Positions 1 to 64,000 of a DNA stretch of 64,000 nucleotides are shown piece by piece. Both the position numbers and the translations under genes were made by a program. Every line of letters starts with the position of its first letter. Position 1 is the first letter of the stretch. The stretch is from Candidatus Nanoarchaeia archaeon (lineage in GTDB: Archaea; Nanobdellota; Nanobdellia; Woesearchaeales; SKIA01), in the NCBI GenBank assembly GCA_028279685.1, contig JANQNG010000051.1:9-64008 (forward strand), read 5' to 3'. Below the pieces are notes generated by a model. The model had not been told where the DNA came from and ran no database searches. It saw only the letters and a list, made by a program, of their open reading frames with translations.

Positions 1-369
1 ATTCAAATTTACACGGAGTCGTTTTTCAAGATCGTGCTTAATCTCTGTACTGAATTTAAAATAATCTATCTGTACTTCTTTCAGTGCTTCAGTCCGCTCA
101 ACATTAATCTCCGCTACTGCTTCTTCTATCCCTTTGTAATCATCACGTATCTTTTGTTTGATTTGAGCTTCAATATTTTTTTTCTGAGGAATACTCTCAA
201 TAAACTCATCAAAACTCTTCCTGTCATTGATTTTCTGAATTCGCTGTTTATACTCTTGAAAAATCCCTTCATCATGAACAGCACCTGATAATTGCGCAAG
301 CCAGTCTTCCGCAGATAATCTATAGGTTACTGCTAATATATTTGTGAATATTTCATCTTTTGTTACCAT
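1..369 (-). CDS. hypothetical protein, N-terminal 123 codons only (gene runs off the window start); charged and helical, coiled-coil-like
   Basis: Open-ended, so absent from the supplied track. The ATG at 369-367 lies 2 nt after the TAA (374-372) of the 868-aa ORF. I translated minus frame 369->1 by hand and found no stop (MVTKDEIFTNILAVTYRLSAEDWLAQLSG...). Confidence 0.55.
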   Translation of the reverse strand, partial: MVTKDEIFTNILAVTYRLSAEDWLAQLSGAVHDEGIFQEYKQRIQKINDRKSFDEFIESIPQKKNIEAQIKQKIRDDYKGIEEAVAEINVERTEALKEVQIDYFKFSTEIKHDLEKRLRVNLN

Positions 370-371
370 GT

Positions 372-2978
372 TTATTCATCTTCAAACAATTCTTTAATGT
401 AGACATTTCCATTTCTATTCAAAGATCTATAACATTCCTGTTTAATATATTCATCTTCGAATCCCATTGATCGTAATGTATCAACAGCCAAATCTATCAT
501 CTTATATTTCTCCTGCATAATTTCATTGTGCTCAACTTCAATTTTTTTGACAAGTGCAGTGAGTGTATTATTTATTTCTTCTTTCATCTTATTTTGTTCA
601 GCTACTGCAGCATCGTATTTCTTTTTTGCAGCACCTCTGAGTTTTTCAAGAGGATTAGCAAGAATAAGATCACGCTCATGATATGAATTACATCCTCTTT
701 GCCACTCCACAGTAGCCCAGCCCCCTAAAGCATCTCTGCCTCCATCACCAAAATTCTGCTTTAATATTCCTCCTTCTTTAGGAATCTGATTATCACATCC
801 ATAAAATTCGGAATCTTTACGCAGCTTTACTTTAGCTCCAGCTCTCATTTCTCCTCTGAAGATTTCATCAAAGTGAAATGCCTTTTCAACAGGAGCTAAT
901 TTACATTCAATATTTACATTATAACCCTCAATATTAACCCAATGACAGTCTCCTCCACGAGAATGAGTGCCTTTGTATTTTGCAATGGTGTTTTTTTTAT
1001 AACCATTTTCTTTGTCTTTTTCAAGGAGCACAACTTTTTGTCCTTTCTTGAATTTCTTCTTCTGCCCTTCAATAATCCTATATCCTTTAAAAACATACTC
1101 TGACAAGTTTTCTTTAAAATTTACATACTCCTTCTCAGCCATTGTGGCATCTGGATATCGAATAATAAGTTTCATCTCATCCTTAACAGCCTGAAGAACT
1201 TTCCAAGCAAGATTAGCATAACTTACTTCATCAAATTCATTGATCTCCTCAAAGATTGTTCTCTCCTGCAAAGCATCTTCACTAATAATATCTCTATACT
1301 CTTTTACTCTATTATAAAAGAACCATGTTATAACTCCTTCAGGAATACCCATTGCCCTAAACGTATCAAGACTGGAAGTGATTAACTCTTTTCTCCATTG
1401 CTTTTGTTGTGCATATTCTCCTTCAGCCTCTTTAATAATACTTTCAAATTCTTTAAGCAATCCTCCTGTTATCTTTTCAATCTCTTCATTTTTCTTTTTC
1501 ACAGCCTCTTCATCAATCTCTTCAATGTTTACATCGATTTTTTCTATATCAGCATAATTTCTTGGAAGTCTGTCTCCAAATCCAGGAATATGATGAAATT
1601 CGATCTCATAGTGATTATTATCACGCCCTTTGCCAACAATATATCCCCAACTACCTTTTTTAGTGTGTTTATATTTTTCTCCATTAATAACTGTTGCTTT
1701 TCTTCGTCCCGCCTCAAGATTTTCAATATCGAACTCAAGCTCCTCAGCTAATACTATTTCTTCAGGATCTAGGTCAAAATCATATCCATCCAATTCAGAT
1801 CTGAATTCATCACCATCATAAAATCCTAATGTTCCGAGAGGAAGGCCATTAAGCAGAGTGCCATCAGCATATGCATTCCCTTTCAATGCTTTCACCGTAA
1901 TAGCAGATTTGTTCATCTCAGGAGCTTTTTTTGTCTTCTTATACATACTAATTTCAAAATGCAAAAGCTCTCTTTTGAACTTCTCATAATCTTCTTCATC
2001 GTATAAATCATCTAAGACATCACCTAAAAATAGATATAATCCTTTGCGCTCTCTAAGTTTCATTACAATATCTTTTGCAATATCTTCATAATCAAATGAC
2101 TTACTTTCCATCTCTTCAAATTGTTTCAAAATGTCTTGAGTATATCCAAAGCGAGATCGCAATACGCGATTGTATTGCTCTATAGCGTCTTCTATCTTCA
2201 TCTTCCTCAGTTTTTTCGTATGTTTCAATCCAAGGCCGATAATCACTCTTGTAGTTATATCCTCAAGACTTTGTTCAGGATCATTGATCATCTTTTGTAG
2301 ATTTGAAGATTCTTTTTTTGGGAGAAACTGTGCACTTTGTCCGATAAAGATCAATCGTGAAATCTCTTCTATTGTATTGACGAACTGTAAACGATGTTCA
2401 TATCCTTCAGTTAACGGTTTCAAAGCATGTGCAGCAATAAGTGATTCAGAAGAGAATCCTGTGAATAAAGGATTTTGGTATTCTTCGATAATCTCTTCTA
2501 CAACAGGAGTCTTTTTCTCTTCTTCAAGAACAAACTCTCCTGTTTCTATTGAAAATAATCGTTCAAGACTATCTGCAGCAGATCTGCTGAACGCAACAAC
2601 ATACTCATCAAAGGATACATTATGCCGTTCTTTCACAGAAATATGATGTTTAGCTATAGACTCTTTTGCAGCTAAAAAAGAGATGAATGTTTGCATTGAA
2701 GGAACATGCTCATTAGTGAGCATTGTTTTTGCAGATGCCATATTGCCATTTGCAAAATAAGAAGCAAGCATTCCAAAATAAGGCTGCTGTATCTCATGAT
2801 CAATTCTATTTTTTGAATCACTGCGTTCGAGTACAGAAGCTATTTTTTTGACAGGATCAAATGCTACAGGAGCCCATGCTATCTCTTCTTTGCCCCCAAA
2901 TTTTTGATTTTCAATACCTTCATCTAAAAGATCTGCTAAAAAATCATCTTCCTCAATAATCTCTTCTTGTTCTGTCAT
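372..2978 (-). CDS. large hypothetical protein (868 aa) with three SH3/MIB-HERC2-like beta modules and an internal module/coiled-coil/DT(F/L)R(A/S)MG duplication
   Basis: Long ORF whose ATG overlaps the stop of the E1 gene (ATGA at 2975-2978). The module at aa 711-773 (AGAKVKLRKDSEF...GGWATVEWQRGCNSYHERDLIL) fits the G-x-V...W-x-G...V-x-W-x-x-G...Y...DL pattern of MIB/HERC2-type domains. Weaker copies lie at aa ~425-480 and ~641-695. Confidence 0.8.
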   Translation of the reverse strand: MTEQEEIIEEDDFLADLLDEGIENQKFGGKEEIAWAPVAFDPVKKIASVLERSDSKNRIDHEIQQPYFGMLASYFANGNMASAKTMLTNEHVPSMQTFISFLAAKESIAKHHISVKERHNVSFDEYVVAFSRSAADSLERLFSIETGEFVLEEEKKTPVVEEIIEEYQNPLFTGFSSESLIAAHALKPLTEGYEHRLQFVNTIEEISRLIFIGQSAQFLPKKESSNLQKMINDPEQSLEDITTRVIIGLGLKHTKKLRKMKIEDAIEQYNRVLRSRFGYTQDILKQFEEMESKSFDYEDIAKDIVMKLRERKGLYLFLGDVLDDLYDEEDYEKFKRELLHFEISMYKKTKKAPEMNKSAITVKALKGNAYADGTLLNGLPLGTLGFYDGDEFRSELDGYDFDLDPEEIVLAEELEFDIENLEAGRRKATVINGEKYKHTKKGSWGYIVGKGRDNNHYEIEFHHIPGFGDRLPRNYADIEKIDVNIEEIDEEAVKKKNEEIEKITGGLLKEFESIIKEAEGEYAQQKQWRKELITSSLDTFRAMGIPEGVITWFFYNRVKEYRDIISEDALQERTIFEEINEFDEVSYANLAWKVLQAVKDEMKLIIRYPDATMAEKEYVNFKENLSEYVFKGYRIIEGQKKKFKKGQKVVLLEKDKENGYKKNTIAKYKGTHSRGGDCHWVNIEGYNVNIECKLAPVEKAFHFDEIFRGEMRAGAKVKLRKDSEFYGCDNQIPKEGGILKQNFGDGGRDALGGWATVEWQRGCNSYHERDLILANPLEKLRGAAKKKYDAAVAEQNKMKEEINNTLTALVKKIEVEHNEIMQEKYKMIDLAVDTLRSMGFEDEYIKQECYRSLNRNGNVYIKELFEDE

Positions 2979-4468
2979 GCTTCTTGAACCTCTTCTTGCA
3001 AAAGATGAGGATTTGCTTCAACAAATGCAGCAACATCTTCATCTGAAATTTCTAAATCAGGAATATTGTGATGATAACAATCACAGATATCAACTAAAGG
3101 AGAAGTACCGAATCGTTTTTGACCTGTTGATCTGTAGACTTGTTCTCCGTTGAATGGCTCCCCAAAAACATCTGGTCGAAGAACAGTATATGCATCAAGC
3201 ATCGCTGCAACTGCTCCAATAGCGTTGCTCATCACAACAGAAGGATCAGGATTTGCAGCGCAGCTCGCTCTTCTAATCATCTCTTCCTTTCTTCCCTCTT
3301 CATAGATATTGAACATGCAATCCATGCATTGCGTCTTTCCTTCTTGATGTATATCCCATCGTGCGCTATACGGCAATGCTCCTGCGCTTATGGAAGGAAT
3401 TCCTTTTTTGATAGCATATGCTGCATTAATTGCTCTTGTATAACTATTATCAACAAAATCAAACACCACGTCATATTTTATATCAGTATCAAATCCTGGC
3501 AAGATCAAAAGATTATACCCAGTTGATTTTGTTTTTCCTTTGCTCATTTTTTCTATTTTATCAGCAACATGTTCTGCTTTTAGTTTGTCAATACCATCAT
3601 ATGCTAGTATCTGCCTATTAACATTATGTGATTCAAACGTATCGTAATCATACATATCAAGCCTGCCAAATTTCATCAATGTTCCTGCCACGGCACCCCA
3701 GCAGCCTAAACCACCTCCTCCAAGCATAGCAGCAGAAAAATTTTTCAATCCCTTTTCACCAATGAGAGTAGTATTTTCATTCTGAGGAAATCCGAAGCGA
3801 TATCCCTCGCCAAGTTTATACCTCACAGGATCTTCAACTAATGGTTCGCCAAAGATTGCTTTTCTCACCTCTTCTGTAATTACTCCTGCCATAATAAGCG
3901 CCATTAATGCGCTCTGTTGATGTCCTTCAAACATAGGCATAAGAAATGCAGGATCCTGCACTCCATTGACGGTCATAAGTTTTGTATAGCCAGAACGTGA
4001 AGATGTGCTAAGCACGGGAATATCATTCTCTTTTCCATACTGGATCGCCCATCTCTTTGATGCTGCATCATTTGTTGCATCAATAATAACATCAGCACCT
4101 TCTAACGTCAATTGATCTATTCTTGATTCCAGATTAGTTGTATAGCCCTCTATAGTAACCTGCTTATTGATTTTCTGCATAAGCTGAGGATATTGTTCTG
4201 CTTTTGCCCCTTTAGGAACAGACATATCAAGAAACATCTCTCCTCTCTTCACATTACTGCCATCAATCAACACAATATTGCCAACACCTAATGATGTCAT
4301 ACATAACGCAGCATAGACTCCTTGATGATCAAGCCCAACAACAGCAACACGAGCCTGTTCTAATCGTGCTTGTCCATCATCTCCCCAAAGTAACTTCTGA
4401 CGAGCATATCGGTCTTCCTCAATCATCATACCATCTTTCTTTTTCATTGTATTTTCCTCAATGCTCAT
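2975..4468 (-). CDS. ubiquitin-activating E1-like enzyme (ThiF/MoeB/UBA superfamily) with tandem degenerate and intact adenylation domains
   Basis: N-terminal half: DRYARQKLLWG...VAVVGLDHQG...DGSNVKRGE is a ThiF-like fold lacking both the GxGxxG and NxxRQ motifs. C-terminal half is intact: LGGGGLGCWG, DYDTFESHNVNRQ, DFVDN, CMDC...CDC zinc pair, and Cys403 (RRASCAANP) between them. Confidence 0.85.
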   Translation of the reverse strand: MSIEENTMKKKDGMMIEEDRYARQKLLWGDDGQARLEQARVAVVGLDHQGVYAALCMTSLGVGNIVLIDGSNVKRGEMFLDMSVPKGAKAEQYPQLMQKINKQVTIEGYTTNLESRIDQLTLEGADVIIDATNDAASKRWAIQYGKENDIPVLSTSSRSGYTKLMTVNGVQDPAFLMPMFEGHQQSALMALIMAGVITEEVRKAIFGEPLVEDPVRYKLGEGYRFGFPQNENTTLIGEKGLKNFSAAMLGGGGLGCWGAVAGTLMKFGRLDMYDYDTFESHNVNRQILAYDGIDKLKAEHVADKIEKMSKGKTKSTGYNLLILPGFDTDIKYDVVFDFVDNSYTRAINAAYAIKKGIPSISAGALPYSARWDIHQEGKTQCMDCMFNIYEEGRKEEMIRRASCAANPDPSVVMSNAIGAVAAMLDAYTVLRPDVFGEPFNGEQVYRSTGQKRFGTSPLVDICDCYHHNIPDLEISDEDVAAFVEANPHLLQEEVQEA

Positions 4469-6398
4469 CTATGTCATTTCTATCGCTTGTCCCTGAAGAT
4501 CCTATTGGCGTATTATCCCTAATTCTCTTGTATGCCTCAATAACAATAGGGACGTAGTTCTCCAACAGTTTATTTCTTCCTTCTGTACTTGCTTGCGCAA
4601 AGCTATCCATGAACTGCCAGGTAAACTCATCAGCATCTCCAATATAGATCAATTCATGAATTGCATTAGATATAGCATCATCAAGTCTATATGCGCCTGG
4701 CATTTTATGCTTTTTGACAACAAATTCATTATCAGGAATCAAATCACCAACTCTCAATACCGAAGAGGAAACACCGAATAAGAGAGGATCTGTCCTTGGC
4801 CTAGCAGCATACCTATTGACATATGTTGACATCTTATCCAATAAAAACCACGCATAGGTTGAATATTTACATCCTACACTTCTTGCCTCAACAATATAAG
4901 CAGCCAAAGAATAGACAAACCGTTGAGCTATTTCCTCATATTCAAGTGAACTTTCTATCCTAATTTTCATCTCTTGATCATTAGGTAATCTCGTTGATGC
5001 CTTTGTTACTGATCCTCCTTCATTAAGCGCTTCCAATAATGAATTGTCTTCTTCAACAGGTGGTTCCGGCAAAACTAAACTATCCAGGCTTTCCTGTAAC
5101 GTTCTTGGATGCTGATGAATAGGGTAATTTCCGCTATAGATTCCTTCCTGATATATGTAATTTTCATCCTGCCAATTTCTTACTCCAGAAGGCACATTTG
5201 AAACATGAGTTCCATGCATTCCATCTCCTCTAAGAGCACCTGCCACTTTCGCAACAACTTTTTGTTTAGGAGGGAATTTAACACGTTCTTTGACAAGCGC
5301 AGCAACTTCTTCTTTTGTAGGAATATCTATTCCTTTATTCCTCACAATAAGATGCAATCCATTTTCATCATTAGTATCTACGGTAGCATAATTTACTTTT
5401 CCTGTGAGCTTGAATTTCTCCTCAATACCCATCTTAATGTACGGTCCGCCTTTTGCATTATTGAAAACAAAACTTACCGCCGTATGCACTAATCTGGGCT
5501 CGTATGTTCGCTCATCAATTTGCTCTAGCAATCTTGCCAAGAAGTCAGCCTTTTTGAATCCATTGCCATTTGGCTTCAATCCAAATTCATCAAGCAGATT
5601 AAAAAACATCTCATCGTCAGGATAGATGAATCTTTTAACAGCATCTGATAATGCATCACCCTTCAAGCAAAGCTGATCCTCACCATACTCTTTTCTAATT
5701 TTATCTTCAATTAAAGCATACGGTGATTCAATAATACGTCTCGATGTTTTAGCCATTTTATTCACGAGGCTCTTCAAAGACTCATCATCATCTATGCTAT
5801 GATAAAGAGAAGCTTCCTTGTTCCTGTTAGATCCAAAAGGATGAATATGGAACATTGCACCTAAGCGATATTCCGTTCCATTTTCTTTATTCAAAGCCCT
5901 ATTTTCTCTTGCTACTTGATCGTAATGCTCCGCAATTCGGATATCTCTTGAACTAACGGGAAGATCTTTAGGTATAATAAAATCTCTGAATGAAAAAGTA
6001 TCATCGTCCTTATTGATCAGAAAAAATCCTCCTACTTCAAGCGCTTTCTTTCCTTGCTTTTTTGTTTCAGAACCTATCTTATACCCTAATTGCAAACATC
6101 TATCAGCAATATAGATTGTTCTGGGAATAATATCAGTAATAGGCTCTATAGGTTCTGTTTCTTCCTCTTCATCAAGAAAAGTATTAAATAATTCATCAGC
6201 GTAATCTTCATGAATATCATCTAGATTTTCTCCCCTATTAGCAGGACCGTGAATTTGACAGGTTTCATCCAGGCATTCTTCTTCAGCAATAACTTTTGTA
6301 ACAGGAGTTTTTCTCTTTTTTCTTCTCTTCCGACCTGTTTTACTACTTTTTTTATTCGTTGTCATGATCATCACCTTCGAGCGTAATTTTTTTCTCAA
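4458..6398 (-). CDS. JAB/MPN+ (JAMM) metalloprotease-domain protein with basic N-terminal tail and ~430-aa C-terminal extension
   Basis: ALEVGGFFL (Glu121) followed by MFHIHPFGSNRNKEASLYHSIDD gives E...HxH...SxxD with a longer than canonical spacer. The stop overlaps the E1 start by 11 nt. The true start may be Met10 or Met12 (GGTGA upstream). Confidence 0.8.
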   Translation of the reverse strand: MRKKLRSKVMIMTTNKKSSKTGRKRRKKRKTPVTKVIAEEECLDETCQIHGPANRGENLDDIHEDYADELFNTFLDEEEETEPIEPITDIIPRTIYIADRCLQLGYKIGSETKKQGKKALEVGGFFLINKDDDTFSFRDFIIPKDLPVSSRDIRIAEHYDQVARENRALNKENGTEYRLGAMFHIHPFGSNRNKEASLYHSIDDDESLKSLVNKMAKTSRRIIESPYALIEDKIRKEYGEDQLCLKGDALSDAVKRFIYPDDEMFFNLLDEFGLKPNGNGFKKADFLARLLEQIDERTYEPRLVHTAVSFVFNNAKGGPYIKMGIEEKFKLTGKVNYATVDTNDENGLHLIVRNKGIDIPTKEEVAALVKERVKFPPKQKVVAKVAGALRGDGMHGTHVSNVPSGVRNWQDENYIYQEGIYSGNYPIHQHPRTLQESLDSLVLPEPPVEEDNSLLEALNEGGSVTKASTRLPNDQEMKIRIESSLEYEEIAQRFVYSLAAYIVEARSVGCKYSTYAWFLLDKMSTYVNRYAARPRTDPLLFGVSSSVLRVGDLIPDNEFVVKKHKMPGAYRLDDAISNAIHELIYIGDADEFTWQFMDSFAQASTEGRNKLLENYVPIVIEAYKRIRDNTPIGSSGTSDRNDIDEH

Positions 6399-7791
6399 TC
6401 ACCTCAACAACCATATATCTTTTTTCTATGGCCTGTTCTCTTGTCATTGATCCTTGCTTCAGAATATTATCAAGATGATCTCCAAAATATCGATATCCTG
6501 AATGTGAATCAAGGCTCGATTTATTCAGAGGCTGGAGAAATACATTTGCAGCATCACTGAGTTTTCGTATCATATCGCTTATCGTATTTCTATAATCGCG
6601 AGGATTTCTACTAAGATTGCACAGTGTTCTATATCCTCCTGAAGATCTGCCTTTTAAACAAGGATGAAATTCCCTCTTTTCAACAATAAGAGGATTACCT
6701 GTTGTGTATGGTTTTTTATCCCATCCAATTTTGATAGCGACGCGAGTTGCTTCATACGGCCAGAAAACATCATGATTTCTGCCATCTTGCGTAACAAATT
6801 TCGGCAGTCGTGAATAAACATAATAATCTCCATTTTTTAAGATAAACCCGCACTCTCCTAAATCGTACTCATCAAGTTTCGCAAGCTCATGCATCTGCAT
6901 CCCAGTAACTTCTTTTGTTTCAATCTGATCTTTAATCTGATCAAACGCATCCTGGCTTCTTTCAAGAGCATTAATACGCCATTTCTTTTTGCTTCGCTCG
7001 ATAAATTCATGTTCTATCTCTTTAAGAGAAGGTAATCTTTCTTTTGATAGAGATAATATCTTACCATCAATGTTGAATACAAATTGATCTTTTTTTGCAG
7101 CCTTATGTTTCTGCAATGCCAAAAAATTTCTGCCAACAATGTACAATGCAAAAACTTTTCCATCAACAACATATAATGGTTGATATGCAGTTATTTCTCC
7201 CAATAATGATTTTGGAACGCCATTAGTATGTACAAATTGAGGAACAATTGCACCAGTTTTTATTTCTCTTTTCTCTTTTTTGAGCACTGATTGTCTCATC
7301 CTTTCAGCAGGATCCTGCTTTTCTCCCATTTCCATATTGCCGAAATCAGCTGTAAGTTTCTCTCTAATTTCTTTCTTGGCTCTTTCAAGAGGCTGTTCAA
7401 CTTTTGTTTCTTCAAAAATTTCCTCTTGAAGCAACTCATCAGAGACGTATTTTTTACTTAGCAAATACGGTAAAAACTCTTCCATAATGTAATGTAATGC
7501 ATGTATTCTACTCTCTTCTTGCTTCAGTTCACTTTCCGCACGCAATTCTTTATCAATTGTATCTTTGACAAATTCTCTGGAATATGATTCTATACTTTTT
7601 CTCTGTAACTGCTCATCAAGCAATTCCCATTCTCGATAAGAAAGCGATGGCATTATAGGTAATTGTATCTCTCCTGCTTGTAAAAAATCAGAGGATTTGC
7701 CGGAATCAATTATACTAAACACTCTTCCTTCATAAAGAATAAAGGAAGATTCCCTTTCGGCAATCCTTTCTAAAAAACTCGTTATTTCCAT
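6352..7791 (-). CDS. hypothetical protein (479 aa) with candidate E2/UBC-like catalytic core in the C-terminal third
   Basis: aa ~320-425: YYVYSRLP...WPYEATRVAIKIGWDKKPY...REFHPCLKGRSSGGYRTLCNL...ISDMIRKLSDAANVFLQPLN. This resembles the UBC layout: beta sheet, HP(N) flap, Cys, then a helix ending in P-L-N. It sits between the 205-aa ORF and the JAB gene. The assignment is inference only. Confidence 0.45.
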   Translation of the reverse strand: MEITSFLERIAERESSFILYEGRVFSIIDSGKSSDFLQAGEIQLPIMPSLSYREWELLDEQLQRKSIESYSREFVKDTIDKELRAESELKQEESRIHALHYIMEEFLPYLLSKKYVSDELLQEEIFEETKVEQPLERAKKEIREKLTADFGNMEMGEKQDPAERMRQSVLKKEKREIKTGAIVPQFVHTNGVPKSLLGEITAYQPLYVVDGKVFALYIVGRNFLALQKHKAAKKDQFVFNIDGKILSLSKERLPSLKEIEHEFIERSKKKWRINALERSQDAFDQIKDQIETKEVTGMQMHELAKLDEYDLGECGFILKNGDYYVYSRLPKFVTQDGRNHDVFWPYEATRVAIKIGWDKKPYTTGNPLIVEKREFHPCLKGRSSGGYRTLCNLSRNPRDYRNTISDMIRKLSDAANVFLQPLNKSSLDSHSGYRYFGDHLDNILKQGSMTREQAIEKRYMVVEVIEKKITLEGDDHDNE

Positions 7792-7815
7792 TCTTGCATT
7801 ATCTTATTACTAATC

Positions 7816-8433
7816 TTAGCTTTGCAAAGCATATCCTGGCGTAATAATAGCAGATACAACAAGCTCGATACCAGCCATCATCTCAACAGGCTTATCCTTA
7901 TCCATAACACGTTTATCTTTTTCTCCTATTTCATCAATTGGCTTTGGAACCTTCTTTTTGCCTTCCTGAACAAAACCCATCTTAACAAAATAACTATTCA
8001 GCATCGAATCTCCTGTCACTCTCTGTCCATTAACACTAAGAGCATAACCTCTAAAGTTTCCTCCTCGCTTTGCTGCTAAATCTTTGACTTCTCCTGTTCC
8101 TAGCATTTCGTCTTTGATACGATCAATAGCTTCCTGCTGTTTCCTGTTAATATTTCTCTGATATTTTGCTCTGTCTTTTTCAGGAACTGCTTTACCGCTC
8201 AATTTCACTTCTTCGCCAATTGTATACTGTGCAATTTGCTCTGCAGTACCATATGCGAGAATCGCTCTGTCTTGCCCTCTTACCGAGTAGGTAACACGAT
8301 CACCCTCAATACATCCAGGGTAAACAGTTAATGCCATAGGCATATCTCCTATATCATCCAGCGTAAATGCCTTCTTTCTTATCTTCTTTTCACCATCTTT
8401 ATTTTCCGGTCTTTCGCCATCGTATTTTCCCAT
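7816..8433 (-). CDS. hypothetical protein (205 aa); possible Ubl/substrate candidate of the operon
   Basis: ORF preceded by a GGGGGAAAG SD-like motif. Internal ...DLAAKRGG|NFRG (aa 118-128) followed by a ThiS/MoaD-like YALSVNGQRVTGDSM stretch. There is no C-terminal GG. Confidence 0.6.
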   Translation of the reverse strand: MGKYDGERPENKDGEKKIRKKAFTLDDIGDMPMALTVYPGCIEGDRVTYSVRGQDRAILAYGTAEQIAQYTIGEEVKLSGKAVPEKDRAKYQRNINRKQQEAIDRIKDEMLGTGEVKDLAAKRGGNFRGYALSVNGQRVTGDSMLNSYFVKMGFVQEGKKKVPKPIDEIGEKDKRVMDKDKPVEMMAGIELVVSAIITPGYALQS

Positions 8434-8473
8434 TTTTCTTTCCCCCGATATCCTTTAGAATACCAAATCATCA

Positions 8474-8707
8474 TCAGGATGTCTTATCCTCCTTGCCTTC
8501 TACAAGATTATGTATATCCTGAAATTGACGATCATAATTTCTTGTCATAAGATTAATTATTTCTGTGGCATCGCAATCAAAAATAATCTCTCTCCAAAAT
8601 TCAGCATTAAGAAAGCTTCTTTTTAAACCCTCTTTCCGTGTGATGTGCAAATCTAGCTGATTCAACAAAAATGGATAATTATTACGGATTTCCTTCGTAT
8701 CGAACAT
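8474..8707 (-). CDS. hypothetical small protein (77 aa), first gene of the operon
   Basis: ORF only. It is co-directional, 40 nt upstream of the next gene and downstream of an AT-rich promoter-like region. No recognisable motif. Confidence 0.45.
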   Translation of the reverse strand: MFDTKEIRNNYPFLLNQLDLHITRKEGLKRSFLNAEFWREIIFDCDATEIINLMTRNYDRQFQDIHNLVEGKEDKTS

Positions 8708-8841
8708 CTTTCCATCCCGTCACTACGCTCTTTCCCTTGTTAAGAGGATATAAAAATAATTTATAAGCCTTTCGATTTCACACCACTCCAGAATGGTAAA
8801 TAAAGCAAAAAGCTTAAATAATTTTCAAAAATTGCAACCCC

Positions 8842-10209
8842 ATGGATACGTTAGCAACAATAATCAGATCAATCAATGGAAATACTCCAGATCCTGAAGA
8901 GGTAACTCTTGAAGAACTCCCCATAGATTATAAAGAATTTTGTGATCAACTCATAGAATCTACTGCAAAAACATTAGATCTTTCTTTAAAAAGAAATAAA
9001 TTTCTCCATACAAGCAACGATGATGCATTAATTCCAAATGCCGCAAAATATATCAAATCAGCCATTATTAATATGCAGAAGAATTCATTAATTCCAGAAC
9101 TAAAAATTGGGGAAAAAGTAAGGCCAGTTCAACTTCTAGGGTTTGATGTTGAAAATCCTGATAAAGAAACGTATTATTATGGAGGAGACACTGATGATAT
9201 TCCTTTAGGCATAGAAGCTTTTGTAGCAGAAATTCCTACGAAAGAAAGAATAAAAGTGATCATAAAAAATGGAAAGCAATCTAAGATATGGCAATTACAC
9301 CCTAATGAAATAGAAACAACAAGCGAGAATATTTACTCTGCCTTGATGGAAAGTAATCGTATTGAAACATCACTTAGTGAAGATGTGAAGAAATTATTCC
9401 CTGGATTTATTCACAGAGCCAAAATTCTTGTTGATAGTAGTTATGCTCTCTCAAAATCATTTGTTCCTTTAGATATTGAGATGCCAAAAGCACTCGCACC
9501 CTTCTCCATTTACACTAGTTCTCTTGAACAACAACTTATTGAAAAATATGGAAGGCCAGATATCAGCAAACTTAAATTACGATGCAAGATAGATGAAGCA
9601 GAAGAAAAAAATTGCAATACCGCTGTTCCAGGATTCAAATATAGAAGAGATTACCAGCATCTCGCAAAAGCATTCAAAGGACTCAAGACTCCTTGCTCAA
9701 TGCACGTTCACTCTCTTGATGAGTTAAAGATGCATATTTCAATTGTTTACCAGATTGCATTCAATCATTATGTCCTCGGTAAATCTACAGCAATGCAAGG
9801 AAGATTTCCCAATAATTGCTGTGGAGAGTCAGGAGGAAATATGTTTAATTCATTATTGAATTTTGGATATGTCAATACCTTTAAAATGAGCAGCAATAAT
9901 GATCATTGTTATGTATCACTTCCTTTTGTCCTTGATGGAGTTGGAGGTTGTGTTGTTTGCGACCCTACTTCCAATCAGATGTGGCATAAATTAAAGATTG
10001 CTCCTAGAAATGCAGTTTTTATTATGTTAGGACCAGATTTTGAATACAAAACACATTGGCATGGTGGTGTTGATCTTATTCCAGGATCTTGCAATTATAT
10101 CTCAATAGAGAATAATCATGCTTCAACAAAGAATGGAGAAATAAGAAAATCATTGGAAAACGCTTACAATAATCCTGTCAGATTATTCAATCGAAATGAT
10201 ATTCTCTGA
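8842..10209 (+). CDS. hypothetical protein with C-terminal papain/transglutaminase-fold Cys-His-Asp core
   Basis: NNCCGESGGNMFNSLLNFGY...NNDHCYVSLPF...GGCVVCDPTSNQ (Cys326/327, His355, Asp374). This has the order and spacing typical of transglutaminase-like cysteine peptidase cores. Divergently transcribed from the E1/JAB operon. Confidence 0.55.
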   Translation: MDTLATIIRSINGNTPDPEEVTLEELPIDYKEFCDQLIESTAKTLDLSLKRNKFLHTSNDDALIPNAAKYIKSAIINMQKNSLIPELKIGEKVRPVQLLGFDVENPDKETYYYGGDTDDIPLGIEAFVAEIPTKERIKVIIKNGKQSKIWQLHPNEIETTSENIYSALMESNRIETSLSEDVKKLFPGFIHRAKILVDSSYALSKSFVPLDIEMPKALAPFSIYTSSLEQQLIEKYGRPDISKLKLRCKIDEAEEKNCNTAVPGFKYRRDYQHLAKAFKGLKTPCSMHVHSLDELKMHISIVYQIAFNHYVLGKSTAMQGRFPNNCCGESGGNMFNSLLNFGYVNTFKMSSNNDHCYVSLPFVLDGVGGCVVCDPTSNQMWHKLKIAPRNAVFIMLGPDFEYKTHWHGGVDLIPGSCNYISIENNHASTKNGEIRKSLENAYNNPVRLFNRNDIL

Positions 10210-10255
10210 GCAATTTAGTATTTCTTTTGTAAAAATAAAAGAAAAAAAAGAATAA

Positions 10256-10486
10256 TTATCTTCTACCACAACCACAAGATTTAACTCCGCATTGACCGCC
10301 GCATGTTCCACCGCAGCTACTTCCAGCTCCACACGCTCCTGGTCCACACGTCGGTGCAGAAGCTTCCTGAATAACAGGATTTTCCTCTACTGGTTCTGCC
10401 TGCTCCTGAAATGAAGTATAGGCAAATACTGTACCTGCTATAATCACAACAGCAAACACAACCACCATAATAACTTTCCATTGCAT
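10256..10486 (-). CDS. small membrane-anchored Cys/Gly-rich protein (76 aa)
   Basis: N-terminal TM helix (VIMVVVFAVVIIAGTVFAY), then CGPGACGAGSSCGGTCGGQCGVKSCGCGRR. Strong AAGGAGG SD upstream of the ATG. Confidence 0.6.
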   Translation of the reverse strand: MQWKVIMVVVFAVVIIAGTVFAYTSFQEQAEPVEENPVIQEASAPTCGPGACGAGSSCGGTCGGQCGVKSCGCGRR

Positions 10487-10643
10487 ATTATCATCCTCCT
10501 TTCACCCGGATGTACAAACACAAGCGTTTGTGCCATCTCGAATTGTTTCTAACATTTGTTAAAAGGTAGAAAGATATAATTTTTAGCCATGAAACTGACA
10601 ACCTCTAATCGTTTACATCGTTAAAATTTAGGTAGTAGATCGT

Positions 10644-11156
10644 TTATAGCTTGATTTTGAGATATACTCTATTGGTCTTTCCTTTTTTCTCTTTTTTCAC
10701 AAGATTCTTCTTCTCAAGTCCTGCTAATACAATGCTTAATTTAGATTTATGAAGGTCTGTTCTTAATCTTAGAGTTTGTTGAGAGATTCCATCTTGCTCC
10801 TTAACAGCCCTTATTACTTTCTTCTCATCATCATTAAGCCCTTTAAGCAACATAGAAAACTTCTCTTCCTTAGTCTGATGTTTCTTCTGCTTTTTAAGCG
10901 TAGAAACAATTTCTTTCTGTGATTTTTCAAAGAAAATCAAGTATACTCCTAAAGCAGCAATAATAGCTAAAATAATAACAGATATGATGGTAAGCCAAGG
11001 TGTTTCTTGATCATGAGGACAAAAAGATTCTTCGCCGTCAGTACAACTACAACTAGCATCAGTAGTGTCTGCAATTTGTTGATGAAAAAGAAAAACAAAT
11101 ACTGCTAGAAGAACACAGGCAACAATCAAAATAACCCCTAACTTCTTATTATCCAT
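10644..11156 (-). CDS. membrane-associated winged-helix transcriptional regulator
   Basis: Two TM segments flank a CSCTDGEESFCPHDQE loop. The C-terminal wHTH-like region is DDEKKVIRAVKEQDGISQQTLRLRTDLHKSKLSIVLAGLEKKNLV. Confidence 0.5.
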   Translation of the reverse strand: MDNKKLGVILIVACVLLAVFVFLFHQQIADTTDASCSCTDGEESFCPHDQETPWLTIISVIILAIIAALGVYLIFFEKSQKEIVSTLKKQKKHQTKEEKFSMLLKGLNDDEKKVIRAVKEQDGISQQTLRLRTDLHKSKLSIVLAGLEKKNLVKKEKKGKTNRVYLKIKL

Positions 11157-11181
11157 ATCACCATGACCATCTATCTCTTTA

Positions 11182-12150
11182 TTAAGTTAATGAATCAATT
11201 TGGCCGTTAACTATTCTTCTTAATTCTATTCCTCTTTTGAAAATACCTTCATCGAAATCTCCAGAATTCAAAAATGATGCTTTTACACATGCTTTATTTC
11301 CTGAACATTCAGATATTGCTTCAAAAATAATCTTTCCAGCTTCATAGGGTAATTGATGTGAAGCAGCATGTTCCATTCCTTCAGGAAAAGAATAATATAC
11401 TCCTTCAACTAGTTCTCTCATCACAGGCATTTGTACTGCGTATTGACCATACACAGGAACAGGATAGTTAATTTCTTCTAAACGTGCTAATCCATTTCCC
11501 ATAAAGAAGCTCAAATCTGCTGCAAAAATTGCATCAACACCACTTTCTTTAATCTTTAATACAGGTGTGTAAAGACTATCTCCAATTTCTTGCATAGGAA
11601 TTTCAATAATTTCGCCATCATAAGTTTTTCTGAAACTTTTAGCAAGTGTTTGCGAAAAAGCATTTTGATAATGTACTAATGCAATCTTATCATATTTTTG
11701 CATAGCATTCGCAATGAACATTGCTTCATCTTCTAAGCTATATTGAATTTGAAACATATGCTCTCCACTTATTTCATAGAGTTTATTTGTTGCAGCATAA
11801 GGAATAACCGTTACTACTTTGTCTTTCTTCACCAAAGGAGCAATGGCTTCTTGAGGCGAACCACATGCAGGCCCAATAATAAAATCTACTTTGTCAATCT
11901 CTACAAGTTTATGATACGCAGCTATTGTTTTTGCAGGATCACAAGCAGAATCTTCAAAAATAATATTAAACCCATATGTATTTGCTTCTTCTATTCCTTG
12001 TTTAAATCTTTCACCAAAATCAGCAAAAGGACCACTCAAAGGACCTAAAAATCCTACTTTGATTTCTTCTTCTACAACATTTCCAGTAATAGTACACGAA
12101 GTACATAACAGAATTGCCACAATAGTTATTGCCATAATTATTTTTTTCAT
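11182..12150 (-). CDS. ABC transporter substrate-binding protein, type-1 periplasmic binding fold (LivJ/LivK-like)
   Basis: GFLGPLSGPFADFGERFKQGIEEA..., IIGPACGSPQEA. Signal peptide with a Cys-containing cleavage region. Start moved to Met14 (ATG 12150, GGTGA upstream). Confidence 0.7.
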   Translation of the reverse strand: MKKIIMAITIVAILLCTSCTITGNVVEEEIKVGFLGPLSGPFADFGERFKQGIEEANTYGFNIIFEDSACDPAKTIAAYHKLVEIDKVDFIIGPACGSPQEAIAPLVKKDKVVTVIPYAATNKLYEISGEHMFQIQYSLEDEAMFIANAMQKYDKIALVHYQNAFSQTLAKSFRKTYDGEIIEIPMQEIGDSLYTPVLKIKESGVDAIFAADLSFFMGNGLARLEEINYPVPVYGQYAVQMPVMRELVEGVYYSFPEGMEHAASHQLPYEAGKIIFEAISECSGNKACVKASFLNSGDFDEGIFKRGIELRRIVNGQIDSLT

Positions 12151-12262
12151 CAATATCACCTTCTTTACTATTAAGTAGTACTTTATCATATTTATATTGA
12201 AATGGTCTAAATTCTATCGATATTCAATAAATTTATAAATAATTAATACATATCGCTAATAA

Positions 12263-13309
12263 ATGGCAAAAAAACTAGACAAAAAGGATTTACAAATAAT
12301 GGATATTTTAGCAAGAAATTGCAGGGTTTCTCATACCACTATTGGCAAGGCCATTAAACTATCTAAAGATAGCGTAAGAAACAGAATCAAGAGATTAGAA
12401 GATGAAAAATTTATCACTAACTATGTTACTTTCATCGATATACGAAAATTTGGTTTAGAAAAATATCATATCCACATACGTTTTAATAACACTACAAAAA
12501 ACAAAGATGAAATAATTGCATCATTATGTGATCATCCTTCCGTTAGTTTCGTAAATTCTTTTATTGGAGCTTTTGATATTCAGCTCATTGTTGACACTCA
12601 CGATATATATTCATTTGAACAAGTTAAAGAGGAACTTTTTTCTCTTATGAAAAGTAGTGTTCAAGATTATAGAATATTTTCATGGATTTATGATTTTAAA
12701 TTTGTACATTTAATTCCTGAAACAACATTGCACACTTCTTTTGAAAGAAAATTAGACACCTCTTTTTCAGCATTAACCAAAGATGAATTTGGCACAGGAA
12801 GAACTTTCAAACATGAAGAAATAGATAATCTCGACGTTGAAATAATAGATATTCTTTGTGGTAATCCAAAAAGTACTTTACAAGAAATAGCTTCTCAATT
12901 ACAATCAAATAGAGAAACGATAAAACAAAGAATAACTAATTTAGTGAAAAAAGAAATCATTGTTCATTTTGGAGCAAATCCAGACTTTGATAAATTTGAT
13001 TACTCCATGTATATGCTTCTTTTTAGAACCACTGAAACAGGAGTGAAAGAAGATGTTATTCAAGCAATAAAATCAATGGATAATGTGTTTTATGCAGCCA
13101 AAGTATCGGGAGATTTTAGCATGATTGTCTACATCACCACAAAATCTCCTACAGAAACTAAGCAGGCAGTAGAAAAGCTCAATCAACTCTTTGGAAAAGA
13201 TCTTCTCAGTTCAGACATTTTAGTTGTAGATAAATTCATCAAATATAGGCAATTTCCAGAACATATAAAAGAAATATTACTTTTTGAGGCAAATAAAATC
13301 AAAAAGTAA
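12263..13309 (+). CDS. Lrp/AsnC-family transcriptional regulator, tandem (two HTH + RAM-like units in one chain)
   Basis: LDKKDLQIMDILARNCRVSHTTIGKAIKLSKDSVRNRIKRLEDEKFI, repeated as LDVEIIDILCGNPKSTLQEIASQLQSNRETIKQRITNLVKKEII. Confidence 0.8.
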   Translation: MAKKLDKKDLQIMDILARNCRVSHTTIGKAIKLSKDSVRNRIKRLEDEKFITNYVTFIDIRKFGLEKYHIHIRFNNTTKNKDEIIASLCDHPSVSFVNSFIGAFDIQLIVDTHDIYSFEQVKEELFSLMKSSVQDYRIFSWIYDFKFVHLIPETTLHTSFERKLDTSFSALTKDEFGTGRTFKHEEIDNLDVEIIDILCGNPKSTLQEIASQLQSNRETIKQRITNLVKKEIIVHFGANPDFDKFDYSMYMLLFRTTETGVKEDVIQAIKSMDNVFYAAKVSGDFSMIVYITTKSPTETKQAVEKLNQLFGKDLLSSDILVVDKFIKYRQFPEHIKEILLFEANKIKK

Positions 13310-13357
13310 TAATCAAAAATCTTTTAGGATTTTTGTTTTATTAAAGAAATAAAAAAA

Positions 13358-13984
13358 TTAGCTGTCAAATAAATTGCCAGCATCTGGAGCTACATCTGTT
13401 CCTTCGTCAGCTTCGAACATTTCTGCTTTTTCAAAGCCAAACATATTCGCATACATATTGCTTGGGAACATTCTAACTTTCTTATTCATTGCCTTAACTG
13501 CTTTATTGTAGTTATCTCTTTCTACTTTAATTCTATTTTCAGTTCCTGCGAGCTCATCTTGCAATGACAAGAAACTTTCTGAAGCTTTCAAATTAGGGTA
13601 CTTTTCTACTACGATATTAAGTCCACTAAGCACACTACCCATTGTTTTTGAAGCAGCTTGCATTTGTTCAGGTGTTGTTGCACCAGCAATTGCTTGCTTT
13701 GCTTGTGTAGCTTGACTTCGTAGAGCAGTAATTTGTGTTAATGTTTCTTGTTCGTAATCTCTGTATTCTTGTACTGTGTCAACTAGGTTTGGAATTAAAT
13801 CTGCTCTCCTTTGATAGGCAGTTTGCACATTGCTCCACTTCTCGTTGACAGTTTCATCTGCAGAAACTAATCCATTATAGTTTCCCCACATCAACAACAA
13901 AAATAACACCACCAAAGCACCAATAGCGATTAAAACTATCCATGCAGGATGTAATTTTTTTCCAACAACTTTAGCTTTTTTCAT
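13358..13984 (-). CDS. lemA: LemA family protein
   Basis: N-terminal TM plus NGLVSADETVNEKWSNVQTAYQRRADLIPNLVDTV, a characteristic LemA signature. Confidence 0.9.
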   Translation of the reverse strand: MKKAKVVGKKLHPAWIVLIAIGALVVLFLLLMWGNYNGLVSADETVNEKWSNVQTAYQRRADLIPNLVDTVQEYRDYEQETLTQITALRSQATQAKQAIAGATTPEQMQAASKTMGSVLSGLNIVVEKYPNLKASESFLSLQDELAGTENRIKVERDNYNKAVKAMNKKVRMFPSNMYANMFGFEKAEMFEADEGTDVAPDAGNLFDS

Positions 13985-14220
13985 CTTTTCACCTTTTTTG
14001 ATTTTGATTTTTTCTTGACTTTCTTAGCCTTTTTAGCTTTTGTGAATTTCTTTTTTGCTAGTGCATTAAGCTTCTGTAGCTCCCCATCATCAAGCCACAT
14101 ACCACCACATACTTCACATACGTCGATTAGAACGTTTTCCTTTTTTAATTTTCTCATATAACCATGTCCTCGAGGACACTTCAACAATTTTTCTCCATGT
14201 ACTTTTTTTGACCAAAACAT
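13981..14220 (-). CDS. zinc-ribbon protein (TFIIB-type zf, COG3809-like) with Lys-rich tail
   Basis: CPRGHG...CEVCGGMWLDDGELQKL. Overlaps the lemA start by 4 nt. Confidence 0.6.
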   Translation of the reverse strand: MFWSKKVHGEKLLKCPRGHGYMRKLKKENVLIDVCEVCGGMWLDDGELQKLNALAKKKFTKAKKAKKVKKKSKSKKVKR

Positions 14221-14225
14221 TCAGA

Positions 14226-15041
14226 TCACCTTTTGATAGTTTTTTTGATAATTTTCTGGCAATATTCTTTTCTTTTCAATAAGTCGCTTTCCCACAGTCT
14301 AATCACAACATATCCTTCTTTAATAAGTTTTTTATTTGCTATTTTGTCCCTTTTTATGTTTTTTATCTGAGCCTCTGTCTTAGGTTTTTCATAAATAGAA
14401 GGATTTGCATGCCAATAATCCCCATCCGCGAACAAGACAAAATTAGGCTTCACAAAAGCATCTGCTTGGCAAATATTACCTATCGGTTTATGTCTTTTAT
14501 AAGAAATATTTAGATTTTCCAAAATATCATAAAGAATTACCTCAATACTCGTTAATTTTTTAGGAAATATTTGTTTAAGTCTTGCTTTTCTTATTGCTTG
14601 AATTGTTTCTTCTGAATAAACTCCTTTTTTCCCAATATTCCAAGGCATCATTCCTTTCTTAAACTGAGTTTTTCTTACTTTTTTCTTCACTTCAGGATTT
14701 GCCATGGCTTTTTTTGTACTTTTAGAAACTTTTTTCTTGTATTCTTCACTTAACTCCATTCCTTTATTCCATGCTTTAACTAAACCTTTTGTTCCTGTAT
14801 TCCATGGCTTTGTTCCTTTCTTAAATTCTGTGTTGGGAGATCGTCTTTTTCCAACATGCCAACTTCCTAAAGAATAAGAAGGGATATTGAATTTCTTTTT
14901 GTAATAATATAATGTTTCATAAGGTATCCCTGTTTCCTTGCTAATTTGTACAAAAGATTTTCTTTTTTCTCTATATTCGCAGACTAAAAACTCTTTTGTT
15001 ATATTCCATTTATTTGATTGATTTTTACTTTTTTTATTCAT
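14226..15041 (-). CDS. Vsr/DUF559-fold endonuclease fused to NUMOD3-like DNA-binding repeats and an N-terminal HTH (homing-endonuclease-like)
   Basis: C-terminus: VLFADGDYWHANP...IKRDKIANKKLIKEGYVVIRLWESDL (Vsr-like D-G-x-x-W-H ... R-D ... W-E). Repeats: GTKPWNTGTKG / AWNKGMELSEEYKKKVS / GMMPWNIGKKGVYSEETIQAIRKA. Start set at Met36 (ATG 15041, GGAGA upstream). Confidence 0.65.
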   Translation of the reverse strand: MNKKSKNQSNKWNITKEFLVCEYREKRKSFVQISKETGIPYETLYYYKKKFNIPSYSLGSWHVGKRRSPNTEFKKGTKPWNTGTKGLVKAWNKGMELSEEYKKKVSKSTKKAMANPEVKKKVRKTQFKKGMMPWNIGKKGVYSEETIQAIRKARLKQIFPKKLTSIEVILYDILENLNISYKRHKPIGNICQADAFVKPNFVLFADGDYWHANPSIYEKPKTEAQIKNIKRDKIANKKLIKEGYVVIRLWESDLLKRKEYCQKIIKKTIKR

Positions 15042-15191
15042 ATCATATCTCCTATGAAGCTTTGTAAATAACTTTCTCAATATGAGAAAATTATAATTTG
15101 AAAGCTGAATATTTTTCGAGTAAGCTGAATAGAAAAAGTTTACCAATCAATATAAACATAACTTAAGCAAATGTCTAGTGAATATAAGAAT

Positions 15192-15935
15192 TTACCACCC
15201 AGATCCTGCGCCCCCACCACCAAATCCTCCTCCGCCGAAGCCACCAAAGCCTCCGCCAGAGAATCCTCCTGAACCTCCTCTTCCACCGAAGAGCATGCCT
15301 GCCATCATAGCAGTCATAAATAAATCATCATCATTTCTTTTTTCTCCTTTTTTCATTTGCTTTTTTCTTCTAAAAGAAGAACTCATCATAATTATTAAAA
15401 GAACAATCCAAAAAATCATATTAGTTGGAATGCCACTTGATTTTTCTTCAACAGGATAATATTCTGAATCTATATTTTCAGTTAAAACAGCATTCACGGA
15501 TAATACTGCTTCATAAATTCCTTTACCATATTCTTCGTTTCTAAAATTTTCAACTAAATATGTTCTTCCTATACGTCCAATCTTTGCATCATTAAGATAA
15601 GGCTCTAATCCTCGACCAACATGAAATCTATACTGACGTTCATCAATTGCAATCAGTAATAACAAACCATTATCTTTCTCTGCATCTCCTATCTTTCCAT
15701 CTGCTAGCTCCTGAGCATAATTGAAAATATCCTTTCCTTCTAAAGACTGCACGGTTACAACAGCAAATTGCGCAACATTCCCTTTGTACAATCCATCTAG
15801 AATAGCGTAAATATTGGCCTTGTATTCAGCATTAATCACGCCAGCATTATCATTGACTAAATCAGTAACTTCGTCAGCTAACACAGAAGTCAATAGAAGA
15901 ATCATCAATATCCCCAATATCCATAAAAACCTCAT
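15192..15935 (-). CDS. TPM-domain (DUF477) protein with TM segment and Gly-rich C-terminal tail
   Basis: Signal peptide, then DNAGVINAEY..., QFAVVTVQSLEG, DNGLLLLIAIDERQYRFHVGRGLE, and a GGFGGGGFGGGG tail. Confidence 0.85.
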   Translation of the reverse strand: MRFLWILGILMILLLTSVLADEVTDLVNDNAGVINAEYKANIYAILDGLYKGNVAQFAVVTVQSLEGKDIFNYAQELADGKIGDAEKDNGLLLLIAIDERQYRFHVGRGLEPYLNDAKIGRIGRTYLVENFRNEEYGKGIYEAVLSVNAVLTENIDSEYYPVEEKSSGIPTNMIFWIVLLIIMMSSSFRRKKQMKKGEKRNDDDLFMTAMMAGMLFGGRGGSGGFSGGGFGGFGGGGFGGGGAGSGW

Positions 15936-16109
15936 AATTTGTCCAATATATGATTATTTATATAGTTTTAGGAGGAATATATCACTACAACAAACCTTGC
16001 AGTCTTCACAAAGTATATTAATAAGCTAATACTTGTTGAACAGATGAACAATATTGAGGTGAACCGAACGCTTGCGTTCGTCCAACCGAATGAAAGGAGG
16101 TTGATAAAC

Positions 16110-18203
16110 ATGGATTTGAAAAAACTCATCATTATGCTTATTCTGGGCGCTTTAGTACTTGCTGGCTGTACTACTACACCAACAACACCAACAGTTCCTG
16201 GAGAAGGGACGTACCAAGAAGGAGTCTCATTTGATCCTGATATGAAGATAAAAGCATCTTCTTTTGCTTCTGAGGAAGAATACCTTGCCTTTGTGAAGAA
16301 GAACTCTGGAGGAAGCAACTATTATGGAAGCGGAATGTTAGGAAGAGCAATGGGTGTGGAAGATATGGCTGTTGCAATGGAAACCTCTGAATCAGCACCT
16401 ACTATGGATAAAGGCTATGATCTAGATTACTCAGAAACCAACAACCAAGTTGCTACAGTAGATGAAGCAGATATTATCAAGACTGACGGCAACTACATCT
16501 ACACTGTATCTAAGAAAACATTATACATCATCAAAGCATACCCTGGTGAAGATGCAGAGATTGTCTCAACAATAAAATTTGATAGCAATCCTGAAAGTAT
16601 CTTTATCAATGGAGATCATCTTGCTGTGTTTGGCAATGTTCAGGATTACGATTCAATTAAAGAGCTTGATTTCAGGCCAAATAATGGGTTGACCTATTTC
16701 AATATCTATGATATGTCAGATAGAGAACATCCTGAATTAACAAAGGAATACAAATTTGAAGGTCGTTATTTCCAGGCCAGAATGACTAATGACTGGATTT
16801 ATTTCATCACGAGAACAAGTCCCTATACAAGACCTGTATATCCTACGCCAATTATTATGGAAGACGGTGTTGTAAGAAGTATGCCTGTCGATAGAATGTT
16901 CTTTTATCCGATACCTTACAATTATGCAGAATTTGCAAATATCCATGCAATTAATCTAGCAGATCCTTCAGAAGATATTAATTCTATCAGTGTTGCTGTT
17001 GAAGGAAGTCAAAATATGTATATGTCTGAAGAAAATATCTACATAACATATACTGAAATGATTAATGAATGGGAGATACAAAAAGAAATAATGATGGAAT
17101 TAATGGAACCTTATTTGATTTCATCAGATAAAGAGCTTATTGAGAAAATTAAGAAGACCGATAATGATGTGCTATCTCAAAGAGAAAAGGAGAATAAGAT
17201 TATGCAAATTTATGAGTCTTACGGAGCTTATCTATCGAGAGAAGAACAAGATGAACTAGAGGAAAAAATCGAGAAAATGCTATCAAATAAACTCGAAGCA
17301 TACGAATATCTTGAATGGACTATCATCCATAAAATTACTGTTGATAATGGTGATATTTCCATTAATGCTGACGGCAAAGTACCTGGTCATGTGATCAACC
17401 AATTCTCTATGGATGAATTCGATAATGTATTTAGAATTGCAACTACCATTAGTGCACGATGGTCAAGATTCAATAAAGATCGAACTGAATCAACGAATAA
17501 CATCTATACTTTAGACAAAGACCTTAACGCATTAGATGAATTGACAGGATTAGCAGAAGGTGAAAGAATCTATTCGACAAGATTTATAGGAGATAAACTC
17601 TACATGGTTACTTTTAGACAAGTTGATCCATTCTTTGTGATTGATTTGAGCAATCCAAACAATATCAAAGAGTTAGGTGAATTAAAAATTCCTGGGTTCA
17701 GTCGATATTTACATCCTTACGACGAGAATACCATAATAGGTATTGGTCGTGATGCAACCGAGCAAGGTCGTACAAGAGGACTGAAGATTTCGTTGTTTGA
17801 TGTTTCCGATGTAAGCAATCCTAAAGAAGTTGCTAAGTTTATAACCGATGAGCGTTATGCGCAAAGCACGGCAGAATATGAGCATAAAGCATTCTTATTC
17901 AATAAGGAAAAAGAACTTTTAGTCATACCTGCTTACAGCTATGATTACGAAGATGATGATGGATACAACGGTGCTTTTGTCTTCAAAATAACCAAAGATG
18001 ATATTGAACTTCGAGGACTCATCGATCATAGCAAAGGTATGACTGAAAGATGGTATAGAGCAGGAGTAGAAAGAAGTTTATTCATTGAAGATATGCTTTA
18101 CACCAAGTCAACAAATCTACTAAGAATTAATTCCTTGGAAGATCTGCATGGTGTCAAAGATATAGAACTGGAAAACTCTGATTCAGAGATTCCAGTGTAT
18201 TGA
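16110..18203 (+). CDS. secreted beta-propeller domain lipoprotein (Beta_propel/COG4880 family)
   Basis: Lipobox LVLAGC. VATVDEADIIKTDGNYIY and STRFIGDKLYMVTFRQVDPFFVIDLSNPNNIKELGELKIPGFSRYLHPYDENTIIGIGRD are family hallmarks. Start set at ATG 16110, with AGGAGG 8 nt upstream. Confidence 0.85.
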   Translation: MDLKKLIIMLILGALVLAGCTTTPTTPTVPGEGTYQEGVSFDPDMKIKASSFASEEEYLAFVKKNSGGSNYYGSGMLGRAMGVEDMAVAMETSESAPTMDKGYDLDYSETNNQVATVDEADIIKTDGNYIYTVSKKTLYIIKAYPGEDAEIVSTIKFDSNPESIFINGDHLAVFGNVQDYDSIKELDFRPNNGLTYFNIYDMSDREHPELTKEYKFEGRYFQARMTNDWIYFITRTSPYTRPVYPTPIIMEDGVVRSMPVDRMFFYPIPYNYAEFANIHAINLADPSEDINSISVAVEGSQNMYMSEENIYITYTEMINEWEIQKEIMMELMEPYLISSDKELIEKIKKTDNDVLSQREKENKIMQIYESYGAYLSREEQDELEEKIEKMLSNKLEAYEYLEWTIIHKITVDNGDISINADGKVPGHVINQFSMDEFDNVFRIATTISARWSRFNKDRTESTNNIYTLDKDLNALDELTGLAEGERIYSTRFIGDKLYMVTFRQVDPFFVIDLSNPNNIKELGELKIPGFSRYLHPYDENTIIGIGRDATEQGRTRGLKISLFDVSDVSNPKEVAKFITDERYAQSTAEYEHKAFLFNKEKELLVIPAYSYDYEDDDGYNGAFVFKITKDDIELRGLIDHSKGMTERWYRAGVERSLFIEDMLYTKSTNLLRINSLEDLHGVKDIELENSDSEIPVY

Positions 18204-18208
18204 TTTTT

Positions 18209-19000
18209 TTATTTTTTTACAATTAAAACATCAGCCGCATTCTTCAAATATGCATCAACTTTCTCATAGTCAAGCTCATTATTGTTATCTCTTAATCCTC
18301 CTTCTGCGTCAATAAAGAAGTCAGCATCATATCCTTCTTTAATCATTTTTAATTTATCACCAACATTATTTCCATCAAATCCTCCTGCGACACCCATCAA
18401 AGCATTTGGCAAAGCTTCAGAAAGTATGTTCATCATCATTATTCCTTCTTCAAGATCAAAAGGAATTCCCCTACCCATAGAAGGATCAAATAAACAATAA
18501 TCTACAAGAGCATCATATTCCTGTACTTTCTCACTAATCTCATTGAGTGTAAATCCTTCAGTTGCCCAGCCAGAAATTTGAAGCACAATTTCCATATTCC
18601 TGAATTTGTTTTTTATTTTCTCAACTTCATTTATTTTGGGCCAAGGAAGATTTAACTGCACCGCTTTACACACATCATAGAGATTATTAAGCATAAATAC
18701 CTGTTCTATTTCATCAGCAAGCATATTAAAATTTTTAGTATAATAATGAATCATAGGAATAGCCTCGTCAGAAACTGCTGAAACAATTTTTGCAAGATCA
18801 TTCATGCAAGGTCCTCTTTTTCCAACTTTTGCGTAATCTTCTAATTTCCGAGGAGAAGATGGAAAGCCATACATTCCTGTTACATTTTCGTTATATTCAT
18901 ATTTTCTATATGATGAAGAAATAGCAAACACATCTTGCAATGTCTTCACTCCTGTAATACCAACATAAGGTTTCATAAAGCGTGAAATTAGAGAACACAT
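18209..19000 (-). CDS. TIM-barrel protein, phosphoribosylanthranilate isomerase (TrpF)-like
   Basis: YVGITGVKTLQDV, AVQLNLPW, CLFDPSMGRGIPFD, GVAGGFDGNNV and FFIDAEGGLRD follow the order of PRAI motifs. No other trp genes are nearby. Confidence 0.45.
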   Translation of the reverse strand: MCSLISRFMKPYVGITGVKTLQDVFAISSSYRKYEYNENVTGMYGFPSSPRKLEDYAKVGKRGPCMNDLAKIVSAVSDEAIPMIHYYTKNFNMLADEIEQVFMLNNLYDVCKAVQLNLPWPKINEVEKIKNKFRNMEIVLQISGWATEGFTLNEISEKVQEYDALVDYCLFDPSMGRGIPFDLEEGIMMMNILSEALPNALMGVAGGFDGNNVGDKLKMIKEGYDADFFIDAEGGLRDNNNELDYEKVDAYLKNAADVLIVKK

Positions 19001-19042
19001 ATAAATTTTCTTGTCCGGAAAATATTCACTGAGTAAATATAT

Positions 19043-19237
19043 TCAAGCAATCAAATGTAACATGCCAGAATCTCCACAGTAGAAATACAGTTTGTTAATA
19101 TGTTTGATATATCTTTTCAATCTATGTAGTTGTTTCTTTGCTTTTACAATCCTATGGGAACACTTGACTTCATAGAGATCAACCTTGCCATCTTTTACGC
19201 CGCAAAGATCAGCTTCAACGTACGTCTTCTTCGTCAT
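19043..19237 (-). CDS. small PD-(D/E)xK-like nuclease remnant or short ORF
   Basis: DLCGVKDGKVDLYEVKCS resembles the D...ExK core of Hjc-like nucleases. The frame stays open upstream to 19330 (CVCTKHDDYVKELKHKVSHRYD...) without an ATG, GTG or TTG. Confidence 0.3.
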   Translation of the reverse strand: MTKKTYVEADLCGVKDGKVDLYEVKCSHRIVKAKKQLHRLKRYIKHINKLYFYCGDSGMLHLIA

Positions 19238-19438
19238 AGGAATACGAACATTCGTAGATATAGCATCATATCGATGAGAAACCTTATGTTTCAGCTCTTT
19301 GACGTAGTCATCATGCTTCGTGCAAACACACCCCTATATAACGCCTATATACTTAACAATCAAAGTCTTATTTAAATTTTTCGGTATTGCCGAAAAAGTC
19401 AGCATAAGCTTTTTAAGATCTTCCTTCCCGCTGTATCT

Positions 19439-20095
19439 ATGGAAAACCTTGCAGAAAAAGCCTTTAGAGAACTCTTTCCAAACAGACAGCTCAAGAGAAT
19501 CATCAATATCAAATACTCAGGTCATTTCAAAGACTTTAATGCCAATGTCTCTTACGATAGTGAAAGTATGCAATTCTCTCTTTCTAAAGCATGGAAAGAG
19601 ATTAGCGAGGATATCCAAATAGGATTAGTTCAGCATTTGTTGCTAAAAATCTACAAGTCAAAGAAGAATACCATCAATCTTGACTTGTATGATAAATTCA
19701 TGAAAAACATCACTAAATATGCAAAAGTAACAGAGCAAGATGAACTTTTGAGCCATTATTTCGATGAGCTCAATGATCAATACTTCAACGGTATGATGAA
19801 CAAACCCAATCTGATTTGGGGAACTGATTCCACTGCAAAACTTGGTTGCTATACGTATGGCACAGATAGTATTATGATCTCTACTGTATTAAAGGAAGAA
19901 CCAGATCTTTTGAAATTTGTTCTTTATCACGAAATGCTTCACAAAAAGCACACCTTCACCACGAAAAACAACAAATCATACTATCATACAAAAGCTTTCA
20001 AAGATGATGAAAAAAAATTCTATTTGAAGAATGCCGAACAGCAACTAGAGCGATTCCTTAAAAGAAAAAGATGGAAAAAACTATTATCGTTTTGA
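19439..20095 (+). CDS. SprT/DUF45-like zinc metallopeptidase (HExxH)
   Basis: FVLYHEMLHKKH...YHTKAFKDDEKKF. HExxH followed by an H-x-x-x-F motif, as in SprT/YgjP-type proteins. Confidence 0.5.
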   Translation: MENLAEKAFRELFPNRQLKRIINIKYSGHFKDFNANVSYDSESMQFSLSKAWKEISEDIQIGLVQHLLLKIYKSKKNTINLDLYDKFMKNITKYAKVTEQDELLSHYFDELNDQYFNGMMNKPNLIWGTDSTAKLGCYTYGTDSIMISTVLKEEPDLLKFVLYHEMLHKKHTFTTKNNKSYYHTKAFKDDEKKFYLKNAEQQLERFLKRKRWKKLLSF

Positions 20096-20100
20096 TAAAT

Positions 20101-20197
20101 TCGCTGCCTCGCTTCGTATTAGAGGAGTAATCAAACGAAGAAATCCGATTCGCCACAATCCTATATGAAAATTAAGTACTTTGCTGGGAGGCAGCGA
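20101..20197. repeat. structured intergenic element, copy A (10-bp closing stem, conserved internal blocks, T6 tract downstream)
   Basis: TCGCTGCCTC (20101-20110) pairs with GAGGCAGCGA (20188-20197). The blocks GCTTCGTATT, AAGAAATC, ATTCGCCACAATCC and AAGTACTTTGC recur with the same spacing at 27529-27615. Confidence 0.6.
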
Positions 20198-20203
20198 TTT
20201 TTT

Positions 20204-20542
20204 CTAATGCTTAGGAAGAAAATGCCTTTTCTTTCCTTTAACTTTACGTTTCTTTTTGCTCTTCTTAACCACCTTATGCAATGCTCTCTTGCGAGCAAGA
20301 TCCGCTTCATGAAGTAATTTTTCTCGCTCCTTTTTGTGACGCGGCATATGCACTGCTAAATCATCTTCAATAGGCTCTTTCGTCATGCTTATTAAAGCAG
20401 AAATCAGCATAATCACAAATACAATACAGAATGTAACACCCCATGTGACATTCTTGTCCATCACCCAGATGAGACTTATTATTATTCCGAGAATACTCGA
20501 TAACATAAATCCTGAAGATAAATGCACGGCCTTGAATGCCAT
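20204..20542 (-). CDS. small membrane protein with basic C-terminal tail
   Basis: Two predicted TM helices, then a KKSKKKRKVKGKKRH tail. No recognisable family. Confidence 0.5.
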   Translation of the reverse strand: MAFKAVHLSSGFMLSSILGIIISLIWVMDKNVTWGVTFCIVFVIMLISALISMTKEPIEDDLAVHMPRHKKEREKLLHEADLARKRALHKVVKKSKKKRKVKGKKRHFLPKH

Positions 20543-20557
20543 GTTCTCATCACCCCT

Positions 20558-21487
20558 TTAACAATCTTTAATATTACCGCCTTTGCTGACATCACAGCTA
20601 AAAATTGGTGTTTCTGCTATCTTCGTTACTCCATCATATAGTATGACTCTGATCTTTTTATTCTCATTGAAATCTTTGAAATTGTTCTGATGCGTAGTCT
20701 TAATTACAATATTAGGTTGTGTGACTGAATTTGCAGGAACTAACGCAACGGTGTAACCTTGGCGAGGAATGGTCTCAAAATTCTCTCCATAATCAGATTC
20801 ATCCCAAATGAATAGTTGAGCATCCATATCTGTATATTGCAATCCAAGACCATTATTGATTCTAAGATAAATCTTTTCTAAGTGCACCATATCATCGTCA
20901 GCAACAATGCCTGTGTTTGTCGTATCTCCTTCTGCAAAATACTCATAAAGTACTCTTTGTACATTTGCGGTAAAGACTCCTGGAGTAGGTGCATTTGGAT
21001 CTGTGGTTTGGCATTCACCATCGACATAATATTGACCATTCACATTCGTACAGACCCCTCCACAATCAATATTTGTCTCATCCTGATTCACAATACCATC
21101 ATTACACGTCTCCTCTGGTGCATCAGGTTCTGGTTCGGGCTCAGGGTCTAAATGGCATTCTCCACTCCACCAATATCCTCCATTAACAGAAGTACATGCT
21201 CCTCCACAATCTATATTCGTTTCATCTTGATTCTTGATGCCATCACTGCACGTTGCTTCAGGAGTTGCTACTGGATCAGACGCTTCTCCACCATCATCAA
21301 CAGGATCAAGCAGTTCTCTCTCGTTTGCATTAATAGAATCACCAAGCAATTGTGTTCCTAGACTACATTCTCCTTTGAAAAAATAAGCATGAACAAGCAA
21401 TCCTATGAGAATAACAATAATACCAATATAGGCAGCACGCTCAAATGCCCTCTTGCTAATCGTTATCTGAATCTCTTCCATTAGCAT
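20558..21487 (-). CDS. membrane-anchored extracellular protein with two C-x-DG-x-x-NQDETNIDCGG-x-C repeats
   Basis: TM anchor, then ATCSDGIKNQDETNIDCGGACTSVNGGYWWSGEC and ETCNDGIVNQDETNIDCGGVCTNVNGQYYVDGEC, separated by a PEPEPEP linker. Confidence 0.7.
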   Translation of the reverse strand: MLMEEIQITISKRAFERAAYIGIIVILIGLLVHAYFFKGECSLGTQLLGDSINANERELLDPVDDGGEASDPVATPEATCSDGIKNQDETNIDCGGACTSVNGGYWWSGECHLDPEPEPEPDAPEETCNDGIVNQDETNIDCGGVCTNVNGQYYVDGECQTTDPNAPTPGVFTANVQRVLYEYFAEGDTTNTGIVADDDMVHLEKIYLRINNGLGLQYTDMDAQLFIWDESDYGENFETIPRQGYTVALVPANSVTQPNIVIKTTHQNNFKDFNENKKIRVILYDGVTKIAETPIFSCDVSKGGNIKDC

Positions 21488-21633
21488 TATTGACTCTGCC
21501 GACCTTTTTAAATGTTACTGAAAATTGCATGAATCCAAACACCCTATTTTAAGCACAGTTTCCAGTTCAAAATTTGCCAAAGATCACTATATTTACCACC
21601 TATCTATAACCAAGCAGATGTTATTACAAATAA

Positions 21634-22761
21634 TTACAACTCTTGTAACGCCCGTATCAGCTGTTTTGTCGTTTTTTCCCACTTAAACTGCTTCACCACA
21701 GTCTCTCTTGCAGCTTTGCCTACTTTAGTCATAATTTCACGATGATTCATCAAGAATTTAAGCTTGCTATAAAGCGCATAACTATCTTGTTTCCTAATAA
21801 GAAATCCATTTTTACCCTCAGTAATATAGTCTTTGATATACCCCACTGAAGTAGCAATCACAGGAAGGCCGCAACTCATCGCTTCAAGTACCGAAAGACA
21901 GGTCGTCTCTGTCAAAGAAGTATGGCAATAGACGTCCATTGCTTGTAGCCAAGGCACTACTTCATCTTGCCTTCCTGCTACAAGAACATTTCTCTGACGA
22001 TGCATAATATCTTTCAATGTTTTCAATCCCTCTCCAACAATAAGCAATACTGCTGTGGGAAACTCATTTCGAATCCTGGCAAAAGCCCTGAGCAGGGTCT
22101 TGAGATCTTTCTCATGAGATAGTCTTCCATGATATCCTATGACAAAATTTTCAGAACCAATCCCTGCTTTTTTCTTTGCTTTTCTTTTTGCAGAAGAAGG
22201 CCTGAATGTTTTTGCATCGACACCAAGCTGCACAACTTTATTCATAGTATAGATGTGATTCCATTCAAAAATATCAATAACTCCTTGCGATGGAGAAAGC
22301 AATAAATCTACTTTTCTATAATTTCTCTTCGCAAATATTTTTGCGATGCTCCCTATAAGCACTTTCAAAAAACTATTATTCAATGCTCTGGGTAAAAGTT
22401 CCCATTCAATACTGTTGATGAATGCAGCTGTTTTCTTATTGAATTTTCTCCCATATGTTAGTGCATGATATCCTATAACACCTAATGACTGAACCCAAAC
22501 AATATCTGCTTCTGCAACAGCTTCTTTAATTGTCTTCTTGTCCAGCTTGGGAAGAACATAATCTCCTATTATTTTTTTTGAGAGAGGTATTCGCCACATC
22601 TTGAAAGGTTTTTTTACCAGCTTACCATAATTAGGACAAAGCACCATAACATCGAAATACTTTCTTAATGAAGGTATGACTTGTGTAAGAAATCGTGTAA
22701 TACCATCTCTTCTTGGTTCGAAATTGTCTGTTGCAATGAGGAGTTTTTTCATCTTACCCAT
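21634..22761 (-). CDS. glycosyltransferase family 4 (GT-B fold)
   Basis: GYHGRLSHEKD..., SLTETTCLSVLEAMSCGLPVIAT, EGKNGFL, i.e. the E-x7-E type GT4 C-terminal domain. Confidence 0.85.
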   Translation of the reverse strand: MGKMKKLLIATDNFEPRRDGITRFLTQVIPSLRKYFDVMVLCPNYGKLVKKPFKMWRIPLSKKIIGDYVLPKLDKKTIKEAVAEADIVWVQSLGVIGYHALTYGRKFNKKTAAFINSIEWELLPRALNNSFLKVLIGSIAKIFAKRNYRKVDLLLSPSQGVIDIFEWNHIYTMNKVVQLGVDAKTFRPSSAKRKAKKKAGIGSENFVIGYHGRLSHEKDLKTLLRAFARIRNEFPTAVLLIVGEGLKTLKDIMHRQRNVLVAGRQDEVVPWLQAMDVYCHTSLTETTCLSVLEAMSCGLPVIATSVGYIKDYITEGKNGFLIRKQDSYALYSKLKFLMNHREIMTKVGKAARETVVKQFKWEKTTKQLIRALQEL

Positions 22762-23395
22762 ACCTCAAAAATGTTTCGACATATTTTGTTTTATATTTAA
22801 TTCCTTCAAAAACTGCCTTGAAAAAAATAAAAGGATACAACATATAAATTACGAGCTTTTGCGATTCATACACGTCGAGTGCCTTGATTTTCTTAACGAA
22901 CATTGAAGAGATATCAATAATCAATTTAGGGTTCTGTCTTTTGCCAAAATAGAAAGGATTCCAGACTTTAAACATATAGATTGCTTTTGTATAGTTTGCT
23001 TTTTTAATTGCTTTTAGAATAAATTTTCCGACAGCATCATGATTGAAGAAAACATCACCCGGATAATGAGTAAAAATTTGATGCGGTTTTATTTTTTTTA
23101 TGATCGCAACTACTTTACTGAAAACTTCTTTCTTATTCAAATCATCTTTGAGACTAAGGTCTCTCAGCCCAAGAAAGATCGTCTCATGCACACCAAGTAT
23201 CTGGCCTGCCTTTTTTGTCTCTTTCTCTCTTTCTTTTATTGTATGCTCTTTCTTCAGCCAGAAAGGAAAGTTTTCTCCGCTTGAAAAAATAACTACCGTC
23301 ACTTTTTTCTTTTCCTGAGCATATTTTGCTAATGTGCCTCCTACACCAATAATCTCATCATCAGGATGCGCACAAAACACAAGTATTCTTTCCAT
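22754..23395 (-). CDS. PIG-L/LmbE family deacetylase
   Basis: ILVFCAHPDDEIIGVGGTLAKY signature. Overlaps the GT4 gene start by 8 nt. Confidence 0.85.
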   Translation of the reverse strand: MERILVFCAHPDDEIIGVGGTLAKYAQEKKKVTVVIFSSGENFPFWLKKEHTIKEREKETKKAGQILGVHETIFLGLRDLSLKDDLNKKEVFSKVVAIIKKIKPHQIFTHYPGDVFFNHDAVGKFILKAIKKANYTKAIYMFKVWNPFYFGKRQNPKLIIDISSMFVKKIKALDVYESQKLVIYMLYPFIFFKAVFEGIKYKTKYVETFLRYG

Positions 23396-23492
23396 ACTTT
23401 AATGGCATTATTGCTCTTTATTAAGTTTACGAGAATAAACAATCACAATATTTAAAAAAACAAGTTTTTTCTATGGTGAAGGAGGTAGCATT

Positions 23493-23804
23493 ATGGTTGA
23501 GCATTTGACAGCAGATACATTTGATGAAAAAACAAAGAAAGGCAAGGTTGTCATTGATTTCTACGCTGAATGGTGTGGCCCTTGCATGCAGTTCAAGCCA
23601 ATTTTCGAGAAAATTGCAGAAGAAATGAAAGATATCCACTTTTTCAAAGTTAACGTCGATGAAGAATCAGAAATAGCAGGAAAATTCGGCGTTATGAGCA
23701 TTCCAACCATTATCTTTCTCAACGATGGAGAGGAGAAGCATAAATCAATGGGTGCTTTGAGTGAATCCTCGTTCAAAAAGGCAGTCAAGGATACTTTTCA
23801 ATGA
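23493..23804 (+). CDS. trxA: thioredoxin
   Basis: DFYAEWCGPCMQFKP (WCGPC active site), ~103 aa, VMSIPTIIF. Confidence 0.95.
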   Translation: MVEHLTADTFDEKTKKGKVVIDFYAEWCGPCMQFKPIFEKIAEEMKDIHFFKVNVDEESEIAGKFGVMSIPTIIFLNDGEEKHKSMGALSESSFKKAVKDTFQ

Positions 23805-24565
23805 TTGTTCACAATATCAATCCAGATATCATTACTGTTGGAGGTTTGCATATCCGATGGTATGGACTAGTATATGCACTTGGATTTCTTGCTATATTTT
23901 TTTTTCTCAAATGGTATCATAAAAAGCACAAAATACAACATCTTACTAGTGAACGTATTGACACATTACTTATCTATCTTATTATCGGCACTATTCTTGG
24001 AGGAAGATTATTGCTTTTCCTTTTCTATCATCCTTCTATTTGGTGGACAGATCCTCTTCAAATTCTGAAAATTTGGGAGGGAGGAATGTCTTTCCATGGA
24101 GCACTCATAGGATTAGTGATAGCTATTATACTCTTTTGTAAAAGATACAAAATTGATTTTTATCGCATTACTGATCTTATCGTGATCCCTGGAGCATTAT
24201 TCTTGTTTTTTGGCAGAATAGCAAATTTTGTGAATGGCGAACTTTGGGGCATCCCCTCTAATGTTCCTTGGTGTGTCCAATTCCAAGGTATCGAAGGATG
24301 TAGACACCCTTCACAACTCTATGAAGCACTAAAGAATCTTACGATATTCTTTATTCTTTTATGGATAAAAAATATCAAGAAACTCAGGAAAGGAGTCCTC
24401 ACTTGGTCTTTCATCGGACTCTATGGTCTGCTTCGATTCCTCGTGAATTTCTGGCGAGATGATCCTGTTTTATTGCTTGGTATTAGTACAGGCCAATGGC
24501 TCAGTTTGCTTATGTTCTTTGCTGCAACAGGATGGTTCATAAAGAATAACATTAAAAAGAAATAA
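23801..24565 (+). CDS. lgt: prolipoprotein (phosphatidylglycerol) diacylglyceryl transferase
   Basis: IRWYGLVYALGF, WEGGMSFHGALIG, GRIANFVNGELWG and RHPSQLYEAL are collinear with bacterial Lgt signatures. ATGA overlap with trxA. Confidence 0.93.
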   Translation: MIVHNINPDIITVGGLHIRWYGLVYALGFLAIFFFLKWYHKKHKIQHLTSERIDTLLIYLIIGTILGGRLLLFLFYHPSIWWTDPLQILKIWEGGMSFHGALIGLVIAIILFCKRYKIDFYRITDLIVIPGALFLFFGRIANFVNGELWGIPSNVPWCVQFQGIEGCRHPSQLYEALKNLTIFFILLWIKNIKKLRKGVLTWSFIGLYGLLRFLVNFWRDDPVLLLGISTGQWLSLLMFFAATGWFIKNNIKKK

Positions 24566-24582
24566 ACGTTCTGTTTCTGTAT

Positions 24583-24703
24583 GCTCCCGTCGTTCAGCTT
24601 GGATGCAATTTTGCAGAGCACATAGGACACAGGATTGCGGATCCTGAGACCCGGGTTCAAATGCAACAGTCAATGACGTTGCTTGAAAGTCCCGGCGGGA
24701 GCG
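24583..24703 (+). tRNA. tRNA-Arg(GCG) with two putative non-canonical introns (D-loop ~24605-24623; T-loop 24663-24690)
   Basis: Acceptor GCTCCCG/CGGGAGC. D stem GTTC/GGAC. Anticodon arm CAGGA-TTGCGGA-TCCTG. T stem CCGGG/CCCGG with TTCAAAT loop. Discriminator G, no encoded CCA, T-rich tract downstream. The D and T loops are 19 and 28 nt too long unless spliced. Confidence 0.8.
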
Positions 24704-24891
24704 TTATTTTCCAGATTATTCAAGCTTGTCTTGAATAGACCTGTACAAGCTCTGCTTGTACATACAAAGCCACTATATGACTTTGGCATCTTGCTTCTAA
24801 TATTCGAAATATAAGGTAGAGCGCTTTTTCACCTTCTTTTTTAAAGAGCACAAACAAAATTTATATAGTAGCTTTTCTAGAATTACATATT

Positions 24892-25272
24892 ATGGGGGGT
24901 ACATTCATCAATAGGAATGTAGATGCAACTATCTGTCGACGCTGTGGAAGACCAGGTGATGCGAAAGCTTTTGCACTTGATCCTATTTTCAAGCAAGTAG
25001 TCTGTCCTCAATGTGTAAAAGAAAGAAAGAAACCAGGGTCTACTCTGACAGCTGAAAAACCTACTGATTGGGATTATGAAGACGAAGTTCTTGAGAAAAC
25101 ACACAAACTAAAACAACAGCAAAAGCCTAAAGAGACCATCAGATATGTAAGAATTAATGATGAGAAGATTAAAATCATCTGTCCGAAATGTGAATTTCCC
25201 TTTGTTTACAACACTGTCAGAGATTCTCCTCGGTTCTGCCCCTTCTGCGCAAGAAGAGCAAAGCCAAGCTGA
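24892..25272 (+). CDS. double zinc-ribbon protein
   Basis: CRRCGRPG...CPQCVKE and CPKCEFPF...CPFCARR, two CxxC pairs each. Confidence 0.55.
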   Translation: MGGTFINRNVDATICRRCGRPGDAKAFALDPIFKQVVCPQCVKERKKPGSTLTAEKPTDWDYEDEVLEKTHKLKQQQKPKETIRYVRINDEKIKIICPKCEFPFVYNTVRDSPRFCPFCARRAKPS

Positions 25273-25312
25273 ATGTCACTTTAAATCCACAAATTTTATA
25301 AACCATTAACCA

Positions 25313-25705
25313 TTGTTAATTATCATGAATAATGACACATTACTCCAACCTCAAGAGGTAGAAGTTTGGTATGCTTTGCCCGCTATCAGAAGAGAACTCT
25401 CTTTCTTTCTAAAACAAGAAGGACTTGAGCAGAAGAAAATCGCTAACATCATGGGTTTAACGGAAGCTGCTGTTTCCCAATATATCAATAAAAAAAGAGG
25501 AAAAGATATTACATTCGAGGATCATCTCAAAAAAGAAATACACACATCAGCAAAAGCTATTGTGAAAAACAACGATGTGTTTCTCGAGGAAACCCAACGA
25601 ATTCTTCAACTTCTTCGAAATGATGGCACCATCTGCAAGCTGCATGAAGCGCATGGCTACAGTAGCGCTCATTGTAGAATATGCAAAGGCAAAAAAAGAT
25701 CATGA
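25313..25705 (+). CDS. HTH transcriptional regulator with C-terminal Cys/His cluster (COG2522-like)
   Basis: LEQKKIANIMGLTEAAVSQYINKKRG (HTH) and CKLHEAHGYSSAHCRIC. Confidence 0.45.
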   Translation: MLIIMNNDTLLQPQEVEVWYALPAIRRELSFFLKQEGLEQKKIANIMGLTEAAVSQYINKKRGKDITFEDHLKKEIHTSAKAIVKNNDVFLEETQRILQLLRNDGTICKLHEAHGYSSAHCRICKGKKRS

Positions 25706-26293
25706 AGGTTTACCAGGAACATCATGATGATGAATACATCTTGGCTCATAGAGTTCTTTATCTCCAACAAGAATAATTGGCGAATCATATGGTGCAGGCT
25801 TACCATCAATTAAACGCTGTGTTCTCCTAGCTGTACCTCCGCAAACAGCACACACCGCATTCATCTTAGTAACATAATCAGCATGTCTCATAAAATAATC
25901 CATCTGAGGAAAAGGTTCTCCTCTGTAATCAGTATCAAGCCCTGCAATAATAATATTCTTCTTAAGCAGTAATAAGCCAGACACAGCAGAGCAAAGCCCA
26001 GGTATAGGAAAATGTGCTTCATCAAAAGCAACAACTAAATCTTTATCAGTTATATGACTTAAGAACCCTTCAGCATCCTTCACTTTGATCGCCTCAATTT
26101 CAAACCCTAATCTTGATGCAACATTCTCATCACGTTCATTAATCAACGGCTGGAATACTTTATAAGGAATATCAGTATAGTTCAGTTTCTCAACTCTTTG
26201 AATAAGTGCTGTCGTTTTCCCAGAAAACATAGACCCAGGATACACCTCCATACAACCTGGCCTGTAGAATTCATTGTGTAATTTATTATTCAC
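25700..26293 (-). CDS. tdk: thymidine kinase
   Basis: GSMFSGKTTALI P-loop, AFDEAHF, and zinc ribbon CAVCGG...EPRCIHHH. Confidence 0.9.
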   Translation of the reverse strand: MNNKLHNEFYRPGCMEVYPGSMFSGKTTALIQRVEKLNYTDIPYKVFQPLINERDENVASRLGFEIEAIKVKDAEGFLSHITDKDLVVAFDEAHFPIPGLCSAVSGLLLLKKNIIIAGLDTDYRGEPFPQMDYFMRHADYVTKMNAVCAVCGGTARRTQRLIDGKPAPYDSPIILVGDKELYEPRCIHHHDVPGKPS

Positions 26294-26361
26294 TTTTGCT
26301 CACTCTCCTCAAGAAAATGAATACATTCTATCCCCAAAACATTCACTACGAAAACCCCCCA

Positions 26362-26919
26362 TTATTTCAATGATAAATCATACAATATACTTTCAATCTT
26401 CTTCAAGTTCCACTTGATGGCATCAGATTTCTTTCTTAATTCCCCATTCCTAAAATCAAATTCCATCATTTGTGCAAGAATAGTGTCAATAAGGTCTCTA
26501 ATTTTCTGGATGTCTTCTTTCTTCTTATCTATAGCAAGAAAAACACATCGCCTTCCAAGCTCTCCTGTAAAATCACTTAAAGCTCCTAGATAAATTTCAG
26601 AAAACAGTTTTCTTGGTTTCTTCCAGATATTCTTATCCATCACATAATGATAGAAAAGCATTGCTTCAGCGTACTCTTCAAGCGCTGCAGAGAGAGCGCC
26701 AATTTGGCGGAATTTTGGCCGTTTATCAAGCACTTCTATTAACTCAGATGCAAGTTTCACAAGATCATCAACAGCATTTTTTTTGACTTCACCACGATGC
26801 ACTGCGTAAATCAATTTCTTAGAAGAAGTATTTAACTCTCTTGCTTTTTTGATGAATTGTTCTCTTTTTTCTTCGAACACAACAAATTCTTTTCGTATTG
26901 ATGACAGATCTACTCTCAT
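26362..26919 (-). CDS. translin-family protein
   Basis: ALEEYAEAMLFYHYV and YLGALSDFTGELGRR match the translin helical-bundle signature. Start set at Met25 (ATG 26919), downstream of a TATA-like tract. Confidence 0.55.
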   Translation of the reverse strand: MRVDLSSIRKEFVVFEEKREQFIKKARELNTSSKKLIYAVHRGEVKKNAVDDLVKLASELIEVLDKRPKFRQIGALSAALEEYAEAMLFYHYVMDKNIWKKPRKLFSEIYLGALSDFTGELGRRCVFLAIDKKKEDIQKIRDLIDTILAQMMEFDFRNGELRKKSDAIKWNLKKIESILYDLSLK

Positions 26920-26994
26920 GCTATTCGAAAAAAGAAGGTTTATATAAAGATATTTATTCAACGATTTATTATTTAATACGTGCAAATACAAGAA

Positions 26995-27435
26995 CTAGAT
27001 CATTGCCCATTCTGGCAGCAATGCTTTTGCTACGAGGAATCCATAGATATATGGTCCTGCAGCAATAACAGCACCTACGAGAGCAGCATGGAAAAATGTT
27101 TCTCCGATTGATTTACCTCCTGCTCCACCTCTAATAATAGCAGCAGCAGCTTTGATTTTAACTGCAGCAACCAAACCTAGCACTACCCTGATAAGAATAT
27201 CCCAAATACCTCCTGATGGTATAGAGCTTGAAAGACCAAATTGTGCAATTGCAAAAGGAATATTAAAGCTAATAAAGCTGAAGATCATACAGACTGGCAC
27301 TGCGTGCAACCCATGAGAAAGCCACCCCATGCCTCTTTCATCTTTATGAACAAGAAAGAGTTCATACAATCCTGCGATGACTCCTATAACTAACGGAGGA
27401 ATAATCAAGAACTCCGCTCCTGCTGCAGCAACCAT
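26995..27435 (-). CDS. multi-pass membrane protein, unknown family
   Basis: Four hydrophobic, Gly/Ala-rich segments. ORF only. Confidence 0.5.
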   Translation of the reverse strand: MVAAAGAEFLIIPPLVIGVIAGLYELFLVHKDERGMGWLSHGLHAVPVCMIFSFISFNIPFAIAQFGLSSSIPSGGIWDILIRVVLGLVAAVKIKAAAAIIRGGAGGKSIGETFFHAALVGAVIAAGPYIYGFLVAKALLPEWAMI

Positions 27436-27528
27436 ACTCTTACTTTGCTATTTATTATTTATAAAGTTTGCGTTGGAAATAATACATCGCATTTTGGTGA
27501 TGTCTCTAATTACATCACCAGCAATATC

Positions 27529-27615
27529 TACTGCGCTACGTATTTGAATTAAATAAGATAAGAAATCTAATTCGCTACAATCCAACAAGATAATCAAGTA
27601 CTTCGCAATGCAGTA
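27529..27615. repeat. structured intergenic element, copy B (homologous to 20101-20197)
   Basis: TACTGC...GCAGTA closing stem. The blocks GCTACGTATT, AAGAAATC, ATTCGCTACAATCC and AAGTACTTCGC are spaced as in copy A. Preceded by an 8-bp hairpin GGTGATGT/ACATCACC (27496-27519). Confidence 0.6.
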
Positions 27616-27637
27616 TTACCACTAATACAATAGAAAT

Positions 27638-28441
27638 TCAGAAATTCCACGCACCAGTCTCAGTCACTTCTGCAACAATTTCATTAGCATCACCTTCATG
27701 AAGAAGTTCAATATCAATGTCACCAAAGTGTTGCTCTTGGTGCAAATCAATTCTCTGTTGGTTCGTTAGATGAAGTAATGGAATGAACGTAAATATCTTA
27801 TCTTCTTTTGAAGCATCCTCAGGAAGCAATTGATTGAAGCGAAGCATATCCTCGTTATTTTTATAATGTAACTGTATTTTATTGTAGATGTTCCTAATAG
27901 TCACTGAGATATCTCTCTTCTTCTCAGGAATCTTAACTTTCACCTCAGCAACTTGAAATCGATCACGTCGGGCACTCACTTCAATTGCTTTTTCTAAAGC
28001 ATTAATCAAATCATAAATGCTTACTTTTCTTTTTCTAGGCTGAGGTGTTCTCGGAATCAATTTCGGTTTCACTTTCACCTGATCAGAAAAGTCTCCAAGC
28101 TCATCAAAAGGTTCTTCAAAAAATTCTTCAAGTTCTTCCTCAGAAGTGTTAAGTAAATTATCAAATGCAAAGATGTCTTGTTCAAGTAATCGATCACTTT
28201 TAAGTTTAAGCAGAATTGCACAAGCCAGTACTACTTTTCCCGAAATTCTGAAATCCATTCCTTGCAATTTTTTCAGCATATCAACAAATTTATTTGAGAG
28301 CTGCACAAGATCAATATCCCATTCGTTCATCTCTTCACTTTTAACGAGATCAAGCAATAAGCTCTGCCACGTTATCTCATCTCCTTGAAAGAGAATGTCG
28401 AAAATCTGGTCATTGGGGTGTGCTGCTACAGAAGCCATCAT
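27638..28441 (-). CDS. scpA: segregation and condensation protein A (kleisin)
   Basis: WDIDLVQLSNKFVDMLKKLQGMDFRISGKVVLACAILLKLKS plus a C-terminal winged-helix-like region. Confidence 0.8.
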   Translation of the reverse strand: MMASVAAHPNDQIFDILFQGDEITWQSLLLDLVKSEEMNEWDIDLVQLSNKFVDMLKKLQGMDFRISGKVVLACAILLKLKSDRLLEQDIFAFDNLLNTSEEELEEFFEEPFDELGDFSDQVKVKPKLIPRTPQPRKRKVSIYDLINALEKAIEVSARRDRFQVAEVKVKIPEKKRDISVTIRNIYNKIQLHYKNNEDMLRFNQLLPEDASKEDKIFTFIPLLHLTNQQRIDLHQEQHFGDIDIELLHEGDANEIVAEVTETGAWNF

Positions 28442-28606
28442 AAACGCCTTTTTTTAGTATACTAAAAAGTATATCAGTATATCTTATAGACGAGGAGTGA
28501 TTTATAAAGTTTATTATTCTGAAATCCCTAGTTGGGAATATATTATTTAGCTATGCCTAGATTTGACCATAATAACCTTTTTATACGTTATATCCTTGAT
28601 GCAGAC

Positions 28607-29131
28607 ATGAATCAAAATATTGAAGTGCTCAAAGGAGAACAGTGTCCTTTATGTCATAAGAACACATTGACTCTGACAGAATACGCTACTGAAGTTCCTC
28701 ATTTCGGTATAGTTCATGTCTTCGGTATGGATTGTGAAAACAAGGAATGCAATTATCACCTCCAAGACATAGAGCCTGAAACAGCGGGAAAAGCAACCAA
28801 ATATACAATTGAAATTAGTTCAGAAGAAGATATGAAAATCAGAGTTGTCAAATCATCAAAAGCTGTTGTGAAAATCCCTCATGTCACTACTATCGAACCA
28901 GGACCTGCATCTTCAGGGTACATCACTAATATTGAAGGAATCCTCAATAGAGTGAAAGTGCAGATTGAAAAAGCAAGAGACACGGAAGAGGATAATGCTA
29001 TCAAGAAAAAGGCCAAAGCATTGCTCAAGAAACTTCAAAAAGTGATGTGGGGACAGGATAAACTTAAAATCATCATTGAAGATCCAACAGGGAATTCTGC
29101 TATTGTTGCTGAGAAAGTGGAGAAAAAATAA
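28607..29131 (+). CDS. ZPR1-type zinc-finger protein
   Basis: CPLCHKNTLTL...VPHFGIVHVFGMDCENKECNY followed by a beta-rich A-domain-like region. Start set at ATG 28607. Confidence 0.65.
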   Translation: MNQNIEVLKGEQCPLCHKNTLTLTEYATEVPHFGIVHVFGMDCENKECNYHLQDIEPETAGKATKYTIEISSEEDMKIRVVKSSKAVVKIPHVTTIEPGPASSGYITNIEGILNRVKVQIEKARDTEEDNAIKKKAKALLKKLQKVMWGQDKLKIIIEDPTGNSAIVAEKVEKK

Positions 29132-29208
29132 ACTTACTCCAGTGTTAACTATTGGAGAATAGAAACTTTTATAAAATACCCGCAGCATACTTGTAATAGG
29201 GGGGTTAC

Positions 29209-29721
29209 ATGGCACATCCAAATCATCAAAATTTTCTATACGAAAAAGTCAAAACTTTGAAAAATATTGTGACCAATGAACGTGATCTGGCAACACTCGT
29301 TTCTTATGTGATTATTGATGCTCTTATTGATCATGATAAAACAGATAAAGAAAGAGAATCAAAAAGAAAACGACATACCGCAGAAGTGAGATATATATAC
29401 AAAGGATTAGATGATGTAATCGATACTGTGTCTGATGAAACATCTTGGAATACTGTTTGGCAGGAATGTAGAAAACGAGTCAACACAGTTGTTGAAGATT
29501 ATTTCAACAATAAACCTGTGCAATTCATTTCCGACAGCACATTAAAAGATATACTTTCACATCTCAAGAAAAAAACAAATTATGAAGAAAGCGTGATCAA
29601 TAAAGGACTTTATCTTCTTCACAATCTCAACACATCAGTCCATTATAGAGGAAGCGAACAAAAAGCATGGGACCACGACTATATCCTGCTTACTAAGTCA
29701 TTCCTCGAATCACAAACATAA
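29209..29721 (+). CDS. hypothetical protein
   Basis: ORF only. Lies 11 nt upstream of the PhoH-like gene. Confidence 0.5.
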   Translation: MAHPNHQNFLYEKVKTLKNIVTNERDLATLVSYVIIDALIDHDKTDKERESKRKRHTAEVRYIYKGLDDVIDTVSDETSWNTVWQECRKRVNTVVEDYFNNKPVQFISDSTLKDILSHLKKKTNYEESVINKGLYLLHNLNTSVHYRGSEQKAWDHDYILLTKSFLESQT

Positions 29722-29732
29722 GAGGAAGTACT

Positions 29733-31391
29733 ATGGACGGCAAATATCACGAAGTATTCATTCCATTCGACGATGTGCTCGAGAAAGGAGGTTCTCTCTT
29801 TCTCCAAGAATTAAGCCATAAAAAATACACTAACGAAGGAGAAGCGGAAAAGAAAAATCTCGTTATTCTCCCCATATCTTTTGTGGAAAAGATGGAGAGA
29901 GAACGGATTGATCAACCTGCATATGATGATATTTTACGATCTATAGATGCTATCATAGGACACCAAGAACAACCTCGTGAAAAAGTCAATATCTATGAAG
30001 TCAACACTGGTCTTGATCTGGCAATTCTCGATCATTGGAAACCCCGAAATAACCAAGAATCACTCGAAGACAAGAAATTCTATGAGATTCCGCAAAAAGA
30101 ATTCAAAATTTATAGATTGGAACGATTCATTCTCGATATCTTTGGAAAACAAATGGAACAAGATCATCCAACCATTCTCACTGGAAACTCTTTTTACAGA
30201 ATAAAACACAGAGGATCAAGAATAGAAAATCCTTCATTTCTTATGATAGATGCAAGTATTGTAGACAAAGGGCTTATTAAAGGAACTGACGAACTACTTC
30301 AACTACTGATAAAAACCAAAAAAAATAACGATAGTTTCTCATTAGAAAAAGCTAAAGAATTCTTTGACCATCATTTATATCTTAATCAGATAATTTATTT
30401 CACACCTCAAGACAAACCACATAAATTGTATGCGAAAGTCACTGGTGATTTATCATGGGATGATCAAAGACAAAAACTCAAAAAAGTTAAAAACAAAAGA
30501 CTCGAATTGATTTTGCCAACATTTGATCTGAAAAACCTATATAGACCTCTTCATACCAATAAACTTAGAGTGGGAGATCATATTATGCCATCATTCTTAG
30601 GCATCACCCCCAGAGATGATGAGCAGTATCTTGCAATGCAATGCGGCATAGCAAACCCTGATGTATCTATGCTATTCATCCCAGGAGGACAAGGTTCTGG
30701 AAAGACCATCCTCGCTATGACACTTATTGATCAGGTTTTGTGGTATAACTCAGAATATCGAAACAAAAGATTATGTCTACCTCCAAATACAAAAACAGAG
30801 AAAGGAGGAGTGTATAATAAACTCATTTTCTTCAAACCTACAGATATTATTGGTGGCAAACATAGAGATCTCGGGTTTCTCCCAGGAGATTTATTCGAAA
30901 AATTAGCATTTCATTTAGATAGCTATAGAGATGCATTTAAGCAAACATCTCTTGATGAAAAAATAGAGTTCGAGGACCTTTTCAAACATCCAAAAAGAAA
31001 AAACCAATTTTTTGAGAAAAGAGATGTTTCTGAAAAGATATTTGAACATTGCAACCTGAATCCTCATTCAGAACTTGTAGAACTCGTTTATTCAGCTTAT
31101 GTACGAGGACGAACATTTGAAAATACTATCATCGTTATTGATGAAGCCCAAAACTATACTCCTTATGAGATAAAAACTGTCGTCGAACGAGCTGGAAAGA
31201 ACTGTAAAATTGTTATCATAGGAGATCCTATGCAAAAAGATAATCCTAATCTTTCCATGGAATACAACGGTTTCACCTTTGCCATCAGTCATTTTCTGCC
31301 AAAAGATTACTCTATGCTCATTAAACTAGGGACAAATTACAGACATAGCATGTCTGAAGATGCAAAAGAAATGATTGCATTCTCATCATAA
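29733..31391 (+). CDS. PhoH-like ATPase with N-terminal extension (PIN/NYN-PhoH, COG1875-like)
   Basis: Walker A PGGQGSGKT, and IIVIDEAQNYTPYEIKTVVERAGKNCKIVIIGDPMQKD (the PhoH DEAQN...GD-x-x-Q-x-D). Confidence 0.8.
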   Translation: MDGKYHEVFIPFDDVLEKGGSLFLQELSHKKYTNEGEAEKKNLVILPISFVEKMERERIDQPAYDDILRSIDAIIGHQEQPREKVNIYEVNTGLDLAILDHWKPRNNQESLEDKKFYEIPQKEFKIYRLERFILDIFGKQMEQDHPTILTGNSFYRIKHRGSRIENPSFLMIDASIVDKGLIKGTDELLQLLIKTKKNNDSFSLEKAKEFFDHHLYLNQIIYFTPQDKPHKLYAKVTGDLSWDDQRQKLKKVKNKRLELILPTFDLKNLYRPLHTNKLRVGDHIMPSFLGITPRDDEQYLAMQCGIANPDVSMLFIPGGQGSGKTILAMTLIDQVLWYNSEYRNKRLCLPPNTKTEKGGVYNKLIFFKPTDIIGGKHRDLGFLPGDLFEKLAFHLDSYRDAFKQTSLDEKIEFEDLFKHPKRKNQFFEKRDVSEKIFEHCNLNPHSELVELVYSAYVRGRTFENTIIVIDEAQNYTPYEIKTVVERAGKNCKIVIIGDPMQKDNPNLSMEYNGFTFAISHFLPKDYSMLIKLGTNYRHSMSEDAKEMIAFSS

Positions 31392-32321
31392 CCAGTTCAT
31401 CTTCTTAAAAATAGCAATCATAATAACAGAAAGTATGATGAAAAATCCTATGAAGAACCAAAAGCTTATCTGATCATTACCTCCAGGAAGAGGAATATTC
31501 ATACCATAAAAACCAGTAATCATTGTTAGTGTCATCATAATAGTTGCTACCACCGTCAATGTCTGCATCACCTGGTTCATCTTTGATGAGGAAATAGAAA
31601 GTCGTTCATTCACCGTTGTAGCAATCTGATCATTACAGTTCGTCAAAATATCATTAATTCTCGCGACATGATCATGGACATCTCTAAAATAAAGATTCAA
31701 CTCATTTCTGATAAAATTATCCGATGGCTTTGTAAGACGGGAGACAACATCCAAAGTAGGATTTATTGTTTTCTTTAGATCAATCACTTTTCTCTTTTCT
31801 TTGAACATCTTGTTGATATTCTGTTCAGTAGGATTCCTATAGATGGAAACATCTATTTTTCCAATAGTATCATAAAGACGCTCTACCAATGGAAAGTAAA
31901 GATCAATCTCATGATCGAGGATTGCATGAAGAATGTAATCAACTCCTTTCTGTACTAATGAAGAGAGTTTATCTCCGTTAATCTTAAGACTATTGATCGT
32001 TTCCACTTCATATTTGTGTATGGTGATCAGCATACGATCCCCTATAATAAAAAAAATCACATCATCACTATGATGATAACGATGTTCTTCACAGACTTTA
32101 TGCACAATTAACGTATAATGTCCAAACTCCTCATATTTGATGCGAGTCTCTTTGCTTTTAATATCTTCAACCGTTAAGGGATGTAATTTTGCCAATGCCG
32201 TTATTCTATGAATATCCTCATCACTTGGTTCTTTACAATCTATCCAAAGCGTCTCACTCGTATGGAGTTCTTCAGGGAGAAGCCGTACCAGTGAGTCTCT
32301 ATAGACAAATCCCTCAATCAT
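31386..32321 (-). CDS. corA: magnesium/cobalt transporter CorA
   Basis: YGMNIPLPG (GMN motif) between two C-terminal TM helices, plus a CorA-like cytoplasmic domain. Confidence 0.9.
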   Translation of the reverse strand: MIEGFVYRDSLVRLLPEELHTSETLWIDCKEPSDEDIHRITALAKLHPLTVEDIKSKETRIKYEEFGHYTLIVHKVCEEHRYHHSDDVIFFIIGDRMLITIHKYEVETINSLKINGDKLSSLVQKGVDYILHAILDHEIDLYFPLVERLYDTIGKIDVSIYRNPTEQNINKMFKEKRKVIDLKKTINPTLDVVSRLTKPSDNFIRNELNLYFRDVHDHVARINDILTNCNDQIATTVNERLSISSSKMNQVMQTLTVVATIMMTLTMITGFYGMNIPLPGGNDQISFWFFIGFFIILSVIMIAIFKKMNWL

Positions 32322-32369
32322 AAAGCACCTCTTTTGAATAATTAAAGAAAAGGATTTATTTAAAAGTAT

Positions 32370-33053
32370 CTATTGAATGATCCCTAATAAATCATAGCTC
32401 AACCTATCAGCAACCTGCATCGCGTGTTCTCCATCGATAACATTAAGAACGACACAATCACCCTGGAGCTGAATGTAATCAATCGATGATGGCTTAAAAT
32501 ACACAACAAGATTATCTTGGGTTGCATCTTCGCAAGTAAATGGATCATCATAAATTCCTCCTGAAGTATTGATATTCAATACACCATAGCGATCACCGAG
32601 CATTCTTGAAATATCAGTTGCTGCAAGAACATATTGCGCTGGTAGATCTTTCTCTACAAGAACTTTTGCCGTACCTGATTTGTTGTGGTAAATGAGTCGC
32701 TCTCTGACATTGTCATCAAGTACAATGTGCTCAACATCCAGAGGACTATTCCTAAATGGGATCACATATGCTTGGTTATTAATGTATACTTTCCCAAACC
32801 AGCACAGAGTATCTTTGGTGTAAGGACATTTTCCTTTCACGAATTCGAATCCATTATAGGTAAGCCTATCATCAATCCCTCTAAAGGTATCTATAATTTT
32901 CCCTGAGAATAAGATACCAATAACAACAACACATATCCCTGCGATAATAATAATTGAGGCAAAGATTGATCTTTTCTCTTTTTGCTTATGCTCTTCAGAA
33001 TCTTCAGTAATCTCTTCCTGTTCTTCTTTTTTTGCTAATTTCTTATTAGTCAT
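32370..33053 (-). CDS. membrane-anchored hypothetical protein
   Basis: N-terminal TM anchor. The C-terminus (GDCVVLNVIDGEHAMQVADRLSYDLLGII) resembles that of the upstream neighbour. Confidence 0.5.
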   Translation of the reverse strand: MTNKKLAKKEEQEEITEDSEEHKQKEKRSIFASIIIIAGICVVVIGILFSGKIIDTFRGIDDRLTYNGFEFVKGKCPYTKDTLCWFGKVYINNQAYVIPFRNSPLDVEHIVLDDNVRERLIYHNKSGTAKVLVEKDLPAQYVLAATDISRMLGDRYGVLNINTSGGIYDDPFTCEDATQDNLVVYFKPSSIDYIQLQGDCVVLNVIDGEHAMQVADRLSYDLLGIIQ

Positions 33054-33633
33054 TGATTACACCATAAAGCCGATAGAGTAACGTATCTCTCAAATAGAAA
33101 TAATCATTTCCAGATCCTTTCATCAAAATACAATAGCCATCTATAGCAATTTCTGTTTCATTGCTACGGACAAATTTGATAATAGGTGTTTGAGGAGATG
33201 CCTGACTACAGTCATGTATCGGTAAAGTATACTTTGTAGTATTTTTTGTAACTGCACTTTGTGTATGTTTTGGAAATGATGTTGTGAAATCAAACCTTAT
33301 GACATCAATGCTTTCAGCATCAGGATCCTCTGGATCAAATAAAAGCACTACAAACTGTGCATTGTTAATGATAATGTTAGTGGAAGAGAGATAGGGTATG
33401 CTCAATATATCTTGAGGAAGCGTATAGAAACTCAAACTCATGTCATTGATACGTGTTTCCCATAATCCTGCTTGATTAAATGAAAACTTATATTTTTCGT
33501 ATTTTACTATGTTTGGATTACTCTGATCGTAACCAAGGAATCCTGCAATACTCGTAACCATCAGAAAGATAATCACTGCTGTGATCACCAGTTGAACTTT
33601 TTTTTGCCTCTTCATTTCTGCTTTTGAAACCAT
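33046..33633 (-). CDS. membrane-anchored hypothetical protein (distant tandem paralog of 32370-33053)
   Basis: N-terminal TM anchor. C-terminus DGYCILMKGSGNDYFYLRDTLLYRLYGVI. 8-nt overlap with the downstream gene. Confidence 0.5.
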   Translation of the reverse strand: MVSKAEMKRQKKVQLVITAVIIFLMVTSIAGFLGYDQSNPNIVKYEKYKFSFNQAGLWETRINDMSLSFYTLPQDILSIPYLSSTNIIINNAQFVVLLFDPEDPDAESIDVIRFDFTTSFPKHTQSAVTKNTTKYTLPIHDCSQASPQTPIIKFVRSNETEIAIDGYCILMKGSGNDYFYLRDTLLYRLYGVIND

Positions 33634-33748
33634 TACGCAAGCTAATCTTGAAGGTTTAATAAAACTTGTGCTCCTTGAAATCCAAAAGATTTAAATAGAA
33701 CAGCATACACAGAACGTATAGAATTATGACTGTCCAGTAGGTGTCTAA

Positions 33749-34720
33749 ATGGGTACTTGGGATTTGAAAAAGAAACAAGAACAACTTGATGATGTAGGAA
33801 GGTTAGCGAAAACATTGCGTTCTGCAGGATTTGCTATGTCTGAATCTGAAGCAAAGCGCATGGCAGAAAATATGATTGCCACAGAGAAGCGTATTACGAA
33901 AGAATATGCAGAACAACATAGCTCAACAGAAGTGCCTAAGAAAGAGGCTGCAGAAGAGCAACCCATAAAGAGAGATCCTCTTGATATCCGAATAGACGCT
34001 GAAACTGAGTATGCTGAAGAGCATACTGCTTCAGGAGTAAATAGTGTTGTTGAAGAAGAAAGCACAGCAACAATGATAGATATTCCAACACCACAAACAG
34101 AAGGCCTCGAAATTGCAAAAGAAGTTGAAGAACCAAAAACAGAAGGAGATATAAAACCTCTTGTGCTTGATCAAGATGAATCTTTTGAAGAACCTGCTGA
34201 TGAAGAAATTACTCTTGATGATGTTGATAAAGGAGAAAGTGTCCCTGATCTTGCAATGGAAGAATTCACGAAAGTTGAGAATGAAGAAATAGAACCTGTT
34301 GCAGAGGATCCTGCAGTCGAAGAGCTTACTAAAGAAGATTCATTGGAAGCACCAGAAACATCTAATGATATTCCTCCTGAACTAAAAGAAGCGGCAATGG
34401 AAGCGCCTCCTGAAGATGATTTTCTAGGAAGCGATGCAACACTTAGTGAGCTGATGGCTGAAGAAGAAAGCAAAGCACCTGCAGAAGAAACACATGCTAT
34501 CACGGAAGAACTCTCCGAGCCAATACCAGAGACTCCTGAAGAAGATATTGCTATGGATATTGAAGAACCTTCTGCTGATGACTTACTTGCAGAGGAATTC
34601 AAAGATGCACCCGAAAAAACAACCGAAGTGACTGATATGCCCAAAACAGGAGATATCGATACCTCTGAAGAGGAAAAGATCGACATCACTGATATGTTTA
34701 ACTTCAAAAAGAAGGGATAA
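33749..34720 (+). CDS. highly acidic, low-complexity (Glu/Asp/Pro-rich) protein
   Basis: Short ordered N-terminus, then ~250 aa of E/D/P/T-rich sequence. The antisense Ser-rich ORFs are a mirror artefact. Confidence 0.6.
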   Translation: MGTWDLKKKQEQLDDVGRLAKTLRSAGFAMSESEAKRMAENMIATEKRITKEYAEQHSSTEVPKKEAAEEQPIKRDPLDIRIDAETEYAEEHTASGVNSVVEEESTATMIDIPTPQTEGLEIAKEVEEPKTEGDIKPLVLDQDESFEEPADEEITLDDVDKGESVPDLAMEEFTKVENEEIEPVAEDPAVEELTKEDSLEAPETSNDIPPELKEAAMEAPPEDDFLGSDATLSELMAEEESKAPAEETHAITEELSEPIPETPEEDIAMDIEEPSADDLLAEEFKDAPEKTTEVTDMPKTGDIDTSEEEKIDITDMFNFKKKG

Positions 34721-34768
34721 TTACTATTAAGTAGAAACATTTATATACGGGTTATTCTTTTCCACCGT

Positions 34769-35812
34769 ATGGGAATCGGCCTAAAAACTATCGCTACAGC
34801 AGGAGTATTATTCGGATTCTTTTCTTGCTACAAATTTGTTGATAATATAGCTACAGCATTGAACATTGACAAGAAAATTGGTAAAGTTGTAGAACTCGCA
34901 GGCGCAACAACAACTATTGGTGCAGTTGAAAATGACATGATGTCAATGGAAAGTCTTTTAAGAGAAGCCGTAGATAACGCCAAAGAACGAAAAGGAGAGA
35001 ATAGTGCTATCTGGTATAAAAGCGATGTCTTTGAGATTGACAGACTCATCGAAGTCTTAGAAGTCGCCAAACAGCACGCATATGAAGTCGGTATTCTTGA
35101 TCACGCATACACTGATGGTTATTTGGCCGATGATGCACCAGAATGGATCCGCATCACCTATGACAACTGTGTTCCTGCTGAAGATATTCCTCTTAACTAT
35201 CACAGGTTATTCTCAAGTGAATTAGGTGCAATCACAACTGTTGTGTATGAAACATTGAACGACGCTGTTTCAGGAGATGCCCAACCTAGTGACGACAGAG
35301 GAACAACAAATATGGCACTCGTCAGCATTATGGAAAGAGCTGCAGATAAAGCCTGGTGGAATCCTATCGATACAGACTATATTCCTATGTGTAATGCATG
35401 GGGCAATACGTATTTCGCACTAATATACTCAAACATGGGTAAACTTGACAAGGCTATTGAACTACTTGAGGATTCAAAAAATATTCTAGACCAATACCCT
35501 GACGATACGGACCTTGCCATTGTTTGTAATGGCATAAAAACATTGACTATCGGTGATTTGAAAAAATCTGTTGGCAGCGGCATTTATGAATTTAAGAAAC
35601 TTAATGAAATGCCAGATGACAAAAAGTATACTCAAGGATGGTGGGGACAGATACAAAAGAAATCTGAATCTCTAGGAGCAAGTGATGTCTTCATAGGAGA
35701 TCTGATCAATGGTCACGAAGGAAGATATGAAACCTCGTCAATACTTTGGTTGCTTTCAGCTCTTGCCTCATTCGGTTTAGCTTTTGGCGTCTCAAGAAAC
35801 TATTATTTCTAA
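34769..35812 (+). CDS. hypothetical membrane protein (N- and C-terminal TM segments)
   Basis: ORF with hydrophobic termini. No recognisable motif. Confidence 0.55.
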   Translation: MGIGLKTIATAGVLFGFFSCYKFVDNIATALNIDKKIGKVVELAGATTTIGAVENDMMSMESLLREAVDNAKERKGENSAIWYKSDVFEIDRLIEVLEVAKQHAYEVGILDHAYTDGYLADDAPEWIRITYDNCVPAEDIPLNYHRLFSSELGAITTVVYETLNDAVSGDAQPSDDRGTTNMALVSIMERAADKAWWNPIDTDYIPMCNAWGNTYFALIYSNMGKLDKAIELLEDSKNILDQYPDDTDLAIVCNGIKTLTIGDLKKSVGSGIYEFKKLNEMPDDKKYTQGWWGQIQKKSESLGASDVFIGDLINGHEGRYETSSILWLLSALASFGLAFGVSRNYYF

Positions 35813-35853
35813 GCAACATATACATTTTTAAATCATGCATCTCTTTAGTTCCT

Positions 35854-36432
35854 ATGACTTTCGACACAGATAAGAAGAAAGTTTTAGCCAAACTCTACAA
35901 ACCAGATAAATCTAAAAAAGGAGATGTCGATATACAAATTGATTATCTTATTGATGCTATCAACGAAGACAAAGATCTCTATACAACATCTAGCTGCGCT
36001 GGAAGAATTGTGCTGCTAAAAGATCCTGAGTCTGGAAAGAAACATGAAGCAGAATGGCCATTTTCGAGCCATGATGAAATTACCTATGAACAACTTATTC
36101 CAGCACTCAATGCTCTTCCAGAAGAAACGTTATGGTTCAGAATGGAAGCTGTGATCCTCCATGTTTGTGCAAGAACAATAGAAGCTGCACAATCTTTTCT
36201 TGATAAAGCAAGAAGTGTCGGTCTTAAACGTGCAGGTATCTTTGCTACTCAGAACAAAATTATGCTCGAGGTTGTGGCTGTAGAAAGAATTGACACACCT
36301 ATTGCAGAAAATGGAAATTTACTCATAGATACATCATATCTAAAAGTTCTTGCACATTATGCAAACAATAAATTAAGAGAAACAAGAAAAAGAGCCAAAC
36401 GGCTTCATGCATTGCTTATAAGAGATGTTTAA
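35854..36432 (+). CDS. taw3: tRNA wybutosine-synthesizing protein 3 homolog (TYW3/Taw3 methyltransferase)
   Basis: KGDVDIQIDYLIDAIN, TTSSCAGRIVLL, AVILHVCARTIEAAQSFLDKARSVGLKRAGI. Start set at ATG 35854 so it does not overlap the previous gene. Confidence 0.8.
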   Translation: MTFDTDKKKVLAKLYKPDKSKKGDVDIQIDYLIDAINEDKDLYTTSSCAGRIVLLKDPESGKKHEAEWPFSSHDEITYEQLIPALNALPEETLWFRMEAVILHVCARTIEAAQSFLDKARSVGLKRAGIFATQNKIMLEVVAVERIDTPIAENGNLLIDTSYLKVLAHYANNKLRETRKRAKRLHALLIRDV

Positions 36433-36898
36433 TAGCAAGATAAATAATAGCAGCGATAAGAATAACAATCACAACAATCATCAACACAATGCTTGTTATC
36501 TGACCTGCATAATAATTCGTCTTTGCCTCTTTTCCATAGACAACCTGACTATACGGCTTGTAATCAAACGTTTCCTGTTGAGGTTGCTCTTCAAAGAGTT
36601 GATCACCATTATCAGAAAAACTGACTTCTGGAACGGGATAGTCTCCCACAGGATTAACAATCACAGCCATATCACCATATACTCCTATCTGCTCTGCAGG
36701 ATACTGAGGCTGTTGTATATCGTAATAAGGATAGTCCATCTCAAATCCAAGATTTGCATAGTATGCTTCCATTGCCTGTTGGTTTCTCCAAGCTAGGCTT
36801 AGTTCTCCAGGACCCGCAGGTCTTGATGCACTTACTAATGAAGCAATCAAAAGAATGCCGAGTAAAATCAACATAAGTTTTCTCATAATAACCACCAT
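36416..36898 (-). CDS. secreted protein with C-terminal TM anchor, unknown function
   Basis: Signal peptide plus a C-terminal hydrophobic helix. ORF only. Confidence 0.5.
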   Translation of the reverse strand: MVVIMRKLMLILLGILLIASLVSASRPAGPGELSLAWRNQQAMEAYYANLGFEMDYPYYDIQQPQYPAEQIGVYGDMAVIVNPVGDYPVPEVSFSDNGDQLFEEQPQQETFDYKPYSQVVYGKEAKTNYYAGQITSIVLMIVVIVILIAAIIYLAIKHLL

Positions 36899-36979
36899 AA
36901 GTTGTTACTTTTGAGTAAATATACTCTATATATAAATATTATGATAATACAAAATATATATTGTAGAATACTTTATTCA

Positions 36980-38188
36980 TTATTTACCCATATTCCTACC
37001 ACAAATTGGACAGAAAGCAAAATGAAGTAAGACTCTGCTGAACTCTCTCTGAAGATTGGGACGCCTATATCTGGCAAAATAACCTGACCAGTTCAAGACT
37101 GTTTCAGAAAGGTATGAATGCATGATTTGCGTCAATGCATGAAGATTATGTGTTCTCGGATGCCTAAGCAAAAACTTCTTTATCATCCCTTTCTTATCCA
37201 TCTCAAGACGTATCATCATTGTCCCTTCCAAAAGCTCCACAAAAGAGATCGCAGAACCTTGAATAGTCTTTAATTGAAACGTGTTCTTTTTCTCAACAGA
37301 AAGAAGTGCAGCCATCTGCTTTCCACTCTCAGTCCATTGCAGCAATTCAATAGCCATACACGATATCCCTGAAAATATATTATGTTCTTTCTCTTTCATA
37401 TATTTGAGGAAAAATTTCTCTGCGCCACTATCAAGAATCTTTGCATTGTTGAATATTCTTGCTCTTGCTCCTGAGAGAATTCCTTTCTTTGTTGGATATC
37501 GTTCAATTGCTTGCTGTTTTAATGTCAATTGATGTCCAAGCAACACATATTCCTCTATCCGTTTTACACTAAGCAATTCATTCTTGAAATCAAATTTTGT
37601 TCCTTCAATATCAACAAAGTATTTTGCTGTTTTTTCAACAGCAACGAGTAATTCGTTAAAAAGCGTTCTCAATTTTTCAATATCTTCATCAGTAATCTCA
37701 AGATGAACGCCATGTATCAAAAACAGTGGATACGAAGAATGTCCTCCAAGAAGAGAGAGTATCTCATTACAACGCTCAATAATAAAAAATGCTTGCTGAA
37801 CCTCTTTTCTATACTTTTTCAAGTAATTTTTCGGCGTTATTTTGTTGAAGAACGGGGCAGCAGAGAAGTAAAGATATCTTGTACAGTTTCTAATATGTTC
37901 CGCTGCAAGCAATAACTTCCTTATGCGATGTTGATTCTCACTGATCTCTGTCTTGCAAATTTTCTCAACACCATCTAAGCAACAAAGCACATAGCTGAAA
38001 GATTCATGACTGCATATTCTACTGATCATATTAAGCATTTCATTATAATGTACTCCTTCCATTGCAAAGTGTGTATCTTCAGTCTGAACAATGGCAAGCT
38101 TCTGTATATTTCCTTTTACAACATCAAGATCAAGTATGTGTTGCCTTCCTATTCGTATTTTTTTTTTCAGTGACGTTTTCTCAACCAT
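36980..38188 (-). CDS. [NiFe]-hydrogenase large-subunit-like protein (group 3b alpha-like) with degenerate N-terminal metal-binding motif
   Basis: IRIGRQHILDLDV (in place of tRvEGH) and RICSHESFSY (where RxCGxCxxxH is expected). C-terminal FCPICGRNMGK retains CxxC but lacks DP and the terminal His/Arg. Last gene of a beta-gamma-delta-alpha ordered operon. Confidence 0.6.
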   Translation of the reverse strand: MVEKTSLKKKIRIGRQHILDLDVVKGNIQKLAIVQTEDTHFAMEGVHYNEMLNMISRICSHESFSYVLCCLDGVEKICKTEISENQHRIRKLLLAAEHIRNCTRYLYFSAAPFFNKITPKNYLKKYRKEVQQAFFIIERCNEILSLLGGHSSYPLFLIHGVHLEITDEDIEKLRTLFNELLVAVEKTAKYFVDIEGTKFDFKNELLSVKRIEEYVLLGHQLTLKQQAIERYPTKKGILSGARARIFNNAKILDSGAEKFFLKYMKEKEHNIFSGISCMAIELLQWTESGKQMAALLSVEKKNTFQLKTIQGSAISFVELLEGTMMIRLEMDKKGMIKKFLLRHPRTHNLHALTQIMHSYLSETVLNWSGYFARYRRPNLQREFSRVLLHFAFCPICGRNMGK

Positions 38189-38840
38189 TATTCAACACCG
38201 CAAAAGTCTTAAGCGCCTCCTCTATCGCTGTTATATCTTCTTTTTCCGTGAGACACTGCGTAAACGCTTTTAGATTCATTCCTTTTACTGGTCCTCTACA
38301 TCCCGTACAGACTATTCCTTTAGCAGGACAGAGCGCTTCACAACCTCCTAATGTTGCAGAACCAATGCAAGGCAAACCTTTCATGAGCAAACAATCATAT
38401 TCACGCAAGGTACATTGATAACAGACAGGCTTCTTATAGATCAAAGGCGTTTTTCCTTTCTTCAGACAAGCAATAACATCAAGTATTTCTTCTCCCAAAA
38501 CAGGATGTCCTGGAAGCGCAACAGAAACAGGAACAGAAACTGAAATAGCTTGACTTTTGTTCTTCTGTTGTTTTGGAGGAACAAATCCGAAACAAGCTTC
38601 ACTTCCCAGTGCAACAATATGTTTCGCTTTTCCAACATACTTTTTGAGAATTCTCTTCTGATCTTCACACATCAACGCTCCTTCGACAAAAGCAACATCA
38701 ACTTCTTTAGGTTCTTCCTGTATCATTGGGAAAACCTCTAATGAACACATCGCGTCAAGTTTCTTAAACATCTCACTGTTGTAAAATAATGCAGTAGTAG
38801 AACAGCCATCAGATTCCAGTAGAAAGAAACCGACTTTCAT
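38181..38840 (-). CDS. [NiFe]-hydrogenase small-subunit-like protein (group 3b delta-like)
   Basis: C-terminal CYQC...C...PCIGSATLGGCEALCP...CTGCRGP is typical of group-3 small subunits. The proximal-cluster positions read ESDGCS, GSEACFG and PGHP. Confidence 0.65.
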   Translation of the reverse strand: MKVGFFLLESDGCSTTALFYNSEMFKKLDAMCSLEVFPMIQEEPKEVDVAFVEGALMCEDQKRILKKYVGKAKHIVALGSEACFGFVPPKQQKNKSQAISVSVPVSVALPGHPVLGEEILDVIACLKKGKTPLIYKKPVCYQCTLREYDCLLMKGLPCIGSATLGGCEALCPAKGIVCTGCRGPVKGMNLKAFTQCLTEKEDITAIEEALKTFAVLNNG

Positions 38841-39610
38841 AACATCAACCTCTCATATTCGGTATAGGGAATAACTGGCCCATCAACACAAAGATACGTA
38901 TCTTTGATAAGACATTGACCTGAACGCTTGTTATGCCAAGATAATTTACTGTTAACTAACATTTGTATCATCTTCTTGTCATATTTCTTCTCAAGAAGAA
39001 ACTCTATGATCTGTTTTGTTGTTTTCTCTCCTGCAAGCACTGCAATTGTAGACGATGCAGGTATACTAACTTTTCTCAAAAGTGTTATTATGCTTCCTAA
39101 ATGACCATACCATTGCTTGCCCGTCTCCAATGATGTTGTGAATACATTATGTTTCTGTGACCATCGTTTAATATCTTTGACGAAGAACATATTTGCAGGT
39201 TTATTGAATCCTGTGTAAATAATAATGTCGTTGATCTTTTGTTTCTTACTTTCCAAGTATTGAACTAGTGCTCTGGCAATCGGCAACCCTGTTCTATTCA
39301 ATATAATAACTGCGTGCTTTTCCTCAAATTTCTTCACATCAAGTCCTCTGCCAAAAGGCTTATAGATGAATATTTTGCTCCGTTCTTTATACTTAGTAAG
39401 TTCCTTTCCTATTTTACTATCTGTGTTAACAAGAAATTGAAGCATTTTTTTATCATAAGAGCAAATAGGAAATGATGCAACACCAAGAAACGGAACATAT
39501 ACAGGAATATATTGTCCTGGTAAATATGAAAATCTCCCCCTCACTTCCAAAAGAATATTCTTTTTGCTGACCTGTTCTCTTTTCGATATTCTGTATTCTT
39601 TCGGTATCAT
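38837..39610 (-). CDS. oxidoreductase FAD/NAD(P)-binding-fold subunit (HydG/PyrK-like gamma subunit), cofactor motifs degenerate
   Basis: LPGQYIPVYVP, IYKPFGRG, VIILNRTGLPIA, and C-terminal GQCLIKDTYLCVDGPV with only 2 Cys where a 4-Cys 2Fe-2S motif is usual. Confidence 0.55.
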   Translation of the reverse strand: MIPKEYRISKREQVSKKNILLEVRGRFSYLPGQYIPVYVPFLGVASFPICSYDKKMLQFLVNTDSKIGKELTKYKERSKIFIYKPFGRGLDVKKFEEKHAVIILNRTGLPIARALVQYLESKKQKINDIIIYTGFNKPANMFFVKDIKRWSQKHNVFTTSLETGKQWYGHLGSIITLLRKVSIPASSTIAVLAGEKTTKQIIEFLLEKKYDKKMIQMLVNSKLSWHNKRSGQCLIKDTYLCVDGPVIPYTEYERLML

Positions 39611-40557
39611 GATAAACCCTCTTTTTTCAACGATCTTTTCCCTGGTTTCTTCTCAAGATTATTAAGTATCTCTACAAAATCAATATGTGTAGGACATCCT
39701 GTGATACATCGACCGCATCCAACACATAAGGTATGTCCAAAGTTTTTTTTTGAGTATTCTAGTTGAAAAAATATTCTTTGTTTCAGACGTTCTGTCCTTT
39801 CTTTAGGAAAATCGCTGAAATCCACATATTGGTCTGAATCCCATTTTCTAATCTGATTACTCGAGTGAAGATCATAGGCTATTTTTTCTTCATGGATAAA
39901 CTCCATTGATACAGGACATAAAAGATTACACCGACCACAACTCAGGCAGCGCTCATCAGCTGTCTTCTCCCATATAGGATCATCGAAATGATTCATGATG
40001 TTTTTATTTTTTAGATGTCTTGGTGAATTGATTTTTGGTATTTCCATATGGATTTCCTTGTATCTGCTGATAAGTTTTTTCCCTTTATCACTTTTACAAT
40101 CAATATAATACGTGTCATGTAGTTCAAGAATGTATAAATCGTAATAGGGTTTCAAATCCATACTTGAACAAAAACTATAATCATGGCAACCTGTGCAATG
40201 AACACCAATAAGAATAGTATTATTTCTTCTTTGTGTATATCCTTCTTCATCAGCAAAGATTTCATCGAAATGTTTTATGGCATTGAGATCACATAGTCTT
40301 AATCCATAGATAATACGTTCTTTTTTCTCACTAGGTCCGGCGAGTTTTCCCTCACTATAAGTAAACATGACTTCTTCTTTAGGAAGAAAGAATTGTTTTG
40401 CATGAAAATATGGTTGTTCTTTAAGATAGATTTGCTTCATATCTGTAATATGCTTAAATCGAACAACATCTTCTTTGACTGGAGCTATGAATTCATATTT
40501 CTGAATAAGTCTGTAAAGAAACCTTTTGAAATCGTCTTTTTTGATCTCAACACCCAT
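39607..40557 (-). CDS. 4Fe-4S dicluster subunit (HydB-like beta subunit)
   Basis: CLSCGRCNLLCP and CVGCGRCITGCP, two complete CxxCxxCxxxCP motifs. 4-nt overlaps link all four genes. Confidence 0.7.
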   Translation of the reverse strand: MGVEIKKDDFKRFLYRLIQKYEFIAPVKEDVVRFKHITDMKQIYLKEQPYFHAKQFFLPKEEVMFTYSEGKLAGPSEKKERIIYGLRLCDLNAIKHFDEIFADEEGYTQRRNNTILIGVHCTGCHDYSFCSSMDLKPYYDLYILELHDTYYIDCKSDKGKKLISRYKEIHMEIPKINSPRHLKNKNIMNHFDDPIWEKTADERCLSCGRCNLLCPVSMEFIHEEKIAYDLHSSNQIRKWDSDQYVDFSDFPKERTERLKQRIFFQLEYSKKNFGHTLCVGCGRCITGCPTHIDFVEILNNLEKKPGKRSLKKEGLS

Positions 40558-40649
40558 GCCGGCTGGAAGAAGTTGGTGTTTAAATAATAGATTATTCCTC
40601 TCTGATTATTTTATAAACATTTAAATATCTTTTTCTTTTCCTCACTTAA

Positions 40650-41453
40650 ATGGAGATACAGTTTAATGAGGAATATCTTCAGCAGTTCAGAAGCTTGTTG
40701 TTTCCTATAATAGGGAAAGAGCTGATAACAGGGTACAATATCTATAGAATTGTTGATAAAAGCAAAAAAAGACCCTCTTTTCAACTTAGCTACTTTCATT
40801 CTGATTTATCTGAAAAAGATGAGCACAGAACTGCATTAGTAGAGAAGCTTTCAGATTATGGAGTTATTCATCTGACTGAAAAAGTGGAAGAAAACATAAT
40901 ATGCAGAAATGCATCATATATCACAAAAAATCTATGGGATGATCCTCTTAGAACAAGATACTTTGATACCTCTGGAAATAAAATACTTGAAGAGACATTA
41001 CTTGATTTTGAAGGGATAATCATTGCAGAATCTCTGCAGTATGATATGAATATAGGAGTTGAGAGTGAAAAAGATCTTGCATTACTCATAAAAATAGTAA
41101 ATAAGCATTTATACAAATACATAAGAAACGTCCAAGGAAACTACGTACTTAAGAAAGGAGAAAAAGCATTAAATCCTGATGGAATACCTGGTGCATGGGA
41201 TATACCTTTGATCTCCTTAAGAACAGATAAACGCAAAATCATAGAAGGTTTTTCTGAAATTTCAGAAATAATTATTGAAATGCAAGGAAACGAAGAAATT
41301 ATGGCTTCTTTATTTATTGACAGAAAAACAAAACAATTTTTGAATGAATTAAAATCAAAATCACAAGAATTTTCAAAAATACCTATCTTAGCAAATTCTC
41401 TTTTTGTAGATAAATACATTAATGCAGATTTCAAGCAATTTCTGGAAGAATAA
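40650..41453 (+). CDS. hypothetical protein
   Basis: ORF only. Confidence 0.5.
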   Translation: MEIQFNEEYLQQFRSLLFPIIGKELITGYNIYRIVDKSKKRPSFQLSYFHSDLSEKDEHRTALVEKLSDYGVIHLTEKVEENIICRNASYITKNLWDDPLRTRYFDTSGNKILEETLLDFEGIIIAESLQYDMNIGVESEKDLALLIKIVNKHLYKYIRNVQGNYVLKKGEKALNPDGIPGAWDIPLISLRTDKRKIIEGFSEISEIIIEMQGNEEIMASLFIDRKTKQFLNELKSKSQEFSKIPILANSLFVDKYINADFKQFLEE

Positions 41454-41476
41454 GAAACAAGAACCAAAATATGTGA

Positions 41477-41854
41477 TTATGCATCATACACTATTTGTCC
41501 ATTCACTTCAACCCAGTCTTTTTTAGAAAGCCTTTCTTTTTTTCTTTGAAACCAAGAAAGATCAAAATAGTGATTACTCAAATGAATTGGAAGAGTTCTG
41601 CTTGATTTTTGTTTTGCCAATAAATCGTCAATCTCTCTTTTTGTATATATACCATATCCTTCTGCTTGTCCATGAGGAAGAGGATGTCCCCAAAGCCCTA
41701 TAACACAAGACTCTCCTAAAGAATCTTCTGCCTTCTTTAACTTTTCTTCTACTTCAATAATATATTCCATGTCCTTGCTCATCCTTAAATTTTGCTTGAT
41801 ATCAATTTTTCTTCTGTTGAGGAAGAGACTGTATGCATCAAAATCACTAACCAT
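41477..41854 (-). CDS. conserved hypothetical protein, paralog of 54579-54971
   Basis: Shares KIDIxQNLRMS, EEKLxxAE, LGExCVIxxWGxPLPHGxxEGYGI, YFDxxWF and NGQIVY with the second copy. Confidence 0.65.
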   Translation of the reverse strand: MVSDFDAYSLFLNRRKIDIKQNLRMSKDMEYIIEVEEKLKKAEDSLGESCVIGLWGHPLPHGQAEGYGIYTKREIDDLLAKQKSSRTLPIHLSNHYFDLSWFQRKKERLSKKDWVEVNGQIVYDA

Positions 41855-41920
41855 GCCTTATTGAGACAAGTACAAGAATATATATTTTGTGAATCTTGAG
41901 AGTTTTATTTATAAAAGAAA

Positions 41921-42190
41921 GAGGGCACGCCCCTGGATGGACACAAACAACCCATTTCGGCTTACCCTAGGCTTTCCTCCCCTCCGCTACCCAAGATACA
42001 CAGCTATTCTCACTTAGAGCTGCTTCATTCCTGACCTGACTCGGTTCGTAAGAACCACCGTCATCAAGGACAGAGGATCGACAGTCCCCCTAGGACCAAA
42101 CTGAGCAGCAATGCCGCTCCAGGAGCTTCGACCATACCATAAGGCCCGTTTGTACTAACAGGGAAGGGCCAACTCCCCAGCCTAGCCCAT
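41921..42190 (-). ncRNA. signal recognition particle RNA (archaeal 7S/SRP RNA)
   Basis: ORF-free, GC-enriched block. The minus strand reads GGGCTAGGCTGGGGAGTTGGCCC... (Alu-domain 5' end) and ...GAGTCAGGTCAGGAATGAAGCAGCTCTAAG (helix-8 GGUCAGG...GAAGCAGC motif). TATA-like CTTTAAAA lies ~25 nt upstream and a T-rich tract downstream. Confidence 0.85.
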
Positions 42191-42211
42191 ACATAGTAAA
42201 TCAGAAGTTGC

Positions 42212-42219
42212 TTTTAAAG
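42212..42219 (-). promoter_or_regulatory. TATA-box-like element upstream of SRP RNA
   Basis: Minus-strand CTTTAAAA, centred ~26 nt upstream of the GGGCTAGG 5' end. Confidence 0.5.
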
Positions 42220-42231
42220 GTTGTTAAACGC

Positions 42232-42999
42232 TTATTGTTGATCTTTCAAAGACCTTATTTCATCAACAATATCTGGAAATAAAGAACCAGATCGATCTAT
42301 TTTATTAACTGTTCTTGTTCTTCCTTGATAATTCAATGTTAAACTTTCATTGTAATTACCAAATACCACGTAACCCTTATGTTCATACTCATAGAAATTC
42401 TCTTCAATTAATCTTTCAGCGTAAGATTTAACTTGTTCTGGAGCAATAGTTATTTCCTTTTGAATATGCTCAATACTTTTCATCTCTATAGCATCGAAAT
42501 CAATCTCAATAAAGTCTACTTTTCCGTTTTCGTATAATCTAATTTTTTTCTTGCCGTAAAGTACAGCTTCAACAAAATACTCCAACACTATGCTTTCCTC
42601 TTTCAAAGGTATTCCAAATTCAGGGTCAGATTCTACACCAAAACGTTCACACCAGCCAGGATACCCTGTATCAAACAATGATTGTACACCAAAATTCTCA
42701 TGGTAATCAGGATAGAGTTGGCTGAATCTCTCTTCAATCACATCTCTTAATTCATTATCAGTAAGATTCAGTTGAATTATTCTCTCAAGAAGAATCGATT
42801 CAGGATAATCTACGCCTAATGATTTGTAAACAGCAGCATAATCTAACTCACCAGATTCTGTTGTAACTTTTTCTCGTTTTCGAGGATCATATTTTAATAA
42901 TAATAACCTTTCATTAAGCTTGCCAGCATCTACCTTTTTCTTAAAGAAAGCTTTTATTCTTTTGCTGGCATTTGATTCGACAAAGTTTTCCACTGACAT
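42232..42999 (-). CDS. hypothetical protein
   Basis: ORF only, acidic. No recognisable motif. Confidence 0.5.
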   Translation of the reverse strand: MSVENFVESNASKRIKAFFKKKVDAGKLNERLLLLKYDPRKREKVTTESGELDYAAVYKSLGVDYPESILLERIIQLNLTDNELRDVIEERFSQLYPDYHENFGVQSLFDTGYPGWCERFGVESDPEFGIPLKEESIVLEYFVEAVLYGKKKIRLYENGKVDFIEIDFDAIEMKSIEHIQKEITIAPEQVKSYAERLIEENFYEYEHKGYVVFGNYNESLTLNYQGRTRTVNKIDRSGSLFPDIVDEIRSLKDQQ

Positions 43000-43259
43000 T
43001 TTTTCATCTCGACATAGATAGTATTTCCCAGATATTTATAAATTTACTTAATTTTACTACTTTTTAATCCTCATAAATTGAGAGACAGTTCAGAAAAATC
43101 ACCCTGCCTTTCTTACTGGTGTGCCTCTTAAAAACATACTCTGAGACCATTTATCACCATGATTAGAAGAATAGTTTAAATAATTGTATTTAGTCAGACA
43201 AAACTAACAAATAACTAATCGCAGTTGAAAAGAGAAAACTAAAGTAGATATGTTAGTAA

Positions 43260-44282
43260 CTAATTTAATTTATCTATCAGACCATCTGTATAACTTGCCC
43301 GCAATGGAATCTCTTTTTCTTGATAAAGCAATACCCTTCCTTTATCTTTTGGTGTTATCTTCCCAATTTCTTTTGCCACAATACCAGCATCACGATAATC
43401 TCGTAGCAAATCATCAAGGTTATTTGCATCAATACTAATCAACAATGCTCCTGAACCAAATATCCCTAAAGGATCATCTCCAGTAACAGCACATATTCTT
43501 TGAGTCTCTTCTCTGATTGGAATTTTATTGTAATCTATGTAAACACCATTTCCGGAAGCTATTGCTAATTCTTCAATTCCTTTTCTCACACCACCTTCAG
43601 TAGGATCATGTAATGCATTTGGCGAATGATTCCAAGCAATATAGGCAGCTTTCGCAACACAAATCCCAGGATCATAAAGAAATTGTTTTGCTCTTTCTAT
43701 TGTTTCTTCATAAATCTTTCCTTTCAATAACTTATACATATTTGCAGCTAAAATCGCAGTTCCTTCTATCCCCGCACCCCCTGTCAAAACTAATGAATCT
43801 CCTGCTTTTGCTCCTGCTGTAGTTATTATTTTTTCTTTACTAACCTCTCCTAGCATAGTAAGAACAATTCCTGGATTTTTAACCATAGAAGTTACTTCAG
43901 TATGCCCAGTAACTATGGAAATACCATGCGGTTGGATTGCATCATGTAATTGTTTAAAGAATTTATCAACATCATCTAAAGTCGATCCTTCTGGAAAAAA
44001 TACACTTGAAGAAGCCCATTTAGGAATTGCTCCTCTTGTCACAATATCATTTACATTAACAGCAACAGCAAAATATGGAGCATTTGATATATTTACCATA
44101 ATAGGATCTACACAAACAGCCAAACAATTGTTTTTTCTTGAAGTCAAATCAATAACTGCCGCATCCTCTCCAAGCTTCGGACCAAGTATTATTCTTTCAC
44201 TTTCACTATTTGTATACTTCTCTAAAATAATAGACAACTCATTATCCGGTAATTTTCCCAACTTTAATTTTTTTGAATGCAT
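43260..44282 (-). CDS. AIR synthase-related protein (PurM/ThiL/HypE/SelD superfamily)
   Basis: GEDAAVIDL, AVNVNDIVTRGAIP, IVTGHTEV, LVLTGGAGIEGTAILA and HDPTEGGV follow the PurM-like N and C domain order. Start set at Met12 (ATG 44282). Confidence 0.7.
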   Translation of the reverse strand: MHSKKLKLGKLPDNELSIILEKYTNSESERIILGPKLGEDAAVIDLTSRKNNCLAVCVDPIMVNISNAPYFAVAVNVNDIVTRGAIPKWASSSVFFPEGSTLDDVDKFFKQLHDAIQPHGISIVTGHTEVTSMVKNPGIVLTMLGEVSKEKIITTAGAKAGDSLVLTGGAGIEGTAILAANMYKLLKGKIYEETIERAKQFLYDPGICVAKAAYIAWNHSPNALHDPTEGGVRKGIEELAIASGNGVYIDYNKIPIREETQRICAVTGDDPLGIFGSGALLISIDANNLDDLLRDYRDAGIVAKEIGKITPKDKGRVLLYQEKEIPLRASYTDGLIDKLN

Positions 44283-44387
44283 CGTACCTTCGCAAAGAAA
44301 TAAAATACTCAACAATTAATTAAAATAATCATTAATTTATAGAACTTTTTGGTAAAATTTATATATTATTTACCTTATTATTCTGTT

Positions 44388-45347
44388 ATGAACCTAAAGA
44401 AGAGAGATAAAGATATTTTAAAAATCCTCAATAAAAATTGTCGTGAACTAGATTCTACTATTGCTAGAACGTTGAAAATAAGCAAACAAGCAGTAAGTTA
44501 CAGAATCAAAAAAATGCAGGAGAATAGACTAATAAAAAAATTTTATACAGAATTCAATATCAGTAAACTAGGAAATAATTCTTATTATATTTTTCTAGAA
44601 TTAGAAAGAATAACAAACAAGATAGAGAATGAAATAATTAAAAAGCTAATAAATGAAGAAAACATTGGCTGGATTATTAATAGCGTTGGAAAAATAAATA
44701 TCATTCTTTTAGTTTATGCTAAAACACTCAGCACATTTGAAGAGTTATACTCAAGAATTAAGAACATTTGTTCAGAACATCTAAAAGAAGCAACCTTTTC
44801 GATTTTAACTAATTCCCAAAAACTAAGTTATAGATTCTTAGAAACAGATCTTGAAGGTGTTCAAACAGAACAACTCCGACCAATACTATTAGATGATGAA
44901 GATATTAAGTTGATGAGGTTCTTGGCACAAAATGCAAGAGAAAAAATAACAACAATTTCTAATCAGACTGGATTATCTATAGATATTGTTAGATATAGAT
45001 TAAAAAAACTCAAAGAAAACAAAGTTATTAATGGATTCAGGATGAAATTGGATGTTTCTAAACTAGAAATTCAATGGTATCTTTTATTACTTAAGTTACA
45101 AACAATTGATGAAAAAACGAAAAAAAGATTCCTTAATTATATACTACAACAAAAAGAAATATATTATTTAACATCAACAGTCGGAAACTATGATTTGATT
45201 GTTGATTTACATGTAACAAAGTCTACAGACGTTAGGAATTTAATATTTAGATTACGAGACAAATTCCCAGAAGTTATCAAAAACTTTGAAACGCTACTAA
45301 TCTTCAAAGAATATAAACTTAGTTATCTCCCATCACTTCCTAATTAA
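44388..45347 (+). CDS. Lrp/AsnC-family transcriptional regulator, tandem (second such gene in the window)
   Basis: KRDKDILKILNKNCRELDSTIARTLKISKQAVSYRIKKMQENRLI and DDEDIKLMRFLAQNAREKITTISNQTGLSIDIVRYRLKKLKENKVI. Start set at ATG 44388, ~25 nt after the TTTATATATT box. Confidence 0.8.
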   Translation: MNLKKRDKDILKILNKNCRELDSTIARTLKISKQAVSYRIKKMQENRLIKKFYTEFNISKLGNNSYYIFLELERITNKIENEIIKKLINEENIGWIINSVGKINIILLVYAKTLSTFEELYSRIKNICSEHLKEATFSILTNSQKLSYRFLETDLEGVQTEQLRPILLDDEDIKLMRFLAQNAREKITTISNQTGLSIDIVRYRLKKLKENKVINGFRMKLDVSKLEIQWYLLLLKLQTIDEKTKKRFLNYILQQKEIYYLTSTVGNYDLIVDLHVTKSTDVRNLIFRLRDKFPEVIKNFETLLIFKEYKLSYLPSLPN

Positions 45348-45383
45348 ATATATTGCTTTCTCAAAAAACTCCCTACAATATAA

Positions 45384-46802
45384 TTAACTATACTCCCCTC
45401 TCAAGACCTTCTGTATTACTTCGTTCTTTATTGCTGCAGGCTCCGTTCTTACATTTACTGCAAATCCTATTAACGTTAATGGATTGATATTTTTTGCGTT
45501 ACTAAAAACATTCAGCGCATCACGAAGAGGCACTATTAACGTTACATCAGCATCATCATAAGATCCATCTTCAAGAAGAGCTATTTTTCCATCACTATCA
45601 ACTAAAACTCTTAATCTCAATTCACGATCATCATCTTCAACGACAAGATTTGCCCTAGGAAAATCCTTCATTATTCTAGTAAAAAAATCATTGCTGTTAA
45701 TGAAATACACCACCATCTCTTCATCAATGCCAAACTCTTCACCAATATTAGTCTTCACTATCTCATCTTCTAATTCTTCAATAATCTCTGGTGTTCTTTC
45801 TTTTACTTCTTCTTTCTCTTCTTCAATTATTTCTGGCGTCGGAATCTCATACTCCTGAGCACATTGCACACTATGTAAAATAGTATCTTTTATCTCTCTA
45901 TCCTCTTCAGTAACATATTCATCCACGCAAAGAACCTGAGTTATATAACTCTGGTAATTGCAATAGAGCACTTTAGTATTTGCTGTCATAGCATTCTCTC
46001 CATATGAAAACTGATACTCAATAGTATATGCATCAATTGATGAATCCAACATCGTATGGTTTTCTTTTTCTTCAATCGACGTCGTTAACCAATGAAATAT
46101 ATCTTCAGGCAAAGCATTATGTTTATCAACGATGACTGAACAAACACCTTTCGTTCTTCCCAATACTCTTTGTTCATTGCCATCATTGATTTCTTCCCAA
46201 TCAGGATAGCTTACAGAAAAATCATCTTCTTGATACTCTTTAAACTCCATTTCTTCTTCTTGACAACTCACTGAAGAATAAATTGTATCGCTTAGTTTCT
46301 GCATGACTTTATCAACTTCTTCTACGCATGTAATAGTAACGGTTGTTGATTCATCGTTACAAACAAAAATTCGATTATCTGAAATCAAAGTGACGTTTTG
46401 AAAATTCAACGAAAATTTTGCCTGCAAATTATCTTCATCTGAAATAATGATTTCTCCTGACTGTTTTTCTATTGATTCAAGAAACATTCCAAACCATTGC
46501 TTGGCAGGAATTCCTTCTGTATTAACCGCCACCGTACAATATCCTTTGCTTACCGTTAATTCTACATCACCTTTAGTAGTGTCTGGCCATTGAGGATAGA
46601 GTACTGAGAATCCATTTTCAGTATACTGCGTATAGTTTATTTCTTCGCTTATGAGTTTATCTAACGGATTTTGCGCTTTCTCTTGGCTTTGCAGCTTTTC
46701 CTGAGGAATTTCACAACCAACCATCAAGATCACTAGAATAATCATCACCAACATACTATATTTTGCTAGTTCAATACTCTCCAACATAATTATGTCACAC
46801 AT
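45384..46802 (-). CDS. putative lipoprotein with duplicated unknown domain
   Basis: Signal peptide ending in the lipobox-like LMVGC. Two similar units: YTENGFSVLYPQWPD... and YQEDDFSVSYPDWEE.... Confidence 0.6.
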   Translation of the reverse strand: MCDIIMLESIELAKYSMLVMIILVILMVGCEIPQEKLQSQEKAQNPLDKLISEEINYTQYTENGFSVLYPQWPDTTKGDVELTVSKGYCTVAVNTEGIPAKQWFGMFLESIEKQSGEIIISDEDNLQAKFSLNFQNVTLISDNRIFVCNDESTTVTITCVEEVDKVMQKLSDTIYSSVSCQEEEMEFKEYQEDDFSVSYPDWEEINDGNEQRVLGRTKGVCSVIVDKHNALPEDIFHWLTTSIEEKENHTMLDSSIDAYTIEYQFSYGENAMTANTKVLYCNYQSYITQVLCVDEYVTEEDREIKDTILHSVQCAQEYEIPTPEIIEEEKEEVKERTPEIIEELEDEIVKTNIGEEFGIDEEMVVYFINSNDFFTRIMKDFPRANLVVEDDDRELRLRVLVDSDGKIALLEDGSYDDADVTLIVPLRDALNVFSNAKNINPLTLIGFAVNVRTEPAAIKNEVIQKVLRGEYS

Positions 46803-46819
46803 AATGATCTTAATAAAAC

Positions 46820-47071
46820 TTACTTTTTATCAGAATTCTTGCTATGTTCTAATGCAACAGCATTGGCTTCTTCAACCATTTTATCGATGTGTTCATCTTC
46901 CATGCCATGAACCTTACAGCCTTCCTCTATAGTTTCCCAAGCAGCAACATGACAGCCAATACAATGCAATCCATGATTCATCAACACCATAGCTACTTGA
47001 GGATATTGTTCAATAGTTTCTCCTATAGTCATTTCTTTTGTAATTAATGGTTGTTCAGCCATGCAGAACAT
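46820..47071 (-). CDS. DUF1858-type redox disulfide protein (hybrid-cluster-protein-associated family)
   Basis: MTIGETIEQYPQVAMVLMNHGLHCIGCHVAAWETIEEGCKVHG. Confidence 0.7.
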   Translation of the reverse strand: MFCMAEQPLITKEMTIGETIEQYPQVAMVLMNHGLHCIGCHVAAWETIEEGCKVHGMEDEHIDKMVEEANAVALEHSKNSDKK

Positions 47072-47098
47072 AACAATGGTTAATTTATAAATTTTTGC

Positions 47099-47773
47099 TT
47101 AACAAGCACTAACATCTATCTCCATTCTCCAAGCATTTCCTTCGCCCGATATTTTTTTATCTATTACGTTTAATGGTTTTTTGAATAATGGACAGTTTAA
47201 TACAAATGACTCAAACTCTCCTCCCTCTCCTGCAGGACTAATACCATATTGTTTTTCCATTTTTTTCATATCTTCAATAAATTGCTTGTTTATTGTTCTT
47301 CCAAGCCAAGAATCATCTAACGGATATGCAGCAATTCCAATAACAATAACTTCAAAGTTATGCTTCAATAACAATTCAAGAAGTTCAATGCTATCCATTT
47401 GCCATAATGGATTAATACACTTAATCCCCAAATCATCGCAAATCTTCTGAATACGCGATGCTTGATAGACACTTTGCACAGCACCTGTGGTAATAGCTTC
47501 AATATTATATTTTTCTTTAGCATTTTTCAATGCAGCAACAAGATCAACAAGCTCTTTCTCTTTCTCTCCTTTTGTAGCACATGTTAAAAGAGGCAATCCC
47601 ATTACTTCAGCCTGTTTCTCAGTCTTTGCTATTGAGGGCGTATGAAACATATAGCTATCAGGATTCTCAGATATCATAGAAATACAGCAGACTAGCTCAT
47701 GACCATCCTGTTTTGCCAAGAAAGCAGCTAATGTGCTGTCTTTTCCTCCAGAAAATAACACTCCAATTCTCAT
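47099..47773 (-). CDS. dph6: diphthine-ammonia ligase (Dph6-like, MJ0570 family PP-loop ATPase)
   Basis: MRIGVLFSGGKDSTLA PP-loop, ...GEGGEFESFVLNCPLF. Start set at ATG 47773. Confidence 0.8.
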   Translation of the reverse strand: MRIGVLFSGGKDSTLAAFLAKQDGHELVCCISMISENPDSYMFHTPSIAKTEKQAEVMGLPLLTCATKGEKEKELVDLVAALKNAKEKYNIEAITTGAVQSVYQASRIQKICDDLGIKCINPLWQMDSIELLELLLKHNFEVIVIGIAAYPLDDSWLGRTINKQFIEDMKKMEKQYGISPAGEGGEFESFVLNCPLFKKPLNVIDKKISGEGNAWRMEIDVSAC

Positions 47774-47893
47774 ACGTTTGTGAATTGATTTACTCTTTAA
47801 TAGTTTTTTGTTGCTTCTTGCAAATCCATAACATTTATATACTAGTTCTTTCACTATTTTTCATAATTACGAAAAATACGGAATTTACCGAAA

Positions 47894-48400
47894 ATGTCAA
47901 AAATACAAGAAATTGATAACAAGATGATTGAATTCACTATGCAAAAATTCCATCATTATGGCCTAGATAGGCTGCAATCGCAAATTTACGCAGTATTGCT
48001 AGTTGAACCAGAACCTGTTTCATTAGAATATTTAGCAAAACGCACAGACTATTCCTTAGCATCAGTAAGTAAAGCAGTCAAATTCCTTAGCAGATTCAAT
48101 CTTATAACAAAAACAAGAAAGCCAGGAACAAAAAAAATCTACGTCTCAGGCCAGAAAAACATGCTCGAGATGGTCGAAAAAAAGATGATACTGAGCCTAG
48201 AAATAGAAGTAACACCCACAAAAAGAATTGTTCCTGAATTAATAGATGAATACAAGCAAGCTATGAAAACAGCATCGAAGACTGATAAAGAATCTGCAAA
48301 AAAGAAAGTCAAGATTATGGAAGAATATCTAAAAAACATGCTATTATTAGAACGATTACAAATAAAAGGATTAGAAATGATAAGAAAAGAATTAATATAA
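47894..48400 (+). CDS. winged-helix transcriptional regulator (GbsR/MarR-like)
   Basis: LDRLQSQIYAVLLVEPEPVSLEYLAKRTDYSLASVSKAVKFLSRFNLITKTRKPGTKKIY. Immediately upstream of the ABC operon. Confidence 0.55.
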   Translation: MSKIQEIDNKMIEFTMQKFHHYGLDRLQSQIYAVLLVEPEPVSLEYLAKRTDYSLASVSKAVKFLSRFNLITKTRKPGTKKIYVSGQKNMLEMVEKKMILSLEIEVTPTKRIVPELIDEYKQAMKTASKTDKESAKKKVKIMEEYLKNMLLLERLQIKGLEMIRKELI

Positions 48401-48413
48401 TGAGGTATAAACA

Positions 48414-49157
48414 ATGAAAAAATCCAAAAAGAAAATCAAGAAGATCATCAAGAAAGCTTCTAAAAAGAAATCAGAAACTATTATTGAGTTGAAAAATGTC
48501 TGGAAGATCTATCAAATGGGAGATTCTGAAGTTGCTGCTTCAAGCGGACTCAACCTCGCCGTAAAAAACGGTGAATTCATCGCAATCCAAGGACCTTCAG
48601 GATCAGGAAAATCCACTGCGGTTAACATGATCGGTTGTCTAGATGTTCCAACAAAAGGAGAAATTTTTCTTGACGGCTACAACATATCAAGTCTGGAAGA
48701 ATCTGATCTTGCACAAATACGAGGAAAGAAGATAGGATTTATTTTTCAAAAGTTCAACCTCATTCCTACCTTAACAGCATTAGAAAATGTCATGCTGCCT
48801 ATGACCTTCCAAGGTATGGCTGAAGAAGAGCGAAGACAACGTGCTCAGGAACTTCTTGAGCTTGTTGAGCTTGGAGAGAGATCAGATCATAAACCTTCTG
48901 AGCTATCAGGAGGCCAACAGCAGAGAGTTGCTATCGCACGATCATTGGCCAACGACCCCGAGGTTCTTTTAGCAGATGAACCCACAGGAAATCTTGATTC
49001 AAAAACAGGAAAGAAAGTAATGGACTTCCTAAAAAAACTAACCACAGAACAGAACAAAACTGTTGTAATGGTAACTCATGACGATCATCTTGCGCGATAC
49101 GCAAATCGTATCGCAATACTCAAAGATGGAAAGATAGAAAAACAAATAAGAAGGTGA
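48414..49157 (+). CDS. ABC transporter ATP-binding protein (MacB/LolD-type)
   Basis: GPSGSGKST, LSGGQQQRVAIARSL, LLADEPTGNLD. Confidence 0.92.
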   Translation: MKKSKKKIKKIIKKASKKKSETIIELKNVWKIYQMGDSEVAASSGLNLAVKNGEFIAIQGPSGSGKSTAVNMIGCLDVPTKGEIFLDGYNISSLEESDLAQIRGKKIGFIFQKFNLIPTLTALENVMLPMTFQGMAEEERRQRAQELLELVELGERSDHKPSELSGGQQQRVAIARSLANDPEVLLADEPTGNLDSKTGKKVMDFLKKLTTEQNKTVVMVTHDDHLARYANRIAILKDGKIEKQIRR

Positions 49158-50425
49158 AAAAAATGAAGAAGTTATTGTATGTGCTACTCATGTTGTTTGT
49201 TGTGCCCTTTGTTCTTGGCGCAAATAACCCGTATCTCGGTTCTGCGATTGCAGGTAGTAATCTTGATGTCTACTTGATAAGCCAAGATCCAAATCCTGTC
49301 GAGCCTGGCGATTATGTAGAACTCAGATTCCGTGCAGAGAATTTTGGATCAATGAAAATGGAAGATGTCAGTTTTGAGATCATACCTGAATATCCTTTTT
49401 CACTTGATGAATCAGAATCTGCTGTGAAAAATGTTGGACAAATTGATCCAAGACAGAAAGACGAAGACGCTGTCATCTTACTCTGGAAATTAAGAGTGGA
49501 CGAAAACGCTGTTGAAGGCACAAACGAAATTGAACTGAAATACTTCGTTCAGGGAGAAGAAAAAGTCAAACTTGATGAGTTTGAGGTAGAAGTTAAAGGA
49601 TTCCAGAGCATATTAGCTGTAGAATCCATCAATGTACTTCCTGAAAATAAAGTACCAGGACAACCTGCAACAACAATTATTACATTGAAAAATGTAGCTG
49701 ATTCTGTAATTAAGAATATCAAAGTAAAGCTAGATATCGATGACACTGATTTTGCTGTTGTGGGTTCATCAGCAGAAAAGATTATAAGAAGCATCAACTC
49801 TCAAGAAACAGAACAAGTGAGCTTCGATATTATCTCTGCTGCTGCCACGGAATCAAAAACACACAGTATTCCTTTAGAGATTGAGTATATGGACGAAGAT
49901 GGAACTGCTTTTTCTATCTCATCGAGCTTTGGTATCAAAATCTATGATCCCCCAAGCTACATTCTGACCTTGGATGAATCAACAGTAAAAACCCCTGGAA
50001 GTAATGGCAATATTGTGGTGAGTATCTCAAATATTGGACAGTCAGATATCAATTTCTTGACGGTTGAATTGCTCGAGAGTGACCAATATGAGATCCTTTC
50101 GCCAACAAGCGTTATGTATTTAGGAAATCTAGAAAGCGATGATTTTGAGACTGCTGACTATACTATCCACGTAAAAGGCGAATCAGTTGGAGATATTCCT
50201 CTGAAACTCAAACTTAACTATAAGGATAGCTATAATAAAATCTTCAGCGAAGAGCAAGAAGTGACATTGCATGTTTATCCTAAACAAGAGGCAATGGCTT
50301 ATGGTCTTGTACCAAAACCAAATTTCACCACCACTATTATCTTTGTGTTAATTATTGGTGCAATTGTGTTTTACTTCGTGCGAAGAAATATTAAAAGAAA
50401 GAAAGCGCTGCAAAAAAAGCGCTGA
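49154..50425 (+). CDS. secreted Ig-like/CARDB-like repeat protein with C-terminal TM anchor (COG1361-like)
   Basis: Signal peptide, repeated beta-rich ~100-aa units, C-terminal TM plus a basic tail. ATGA overlap with the ATPase gene. Confidence 0.45.
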   Translation: MKKMKKLLYVLLMLFVVPFVLGANNPYLGSAIAGSNLDVYLISQDPNPVEPGDYVELRFRAENFGSMKMEDVSFEIIPEYPFSLDESESAVKNVGQIDPRQKDEDAVILLWKLRVDENAVEGTNEIELKYFVQGEEKVKLDEFEVEVKGFQSILAVESINVLPENKVPGQPATTIITLKNVADSVIKNIKVKLDIDDTDFAVVGSSAEKIIRSINSQETEQVSFDIISAAATESKTHSIPLEIEYMDEDGTAFSISSSFGIKIYDPPSYILTLDESTVKTPGSNGNIVVSISNIGQSDINFLTVELLESDQYEILSPTSVMYLGNLESDDFETADYTIHVKGESVGDIPLKLKLNYKDSYNKIFSEEQEVTLHVYPKQEAMAYGLVPKPNFTTTIIFVLIIGAIVFYFVRRNIKRKKALQKKR

Positions 50426-50456
50426 TTTTTTTCTTTTTATTATATGAGGTAGTACC

Positions 50457-51671
50457 ATGTTGAAAGACGATATCAGTTTTGTCTGGAAGAATTTTAAATC
50501 CAGAAAACTACGTAGTTACTTGACTATGCTAGGTATCGTCATAGGCGTTGCTGCCATTGTTGCATTAATTGGATTAGGAGACGGATTAAGGGCTGGTATT
50601 ACTGCACAATTTAATCTTCTCGGACCTAACACTATTACTATTTCTGGAACATCAGGACAAGCGAACGGGCCTCCTGGTGCTGGAGTGGTTACTCCTTTAC
50701 GAGATAAATATATTGATCGCATTTCTGCAATGAATGGTGTTGAATGGGTTGTTGGAAGAAATATCAAAACAGCTAGAATTATGTACAATGATCAATTGCA
50801 GATAAAATATTTAGGAACTTATCCAGATGGAGAATTTAGGAAAGATTTTTACGAAGCACTTAATCTTGATGTAGAAAAAGGCCGTATGCTCCAGGACGGA
50901 GATGTTGGTAAAGTTGTTTTAGGATCAAATTATCTCGACAAAGAGAAATTTGGCAAAGAGATACGAGTTGGATCAAACATCCTTGTTAACGATAAAAAAT
51001 TTCAAGTTGTTGGATTCTTAAAAAAGAAAGGAAGTTTTATCACTGATGATACCATCGGTATGAATCCTGATGACTTGAGAGATATGTATGATTTAGATGA
51101 CGAATTAGAAGCTATTGTTGTCAATGCCAAAGAAGGTTATAATTTAAATACCCTTGAAGCAGCAATCGAAAGATATCTTCGAAAAGAACGAGACGTCAAA
51201 GAAGGAGAAGAAGACTTTAGTGTCGAAACAGCTGCAGCCAGACTAGAAAGCATGGAAAGCACACTATTAGCAGTGCAGATATTCGTGTATATTGTTGCAG
51301 GCATTTCATTATTAGTTGGAGGTATAGGCATAGGCAATAGCATGTATACCTCTGTTATCGAAAGAACAAAACAAATAGGCATCATGAAAGCAATAGGCGC
51401 AAGAAACAGCCAAATATTTAAACTTTTTTTCATAGAGTCAGGCATGCTCGGTCTTATAGGAGGAGGAATAGGCGCATTTATAGGCTTCCTTATGGCATTA
51501 GCAGCAACATCAATCATGAATAACTTCCTTGGACTTGAGGTGAGTTCTGGCTTGACTATTGCACATATTCTTGGCGCGTTGCTATTTTCGTTCAGTATAG
51601 GAGTCATATCCGGCTTTGCACCCGCTTATCTCGCAGCAAAGCTCCATCCTGTGGAGGCAATGAGGGACTAA
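50457..51671 (+). CDS. ABC transporter permease (MacB_PCD + FtsX domains)
   Basis: N-terminal TM, a periplasmic domain, and three C-terminal FtsX-type TMs (GIMKAIGARNSQIF...). Confidence 0.85.
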   Translation: MLKDDISFVWKNFKSRKLRSYLTMLGIVIGVAAIVALIGLGDGLRAGITAQFNLLGPNTITISGTSGQANGPPGAGVVTPLRDKYIDRISAMNGVEWVVGRNIKTARIMYNDQLQIKYLGTYPDGEFRKDFYEALNLDVEKGRMLQDGDVGKVVLGSNYLDKEKFGKEIRVGSNILVNDKKFQVVGFLKKKGSFITDDTIGMNPDDLRDMYDLDDELEAIVVNAKEGYNLNTLEAAIERYLRKERDVKEGEEDFSVETAAARLESMESTLLAVQIFVYIVAGISLLVGGIGIGNSMYTSVIERTKQIGIMKAIGARNSQIFKLFFIESGMLGLIGGGIGAFIGFLMALAATSIMNNFLGLEVSSGLTIAHILGALLFSFSIGVISGFAPAYLAAKLHPVEAMRD

Positions 51672-51672
51672 C

Positions 51673-52881
51673 ATGATCAAAGATTATCTAAAATATGCGT
51701 GGAACAATATTATGCAGAGAAAAGTACGAACATTTCTCAACATATTATCTATTCTCATAGGTATTGCTGCAGTATTCGCATTAGTAAGTTTCTCCGAAGG
51801 TCTTGAATGGTATGTACAGGATAATTTTGAAAAATTAGGCGGAGACAAAGTCATCGTCTTTCAAAAAGGAGGAATTGGCGAAGACAATAACGTTATGATC
51901 AGTGATCAGGATTTCAACTTCTTAAAAAAACAAAACGATATCATTGAAGCTACCGGATTCAAATTCAAAAGCGCAGAAATAACATTCAAAAAGGAAAGAG
52001 AGATACCTTGGATTATTGGCCTTGAAACTGCTCCGGAAGATGTCAGAATGCTCGAGGACATGTCTGGCATTGAGATTATGGAAGGCAGAGCACTCAAAGA
52101 AGGAGACAAACTTAATGTCGTCTTAGGTTATAGATACACAAAATCAAATGATATTTTCAAGAAAAGAATAAAACTAAACGACAATATCGAAATAGGAAAT
52201 ATTTCCTTAGACGTTATAGGGTTTTACGATAAAGTCGGTAATCCTGACGATGACAGAAATGTCTATGTGTCCATGGACGGCTATGAATCGCTCTTCCCTG
52301 ACGACGAAAGCTACACGCAGCTTATTGGTCAAGTAGCTCCTAGAGTTGATCCTGGTGCATTTGCAGAGAAGTTTGAAGAGAAATTCAGAAAATTCAGAAA
52401 CCAAAAAGAAGGTCAAGAAGATTTCACCGTTGATTCAGTAGAAGATCTAATGGAAACATTCAACAATATATTAGGTATATTGCAAGGAGTATTGATGGGC
52501 ATAGTACTTATTTCTGTCTTGGTCGCCACCGTAAATATTATGAACACTATGTTCACCGCTGTGCTCGAACGTACACAAGAAATAGGTGTTATGAAAGCTA
52601 TAGGAGCAGAAAACAACACCATTATGCTAGTCTTTTTGATTGAATCATCTATTATAGGTTTTATGGGTAGTGCTGCTGGAGTACTTATTGGATGGATGCT
52701 TGCAAGCATGGGAGGAAGTGTTCTTGTAGCGCTGAATTATGATATGCTTAAACCTATATTCCCCTTCTGGCTAATAGCTTCTTGTTTGATAGCAGGAACA
52801 CTAGTGGGAACTGTTGCAGGATTAATGCCTGCACGCAGAGCTAGTTTGTTAAAACCTGTAGATAGTCTCAGATATGAATAA
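51673..52881 (+). CDS. ABC transporter permease (MacB_PCD + FtsX domains), paralog of the preceding gene
   Basis: Same architecture as the preceding gene (GVMKAIGAENNTIM...). Confidence 0.85.
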   Translation: MIKDYLKYAWNNIMQRKVRTFLNILSILIGIAAVFALVSFSEGLEWYVQDNFEKLGGDKVIVFQKGGIGEDNNVMISDQDFNFLKKQNDIIEATGFKFKSAEITFKKEREIPWIIGLETAPEDVRMLEDMSGIEIMEGRALKEGDKLNVVLGYRYTKSNDIFKKRIKLNDNIEIGNISLDVIGFYDKVGNPDDDRNVYVSMDGYESLFPDDESYTQLIGQVAPRVDPGAFAEKFEEKFRKFRNQKEGQEDFTVDSVEDLMETFNNILGILQGVLMGIVLISVLVATVNIMNTMFTAVLERTQEIGVMKAIGAENNTIMLVFLIESSIIGFMGSAAGVLIGWMLASMGGSVLVALNYDMLKPIFPFWLIASCLIAGTLVGTVAGLMPARRASLLKPVDSLRYE

Positions 52882-52883
52882 TT

Positions 52884-53423
52884 TCAAATCGTCATACGAA
52901 CATAAAGTTGTTTATCAGAAACTCTATATGATTGTTCATTCTCAATTGTTCTGCGAATACTCTCTTTAATTTCTCTCTTCGATTCCTCTCTACCTTTAGA
53001 AGTATTCATCATTCCCGCAGTAATCTCAGCCCTCAAATCAATCTCTTCCAGACGGTGTTTAGTCATCTTTTTCCCAGCACTGAACAACATTTCGTATTTT
53101 TCATATTCTTTAGAAGCTAATTCATAAGATCTAGCACATTTGAACGCTCCGTGATGCAGAGACATCACATCATTACCAAATTCTTTTCCCATTTCAATAG
53201 CATCCTCAAAACTCGTTTTACTCGCATAGACTACATTATCAACCCATACAAGATAATACTCATTACACATATTATGATTACCTAACTCTAAAGAAACAGT
53301 ATCTAACTTTTCATTTGTTTTCTTCAATCTTTGTTCTAGAGATTCTTTTGCTTTCCCTTCGGAATCACCCATACCAAAAACATATGCAACATTATTAGAC
53401 ATCTTAATAATTTTCAAAATCAA
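52884..53423 (-). CDS. hypothetical protein
   Basis: ORF only. Confidence 0.45.
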   Translation of the reverse strand: MILKIIKMSNNVAYVFGMGDSEGKAKESLEQRLKKTNEKLDTVSLELGNHNMCNEYYLVWVDNVVYASKTSFEDAIEMGKEFGNDVMSLHHGAFKCARSYELASKEYEKYEMLFSAGKKMTKHRLEEIDLRAEITAGMMNTSKGREESKREIKESIRRTIENEQSYRVSDKQLYVRMTI

Positions 53424-53494
53424 TCTCTTATAAAACTTTGCATGTTTTTTTATAAATTAATAAAGCATTTAAATAAGAAATATATCAAGAACAA

Positions 53495-54589
53495 ATGACA
53501 CTTGGTATTATTGGAGCAGGACCTGCTGGAAGTTTTTTAGGAGCAAAAATAGGTTGGGATAAAAGTATTATTTTTGATGGTAAACCAAAAATAGGCTCAC
53601 CTATACAATGTACAGGGATTATCACAGATTCAATCTACAGAGTTATTGATGAGATTCCTGATAATGTTATTGTGAATCATATTGATACTTTTAGAATCTT
53701 TGCTCCCGATGGAAAAAGTATTGATGTTGATTTAGATAAAGAAAACATCATTTTACATAGAGGAAAATTTGATCAGCATATTGCAAAACTAGCAAAAGAT
53801 AATGGAACACCCATTAAACTTAATCATCAATTGAAAGGTTGGAAAAAGAAAAATAACAAATACAGATTGTTGTTTACTAACGGAAAACATCATGATGTTG
53901 ATTATCTTGTGGGTGCTGACGGCCCCCATAGTATTGTTGCAAAAAAAGCTAATATGTATGGAGAACGAGAAATACTTCCAGGCATACAAGCAAGAGTACG
54001 AATAAAAAAACAAAGCCAGAAATTCGATAAGAATGTTACTCAGATTCTCTTCGGTTTAGGTGAGTTTTCTTGGATTGTTCCTGAATCATCGACTATCGCA
54101 AGAATCGGCATCATTGGAAAAAATACCAAACATTTCAATCTGAAGAAAGCATTTGATAATTTAGCTGAACCCTACAAACACCTTGAGTATCAGTCGGGGC
54201 AAATTCCTATGTACAATCCAAAACAGAAATTACAGCAAGACAATATTGCATTAATTGGTGATGCTGCCACACAAGTCAAAGCAACGACGTATGGAGGTAT
54301 TACTTACGGGATGCTTTCTGCTACCTACCTTGGAGATCAATGGGAAGGATATGAGAAGAAATTCAATTCAAAATTAGGCAAAGATCTTTGGATATCTCTG
54401 AAAATGCGAGAAGTGTTGAATAAATTCTCTGAAAAAGAATGTGATGAACTCCTAGAGATTTTTAGAAAAGAAGGCAACAAAGAAATCCTCGAGAAAATGG
54501 ACAGGAACTTTCCCTCTAAATTCATTCTAAAATTGCTGATGAAAGAAACAAAACTTTGGAAGTATGGGTTTAAGCTATTCAGGAAATAG
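53495..54589 (+). CDS. geranylgeranyl reductase family FAD-dependent oxidoreductase
   Basis: IIGAGPAGSFLG dinucleotide fold, LVGADGPHSIVAK, LIGDAATQVKATTYGGITYGM. Confidence 0.8.
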   Translation: MTLGIIGAGPAGSFLGAKIGWDKSIIFDGKPKIGSPIQCTGIITDSIYRVIDEIPDNVIVNHIDTFRIFAPDGKSIDVDLDKENIILHRGKFDQHIAKLAKDNGTPIKLNHQLKGWKKKNNKYRLLFTNGKHHDVDYLVGADGPHSIVAKKANMYGEREILPGIQARVRIKKQSQKFDKNVTQILFGLGEFSWIVPESSTIARIGIIGKNTKHFNLKKAFDNLAEPYKHLEYQSGQIPMYNPKQKLQQDNIALIGDAATQVKATTYGGITYGMLSATYLGDQWEGYEKKFNSKLGKDLWISLKMREVLNKFSEKECDELLEIFRKEGNKEILEKMDRNFPSKFILKLLMKETKLWKYGFKLFRK

Positions 54590-54971
54590 AATACTCTGCA
54601 TCGTTTTTGTATACGATTTGCCCATTCCAAATCTCTGGTTTTTCTCGTAGTCTCTTTCTCTTTTGCTTAAACCATTCTTTGTCAAAATAATTAGGATTCA
54701 AGAATATAGTAGCCCCTTTATGTTCTCTTTGAAAAGTAAGTATCTTATCTGCCTCTTGTCTTGTATGAATGCCATATCCTTCTATTTTTCCGTGAGGCAA
54801 AGGATATCCCCAAGCACATATAACACATTCTTCTCCTAATTCCTTTTCAGCTTGCAACAACTTTTCTTCTATAGACATAACATAGGGCGCATCTCTCGAC
54901 ATTCGTAAATTTTGAGATATATCTATCTTATTTCTCTCGGTATAAATCTCATATATATTCATTTTTTCCAT
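54579..54971 (-). CDS. conserved hypothetical protein, paralog of 41477-41854
   Basis: See 41477-41854. By-eye identity between the two copies is roughly 45-50%. Confidence 0.65.
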   Translation of the reverse strand: MEKMNIYEIYTERNKIDISQNLRMSRDAPYVMSIEEKLLQAEKELGEECVICAWGYPLPHGKIEGYGIHTRQEADKILTFQREHKGATIFLNPNYFDKEWFKQKRKRLREKPEIWNGQIVYKNDAEYSIS

Positions 54972-55047
54972 ACTAAAAGCAGAGTTAAAGAAGTATATAA
55001 TTATTGTGAATTCAGAATATTCTATTTAAATAGAACATGGATTTAAA

Positions 55048-56181
55048 CTATTCAAATGAAGTATTATGTTCTGTAACTGAAAATGGTTCATCAAGCTTTG
55101 CCATATGCGCTGCTATTTCAAGAACATAGTTCTTCGTTTCCTTGAAAGGTATGCTCTCAATAGTTCCATCCCATATGTCATCATTTATCCATTCAGTGAC
55201 ATTACCATAGCCCGCATTATAGAGCGCATCTTGTAGCCTTATGTCATTGATTATTTCTGGCTTATCAGGGTATTTTTTTTGAAATGACTTTATCCCCCAA
55301 TTCATAGCATAGGTTCCCCAAGCAATATTAGATCGAGGGTGATAAGGGTTCTTAATTCCCCAGGATTTTGGATTGATCTGCATCAATCCTTTGCATCCTT
55401 TTCTTGATGTAACACCAGGTCTTCCTTCAGATTCTGTCTCAATTTTTGCTATAATCCATTTCTGAGAAAGATCATGCTTCTTGCTAAAATAATCAATATG
55501 CATTTTGTATTTGGATACCCATGGAAAATGCTGCGTTGCATGATTATAATCATAATTTTCTATGTACGTATAATTCTGCAGATTGCAATCAAAATCCTCA
55601 ACAGCATTAAGATATTTCTCCCAAGCAGGAATAATCTTAATAGGTTCCTCTTGTATATTTTTTTCAATTCCTCGAACATCTTTTGGTTTTATGAAATTAG
55701 CACCAACTTGTGTTACGGTAACTCCTAAAAGTATAGAAAGTGCAATAGAAGCATATTTCACTGTCTTCGGAATAGTTTTCTTCGCTTTTTCTATTCCAAA
55801 AGACACATCGTCACACATATCAGAAAGTTCCATAAAATCAGACCATGTTTTGATAACACTTTTATCTTCATGGTTATTATCAGCATACCATTGCCAACAA
55901 AGATCATTCATTCTAGAAAGAAATTTTTTCTCTTCTGGAGTCATTCTTAATTTTTCTATTGTTCTATTAATCTTTTGGAAACCATTAAACTCATTTCCGT
56001 TAATGCCACAATATAAATCAATGAACCTACTTATCTTACGTATACTTAACCCATCTAAACTCTCTATGCCTAGTGCTCTCGCAGCATAGGCCACTCTTTT
56101 TCTCTTTTTTGCTGATTGAACACCTACTACCATCCTCTCCAGGACCAATTTCCCCTTTATAAAGCTTACTATTTTTACCAC
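55048..56181 (-). CDS. lytic transglycosylase (SLT/GH23 domain) protein with TM segment
   Basis: IAKIETESEGRPG...GLMQINPKSWG...DALYNAGYGNV, i.e. the E-S, GLMQ and (A)YNAG SLT motifs. Confidence 0.75.
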   Translation of the reverse strand: MVKIVSFIKGKLVLERMVVGVQSAKKRKRVAYAARALGIESLDGLSIRKISRFIDLYCGINGNEFNGFQKINRTIEKLRMTPEEKKFLSRMNDLCWQWYADNNHEDKSVIKTWSDFMELSDMCDDVSFGIEKAKKTIPKTVKYASIALSILLGVTVTQVGANFIKPKDVRGIEKNIQEEPIKIIPAWEKYLNAVEDFDCNLQNYTYIENYDYNHATQHFPWVSKYKMHIDYFSKKHDLSQKWIIAKIETESEGRPGVTSRKGCKGLMQINPKSWGIKNPYHPRSNIAWGTYAMNWGIKSFQKKYPDKPEIINDIRLQDALYNAGYGNVTEWINDDIWDGTIESIPFKETKNYVLEIAAHMAKLDEPFSVTEHNTSFE

Positions 56182-56239
56182 TACTTAATAGTGTTGAGTT
56201 AAGCAATGTTTTTTAAAGAATCAGAGGCTCTCCTAACTA

Positions 56240-56509
56240 ATGACGTATAATCAGGAGCTCGAAAAAGCCATAGTTGAGATCAAAGAGAGCAGAGCAAAAA
56301 GAGCCTGTATTCAGCTACCAGATGGGATGAAACCTCTAGCAAAAGAGATAGTCGATGCTCTTAAAACACAAACTAATGCTGAGATCATTATATGGTTAGG
56401 CAGCAATTTCGGAGCATGTGATATTCCACTAAGTCTGGAATCATTAGGAATTGATCTTTTACTCTCTTGGGGCCATAGCTCTTTTCGAAAGAAGGAGGGA
56501 TGGTCATGA
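56240..56509 (+). CDS. dph2: 2-(3-amino-3-carboxypropyl)histidine synthase Dph2, N-terminal fragment (split gene)
   Basis: RACIQLPDGMKPLAKEIVDAL...GSNFGACDIPL...GIDLLLSWGHS corresponds to Dph2 domain 1. Confidence 0.7.
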   Translation: MTYNQELEKAIVEIKESRAKRACIQLPDGMKPLAKEIVDALKTQTNAEIIIWLGSNFGACDIPLSLESLGIDLLLSWGHSSFRKKEGWS

Positions 56510-57243
56510 AAATAAGATTCTTGGAAGCACCTTATGATGGTGAAGTAAAACTTTGCAAAGACACATTAGATTATCTTAAAGAAAACAATATCAAAACAAT
56601 AGGACTGTATGCATCCATACAATTTGCAAAACAACTTAACGCAGTAAAAGAACAACTTAAAAATTTCAACGTAATCACCTCACAACCTGACAGAACAACT
56701 GAACAGCATCAATTACTAGGATGTGACTGCTTCAACGGAAATCTGAACTTGAAAGAAAACGTTGATTGCTTCCTCTATATTGGAGATGGAAAATTCCAAC
56801 CATTAGCATTAGTATATGGGCAAAAAGATGCAAAAGAATTCATTCCTGTTGTCTGTAATGATCCTATAACTAATTCTATGACTCTACTCTATATTAATCA
56901 TGTTCAGAAAATTATGAAGGCATATAAAGCGAGTCTTATGAAATTCTTGACAGCAAAAACTATAGGCATTATTGTTTCTGTGAAGCAAGGACAACAGCAA
57001 TACAAAGCAAGTAAAGCAATAGAAGCCATATATCCTGACAAGCAGTTCTATTATTTTGTTGATGATGATATTTCATTCGGTCAATTAGAGAATTTTCCAT
57101 TCGTTGAAACCTGGGTGAATACTGCCTGCCCAAGAATAGGATTCGATGATCAGCAGCAGTTTTCAAAAGGAGTGATTAATTTGAGTGATGCACTGCAAGC
57201 AAATGATCTTCTTAGCAAAGCATCTCTTATGAATACCCTATAA
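56506..57243 (+). CDS. dph2: Dph2, C-terminal fragment (split gene)
   Basis: LLGCDCF and NTACPRIGFDD motifs. ATG 56506 overlaps the TGA of the first ORF (ATGA) with AGGAGG 7 nt upstream. The track start at 56500 is also possible. Confidence 0.7.
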   Translation: MKIRFLEAPYDGEVKLCKDTLDYLKENNIKTIGLYASIQFAKQLNAVKEQLKNFNVITSQPDRTTEQHQLLGCDCFNGNLNLKENVDCFLYIGDGKFQPLALVYGQKDAKEFIPVVCNDPITNSMTLLYINHVQKIMKAYKASLMKFLTAKTIGIIVSVKQGQQQYKASKAIEAIYPDKQFYYFVDDDISFGQLENFPFVETWVNTACPRIGFDDQQQFSKGVINLSDALQANDLLSKASLMNTL

Positions 57244-57283
57244 TTTTCATAACAATTTTATATAAGCTCATCCTGAATTACCT

Positions 57284-57670
57284 ATGCACCTCACAGCAAT
57301 TAAGATATTATCACTCATAGGTTTCTTATTATCTTTCTACGCACTTTATATTGAGCATAAGCTCAAAACAACAAAACATTACAAGCCGTTGTGCGATTTT
57401 AATCCATTGTTTTCCTGTGCTGCAATCTACAGGAGCAAATACGGTTCCTTTTTCGGATTCCCAAATTCCTCTTTTGCTATGATCTACTATTTCCTTATTT
57501 TTACTATGGCAACAATGAATTCTTCATTACTTCCTCTATTAATTATAGCAGGAACAATAGCAACAATGTATCTTGCTTATCTCTTATTCGTGAAACTCAA
57601 GAAGATCTGCCTTATCTGTACTTCCTGTTACATCATCAACGTTATCATTCTCATTCTTGTCATAATCTAA
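57284..57670 (+). CDS. vitamin K epoxide reductase (VKOR) family protein
   Basis: Four TM helices. LCDFNPLFSCAAIYRSKYGSFFGFPNS loop cysteines and CLIC in the last TM. Confidence 0.7.
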   Translation: MHLTAIKILSLIGFLLSFYALYIEHKLKTTKHYKPLCDFNPLFSCAAIYRSKYGSFFGFPNSSFAMIYYFLIFTMATMNSSLLPLLIIAGTIATMYLAYLLFVKLKKICLICTSCYIINVIILILVII

Positions 57671-57702
57671 ATGTTTATAAAATAGCGATATCTTAATCAT
57701 CT

Positions 57703-58215
57703 ATGACTGAAGTAGAAGCAAAAATTCTGGAAGTGGATAAAGAAAAACTTATTGAACAACTCAAATTATTAGGAGCTAAAGAAGTATTTGACGGCGAGAT
57801 TGATGCTCATTACTACGATACTCCTGATAGAATATTGAAAAAAGAGAAGAAAACATTACGTCTGCGAAAAGAAGGAGACCAAGCAGTACTCACCTCAAAA
57901 AAATCAATCAACAGAGACAAAGCAAAAATAGAAGAAGAATATGAGATTGAAATGAATGACTTCGAAGAAACAGAAAAAATACTGAACAATATAGGATTTG
58001 TAGAATTCGCACAGCAACCAAAACACAGAACCTCTTTGCATCTTGGAAATATCTGTTTTGAATTCGATACACTTCCAGGAATACCTACTTTTCTAGAGAT
58101 TGAAGCACCTACTATCGAAGATATCGAACAGTATACAAAGAAACTTGGCTTCAAGAAAGAAGATCTTAAACCCTGGACAGGAAAAGATGTATTGAAACAT
58201 TATAAGAAAGCATAA
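57703..58215 (+). CDS. CYTH domain protein (class IV adenylate cyclase CyaB / triphosphatase-like)
   Basis: MTEVEAKILEV (ExExK), LRLRKEG and FLEIEA are typical CYTH strands. Confidence 0.8.
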   Translation: MTEVEAKILEVDKEKLIEQLKLLGAKEVFDGEIDAHYYDTPDRILKKEKKTLRLRKEGDQAVLTSKKSINRDKAKIEEEYEIEMNDFEETEKILNNIGFVEFAQQPKHRTSLHLGNICFEFDTLPGIPTFLEIEAPTIEDIEQYTKKLGFKKEDLKPWTGKDVLKHYKKA

Positions 58216-58289
58216 GATTTTCATCAAAATATCAACAAGTAGATTCTTCAGGTTCAGGCAAACATCCCAAGGGGTTCGCAACATAGATC

Positions 58290-58697
58290 TTATCTTTCAT
58301 CCCAAACATATGCAATTAAGAAGCATTCTTTCAGATTACATTCAAGAATGGATATAGATTGTTTTCTAAATATTTTTCCTATTGAAAATTGAGATATACT
58401 TTCAAGAAGTGCAATATTTTGTTCAATTATATCTTTGATAATTTTTGAATGTTTTCTCTTGAAATTAAGTTTTAATTTGTAAAATTCTTCATTTTTTATT
58501 TTGTAGGTTGTGTCAGCCTTAAAAAGGCCACCAGTATGCATTATTTTATCTAATAATTGTACATTTTCTTTTTTTAGTTCAAGCACATGAATAATTTTAT
58601 TATCTGTTTCAATTGATACTTCTTTATCTGCAAGACTCAAAGAAAGTTCAAGCTCCTTGCTATTTGTTGTATAAATCTCTGTTTTGTTTTCACCCAT
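58290..58697 (-). CDS. hypothetical protein
   Basis: ORF only. Divergent from the RHH gene. Confidence 0.45.
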   Translation of the reverse strand: MGENKTEIYTTNSKELELSLSLADKEVSIETDNKIIHVLELKKENVQLLDKIMHTGGLFKADTTYKIKNEEFYKLKLNFKRKHSKIIKDIIEQNIALLESISQFSIGKIFRKQSISILECNLKECFLIAYVWDER

Positions 58698-58710
58698 ATT
58701 ACTTTTCTCT

Positions 58711-58766
58711 TTGCTGTATATATGGCTTTCATTTATAATATATAAATGTTTTGCTGTATATATGGC
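58711..58766. promoter_or_regulatory. exact 16-bp direct repeat TTGCTGTATATATGGC (58711-58726 and 58751-58766) in a divergent promoter region
   Basis: Seen directly. The copies are 40 bp apart and each contains a TATATA tract. The second overlaps the ATG of the RHH ORF. Confidence 0.6.
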
Positions 58767-58902
58767 AAAACCTGTTAGGCAGATAACCTTTAGAGTTCCA
58801 AAGAAAATGTGGGAAGATTTTACAATTAAAACTGTAAAAGAAGGAATGAATAAAACAAAGGCCTTGATAAGCCTTATTGAAAAATATCTTAAAAATAAAT
58901 AA
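58762..58902 (+). CDS. ribbon-helix-helix (CopG/Arc-like) DNA-binding protein
   Basis: MAKPVRQITFRVPKKMWEDFTIKTVKEGMNKTKALISLIEKYL, a beta-strand/helix/helix pattern. Start set at ATG 58762. Confidence 0.55.
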   Translation: MAKPVRQITFRVPKKMWEDFTIKTVKEGMNKTKALISLIEKYLKNK

Positions 58903-58977
58903 TTTTCTGATTTTTCGAGAAACCTTCAGTTCAACTAGGATTTAGTTTAGGAGCATTCCCTTTAAAATTTTATCACT

Positions 58978-59922
58978 CTATAATGAGTCAATATTCTGCT
59001 TGACGGAATTAACCAATGCATTAGCATCAGCTAGACAAGAAGACAATTTCCCAGGAACCTCATCAATCATATCGGCTTTACTCATATACACAATAATCTC
59101 TTTATCATATTCTCTTATTTTCTCTAATAACTTTTCTTGTTTCTTAAGATCATCAATAGGATCAAACACAAACACAATAAGATCAGACAAATACTTCATC
59201 GCTAAATACGCCTGTTTCTCAATCATGTTCATTTTTTCTGGACGATTTAATGTTCCTGGAGTATCAATTACTTGCACTTTCTGATGCTTATGTTCAAAGT
59301 AACCAATGTTCAATATTTTTGTAGTGAATGCATATGCCTTAATTTCTGGTTTTGCTGTTGTGATCTTTGACAATAATGTTGATTTACCTGCATTAGGAAA
59401 TCCGGCGATACAAATAGTGAACAATCCTGTTTTCACCGCAGGATATTTTCTCATTATTTTACGCGCTTTCTCAAGGAATACCAACTGCTTGTCGAGTTTT
59501 TTCATAATAGAATTTATTCTGCCAACAAATGATCTTCGCAATGTGCTGATCTTCGAAACCTCTTGTTCTCTTTGAATCTTTTTCCGAACATCACCATGCA
59601 ATTCAGTAATCTTCTTAGCACTCCAATCCACCATAGAAAGATATTGCTTAATGACATCCTTATCAATCGTTTCCTCCATCAATCTCTTATAGAAGATCGG
59701 CATTGAATCATAGCTTGGAAAACAAGTCACGATATTGAGCAACGCATGTCTGAGATACTCCATAATTTTTTTCATCCTGCTCTTTTCTATCTCTTTGCTC
59801 TTTGTCAGCCTATCTCTGAAAGACTTAGCCCTAATTAAACTTGCAGCCTTATCGCCTTTCCCCACAGCAGCCTCAAGATACTTTGTATATCTCTCCACCA
59901 CAGCCAGATTCTGGAAATTCAT
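58978..59922 (-). CDS. NOG1-family GTP-binding protein
   Basis: GFPNAGKSTLL (G1), VIDTPG (G3), SKAD (G4), with a NOG1-type helical N-terminal domain. Confidence 0.75.
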   Translation of the reverse strand: MNFQNLAVVERYTKYLEAAVGKGDKAASLIRAKSFRDRLTKSKEIEKSRMKKIMEYLRHALLNIVTCFPSYDSMPIFYKRLMEETIDKDVIKQYLSMVDWSAKKITELHGDVRKKIQREQEVSKISTLRRSFVGRINSIMKKLDKQLVFLEKARKIMRKYPAVKTGLFTICIAGFPNAGKSTLLSKITTAKPEIKAYAFTTKILNIGYFEHKHQKVQVIDTPGTLNRPEKMNMIEKQAYLAMKYLSDLIVFVFDPIDDLKKQEKLLEKIREYDKEIIVYMSKADMIDEVPGKLSSCLADANALVNSVKQNIDSL

Positions 59923-59972
59923 AGAAAGATAAATAGATGTTTATTTAAAAAAATATTTAAAGGGAATGTTTC

Positions 59973-60884
59973 TTGAATAAGAATATGGTATTAGAACATC
60001 TCTTTCCAGAGAAATGGCTTGAACGCAAATCAGGCTATGGATTTCTGCTTGGAGCAGGCTATTCCATCGTTGCCATCCTTATTGCACGCATTCTTTTCCC
60101 CTCCGATCCTGCATTAGTTGCTGTTGCATTCACCGCAATCCTTATTCTTCCCGAACTCTACAAAATGATGTCCATTGAGGAACGAGTTGAAGATAAAGAA
60201 AAAAGATTCACCTGGGGGAAACTTTTCAAAGATAACTGGCATCTTTTCAGAACCTATTTGGCAATTGCAGGAGGTATTTTCATAGTCTATGCTGTTGCCG
60301 CAGTTATTCTGCCAAGTATGAGCGTCAATCACCTCTTTGAACAACAAATCGCTATGAGATATGACGCAGGAAGTGCTGTGGCAGGCAGAGCTTTCAGCAG
60401 CGCAGGGGAAGCATTGGCTATGAGTGGCAAATTGTTCTGGGACATACTACTCAATAACTGGTGGGTTATGCTTGCCTGTTTTATTATCAGCCTCCTCACA
60501 GGAGATGGTGCTATCTTCTTAATCACATGGAATGCCTCAGTATGGGGCACTATCTTCGGCGTCACTGCAAGAAACGCTGCAGTCTTTACCAATGCAAATC
60601 CTATCTTTTATCTTTTACTCGTATTAGTGATTGTATTACCACACGCCATCATTGAAATTTCATCCTATATTATAGCCTCTATTAGTGGAGGAGTCATCAG
60701 CAAAGATGTACTGCTTGAAAAATTTGAAAGTTCTCGCTTCAATATAGTCTTTACCTATAATGTCCGCCTATTTCTTATAGCAATAGCAGTTCTTATCTTA
60801 GGCGCATTAGTTGAGACACTTGTACTGGACAATGTCACCATCTATCATAGAATCATCGAACAGAGCTATCTTGCTATCAGATGA
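59973..60884 (+). CDS. SpoIIM/DUF95-like integral membrane protein
   Basis: Multi-TM protein with LPHAIIEISSYIIA, which resembles the pHGxxE motif of the family. Confidence 0.45.
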   Translation: MNKNMVLEHLFPEKWLERKSGYGFLLGAGYSIVAILIARILFPSDPALVAVAFTAILILPELYKMMSIEERVEDKEKRFTWGKLFKDNWHLFRTYLAIAGGIFIVYAVAAVILPSMSVNHLFEQQIAMRYDAGSAVAGRAFSSAGEALAMSGKLFWDILLNNWWVMLACFIISLLTGDGAIFLITWNASVWGTIFGVTARNAAVFTNANPIFYLLLVLVIVLPHAIIEISSYIIASISGGVISKDVLLEKFESSRFNIVFTYNVRLFLIAIAVLILGALVETLVLDNVTIYHRIIEQSYLAIR

Positions 60885-60888
60885 CAAA

Positions 60889-61416
60889 ATGGATTACACA
60901 TCATTGCTTAAACTAGCACGGAATACTATCGAATCTTCTATTCACGATGTAGATATTAATGAAGATATTCTAGATGACTGCAAACAATTCAATAAAAAGC
61001 AAGGAGTATTTGTGACGCTGCACAAACATGGAGAACTTCGAGGTTGCATCGGCTTTCCTTATCCTCATCTTGAACTCTATAAAGCAGTGATTGAGGCAGC
61101 ACGATCTGCAGCATTTAATGATCCTCGTTTTTCTGCTGTCAAAGAAGACGAACTCAATAATATTGACATAGAAATATCAGTGTTGACAGAACCAGAAACA
61201 ATCAACCCAGATCCTAGCAATGTGCGTATTGGCACTGACGGATTAATTATAAAGAAAGGATTTAATTCAGGATTATTACTTCCTCAAGTGTTTACTGAAT
61301 ATAATGCATCACCAGAAGAAGCACTTCAGATGACTTGCCAAAAAGCAGGACTCTCCAAGGATGCATGGAAAGATGCAGAACTTCAAAGATTCCAGGCGAT
61401 CATTATCAGAGAATAA
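60889..61416 (+). CDS. AMMECR1 domain protein
   Basis: GVFVTLHKHGELRGCIGFPYP, DPRF and LLPQV signatures. Start set at ATG 60889, just after the previous stop. Confidence 0.85.
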   Translation: MDYTSLLKLARNTIESSIHDVDINEDILDDCKQFNKKQGVFVTLHKHGELRGCIGFPYPHLELYKAVIEAARSAAFNDPRFSAVKEDELNNIDIEISVLTEPETINPDPSNVRIGTDGLIIKKGFNSGLLLPQVFTEYNASPEEALQMTCQKAGLSKDAWKDAELQRFQAIIIRE

Positions 61417-62130
61417 TCATTTCCCAAATCTTCTCTCTCTATCAGAATAATCTTGTACGCAAGTAAGCAAATCCTCTTTTTCGAGTTCAGGCCATAACTT
61501 GTCTAAGAACACTAATTCAGCATAGCCTGATTGCCACATCAAAAAATTTGAAAGTCTTCTTTCGCCGCCTGTTCGAATAATCAAGTCAGGCATTGAAGAA
61601 TTGTAAACATTCTTATCAAATACTTCTTCATTAATGTCATCAACATTCAACGTTCCTTTCTTTATTGCTTCACCAATTTTCTTTGTTGCATCAATAACTT
61701 CTTCACGACCACCATACGCTAGCGCCATATTCACAATTAATTTCTTATTATGCTTTGTCCTTTCCATTACTTCATCAAGAATATCCTGCAACTCTTGATC
61801 AAATAAATTAATTCTTCCAATAATATTAATACGAACGCCTTTCTTATCAAGATTTCCGTTATCATCTTTTTTTATTAACCTTCTGGCTTCTTCTTTAAAT
61901 AAATTAACAATATAATCAAATTCTTTTTTTGGCCGATTAAAATTTTGAATAGAAAATGTATAAAATGTCGCTTCTTTAATTCCAAGTTCAAGGCACCATT
62001 CAACGACATTTTGAAATATTTTAGCACCCCATTCATGGCCCTTCCAAGGTTTTGCCATTAAACGTTTAGCAAACCTTCTATTACCATCCATAATAATACC
62101 TATATGCTTAGGAACTTTCTCGACATGCAT
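61417..62130 (-). CDS. uppS: cis-prenyltransferase (undecaprenyl diphosphate synthase family)
   Basis: HIGIIMDGNRRFA, FSIQNFNRP, IRTGGERRLSNFLMWQSGYAEL. Confidence 0.9.
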   Translation of the reverse strand: MHVEKVPKHIGIIMDGNRRFAKRLMAKPWKGHEWGAKIFQNVVEWCLELGIKEATFYTFSIQNFNRPKKEFDYIVNLFKEEARRLIKKDDNGNLDKKGVRINIIGRINLFDQELQDILDEVMERTKHNKKLIVNMALAYGGREEVIDATKKIGEAIKKGTLNVDDINEEVFDKNVYNSSMPDLIIRTGGERRLSNFLMWQSGYAELVFLDKLWPELEKEDLLTCVQDYSDRERRFGK

Positions 62131-62168
62131 GACTGGTGAGACCCCTTTTATTTTATAAATATTGTGCC

Positions 62169-63485
62169 TTACTTCCTAGTTACTTCCTCAGTAAGCTGCT
62201 TTATTGAATACTTCTTCTCCTCTCCTGTCTTCATGTTCTTAAGCGTATATTTACCCTCTTTGAGCTCATTCTCCCCAATAATCAACACATAAGGAATGCC
62301 ATATGCATTGGCGAAATCAAGGCATTTTGAAATGTTCTTCCCAGCAAGATCCATATCTACATTAATTCCTTTCTCTCTAAGCTGCTCTCCTATCTTTACA
62401 CAATCATTGAGTGTTTGGATAGGAATAATATATACATCAACAACACTCTTCTTCATCTGTTTCTTCTTGATTTTTATCGCTTCAGTTATTACCTCAAGAC
62501 CAAAAGCAAGACCTGTGGTAGGATATTCTTGTTTGCTTCCAAGAAAATCACTGACCAACCTATCGTAGCGCCCTCCAGCTGCAGTGCTTGAAGTAATTTC
62601 AGGAATATCTTTATAGAATACCTCATAGACAGGCCCCGTATAATAAGCAAGCCCTCTTGCTAAGGATGGATTAAACTCTATGCAAGTTATACCAACTGCT
62701 GAAGTAAGTTCAAGTATTTTTCCTACTTCTTCAACACCTTCCTTTCCGGCTTCAGTATTGACAATAGAAGCGATCATATTAAGTTTTTCCCCGTTGTTTC
62801 CAGAAACATTCAAAGCATTGATAAGTTTTGTTGCTTGTTCATCATCAATTCCTTTTTCTGAGAGTTCTTTCTTTACGTCGTCAACACCAAATTTCTTCAA
62901 TTTGTCAATAGAAAGCATAGCACCCATTCTTTTATCTTCTGGAATTCCTGCAAAATCCATTATTCCATCAAGAATTTTTCTGTTGCTCAATTCTATTACA
63001 ATATTGAATTCTAACTGCTTAAAAACATCATTCACAATCATAAGAATTTCTGCATCAGCAATAGCACTTTTAATTCCTGTGACATCAACATCACACTGCC
63101 AAAACTCTCTATATCTTCCTAGTTTTATAGGCCCATCTCTGAAAACTCTTCCGATTTCATATCGCTTGAAGGGCATCTTCATTCTAGTGTTCATGCCAAT
63201 AAATCTTGCAAACGGCTGTGTGAGATCATTTCTTAATCCTATCCTACGATTTCCTTGATCTGTAAGACTAAATGTCTCTTTCAGTATTTCAGCTCCTCCA
63301 CCATATTTTAATTCAAACAGCTCAAACCTTTCCAGTATTGGAGTCTCTAAAGGATTGTAGCCATATTTTTCAAATGTAGTCCTAAGTACATCTATAATAT
63401 TGTTCCTCAGGATCTTCTCCTCAGGAGGAAAATCACGAGTTCCTCTCGCATTCATCAATTGTATTTTTTCTGTCATGATAGTCAC
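62169..63485 (-). CDS. hisS: histidine-tRNA ligase
   Basis: ARGTRDFPPEE, FRDGPIKLGRYREFWQCD (motif 2), GGRYD and a C-terminal anticodon-binding domain. Confidence 0.93.
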   Translation of the reverse strand: MTIMTEKIQLMNARGTRDFPPEEKILRNNIIDVLRTTFEKYGYNPLETPILERFELFELKYGGGAEILKETFSLTDQGNRRIGLRNDLTQPFARFIGMNTRMKMPFKRYEIGRVFRDGPIKLGRYREFWQCDVDVTGIKSAIADAEILMIVNDVFKQLEFNIVIELSNRKILDGIMDFAGIPEDKRMGAMLSIDKLKKFGVDDVKKELSEKGIDDEQATKLINALNVSGNNGEKLNMIASIVNTEAGKEGVEEVGKILELTSAVGITCIEFNPSLARGLAYYTGPVYEVFYKDIPEITSSTAAGGRYDRLVSDFLGSKQEYPTTGLAFGLEVITEAIKIKKKQMKKSVVDVYIIPIQTLNDCVKIGEQLREKGINVDMDLAGKNISKCLDFANAYGIPYVLIIGENELKEGKYTLKNMKTGEEKKYSIKQLTEEVTRK

Positions 63486-63825
63486 CTTTTTTCCACGATT
63501 TATATATTTTCTTAAAAATAATAAAAAAAAAATTAATTTGGCATACTCCAGTATACCTCCTCTAGTCCACTGCCGTTATAGCATAGCTCTGCAGAGTAGC
63601 CAAGCTCAACTTTGTCAACTACCTCTTGGAGATTTTTTCCTACATCTCCTTCATAGAGCCATGCTATCTCAAGCATAAGACCTAAGTCAACCATTAATTC
63701 ATAGCAGTCGACAATGAACTCCCTGCGTAGCTCTCTCTAATGCAGAGGGCCTTTTCATTTCGTTTGTTTCCATTTTTGTTTTCCTCCGCGCTTTGAGCCC
63801 GCATGGCTTGAACATGAATTTAAAT

Positions 63826-63968
63826 TATTCAGCGTCGACTCACCTCTTGCTTCATTATTCTCAGAGCGCATTAGCGCCTTGTGAGTTTGACCTCGTGCCG
63901 CTCGAAGATACAGCAACGAGCTAGCAGAGAAATAGAAAGAGGCTCGTAATACTGACGCTGAATATTAT
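63826..63968. other. GC-enriched, ORF-free structured region closed by a 10-11 bp long-range stem; unidentified candidate ncRNA
   Basis: ATTCAGCGTC (~63830) pairs with GACGCTGAAT (~63955). Nested stems are ACTCAC/GTGAGT, GCGC-ATTA-GCGC and GCTCG/CGAGC. A palindromic ATTTAAAT box lies just upstream. Confidence 0.4.
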
Positions 63969-64000
63969 ATAGCCAATGAGAAGGGCGGATACCGGGAGTC

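Follow-up and report, generated by a model that had tools for sequence, protein, structure and literature searches.

Genes and operon layout

Four open reading frames lie on the minus strand at positions 36980-40557 of the window, the whole 64,000-nucleotide stretch of DNA that was analysed. They follow the sulfhydrogenase gene order beta-gamma-delta-alpha, overlap by 4, 4 and 8 nt and are translationally coupled. The open reading frame coordinates bear out the four overlapping genes, in this order, of a preliminary description, and the motifs quoted there (RICSHESFSY, FCPICGRNMGK, ESDGCS, PGHP and two CxxCxxCxxxCP) were all found at the coordinates checked.

40558..40649, minus strand: intergenic region 5' of beta, with A/T-rich TATA-like boxes read from the sequence
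39607..40557, minus strand: beta-like subunit, 316 aa, kin of HydB/ShyB/AsrA by NCBIfam, PDB match and paralog identity
38837..39610, minus strand: gamma-like subunit, 257 aa, kin of AsrB/HydG and FNR-like proteins, cofactor motifs degenerate
38181..38840, minus strand: delta, small-subunit-like, 219 aa, by Pfam Oxidored_q6, NCBIfam ShyD and fold
36980..38188, minus strand: alpha, large-subunit-like, 402 aa, by NCBIfam HydA and a fold match to P. furiosus SHI

The TATA-like boxes 5' of beta, one of which (TTATTTAAA) lies about 25-30 nt ahead of the beta ATG, may serve as a promoter. A Shine-Dalgarno-like GAGG or GGTG is placed 8-10 nt 5' of each of the three internal genes, and beta has none. 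An Lrp/AsnC-type gene is found at 44349-45347, separated from the operon by 3.8 kb and three unrelated open reading frames.

The four frames extend for 1194 codons with no stop (P about 5e-48, given an off-frame stop frequency in the genome of 0.087). All four genes have a positive codon score in the coding frame and strongly negative scores in the other frames. Among the coding scores of the genome, those of alpha and gamma fall at the 2nd-3rd percentile, which fits weak constraint or low expression.

Ligands in the alpha and delta subunits

Ligands in the window copy were compared with those of 59-80 canonical relatives (59 for alpha). The following motifs in alpha differ from the canonical form.

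38138..38161, minus strand: KIRIGRQH replacing the L0 motif hItKiEGHa, proton-path Glu gone
37991..38020, minus strand: L1 motif RICSHESFSY, Cys59 kept, Cys2 replaced by Glu62 and motif His by Tyr66
37223..37234, minus strand: LLEG replacing APRG, conserved active-site Arg gone
36983..37015, minus strand: C-terminus FCPICGRNMGK, CxxC (Cys393, Cys396) kept

With canonical proteins, alpha shares only about 25% identity, and it keeps 28 of 89 conserved columns (31%). It has no match in a Pfam search, and with NCBIfam HydA, whose cutoff is 880, it scores 45 bits while the canonical paralog in the same genome scores 295 bits. The AlphaFold (AF2) model has a pTM of 0.92 and a pLDDT of 89.9, a high value that, like that of the delta model, partly reflects the homolog alignment, and its best Foldseek matches are the alpha chains of P. 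furiosus SHI (TM 0.84-0.87). The registration of the motifs in the preliminary description proved right, both by HMMER, which places RICSHESFSY opposite RICSFCSAAH and, in delta, ESDGCS opposite TSCYGCQ and PGHP opposite YGCP of P. furiosus SHI, and by alignments to 59-80 canonical homologues. The same alignments uphold the reported changes of the second Cys to Glu and of His to Tyr in alpha. Two losses go beyond that account, given that the EGH of the L0 motif reads GRQ and the APRGxxxH position reads LLEGTMMI, without the Arg. At the C-terminus, DP is replaced by AF and His by Asn, and the chain ends three residues past the His position, without a cleavable tail. This end of the protein had been described correctly as to sequence and missing tail, but its CxxC is retained, such that three of the four Ni-Fe cysteines are kept rather than two. 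Cys2, the EGH Glu, the APRG Arg and both motif histidines, each conserved in 90-100% of the 59 canonical relatives, are absent.

Delta is better conserved, with 26 of 37 conserved columns kept (70%), a match to Pfam Oxidored_q6 (E=2.6e-13), a ShyD score of 109 bits, and an AF2 model (pLDDT 85.8) that best matches 9nez_A (TM 0.85).

38799..38816, minus strand: ESDGCS replacing CxGC, first proximal Cys absent (a gap, or Ser10/Asp11), Cys13 kept
38592..38606, minus strand: GSEAC replacing GxCA, third proximal ligand is Glu81, with Cys83 two residues on
38502..38513, minus strand: PGHP replacing GCPP, fourth proximal ligand is His112
38298..38423, minus strand: medial and distal cluster array, 8 of 8 invariant Cys kept

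The eight medial and distal cysteines are C140, 143, 150, 158, 167, 171, 178 and 181. Only one of four proximal-cluster cysteines is kept, and AF2 confidence is lowest at the first proximal loop (mean 59, residues 11-20). The ESDGCS and PGHP changes and the intact medial/distal array had been recognized before; the number of lost proximal cysteines is three and not the two then given, as the GxC ligand is Glu81.

Ligands in the beta and gamma subunits

The beta subunit keeps 41 of 54 conserved columns (76%) and shares 38% identity with the canonical beta of the genome. Its NCBIfam scores for AsrA (130 bits) and ShyB (106 bits) are both under the cutoff, and the best PDB match is 9nez_B (E=3e-23).

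39901..39948, minus strand: first ferredoxin motif, CLSCGRCNLLCP, intact
39829..39843, minus strand: WDSDQ where the canonical form is W.SCQ, conserved Cys replaced by Asp242
39691..39726, minus strand: second ferredoxin motif, CVGCGRCITGCP, intact

Both of the perfect CxxCxxCxxxCP motifs first reported for beta are thus present. After CLSCGRCNLLCP the sequence reads VSME rather than the canonical TCxC, which removes two extra conserved cysteines. Only three of seven further conserved cysteines in beta are kept, with C128S, C217S, C219E and C242D as the losses; the lost cysteines would have bound a cluster, probably placed on the gamma side.

Gamma retains 21 of 56 conserved columns (38%). It has no match in a Pfam search and scores 108 bits with NCBIfam AsrB, compared to 270 bits for the canonical paralog.

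39263..39301, minus strand: LNRTGLPIARALV replacing the NAD(P)-binding GGxGxAP loop, by alignment to canonical homologues
38888..38938, minus strand: C-terminal [2Fe-2S] region, WHNKRSGQCLIKDTYLC, two of four Cys replaced

All four nucleotide or flavin motifs are lost: GGxGxAP reads NRTGLPI, GEaPIS reads GVASFP, RGPYG reads YKPFG and CGPP reads AGEK. Trp225 and Ser230 take the place of two [2Fe-2S] cysteines, and Cys233 and Cys241 are kept. The alignment therefore agrees with the earlier claim of two rather than four C-terminal cysteines and weak FAD/NAD motifs.

Pattern of ligand losses

The ligand losses across the operon are not random. Central-cluster cysteines are kept in 16 of 16 cases, as compared to 9 of 19 peripheral ligand cysteines (Fisher p = 5e-4), leaving four intact [4Fe-4S] ligand sets, two in beta and the medial and distal sets in delta. 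The ancestral electron path has incomplete ligands at both ends: at the Ni-Fe site and proximal cluster (alpha/delta), and at the FAD, NAD(P) and [2Fe-2S] sites (gamma) and extra cysteines (beta). Glu, Asp or His stands in for five of the ten lost ligand cysteines (E62, E81, H112, E219 and D242), and a sixth lost position, the first proximal Cys of delta, has Ser10 and Asp11 as neighbours.

A canonical hydrogenase operon in the same genome

A canonical 3b operon is found at C1:33646-37391, on a different contig from the window, and is adjoined by hypA, hypC, hypD, hypE and a short hypF. Contigs C61 and C1 agree in composition (tetranucleotide r=0.994), and the window copy is 25-38% identical to its canonical paralog. 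The host is a small-genome, Woesearchaeota-like DPANN archaeon with a diverged second copy in addition to a normal hydrogenase operon. The window was correctly said to contain no hyp genes, but this is because they sit beside the canonical operon, and their absence is uninformative about the window operon. The canonical operon on C1 is predicted to provide the working hydrogenase of this genome.

Judged from its sequence, the window operon cannot encode an ordinary hydrogenase. That it nevertheless encodes a functional, unusually ligated [NiFe]-hydrogenase, as three Ni-Fe cysteines plus a carboxylate at the site and the Hyp proteins encoded in the genome might allow, is scarcely credible given the loss from alpha of Cys2, the Glu, the Arg and both histidines, the incomplete proximal ligands, the missing NAD(P)H/FAD/[2Fe-2S] branch, and scores far under every NCBIfam cutoff. 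The established view is that [NiFe]-hydrogenase activity requires all four cysteines of the Ni-Fe site.

Relatives and descent

Derivation of the module from a group 3b hydrogenase, as first suggested, is supported by gene order, by P. furiosus SHI as the best match in both sequence and fold, and by a beta+delta tree in which the window copy branches within the Woesearchaeota-type 3b radiation (support 95/96). Its branch is long, at 1.25 for beta+delta compared to a median of 0.35, and 1.94 for alpha. No close relative was found among 1.84 billion representative proteins, where the best non-self match is 26-28% identical, and no ortholog of the operon was found in genomes of the same family. 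The four-gene order is shared with P. furiosus SHI/SHII (PDB 9nez, 9nf0, 9e15) and the canonical C1 operon, as are the beta ferredoxin motifs and the medial and distal delta clusters, and the modelled alpha and delta folds appear the same as in SHI (TM about 0.85). In contrast to these systems, the window copy is missing one Ni-Fe Cys, EGH, APRG, the motif His, three proximal Cys, the gamma FAD/NAD motifs, half of the [2Fe-2S] ligands, four of seven extra beta Cys and the C-terminal tail, and all its NCBIfam scores are far under cutoffs.

Ligand-poor 3b-like operons also occur on unassigned contigs and in other uncultured archaea, and none was found described in the literature. These include alpha P0003 in the Ca. 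Woesearchaeota MAG JAAOYE010000035, where degenerate and canonical operons are adjacent and divergent, and alphas P0002, P0014, P0015, P0063 and P0138 in L106, L020, L104, L105 and L146. In every contig examined (seven contigs, six alphas) the ligand-poor alpha is embedded in a beta-gamma-delta-alpha operon. Like the window copy, their alphas are without some or all Ni-Fe ligands and the APRG Arg. Alphas P0014, P0015, P0063, P0067 and P0138 keep exactly the same three Ni-Fe cysteines (Cys1 and the C-terminal CxxC), with Cys2 replaced by Ser, Asn or His and the APRG Arg gone. Some of the operons also lack the gamma NAD loop (L021, L106) or extra beta cysteines (L146), but they retain four proximal and four gamma [2Fe-2S] cysteines, and the window copy alone is stripped at both ends. 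The ligand-poor alphas are 19-28% identical to the window alpha and form no single supported clade with it.

Interpretation

The operon reads as a hydrogenase turned into something else, in which residues of the H2 and NAD(P)H sites are gone and four cluster ligand sets are kept. The best reading, given a probability of about one half, is that a lineage-specific, fast-evolving group 3b paralog encodes an Fe-S complex that is under selection, is not a hydrogenase and has a relay of four clusters. The four genes would be kept as translated, folded proteins that no longer act as a hydrogenase or NAD(P)H oxidoreductase. The complex would still assemble and, in the manner of a ferredoxin, would relay electrons through its four clusters or act as a redox buffer. 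Ferredoxin, PFOR or the canonical hydrogenase would be among the partners with which its surface-exposed end clusters may trade electrons, with alpha and gamma as putative scaffold or docking subunits. Counted against this reading are the lack of a defined donor or acceptor, which makes the relay a weak mechanism (the genes adjoining the operon indicate no partner), the absence of an ortholog or any closer non-self match, and the metal-competent substitutes Glu62, Glu81, His112, Glu219 and Asp242, which leave room for altered sites.

Altered ligation was, besides repurposing, one of the two alternatives of the preliminary description, and the sequence evidence does not separate them. The substitutes could instead build new metal centres, with a non-H2 substrate at alpha fed via the delta and beta clusters; the candidate sites are Cys3-Glu (plus His61) in the alpha Ni-Fe pocket, and Cys13, Cys83, His112 and a carboxylate at the delta proximal position. 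Mixed Cys/His/carboxylate ligation of Fe-S clusters occurs in other proteins. Half of the lost ligand cysteines are replaced by potential ligands, a Cys lies two residues past Glu81 of delta, and three Ni-Fe cysteines persist despite the low identity of alpha, the same three as in the five related alphas that lose Cys2 and the APRG Arg. Beyond these three, however, no ligand set is common to the window copy and its relatives, as the Cys2 substitute varies (E, S, N, H), and the delta site would be unique, since the other ligand-poor operons have an all-Cys proximal cluster. Altered ligation is rather unlikely when it is also considered that the AF2 model of delta has its lowest confidence in the first proximal loop, and that alpha is the least conserved subunit, with the weakest coding score.

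The long branch of this singleton, its absence from relatives, the low coding scores of alpha and gamma, and the loss of cofactor sites in all four subunits would also fit a duplicated, functionless operon under relaxed selection and heading for loss. Such decay is very improbable, in that neutral drift over more than one amino-acid change per site would break frames, yet all 1194 codons remain open, overlapping start/stop junctions and Shine-Dalgarno-like sites are kept, out-of-frame codon scores are strongly negative, losses are cluster-specific, and the fold signal appears intact in the AF2 models. Open frames, codon scores, Shine-Dalgarno-like sites and confident predicted folds of alpha and delta are taken to argue for continued selection. 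Alternatively, the proteins, or some of them, might assist or regulate the canonical 3b enzyme or the maturation machinery (in mixed assemblies, as a decoy or chaperone for Hyp proteins, or as a redox sensor), with no metabolic electron transfer of their own. The coexistence of degenerate and canonical operons in one genome, their adjacency in JAAOYE010000035, and the beta and delta interfaces, which are the best conserved parts, suggest such a role. It is nevertheless decidedly unlikely, as this genome carries the two operons on separate contigs and among unrelated genes, the window operon has no linked regulator (the Lrp/AsnC-type gene being too far removed), and the complete retention of central-cluster cysteines argues for a redox rather than a purely structural role.

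Comparison with other complexes

In Ehr, Mbx, Mbs and complex I (NuoB-NuoD), too, a large/small subunit pair persists after the loss of Ni-Fe ligation and H2 chemistry. Those complexes are membrane-bound and group 4-derived, whereas the window operon is soluble, 3b-derived and without membrane subunits. The analogy to Ehr/Nuo drawn in the preliminary description fails on one important point, as in those complexes the proximal (N2-type) cluster is retained and passes electrons on to a new substrate, and the window operon has lost three of four proximal ligands together with the NAD(P)H/FAD/[2Fe-2S] entry.

The best NCBIfam matches of the window beta and gamma are AsrA and AsrB, at the scores given above. 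The genome's canonical beta and gamma also match these models (AsrA 200 bits; AsrB 270 bits, the best match), with scores comparable to or above those of the sulfhydrogenase models, so the Asr matches reflect family relatedness. The operon differs from the anaerobic sulfite reductase AsrAB in that there is no AsrC siroheme subunit and that the third and fourth genes are homologues of hydrogenase delta and alpha.

Operon organization and family assignment

The degenerate operon occupies positions 36980-40557 of the minus strand and encodes proteins related to HydB (beta), HydG (gamma), the hydrogenase small subunit (delta) and the hydrogenase large subunit (alpha).

39607-40557, minus strand: beta, ORF of 316 aa
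38837-39610, minus strand: gamma, ORF of 257 aa
38181-38840, minus strand: delta, ORF of 219 aa
36980-38188, minus strand: alpha, ORF of 402 aa

The ORF calls confirm the sulfhydrogenase order beta-gamma-delta-alpha that had been read in the preliminary description, and the subunits are homologous to HydB, HydG, HydD and HydA. Consecutive ORFs share 4, 4 and 8 nt. Each of the three internal starts is preceded at about -9 by GAGG or GGTG; no such site precedes beta, but its upstream region has A/T boxes that resemble TATA elements, among them TTATTTAAA some 25-30 nt before the gene.

A Pfam search matched beta to Fer4 families and delta to Oxidored_q6 (E=2.6e-13), and gave no match for gamma or alpha. 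Among NCBIfam models, alpha scores 45 bits for HydA (cutoff 880), delta 109 bits for ShyD (cutoff 460), beta 130 bits for AsrA and 106 bits for ShyB (cutoff 690), and gamma 108 bits for AsrB and 48 bits for the sulfhydrogenase model (cutoff 600). These sulfhydrogenase cutoffs are tuned to Thermococcales, and the canonical paralog, the normally liganded group 3b operon of the same genome, also falls under them, with scores 2-6 times those of the window copy. An AsrAB-like reading of beta and gamma was rejected as a cross-match between families, with both Asr scores under their cutoffs, and membership in AsrABC fails given that there is no AsrC siroheme subunit and that the third and fourth genes are homologues of hydrogenase delta and alpha.

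The nearest solved structures for the window subunits are chains of the Pyrococcus furiosus sulfhydrogenase I (SHI). Features of group 3b that are present are the four-subunit operon, subunit homology and the large-subunit fold; those that are absent are the L1 and L2 motifs, EGH/APRG, the 12-Cys small subunit, the gamma cofactor motifs and scores above the NCBIfam equivalog cutoffs. The operon is a derivative of a 3b hydrogenase by descent, as had been proposed, on the grounds of gene order, best matches to SHI and a tree of beta plus delta.

Ligand sites

Ligand sites were compared with 59-80 canonical subunits from loci that were retrieved with a beta alignment. Columns with Cys in at least 85% of the canonical subunits were tabulated, as were, separately, columns conserved in at least 90%.

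The L1 motif of alpha, expected as RxCGxCxxxH, reads RICSHESFSY, such that Cys59 is kept, with Glu62 in place of the second Cys and Tyr66 in place of the His; both L1 Cys are invariant across 59 canonical relatives. At L2, expected as DPCxxCxxH, the sequence is AFCPICGRN, which retains Cys393 and Cys396 but replaces DP by AF and the His by Asn399. The protein ends three residues after the His position, with no tail. Catalytic residues outside the Cys motifs are also lost, including the glutamate of EGH (L0, here GRQ) and the arginine of APRGxLxH (here LLEGTMMI), and 28 of 89 conserved columns are kept.

The delta subunit keeps all eight medial and distal Cys and one of the four proximal-cluster ligands, Cys13. 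The first proximal Cys is missing, with a gap beside Ser10/Asp11, and the other two positions are occupied by Glu81 (with a Cys at +2) and His112; 26 of 37 conserved columns remain. In gamma, Cys233 and Cys241 of the [2Fe-2S] site are kept and the other two ligands are Trp225 and Ser230. The gamma cofactor motifs have changed from GGxGxAP to NRTGLPI, from GEaPIS to GVASFP, from RGPYG to YKPFG and from CGPP to AGEK, and 21 of 56 conserved columns are kept. The two CxxCxxCxxxCP motifs of beta are whole (8/8 Cys). Three further conserved Cys of beta (C89, C121 and C130) are retained and four of the seven are lost (C128S, C217S, C219E and C242D), so that no complete four-Cys site is left among the rest; 41 of 54 conserved columns are kept.

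All motif strings of the preliminary description were found when re-read at exact coordinates, and their registration holds in HMMER alignments to SHI, where RICSHESFSY lies opposite RICSFCSAAH in alpha, and ESDGCS and PGHP lie opposite TSCYGCQ and YGCP in delta. That description was right in substance about the motifs, save for two Cys counts. The second Ni-Fe Cys is indeed Glu, but three Ni-Fe Cys remain rather than two; the proximal-cluster ligands of delta are indeed incomplete, but three of them are gone rather than two. Its intact medial/distal array, its two perfect ferredoxin motifs in beta, and its gamma with two of four C-terminal Cys and weak FAD/NAD motifs (all four of which are degenerate) were as stated.

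Predicted folds

An AlphaFold2 model of alpha from an 80-sequence alignment has a pLDDT of 89.9 and a pTM of 0.92. Foldseek places the SHI alpha chain first, with a TM-score of 0.84-0.87 (0.85-0.87 for 9nf0_H and 9e15_L). The delta model (pLDDT 85.8, pTM 0.85) matches SHI delta best, with a TM-score of 0.85, and its confidence is lowest at residues 11-20, the loop of the first proximal ligand. In both models, the high pLDDT owes part to the homolog alignment.

Canonical 3b operon on another contig

The assembly comprises 1.9 Mb in 80 contigs and is about 92% complete; the window is its contig C61. A canonical beta-gamma-delta-alpha operon lies on contig C1 at 33646-37391. Its large subunit reads KICGICSVAH and DPCFSCGTHF, and no Cys is missing from its proximal, [2Fe-2S], NAD-loop or extra beta sets. 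Identity between the window and canonical copies is 38% for beta, 25% for gamma, 37% for delta and 25% for alpha. C61 and C1 have a tetranucleotide correlation of r=0.994 and nearly equal G+C, and so derive from one organism. Maturation genes accompany the canonical operon.

C1:33646-43141 (3646-13141 of the fetched locus L023): canonical operon and hyp region, with a rubrerythrin-like gene, short HypF, HAD hydrolase, HypE, HypD, HypC and HypA

The HypF (359 aa) covers no more than the Kae1-like C-terminal half, HypE scores 357 bits, over its cutoff, and HypC begins MCLAVPGK. The window holds no hyp genes, as had been noted, and the presence of these genes on C1 explains their absence there, which is therefore uninformative about the degenerate operon. 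The proposed check for hypA-F and a protease in the rest of the genome thus turned up hypA, hypC, hypD, hypE and a short hypF; a genome search for a HycI-type protease and a GTPase-type HypB found neither. Between the canonical operon and hypF is an ORF of 124 aa (C1:38058-38432, minus strand; L023 8058-8432) with the N-terminus CFGNEYVKEDA, in which GNEYVKED recalls the GNxxxxDD of hydrogenase maturation endopeptidases. It was rejected as a maturation protease, having no Pfam, NCBIfam or PDB support.

Phylogeny and search for orthologs

The loci whose beta subunits come closest are mostly from MAGs of Ca. Woesearchaeota, Nanoarchaeota or Nanoarchaeia, and the window itself carries the archaeal markers TYW3 and diphthamide synthase; the host is accordingly a DPANN archaeon of Woesearchaeales-like kind. 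In the beta+delta tree, the window copy falls within the Woesearchaeota-type 3b radiation (support 95/96), a placement to the level of the radiation only, on a branch of 1.25 compared to a median of 0.35.

A word-indexed homolog search with alpha returned the query alone. A HMMER search of 1.84 billion protein representatives gave 148 matches at E<1e-3, the best non-self matches being 26-28% identical. No ortholog of the window copy emerged among 60 relatives, where 12 of 12 best matches were canonical, and no hydrogenase was found in genomes of the same family. The 80 beta-related loci contain 66 alphas, and 65 of these are either canonical or shortened versions of canonical ones.

The order, which has more than 130 families and genomes of about 1 Mb, was surveyed in 401 genomes with a profile built from ligand-poor alphas, those without some or all Ni-Fe ligands; canonical proteins score equally well with this profile. 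Among the 30 best loci, a degenerate alpha was found only in genome G232 (a sequence identical to match P0003). Second copies in eight genomes are canonical delta-alpha pairs without beta or gamma. These fully liganded pairs, of which many genomes of the order have one (loci L138-L145, from G167, G198, G305, G258, G398, G011, G048 and G020), read RICGVCSxxH and DPCISCSTH, have no adjoining beta or gamma, and in two genomes lie in tandem with the four-gene operon. They resemble the two-subunit hyd2 type of CPR bacteria. Ten genomes (G025, G077, G176, G240, G275, G292, G331, G336, G397 and G116), four of which belong to one genus (g74), matched the alpha profile only weakly (E 1e-11 to 1e-32); the matching proteins may be additional large-subunit relatives in a highly degenerate state, or else NuoD-like proteins of another kind.

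Other ligand-poor operons

The top of the list of representative matches is enriched in ligand-poor alphas, of three types.

Types of ligand-poor alpha among the representative matches
Type A: Cys1 and C-terminal CxxC kept, Cys2 and APRG Arg lost; query, P0014, P0015, P0063, P0067, P0138
Type B: no Cys; P0002, P0006, P0008, P0019, P0021, P0025, P0147
Type C: RIDSxxS, end YYL; P0003, P0005, P0017, P0083, P0140

In all seven contigs that were opened, covering six different alphas, the ligand-poor alpha resides in a beta-gamma-delta-alpha operon. In JAAOYE010000035 (Ca. Woesearchaeota), which encodes P0003, degenerate and canonical operons lie back to back. The P0014 operon has a gene for a short-chain dehydrogenase/reductase (SDR) between gamma and delta (L020 1569-2303), with an ABC transporter and GAPDH downstream; GAPDH also lies downstream in the related contig L105.

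In every opened relative, the proximal cluster and the gamma [2Fe-2S] site each retain all four Cys, which makes the window operon the most heavily stripped of what is a loose set. The NAD loop is lost in L021 and L106, and the extra beta Cys in L146. The set is probably polyphyletic: the beta+delta tree does not support uniting the ligand-poor operons in one clade and gives at least three lineages. The beta-only tree favours a grouping of the window copy with L021 and L106, with a log-likelihood 36 higher when so constrained.

Selection and possible function

The ligand losses are cluster-specific. The Cys of the central clusters, namely the two ferredoxin motifs of beta and the medial and distal clusters of delta, are kept in 16 of 16 cases, compared to 9 of 19 for the remaining, peripheral ligand Cys (Fisher p=5e-4). 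The operon runs for 1194 codons without a stop in a genome of 36% G+C, where stops occur off frame at a frequency of 0.087 (P about 5e-48). Codon scores for the four genes are +0.14 to +0.26 in frame, compared to -0.36 to -1.11 in the other frames, and the junctions where genes overlap are kept, as are the SD-like sites. Had the sequence drifted neutrally through more than one replacement per site, the frames would have been broken. Within the genome, delta ranks at the median for codon score and beta, level with the canonical beta, at the 9th percentile; gamma and alpha rank at the 3rd and 2nd percentiles, which fits relaxed or shifted constraint on these two subunits. For the operon as a whole, the indirect evidence of open frames, codon scores, junctions and Cys retention points to selection rather than decay.

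The ancestral electron wire is incomplete at both ends, from NAD(P)H through FAD to [2Fe-2S] on one side and from the proximal cluster to Ni-Fe on the other. The NAD(P)H end probably ran via the extra beta cluster. The middle of the wire is whole, with ligands kept for two ferredoxin-type clusters in beta and, in delta, for the medial and the distal cluster. Judged from its sequence, the operon is rated as a hydrogenase-derived non-hydrogenase. Its four proteins may still assemble, and the complex would then relay or buffer electrons by way of its four clusters, with alpha and gamma as scaffolds.

Other explanations can be set beside this relay or buffer, decay among them. A residual hydrogenase, for which the three kept Ni-Fe Cys would speak, is very unlikely given the loss of the fourth along with other catalytic residues. 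Were the operon instead accessory to the canonical enzyme, the co-occurrence of both operons in one genome would fit. The Glu, Asp and His substitutes could also build new metal sites together with the kept Cys. It is unlikely that the ligand-poor operons record a repeated soluble transition from 3b hydrogenase to other functions, matching the one by which group 4 enzymes gave rise to Ehr, Mbx and complex I, and of which the window operon is an extreme member and a new redox enzyme, with metal centres arising from Cys to Glu/Asp/His changes (Cys3-Glu in the old Ni-Fe pocket and Cys/His/carboxylate at the old proximal position) and wired to the four-cluster chain. If either site does bind metal, a familiar scaffold would thereby have gained a new cofactor environment.

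The likeness to Ehr and Nuo relatives that had been suggested stands insofar as Ehr, Mbx and complex I are, like the rated state of the window operon, hydrogenase-derived non-hydrogenases. It does not extend to a group 4 origin, membrane subunits or the proximal cluster: the window operon is soluble, derives from 3b and has replaced three of four proximal ligands. Its large subunit is without one Ni-Fe Cys and other catalytic residues, yet has the other three Cys. NCBIfam scores for NuoD (26 bits) and NuoB (20 bits) are under the 3b scores, which argues against group 4 ancestry. The operon contains only beta, gamma, delta and alpha, with no Mrp- or NuoH/L-like membrane subunits, and its flanks are unrelated. 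Published accounts report Ehr from CPR and Margulisbacteria, the 3b-related types hyd1 and hyd2 from CPR, and group 3b from Woesearchaeota (PMC7304191, PMC6349859, PMC8421398, PMC11216029, PMC9258230). Full-text literature searches of incomplete coverage found no description of 3b operons without ligands.

Surveys of DPANN and CPR genomes routinely take "group 3b hydrogenase" operons as evidence of H2 metabolism. The window operon, as well as at least about 19 other clusters (50% identity) of ligand-poor alphas among the top matches, would be miscounted in this way. The window operon is thus of value as a caution for DPANN metabolic annotation and as part of a graded series of dismantled 3b operons, a soluble counterpart to the story of group 4 enzymes, Ehr and complex I. 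This natural series runs from loss of the Ni-Fe site only, to additional loss of the NAD loop, to that of the extra beta cluster, to loss at both ends in the window, and it tells dispensable cofactors from those that are always kept.

Neighbouring genes

Around the operon lie genes for TYW3, diphthamide synthase, an AIR-synthase-like protein and a tandem Lrp/AsnC regulator, together with unknown ORFs and small ORFs for secreted or membrane proteins; no partner for a relay was found among them. The AIR-synthase-like gene was rejected as HypE, given a score of 112 bits (cutoff 251.6) and no C-terminal Cys. Its ThiL score of 104 bits is near its HypE score and also under the cutoff, and the protein is a third paralog type beside true HypE. 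The regulator is of a duplicated Lrp/AsnC type, with AsnC-type HTH modules in tandem at residues ~17-63 and 181-222 and a single Lrp/AsnC ligand domain. Elsewhere in the window, a very acidic ORF, to which no family was assigned, lies opposite a shadow ORF.

43260-44315, minus strand: AIR-synthase-like protein, 351 aa
44349-45347, plus strand: duplicated Lrp/AsnC-type regulator, 332 aa
33749-34720, plus strand: low-complexity ORF of 323 aa, very acidic, rich in Glu, Asp and Pro
34171-34740, minus strand: Ser-rich shadow ORF opposite the acidic 323-aa ORF
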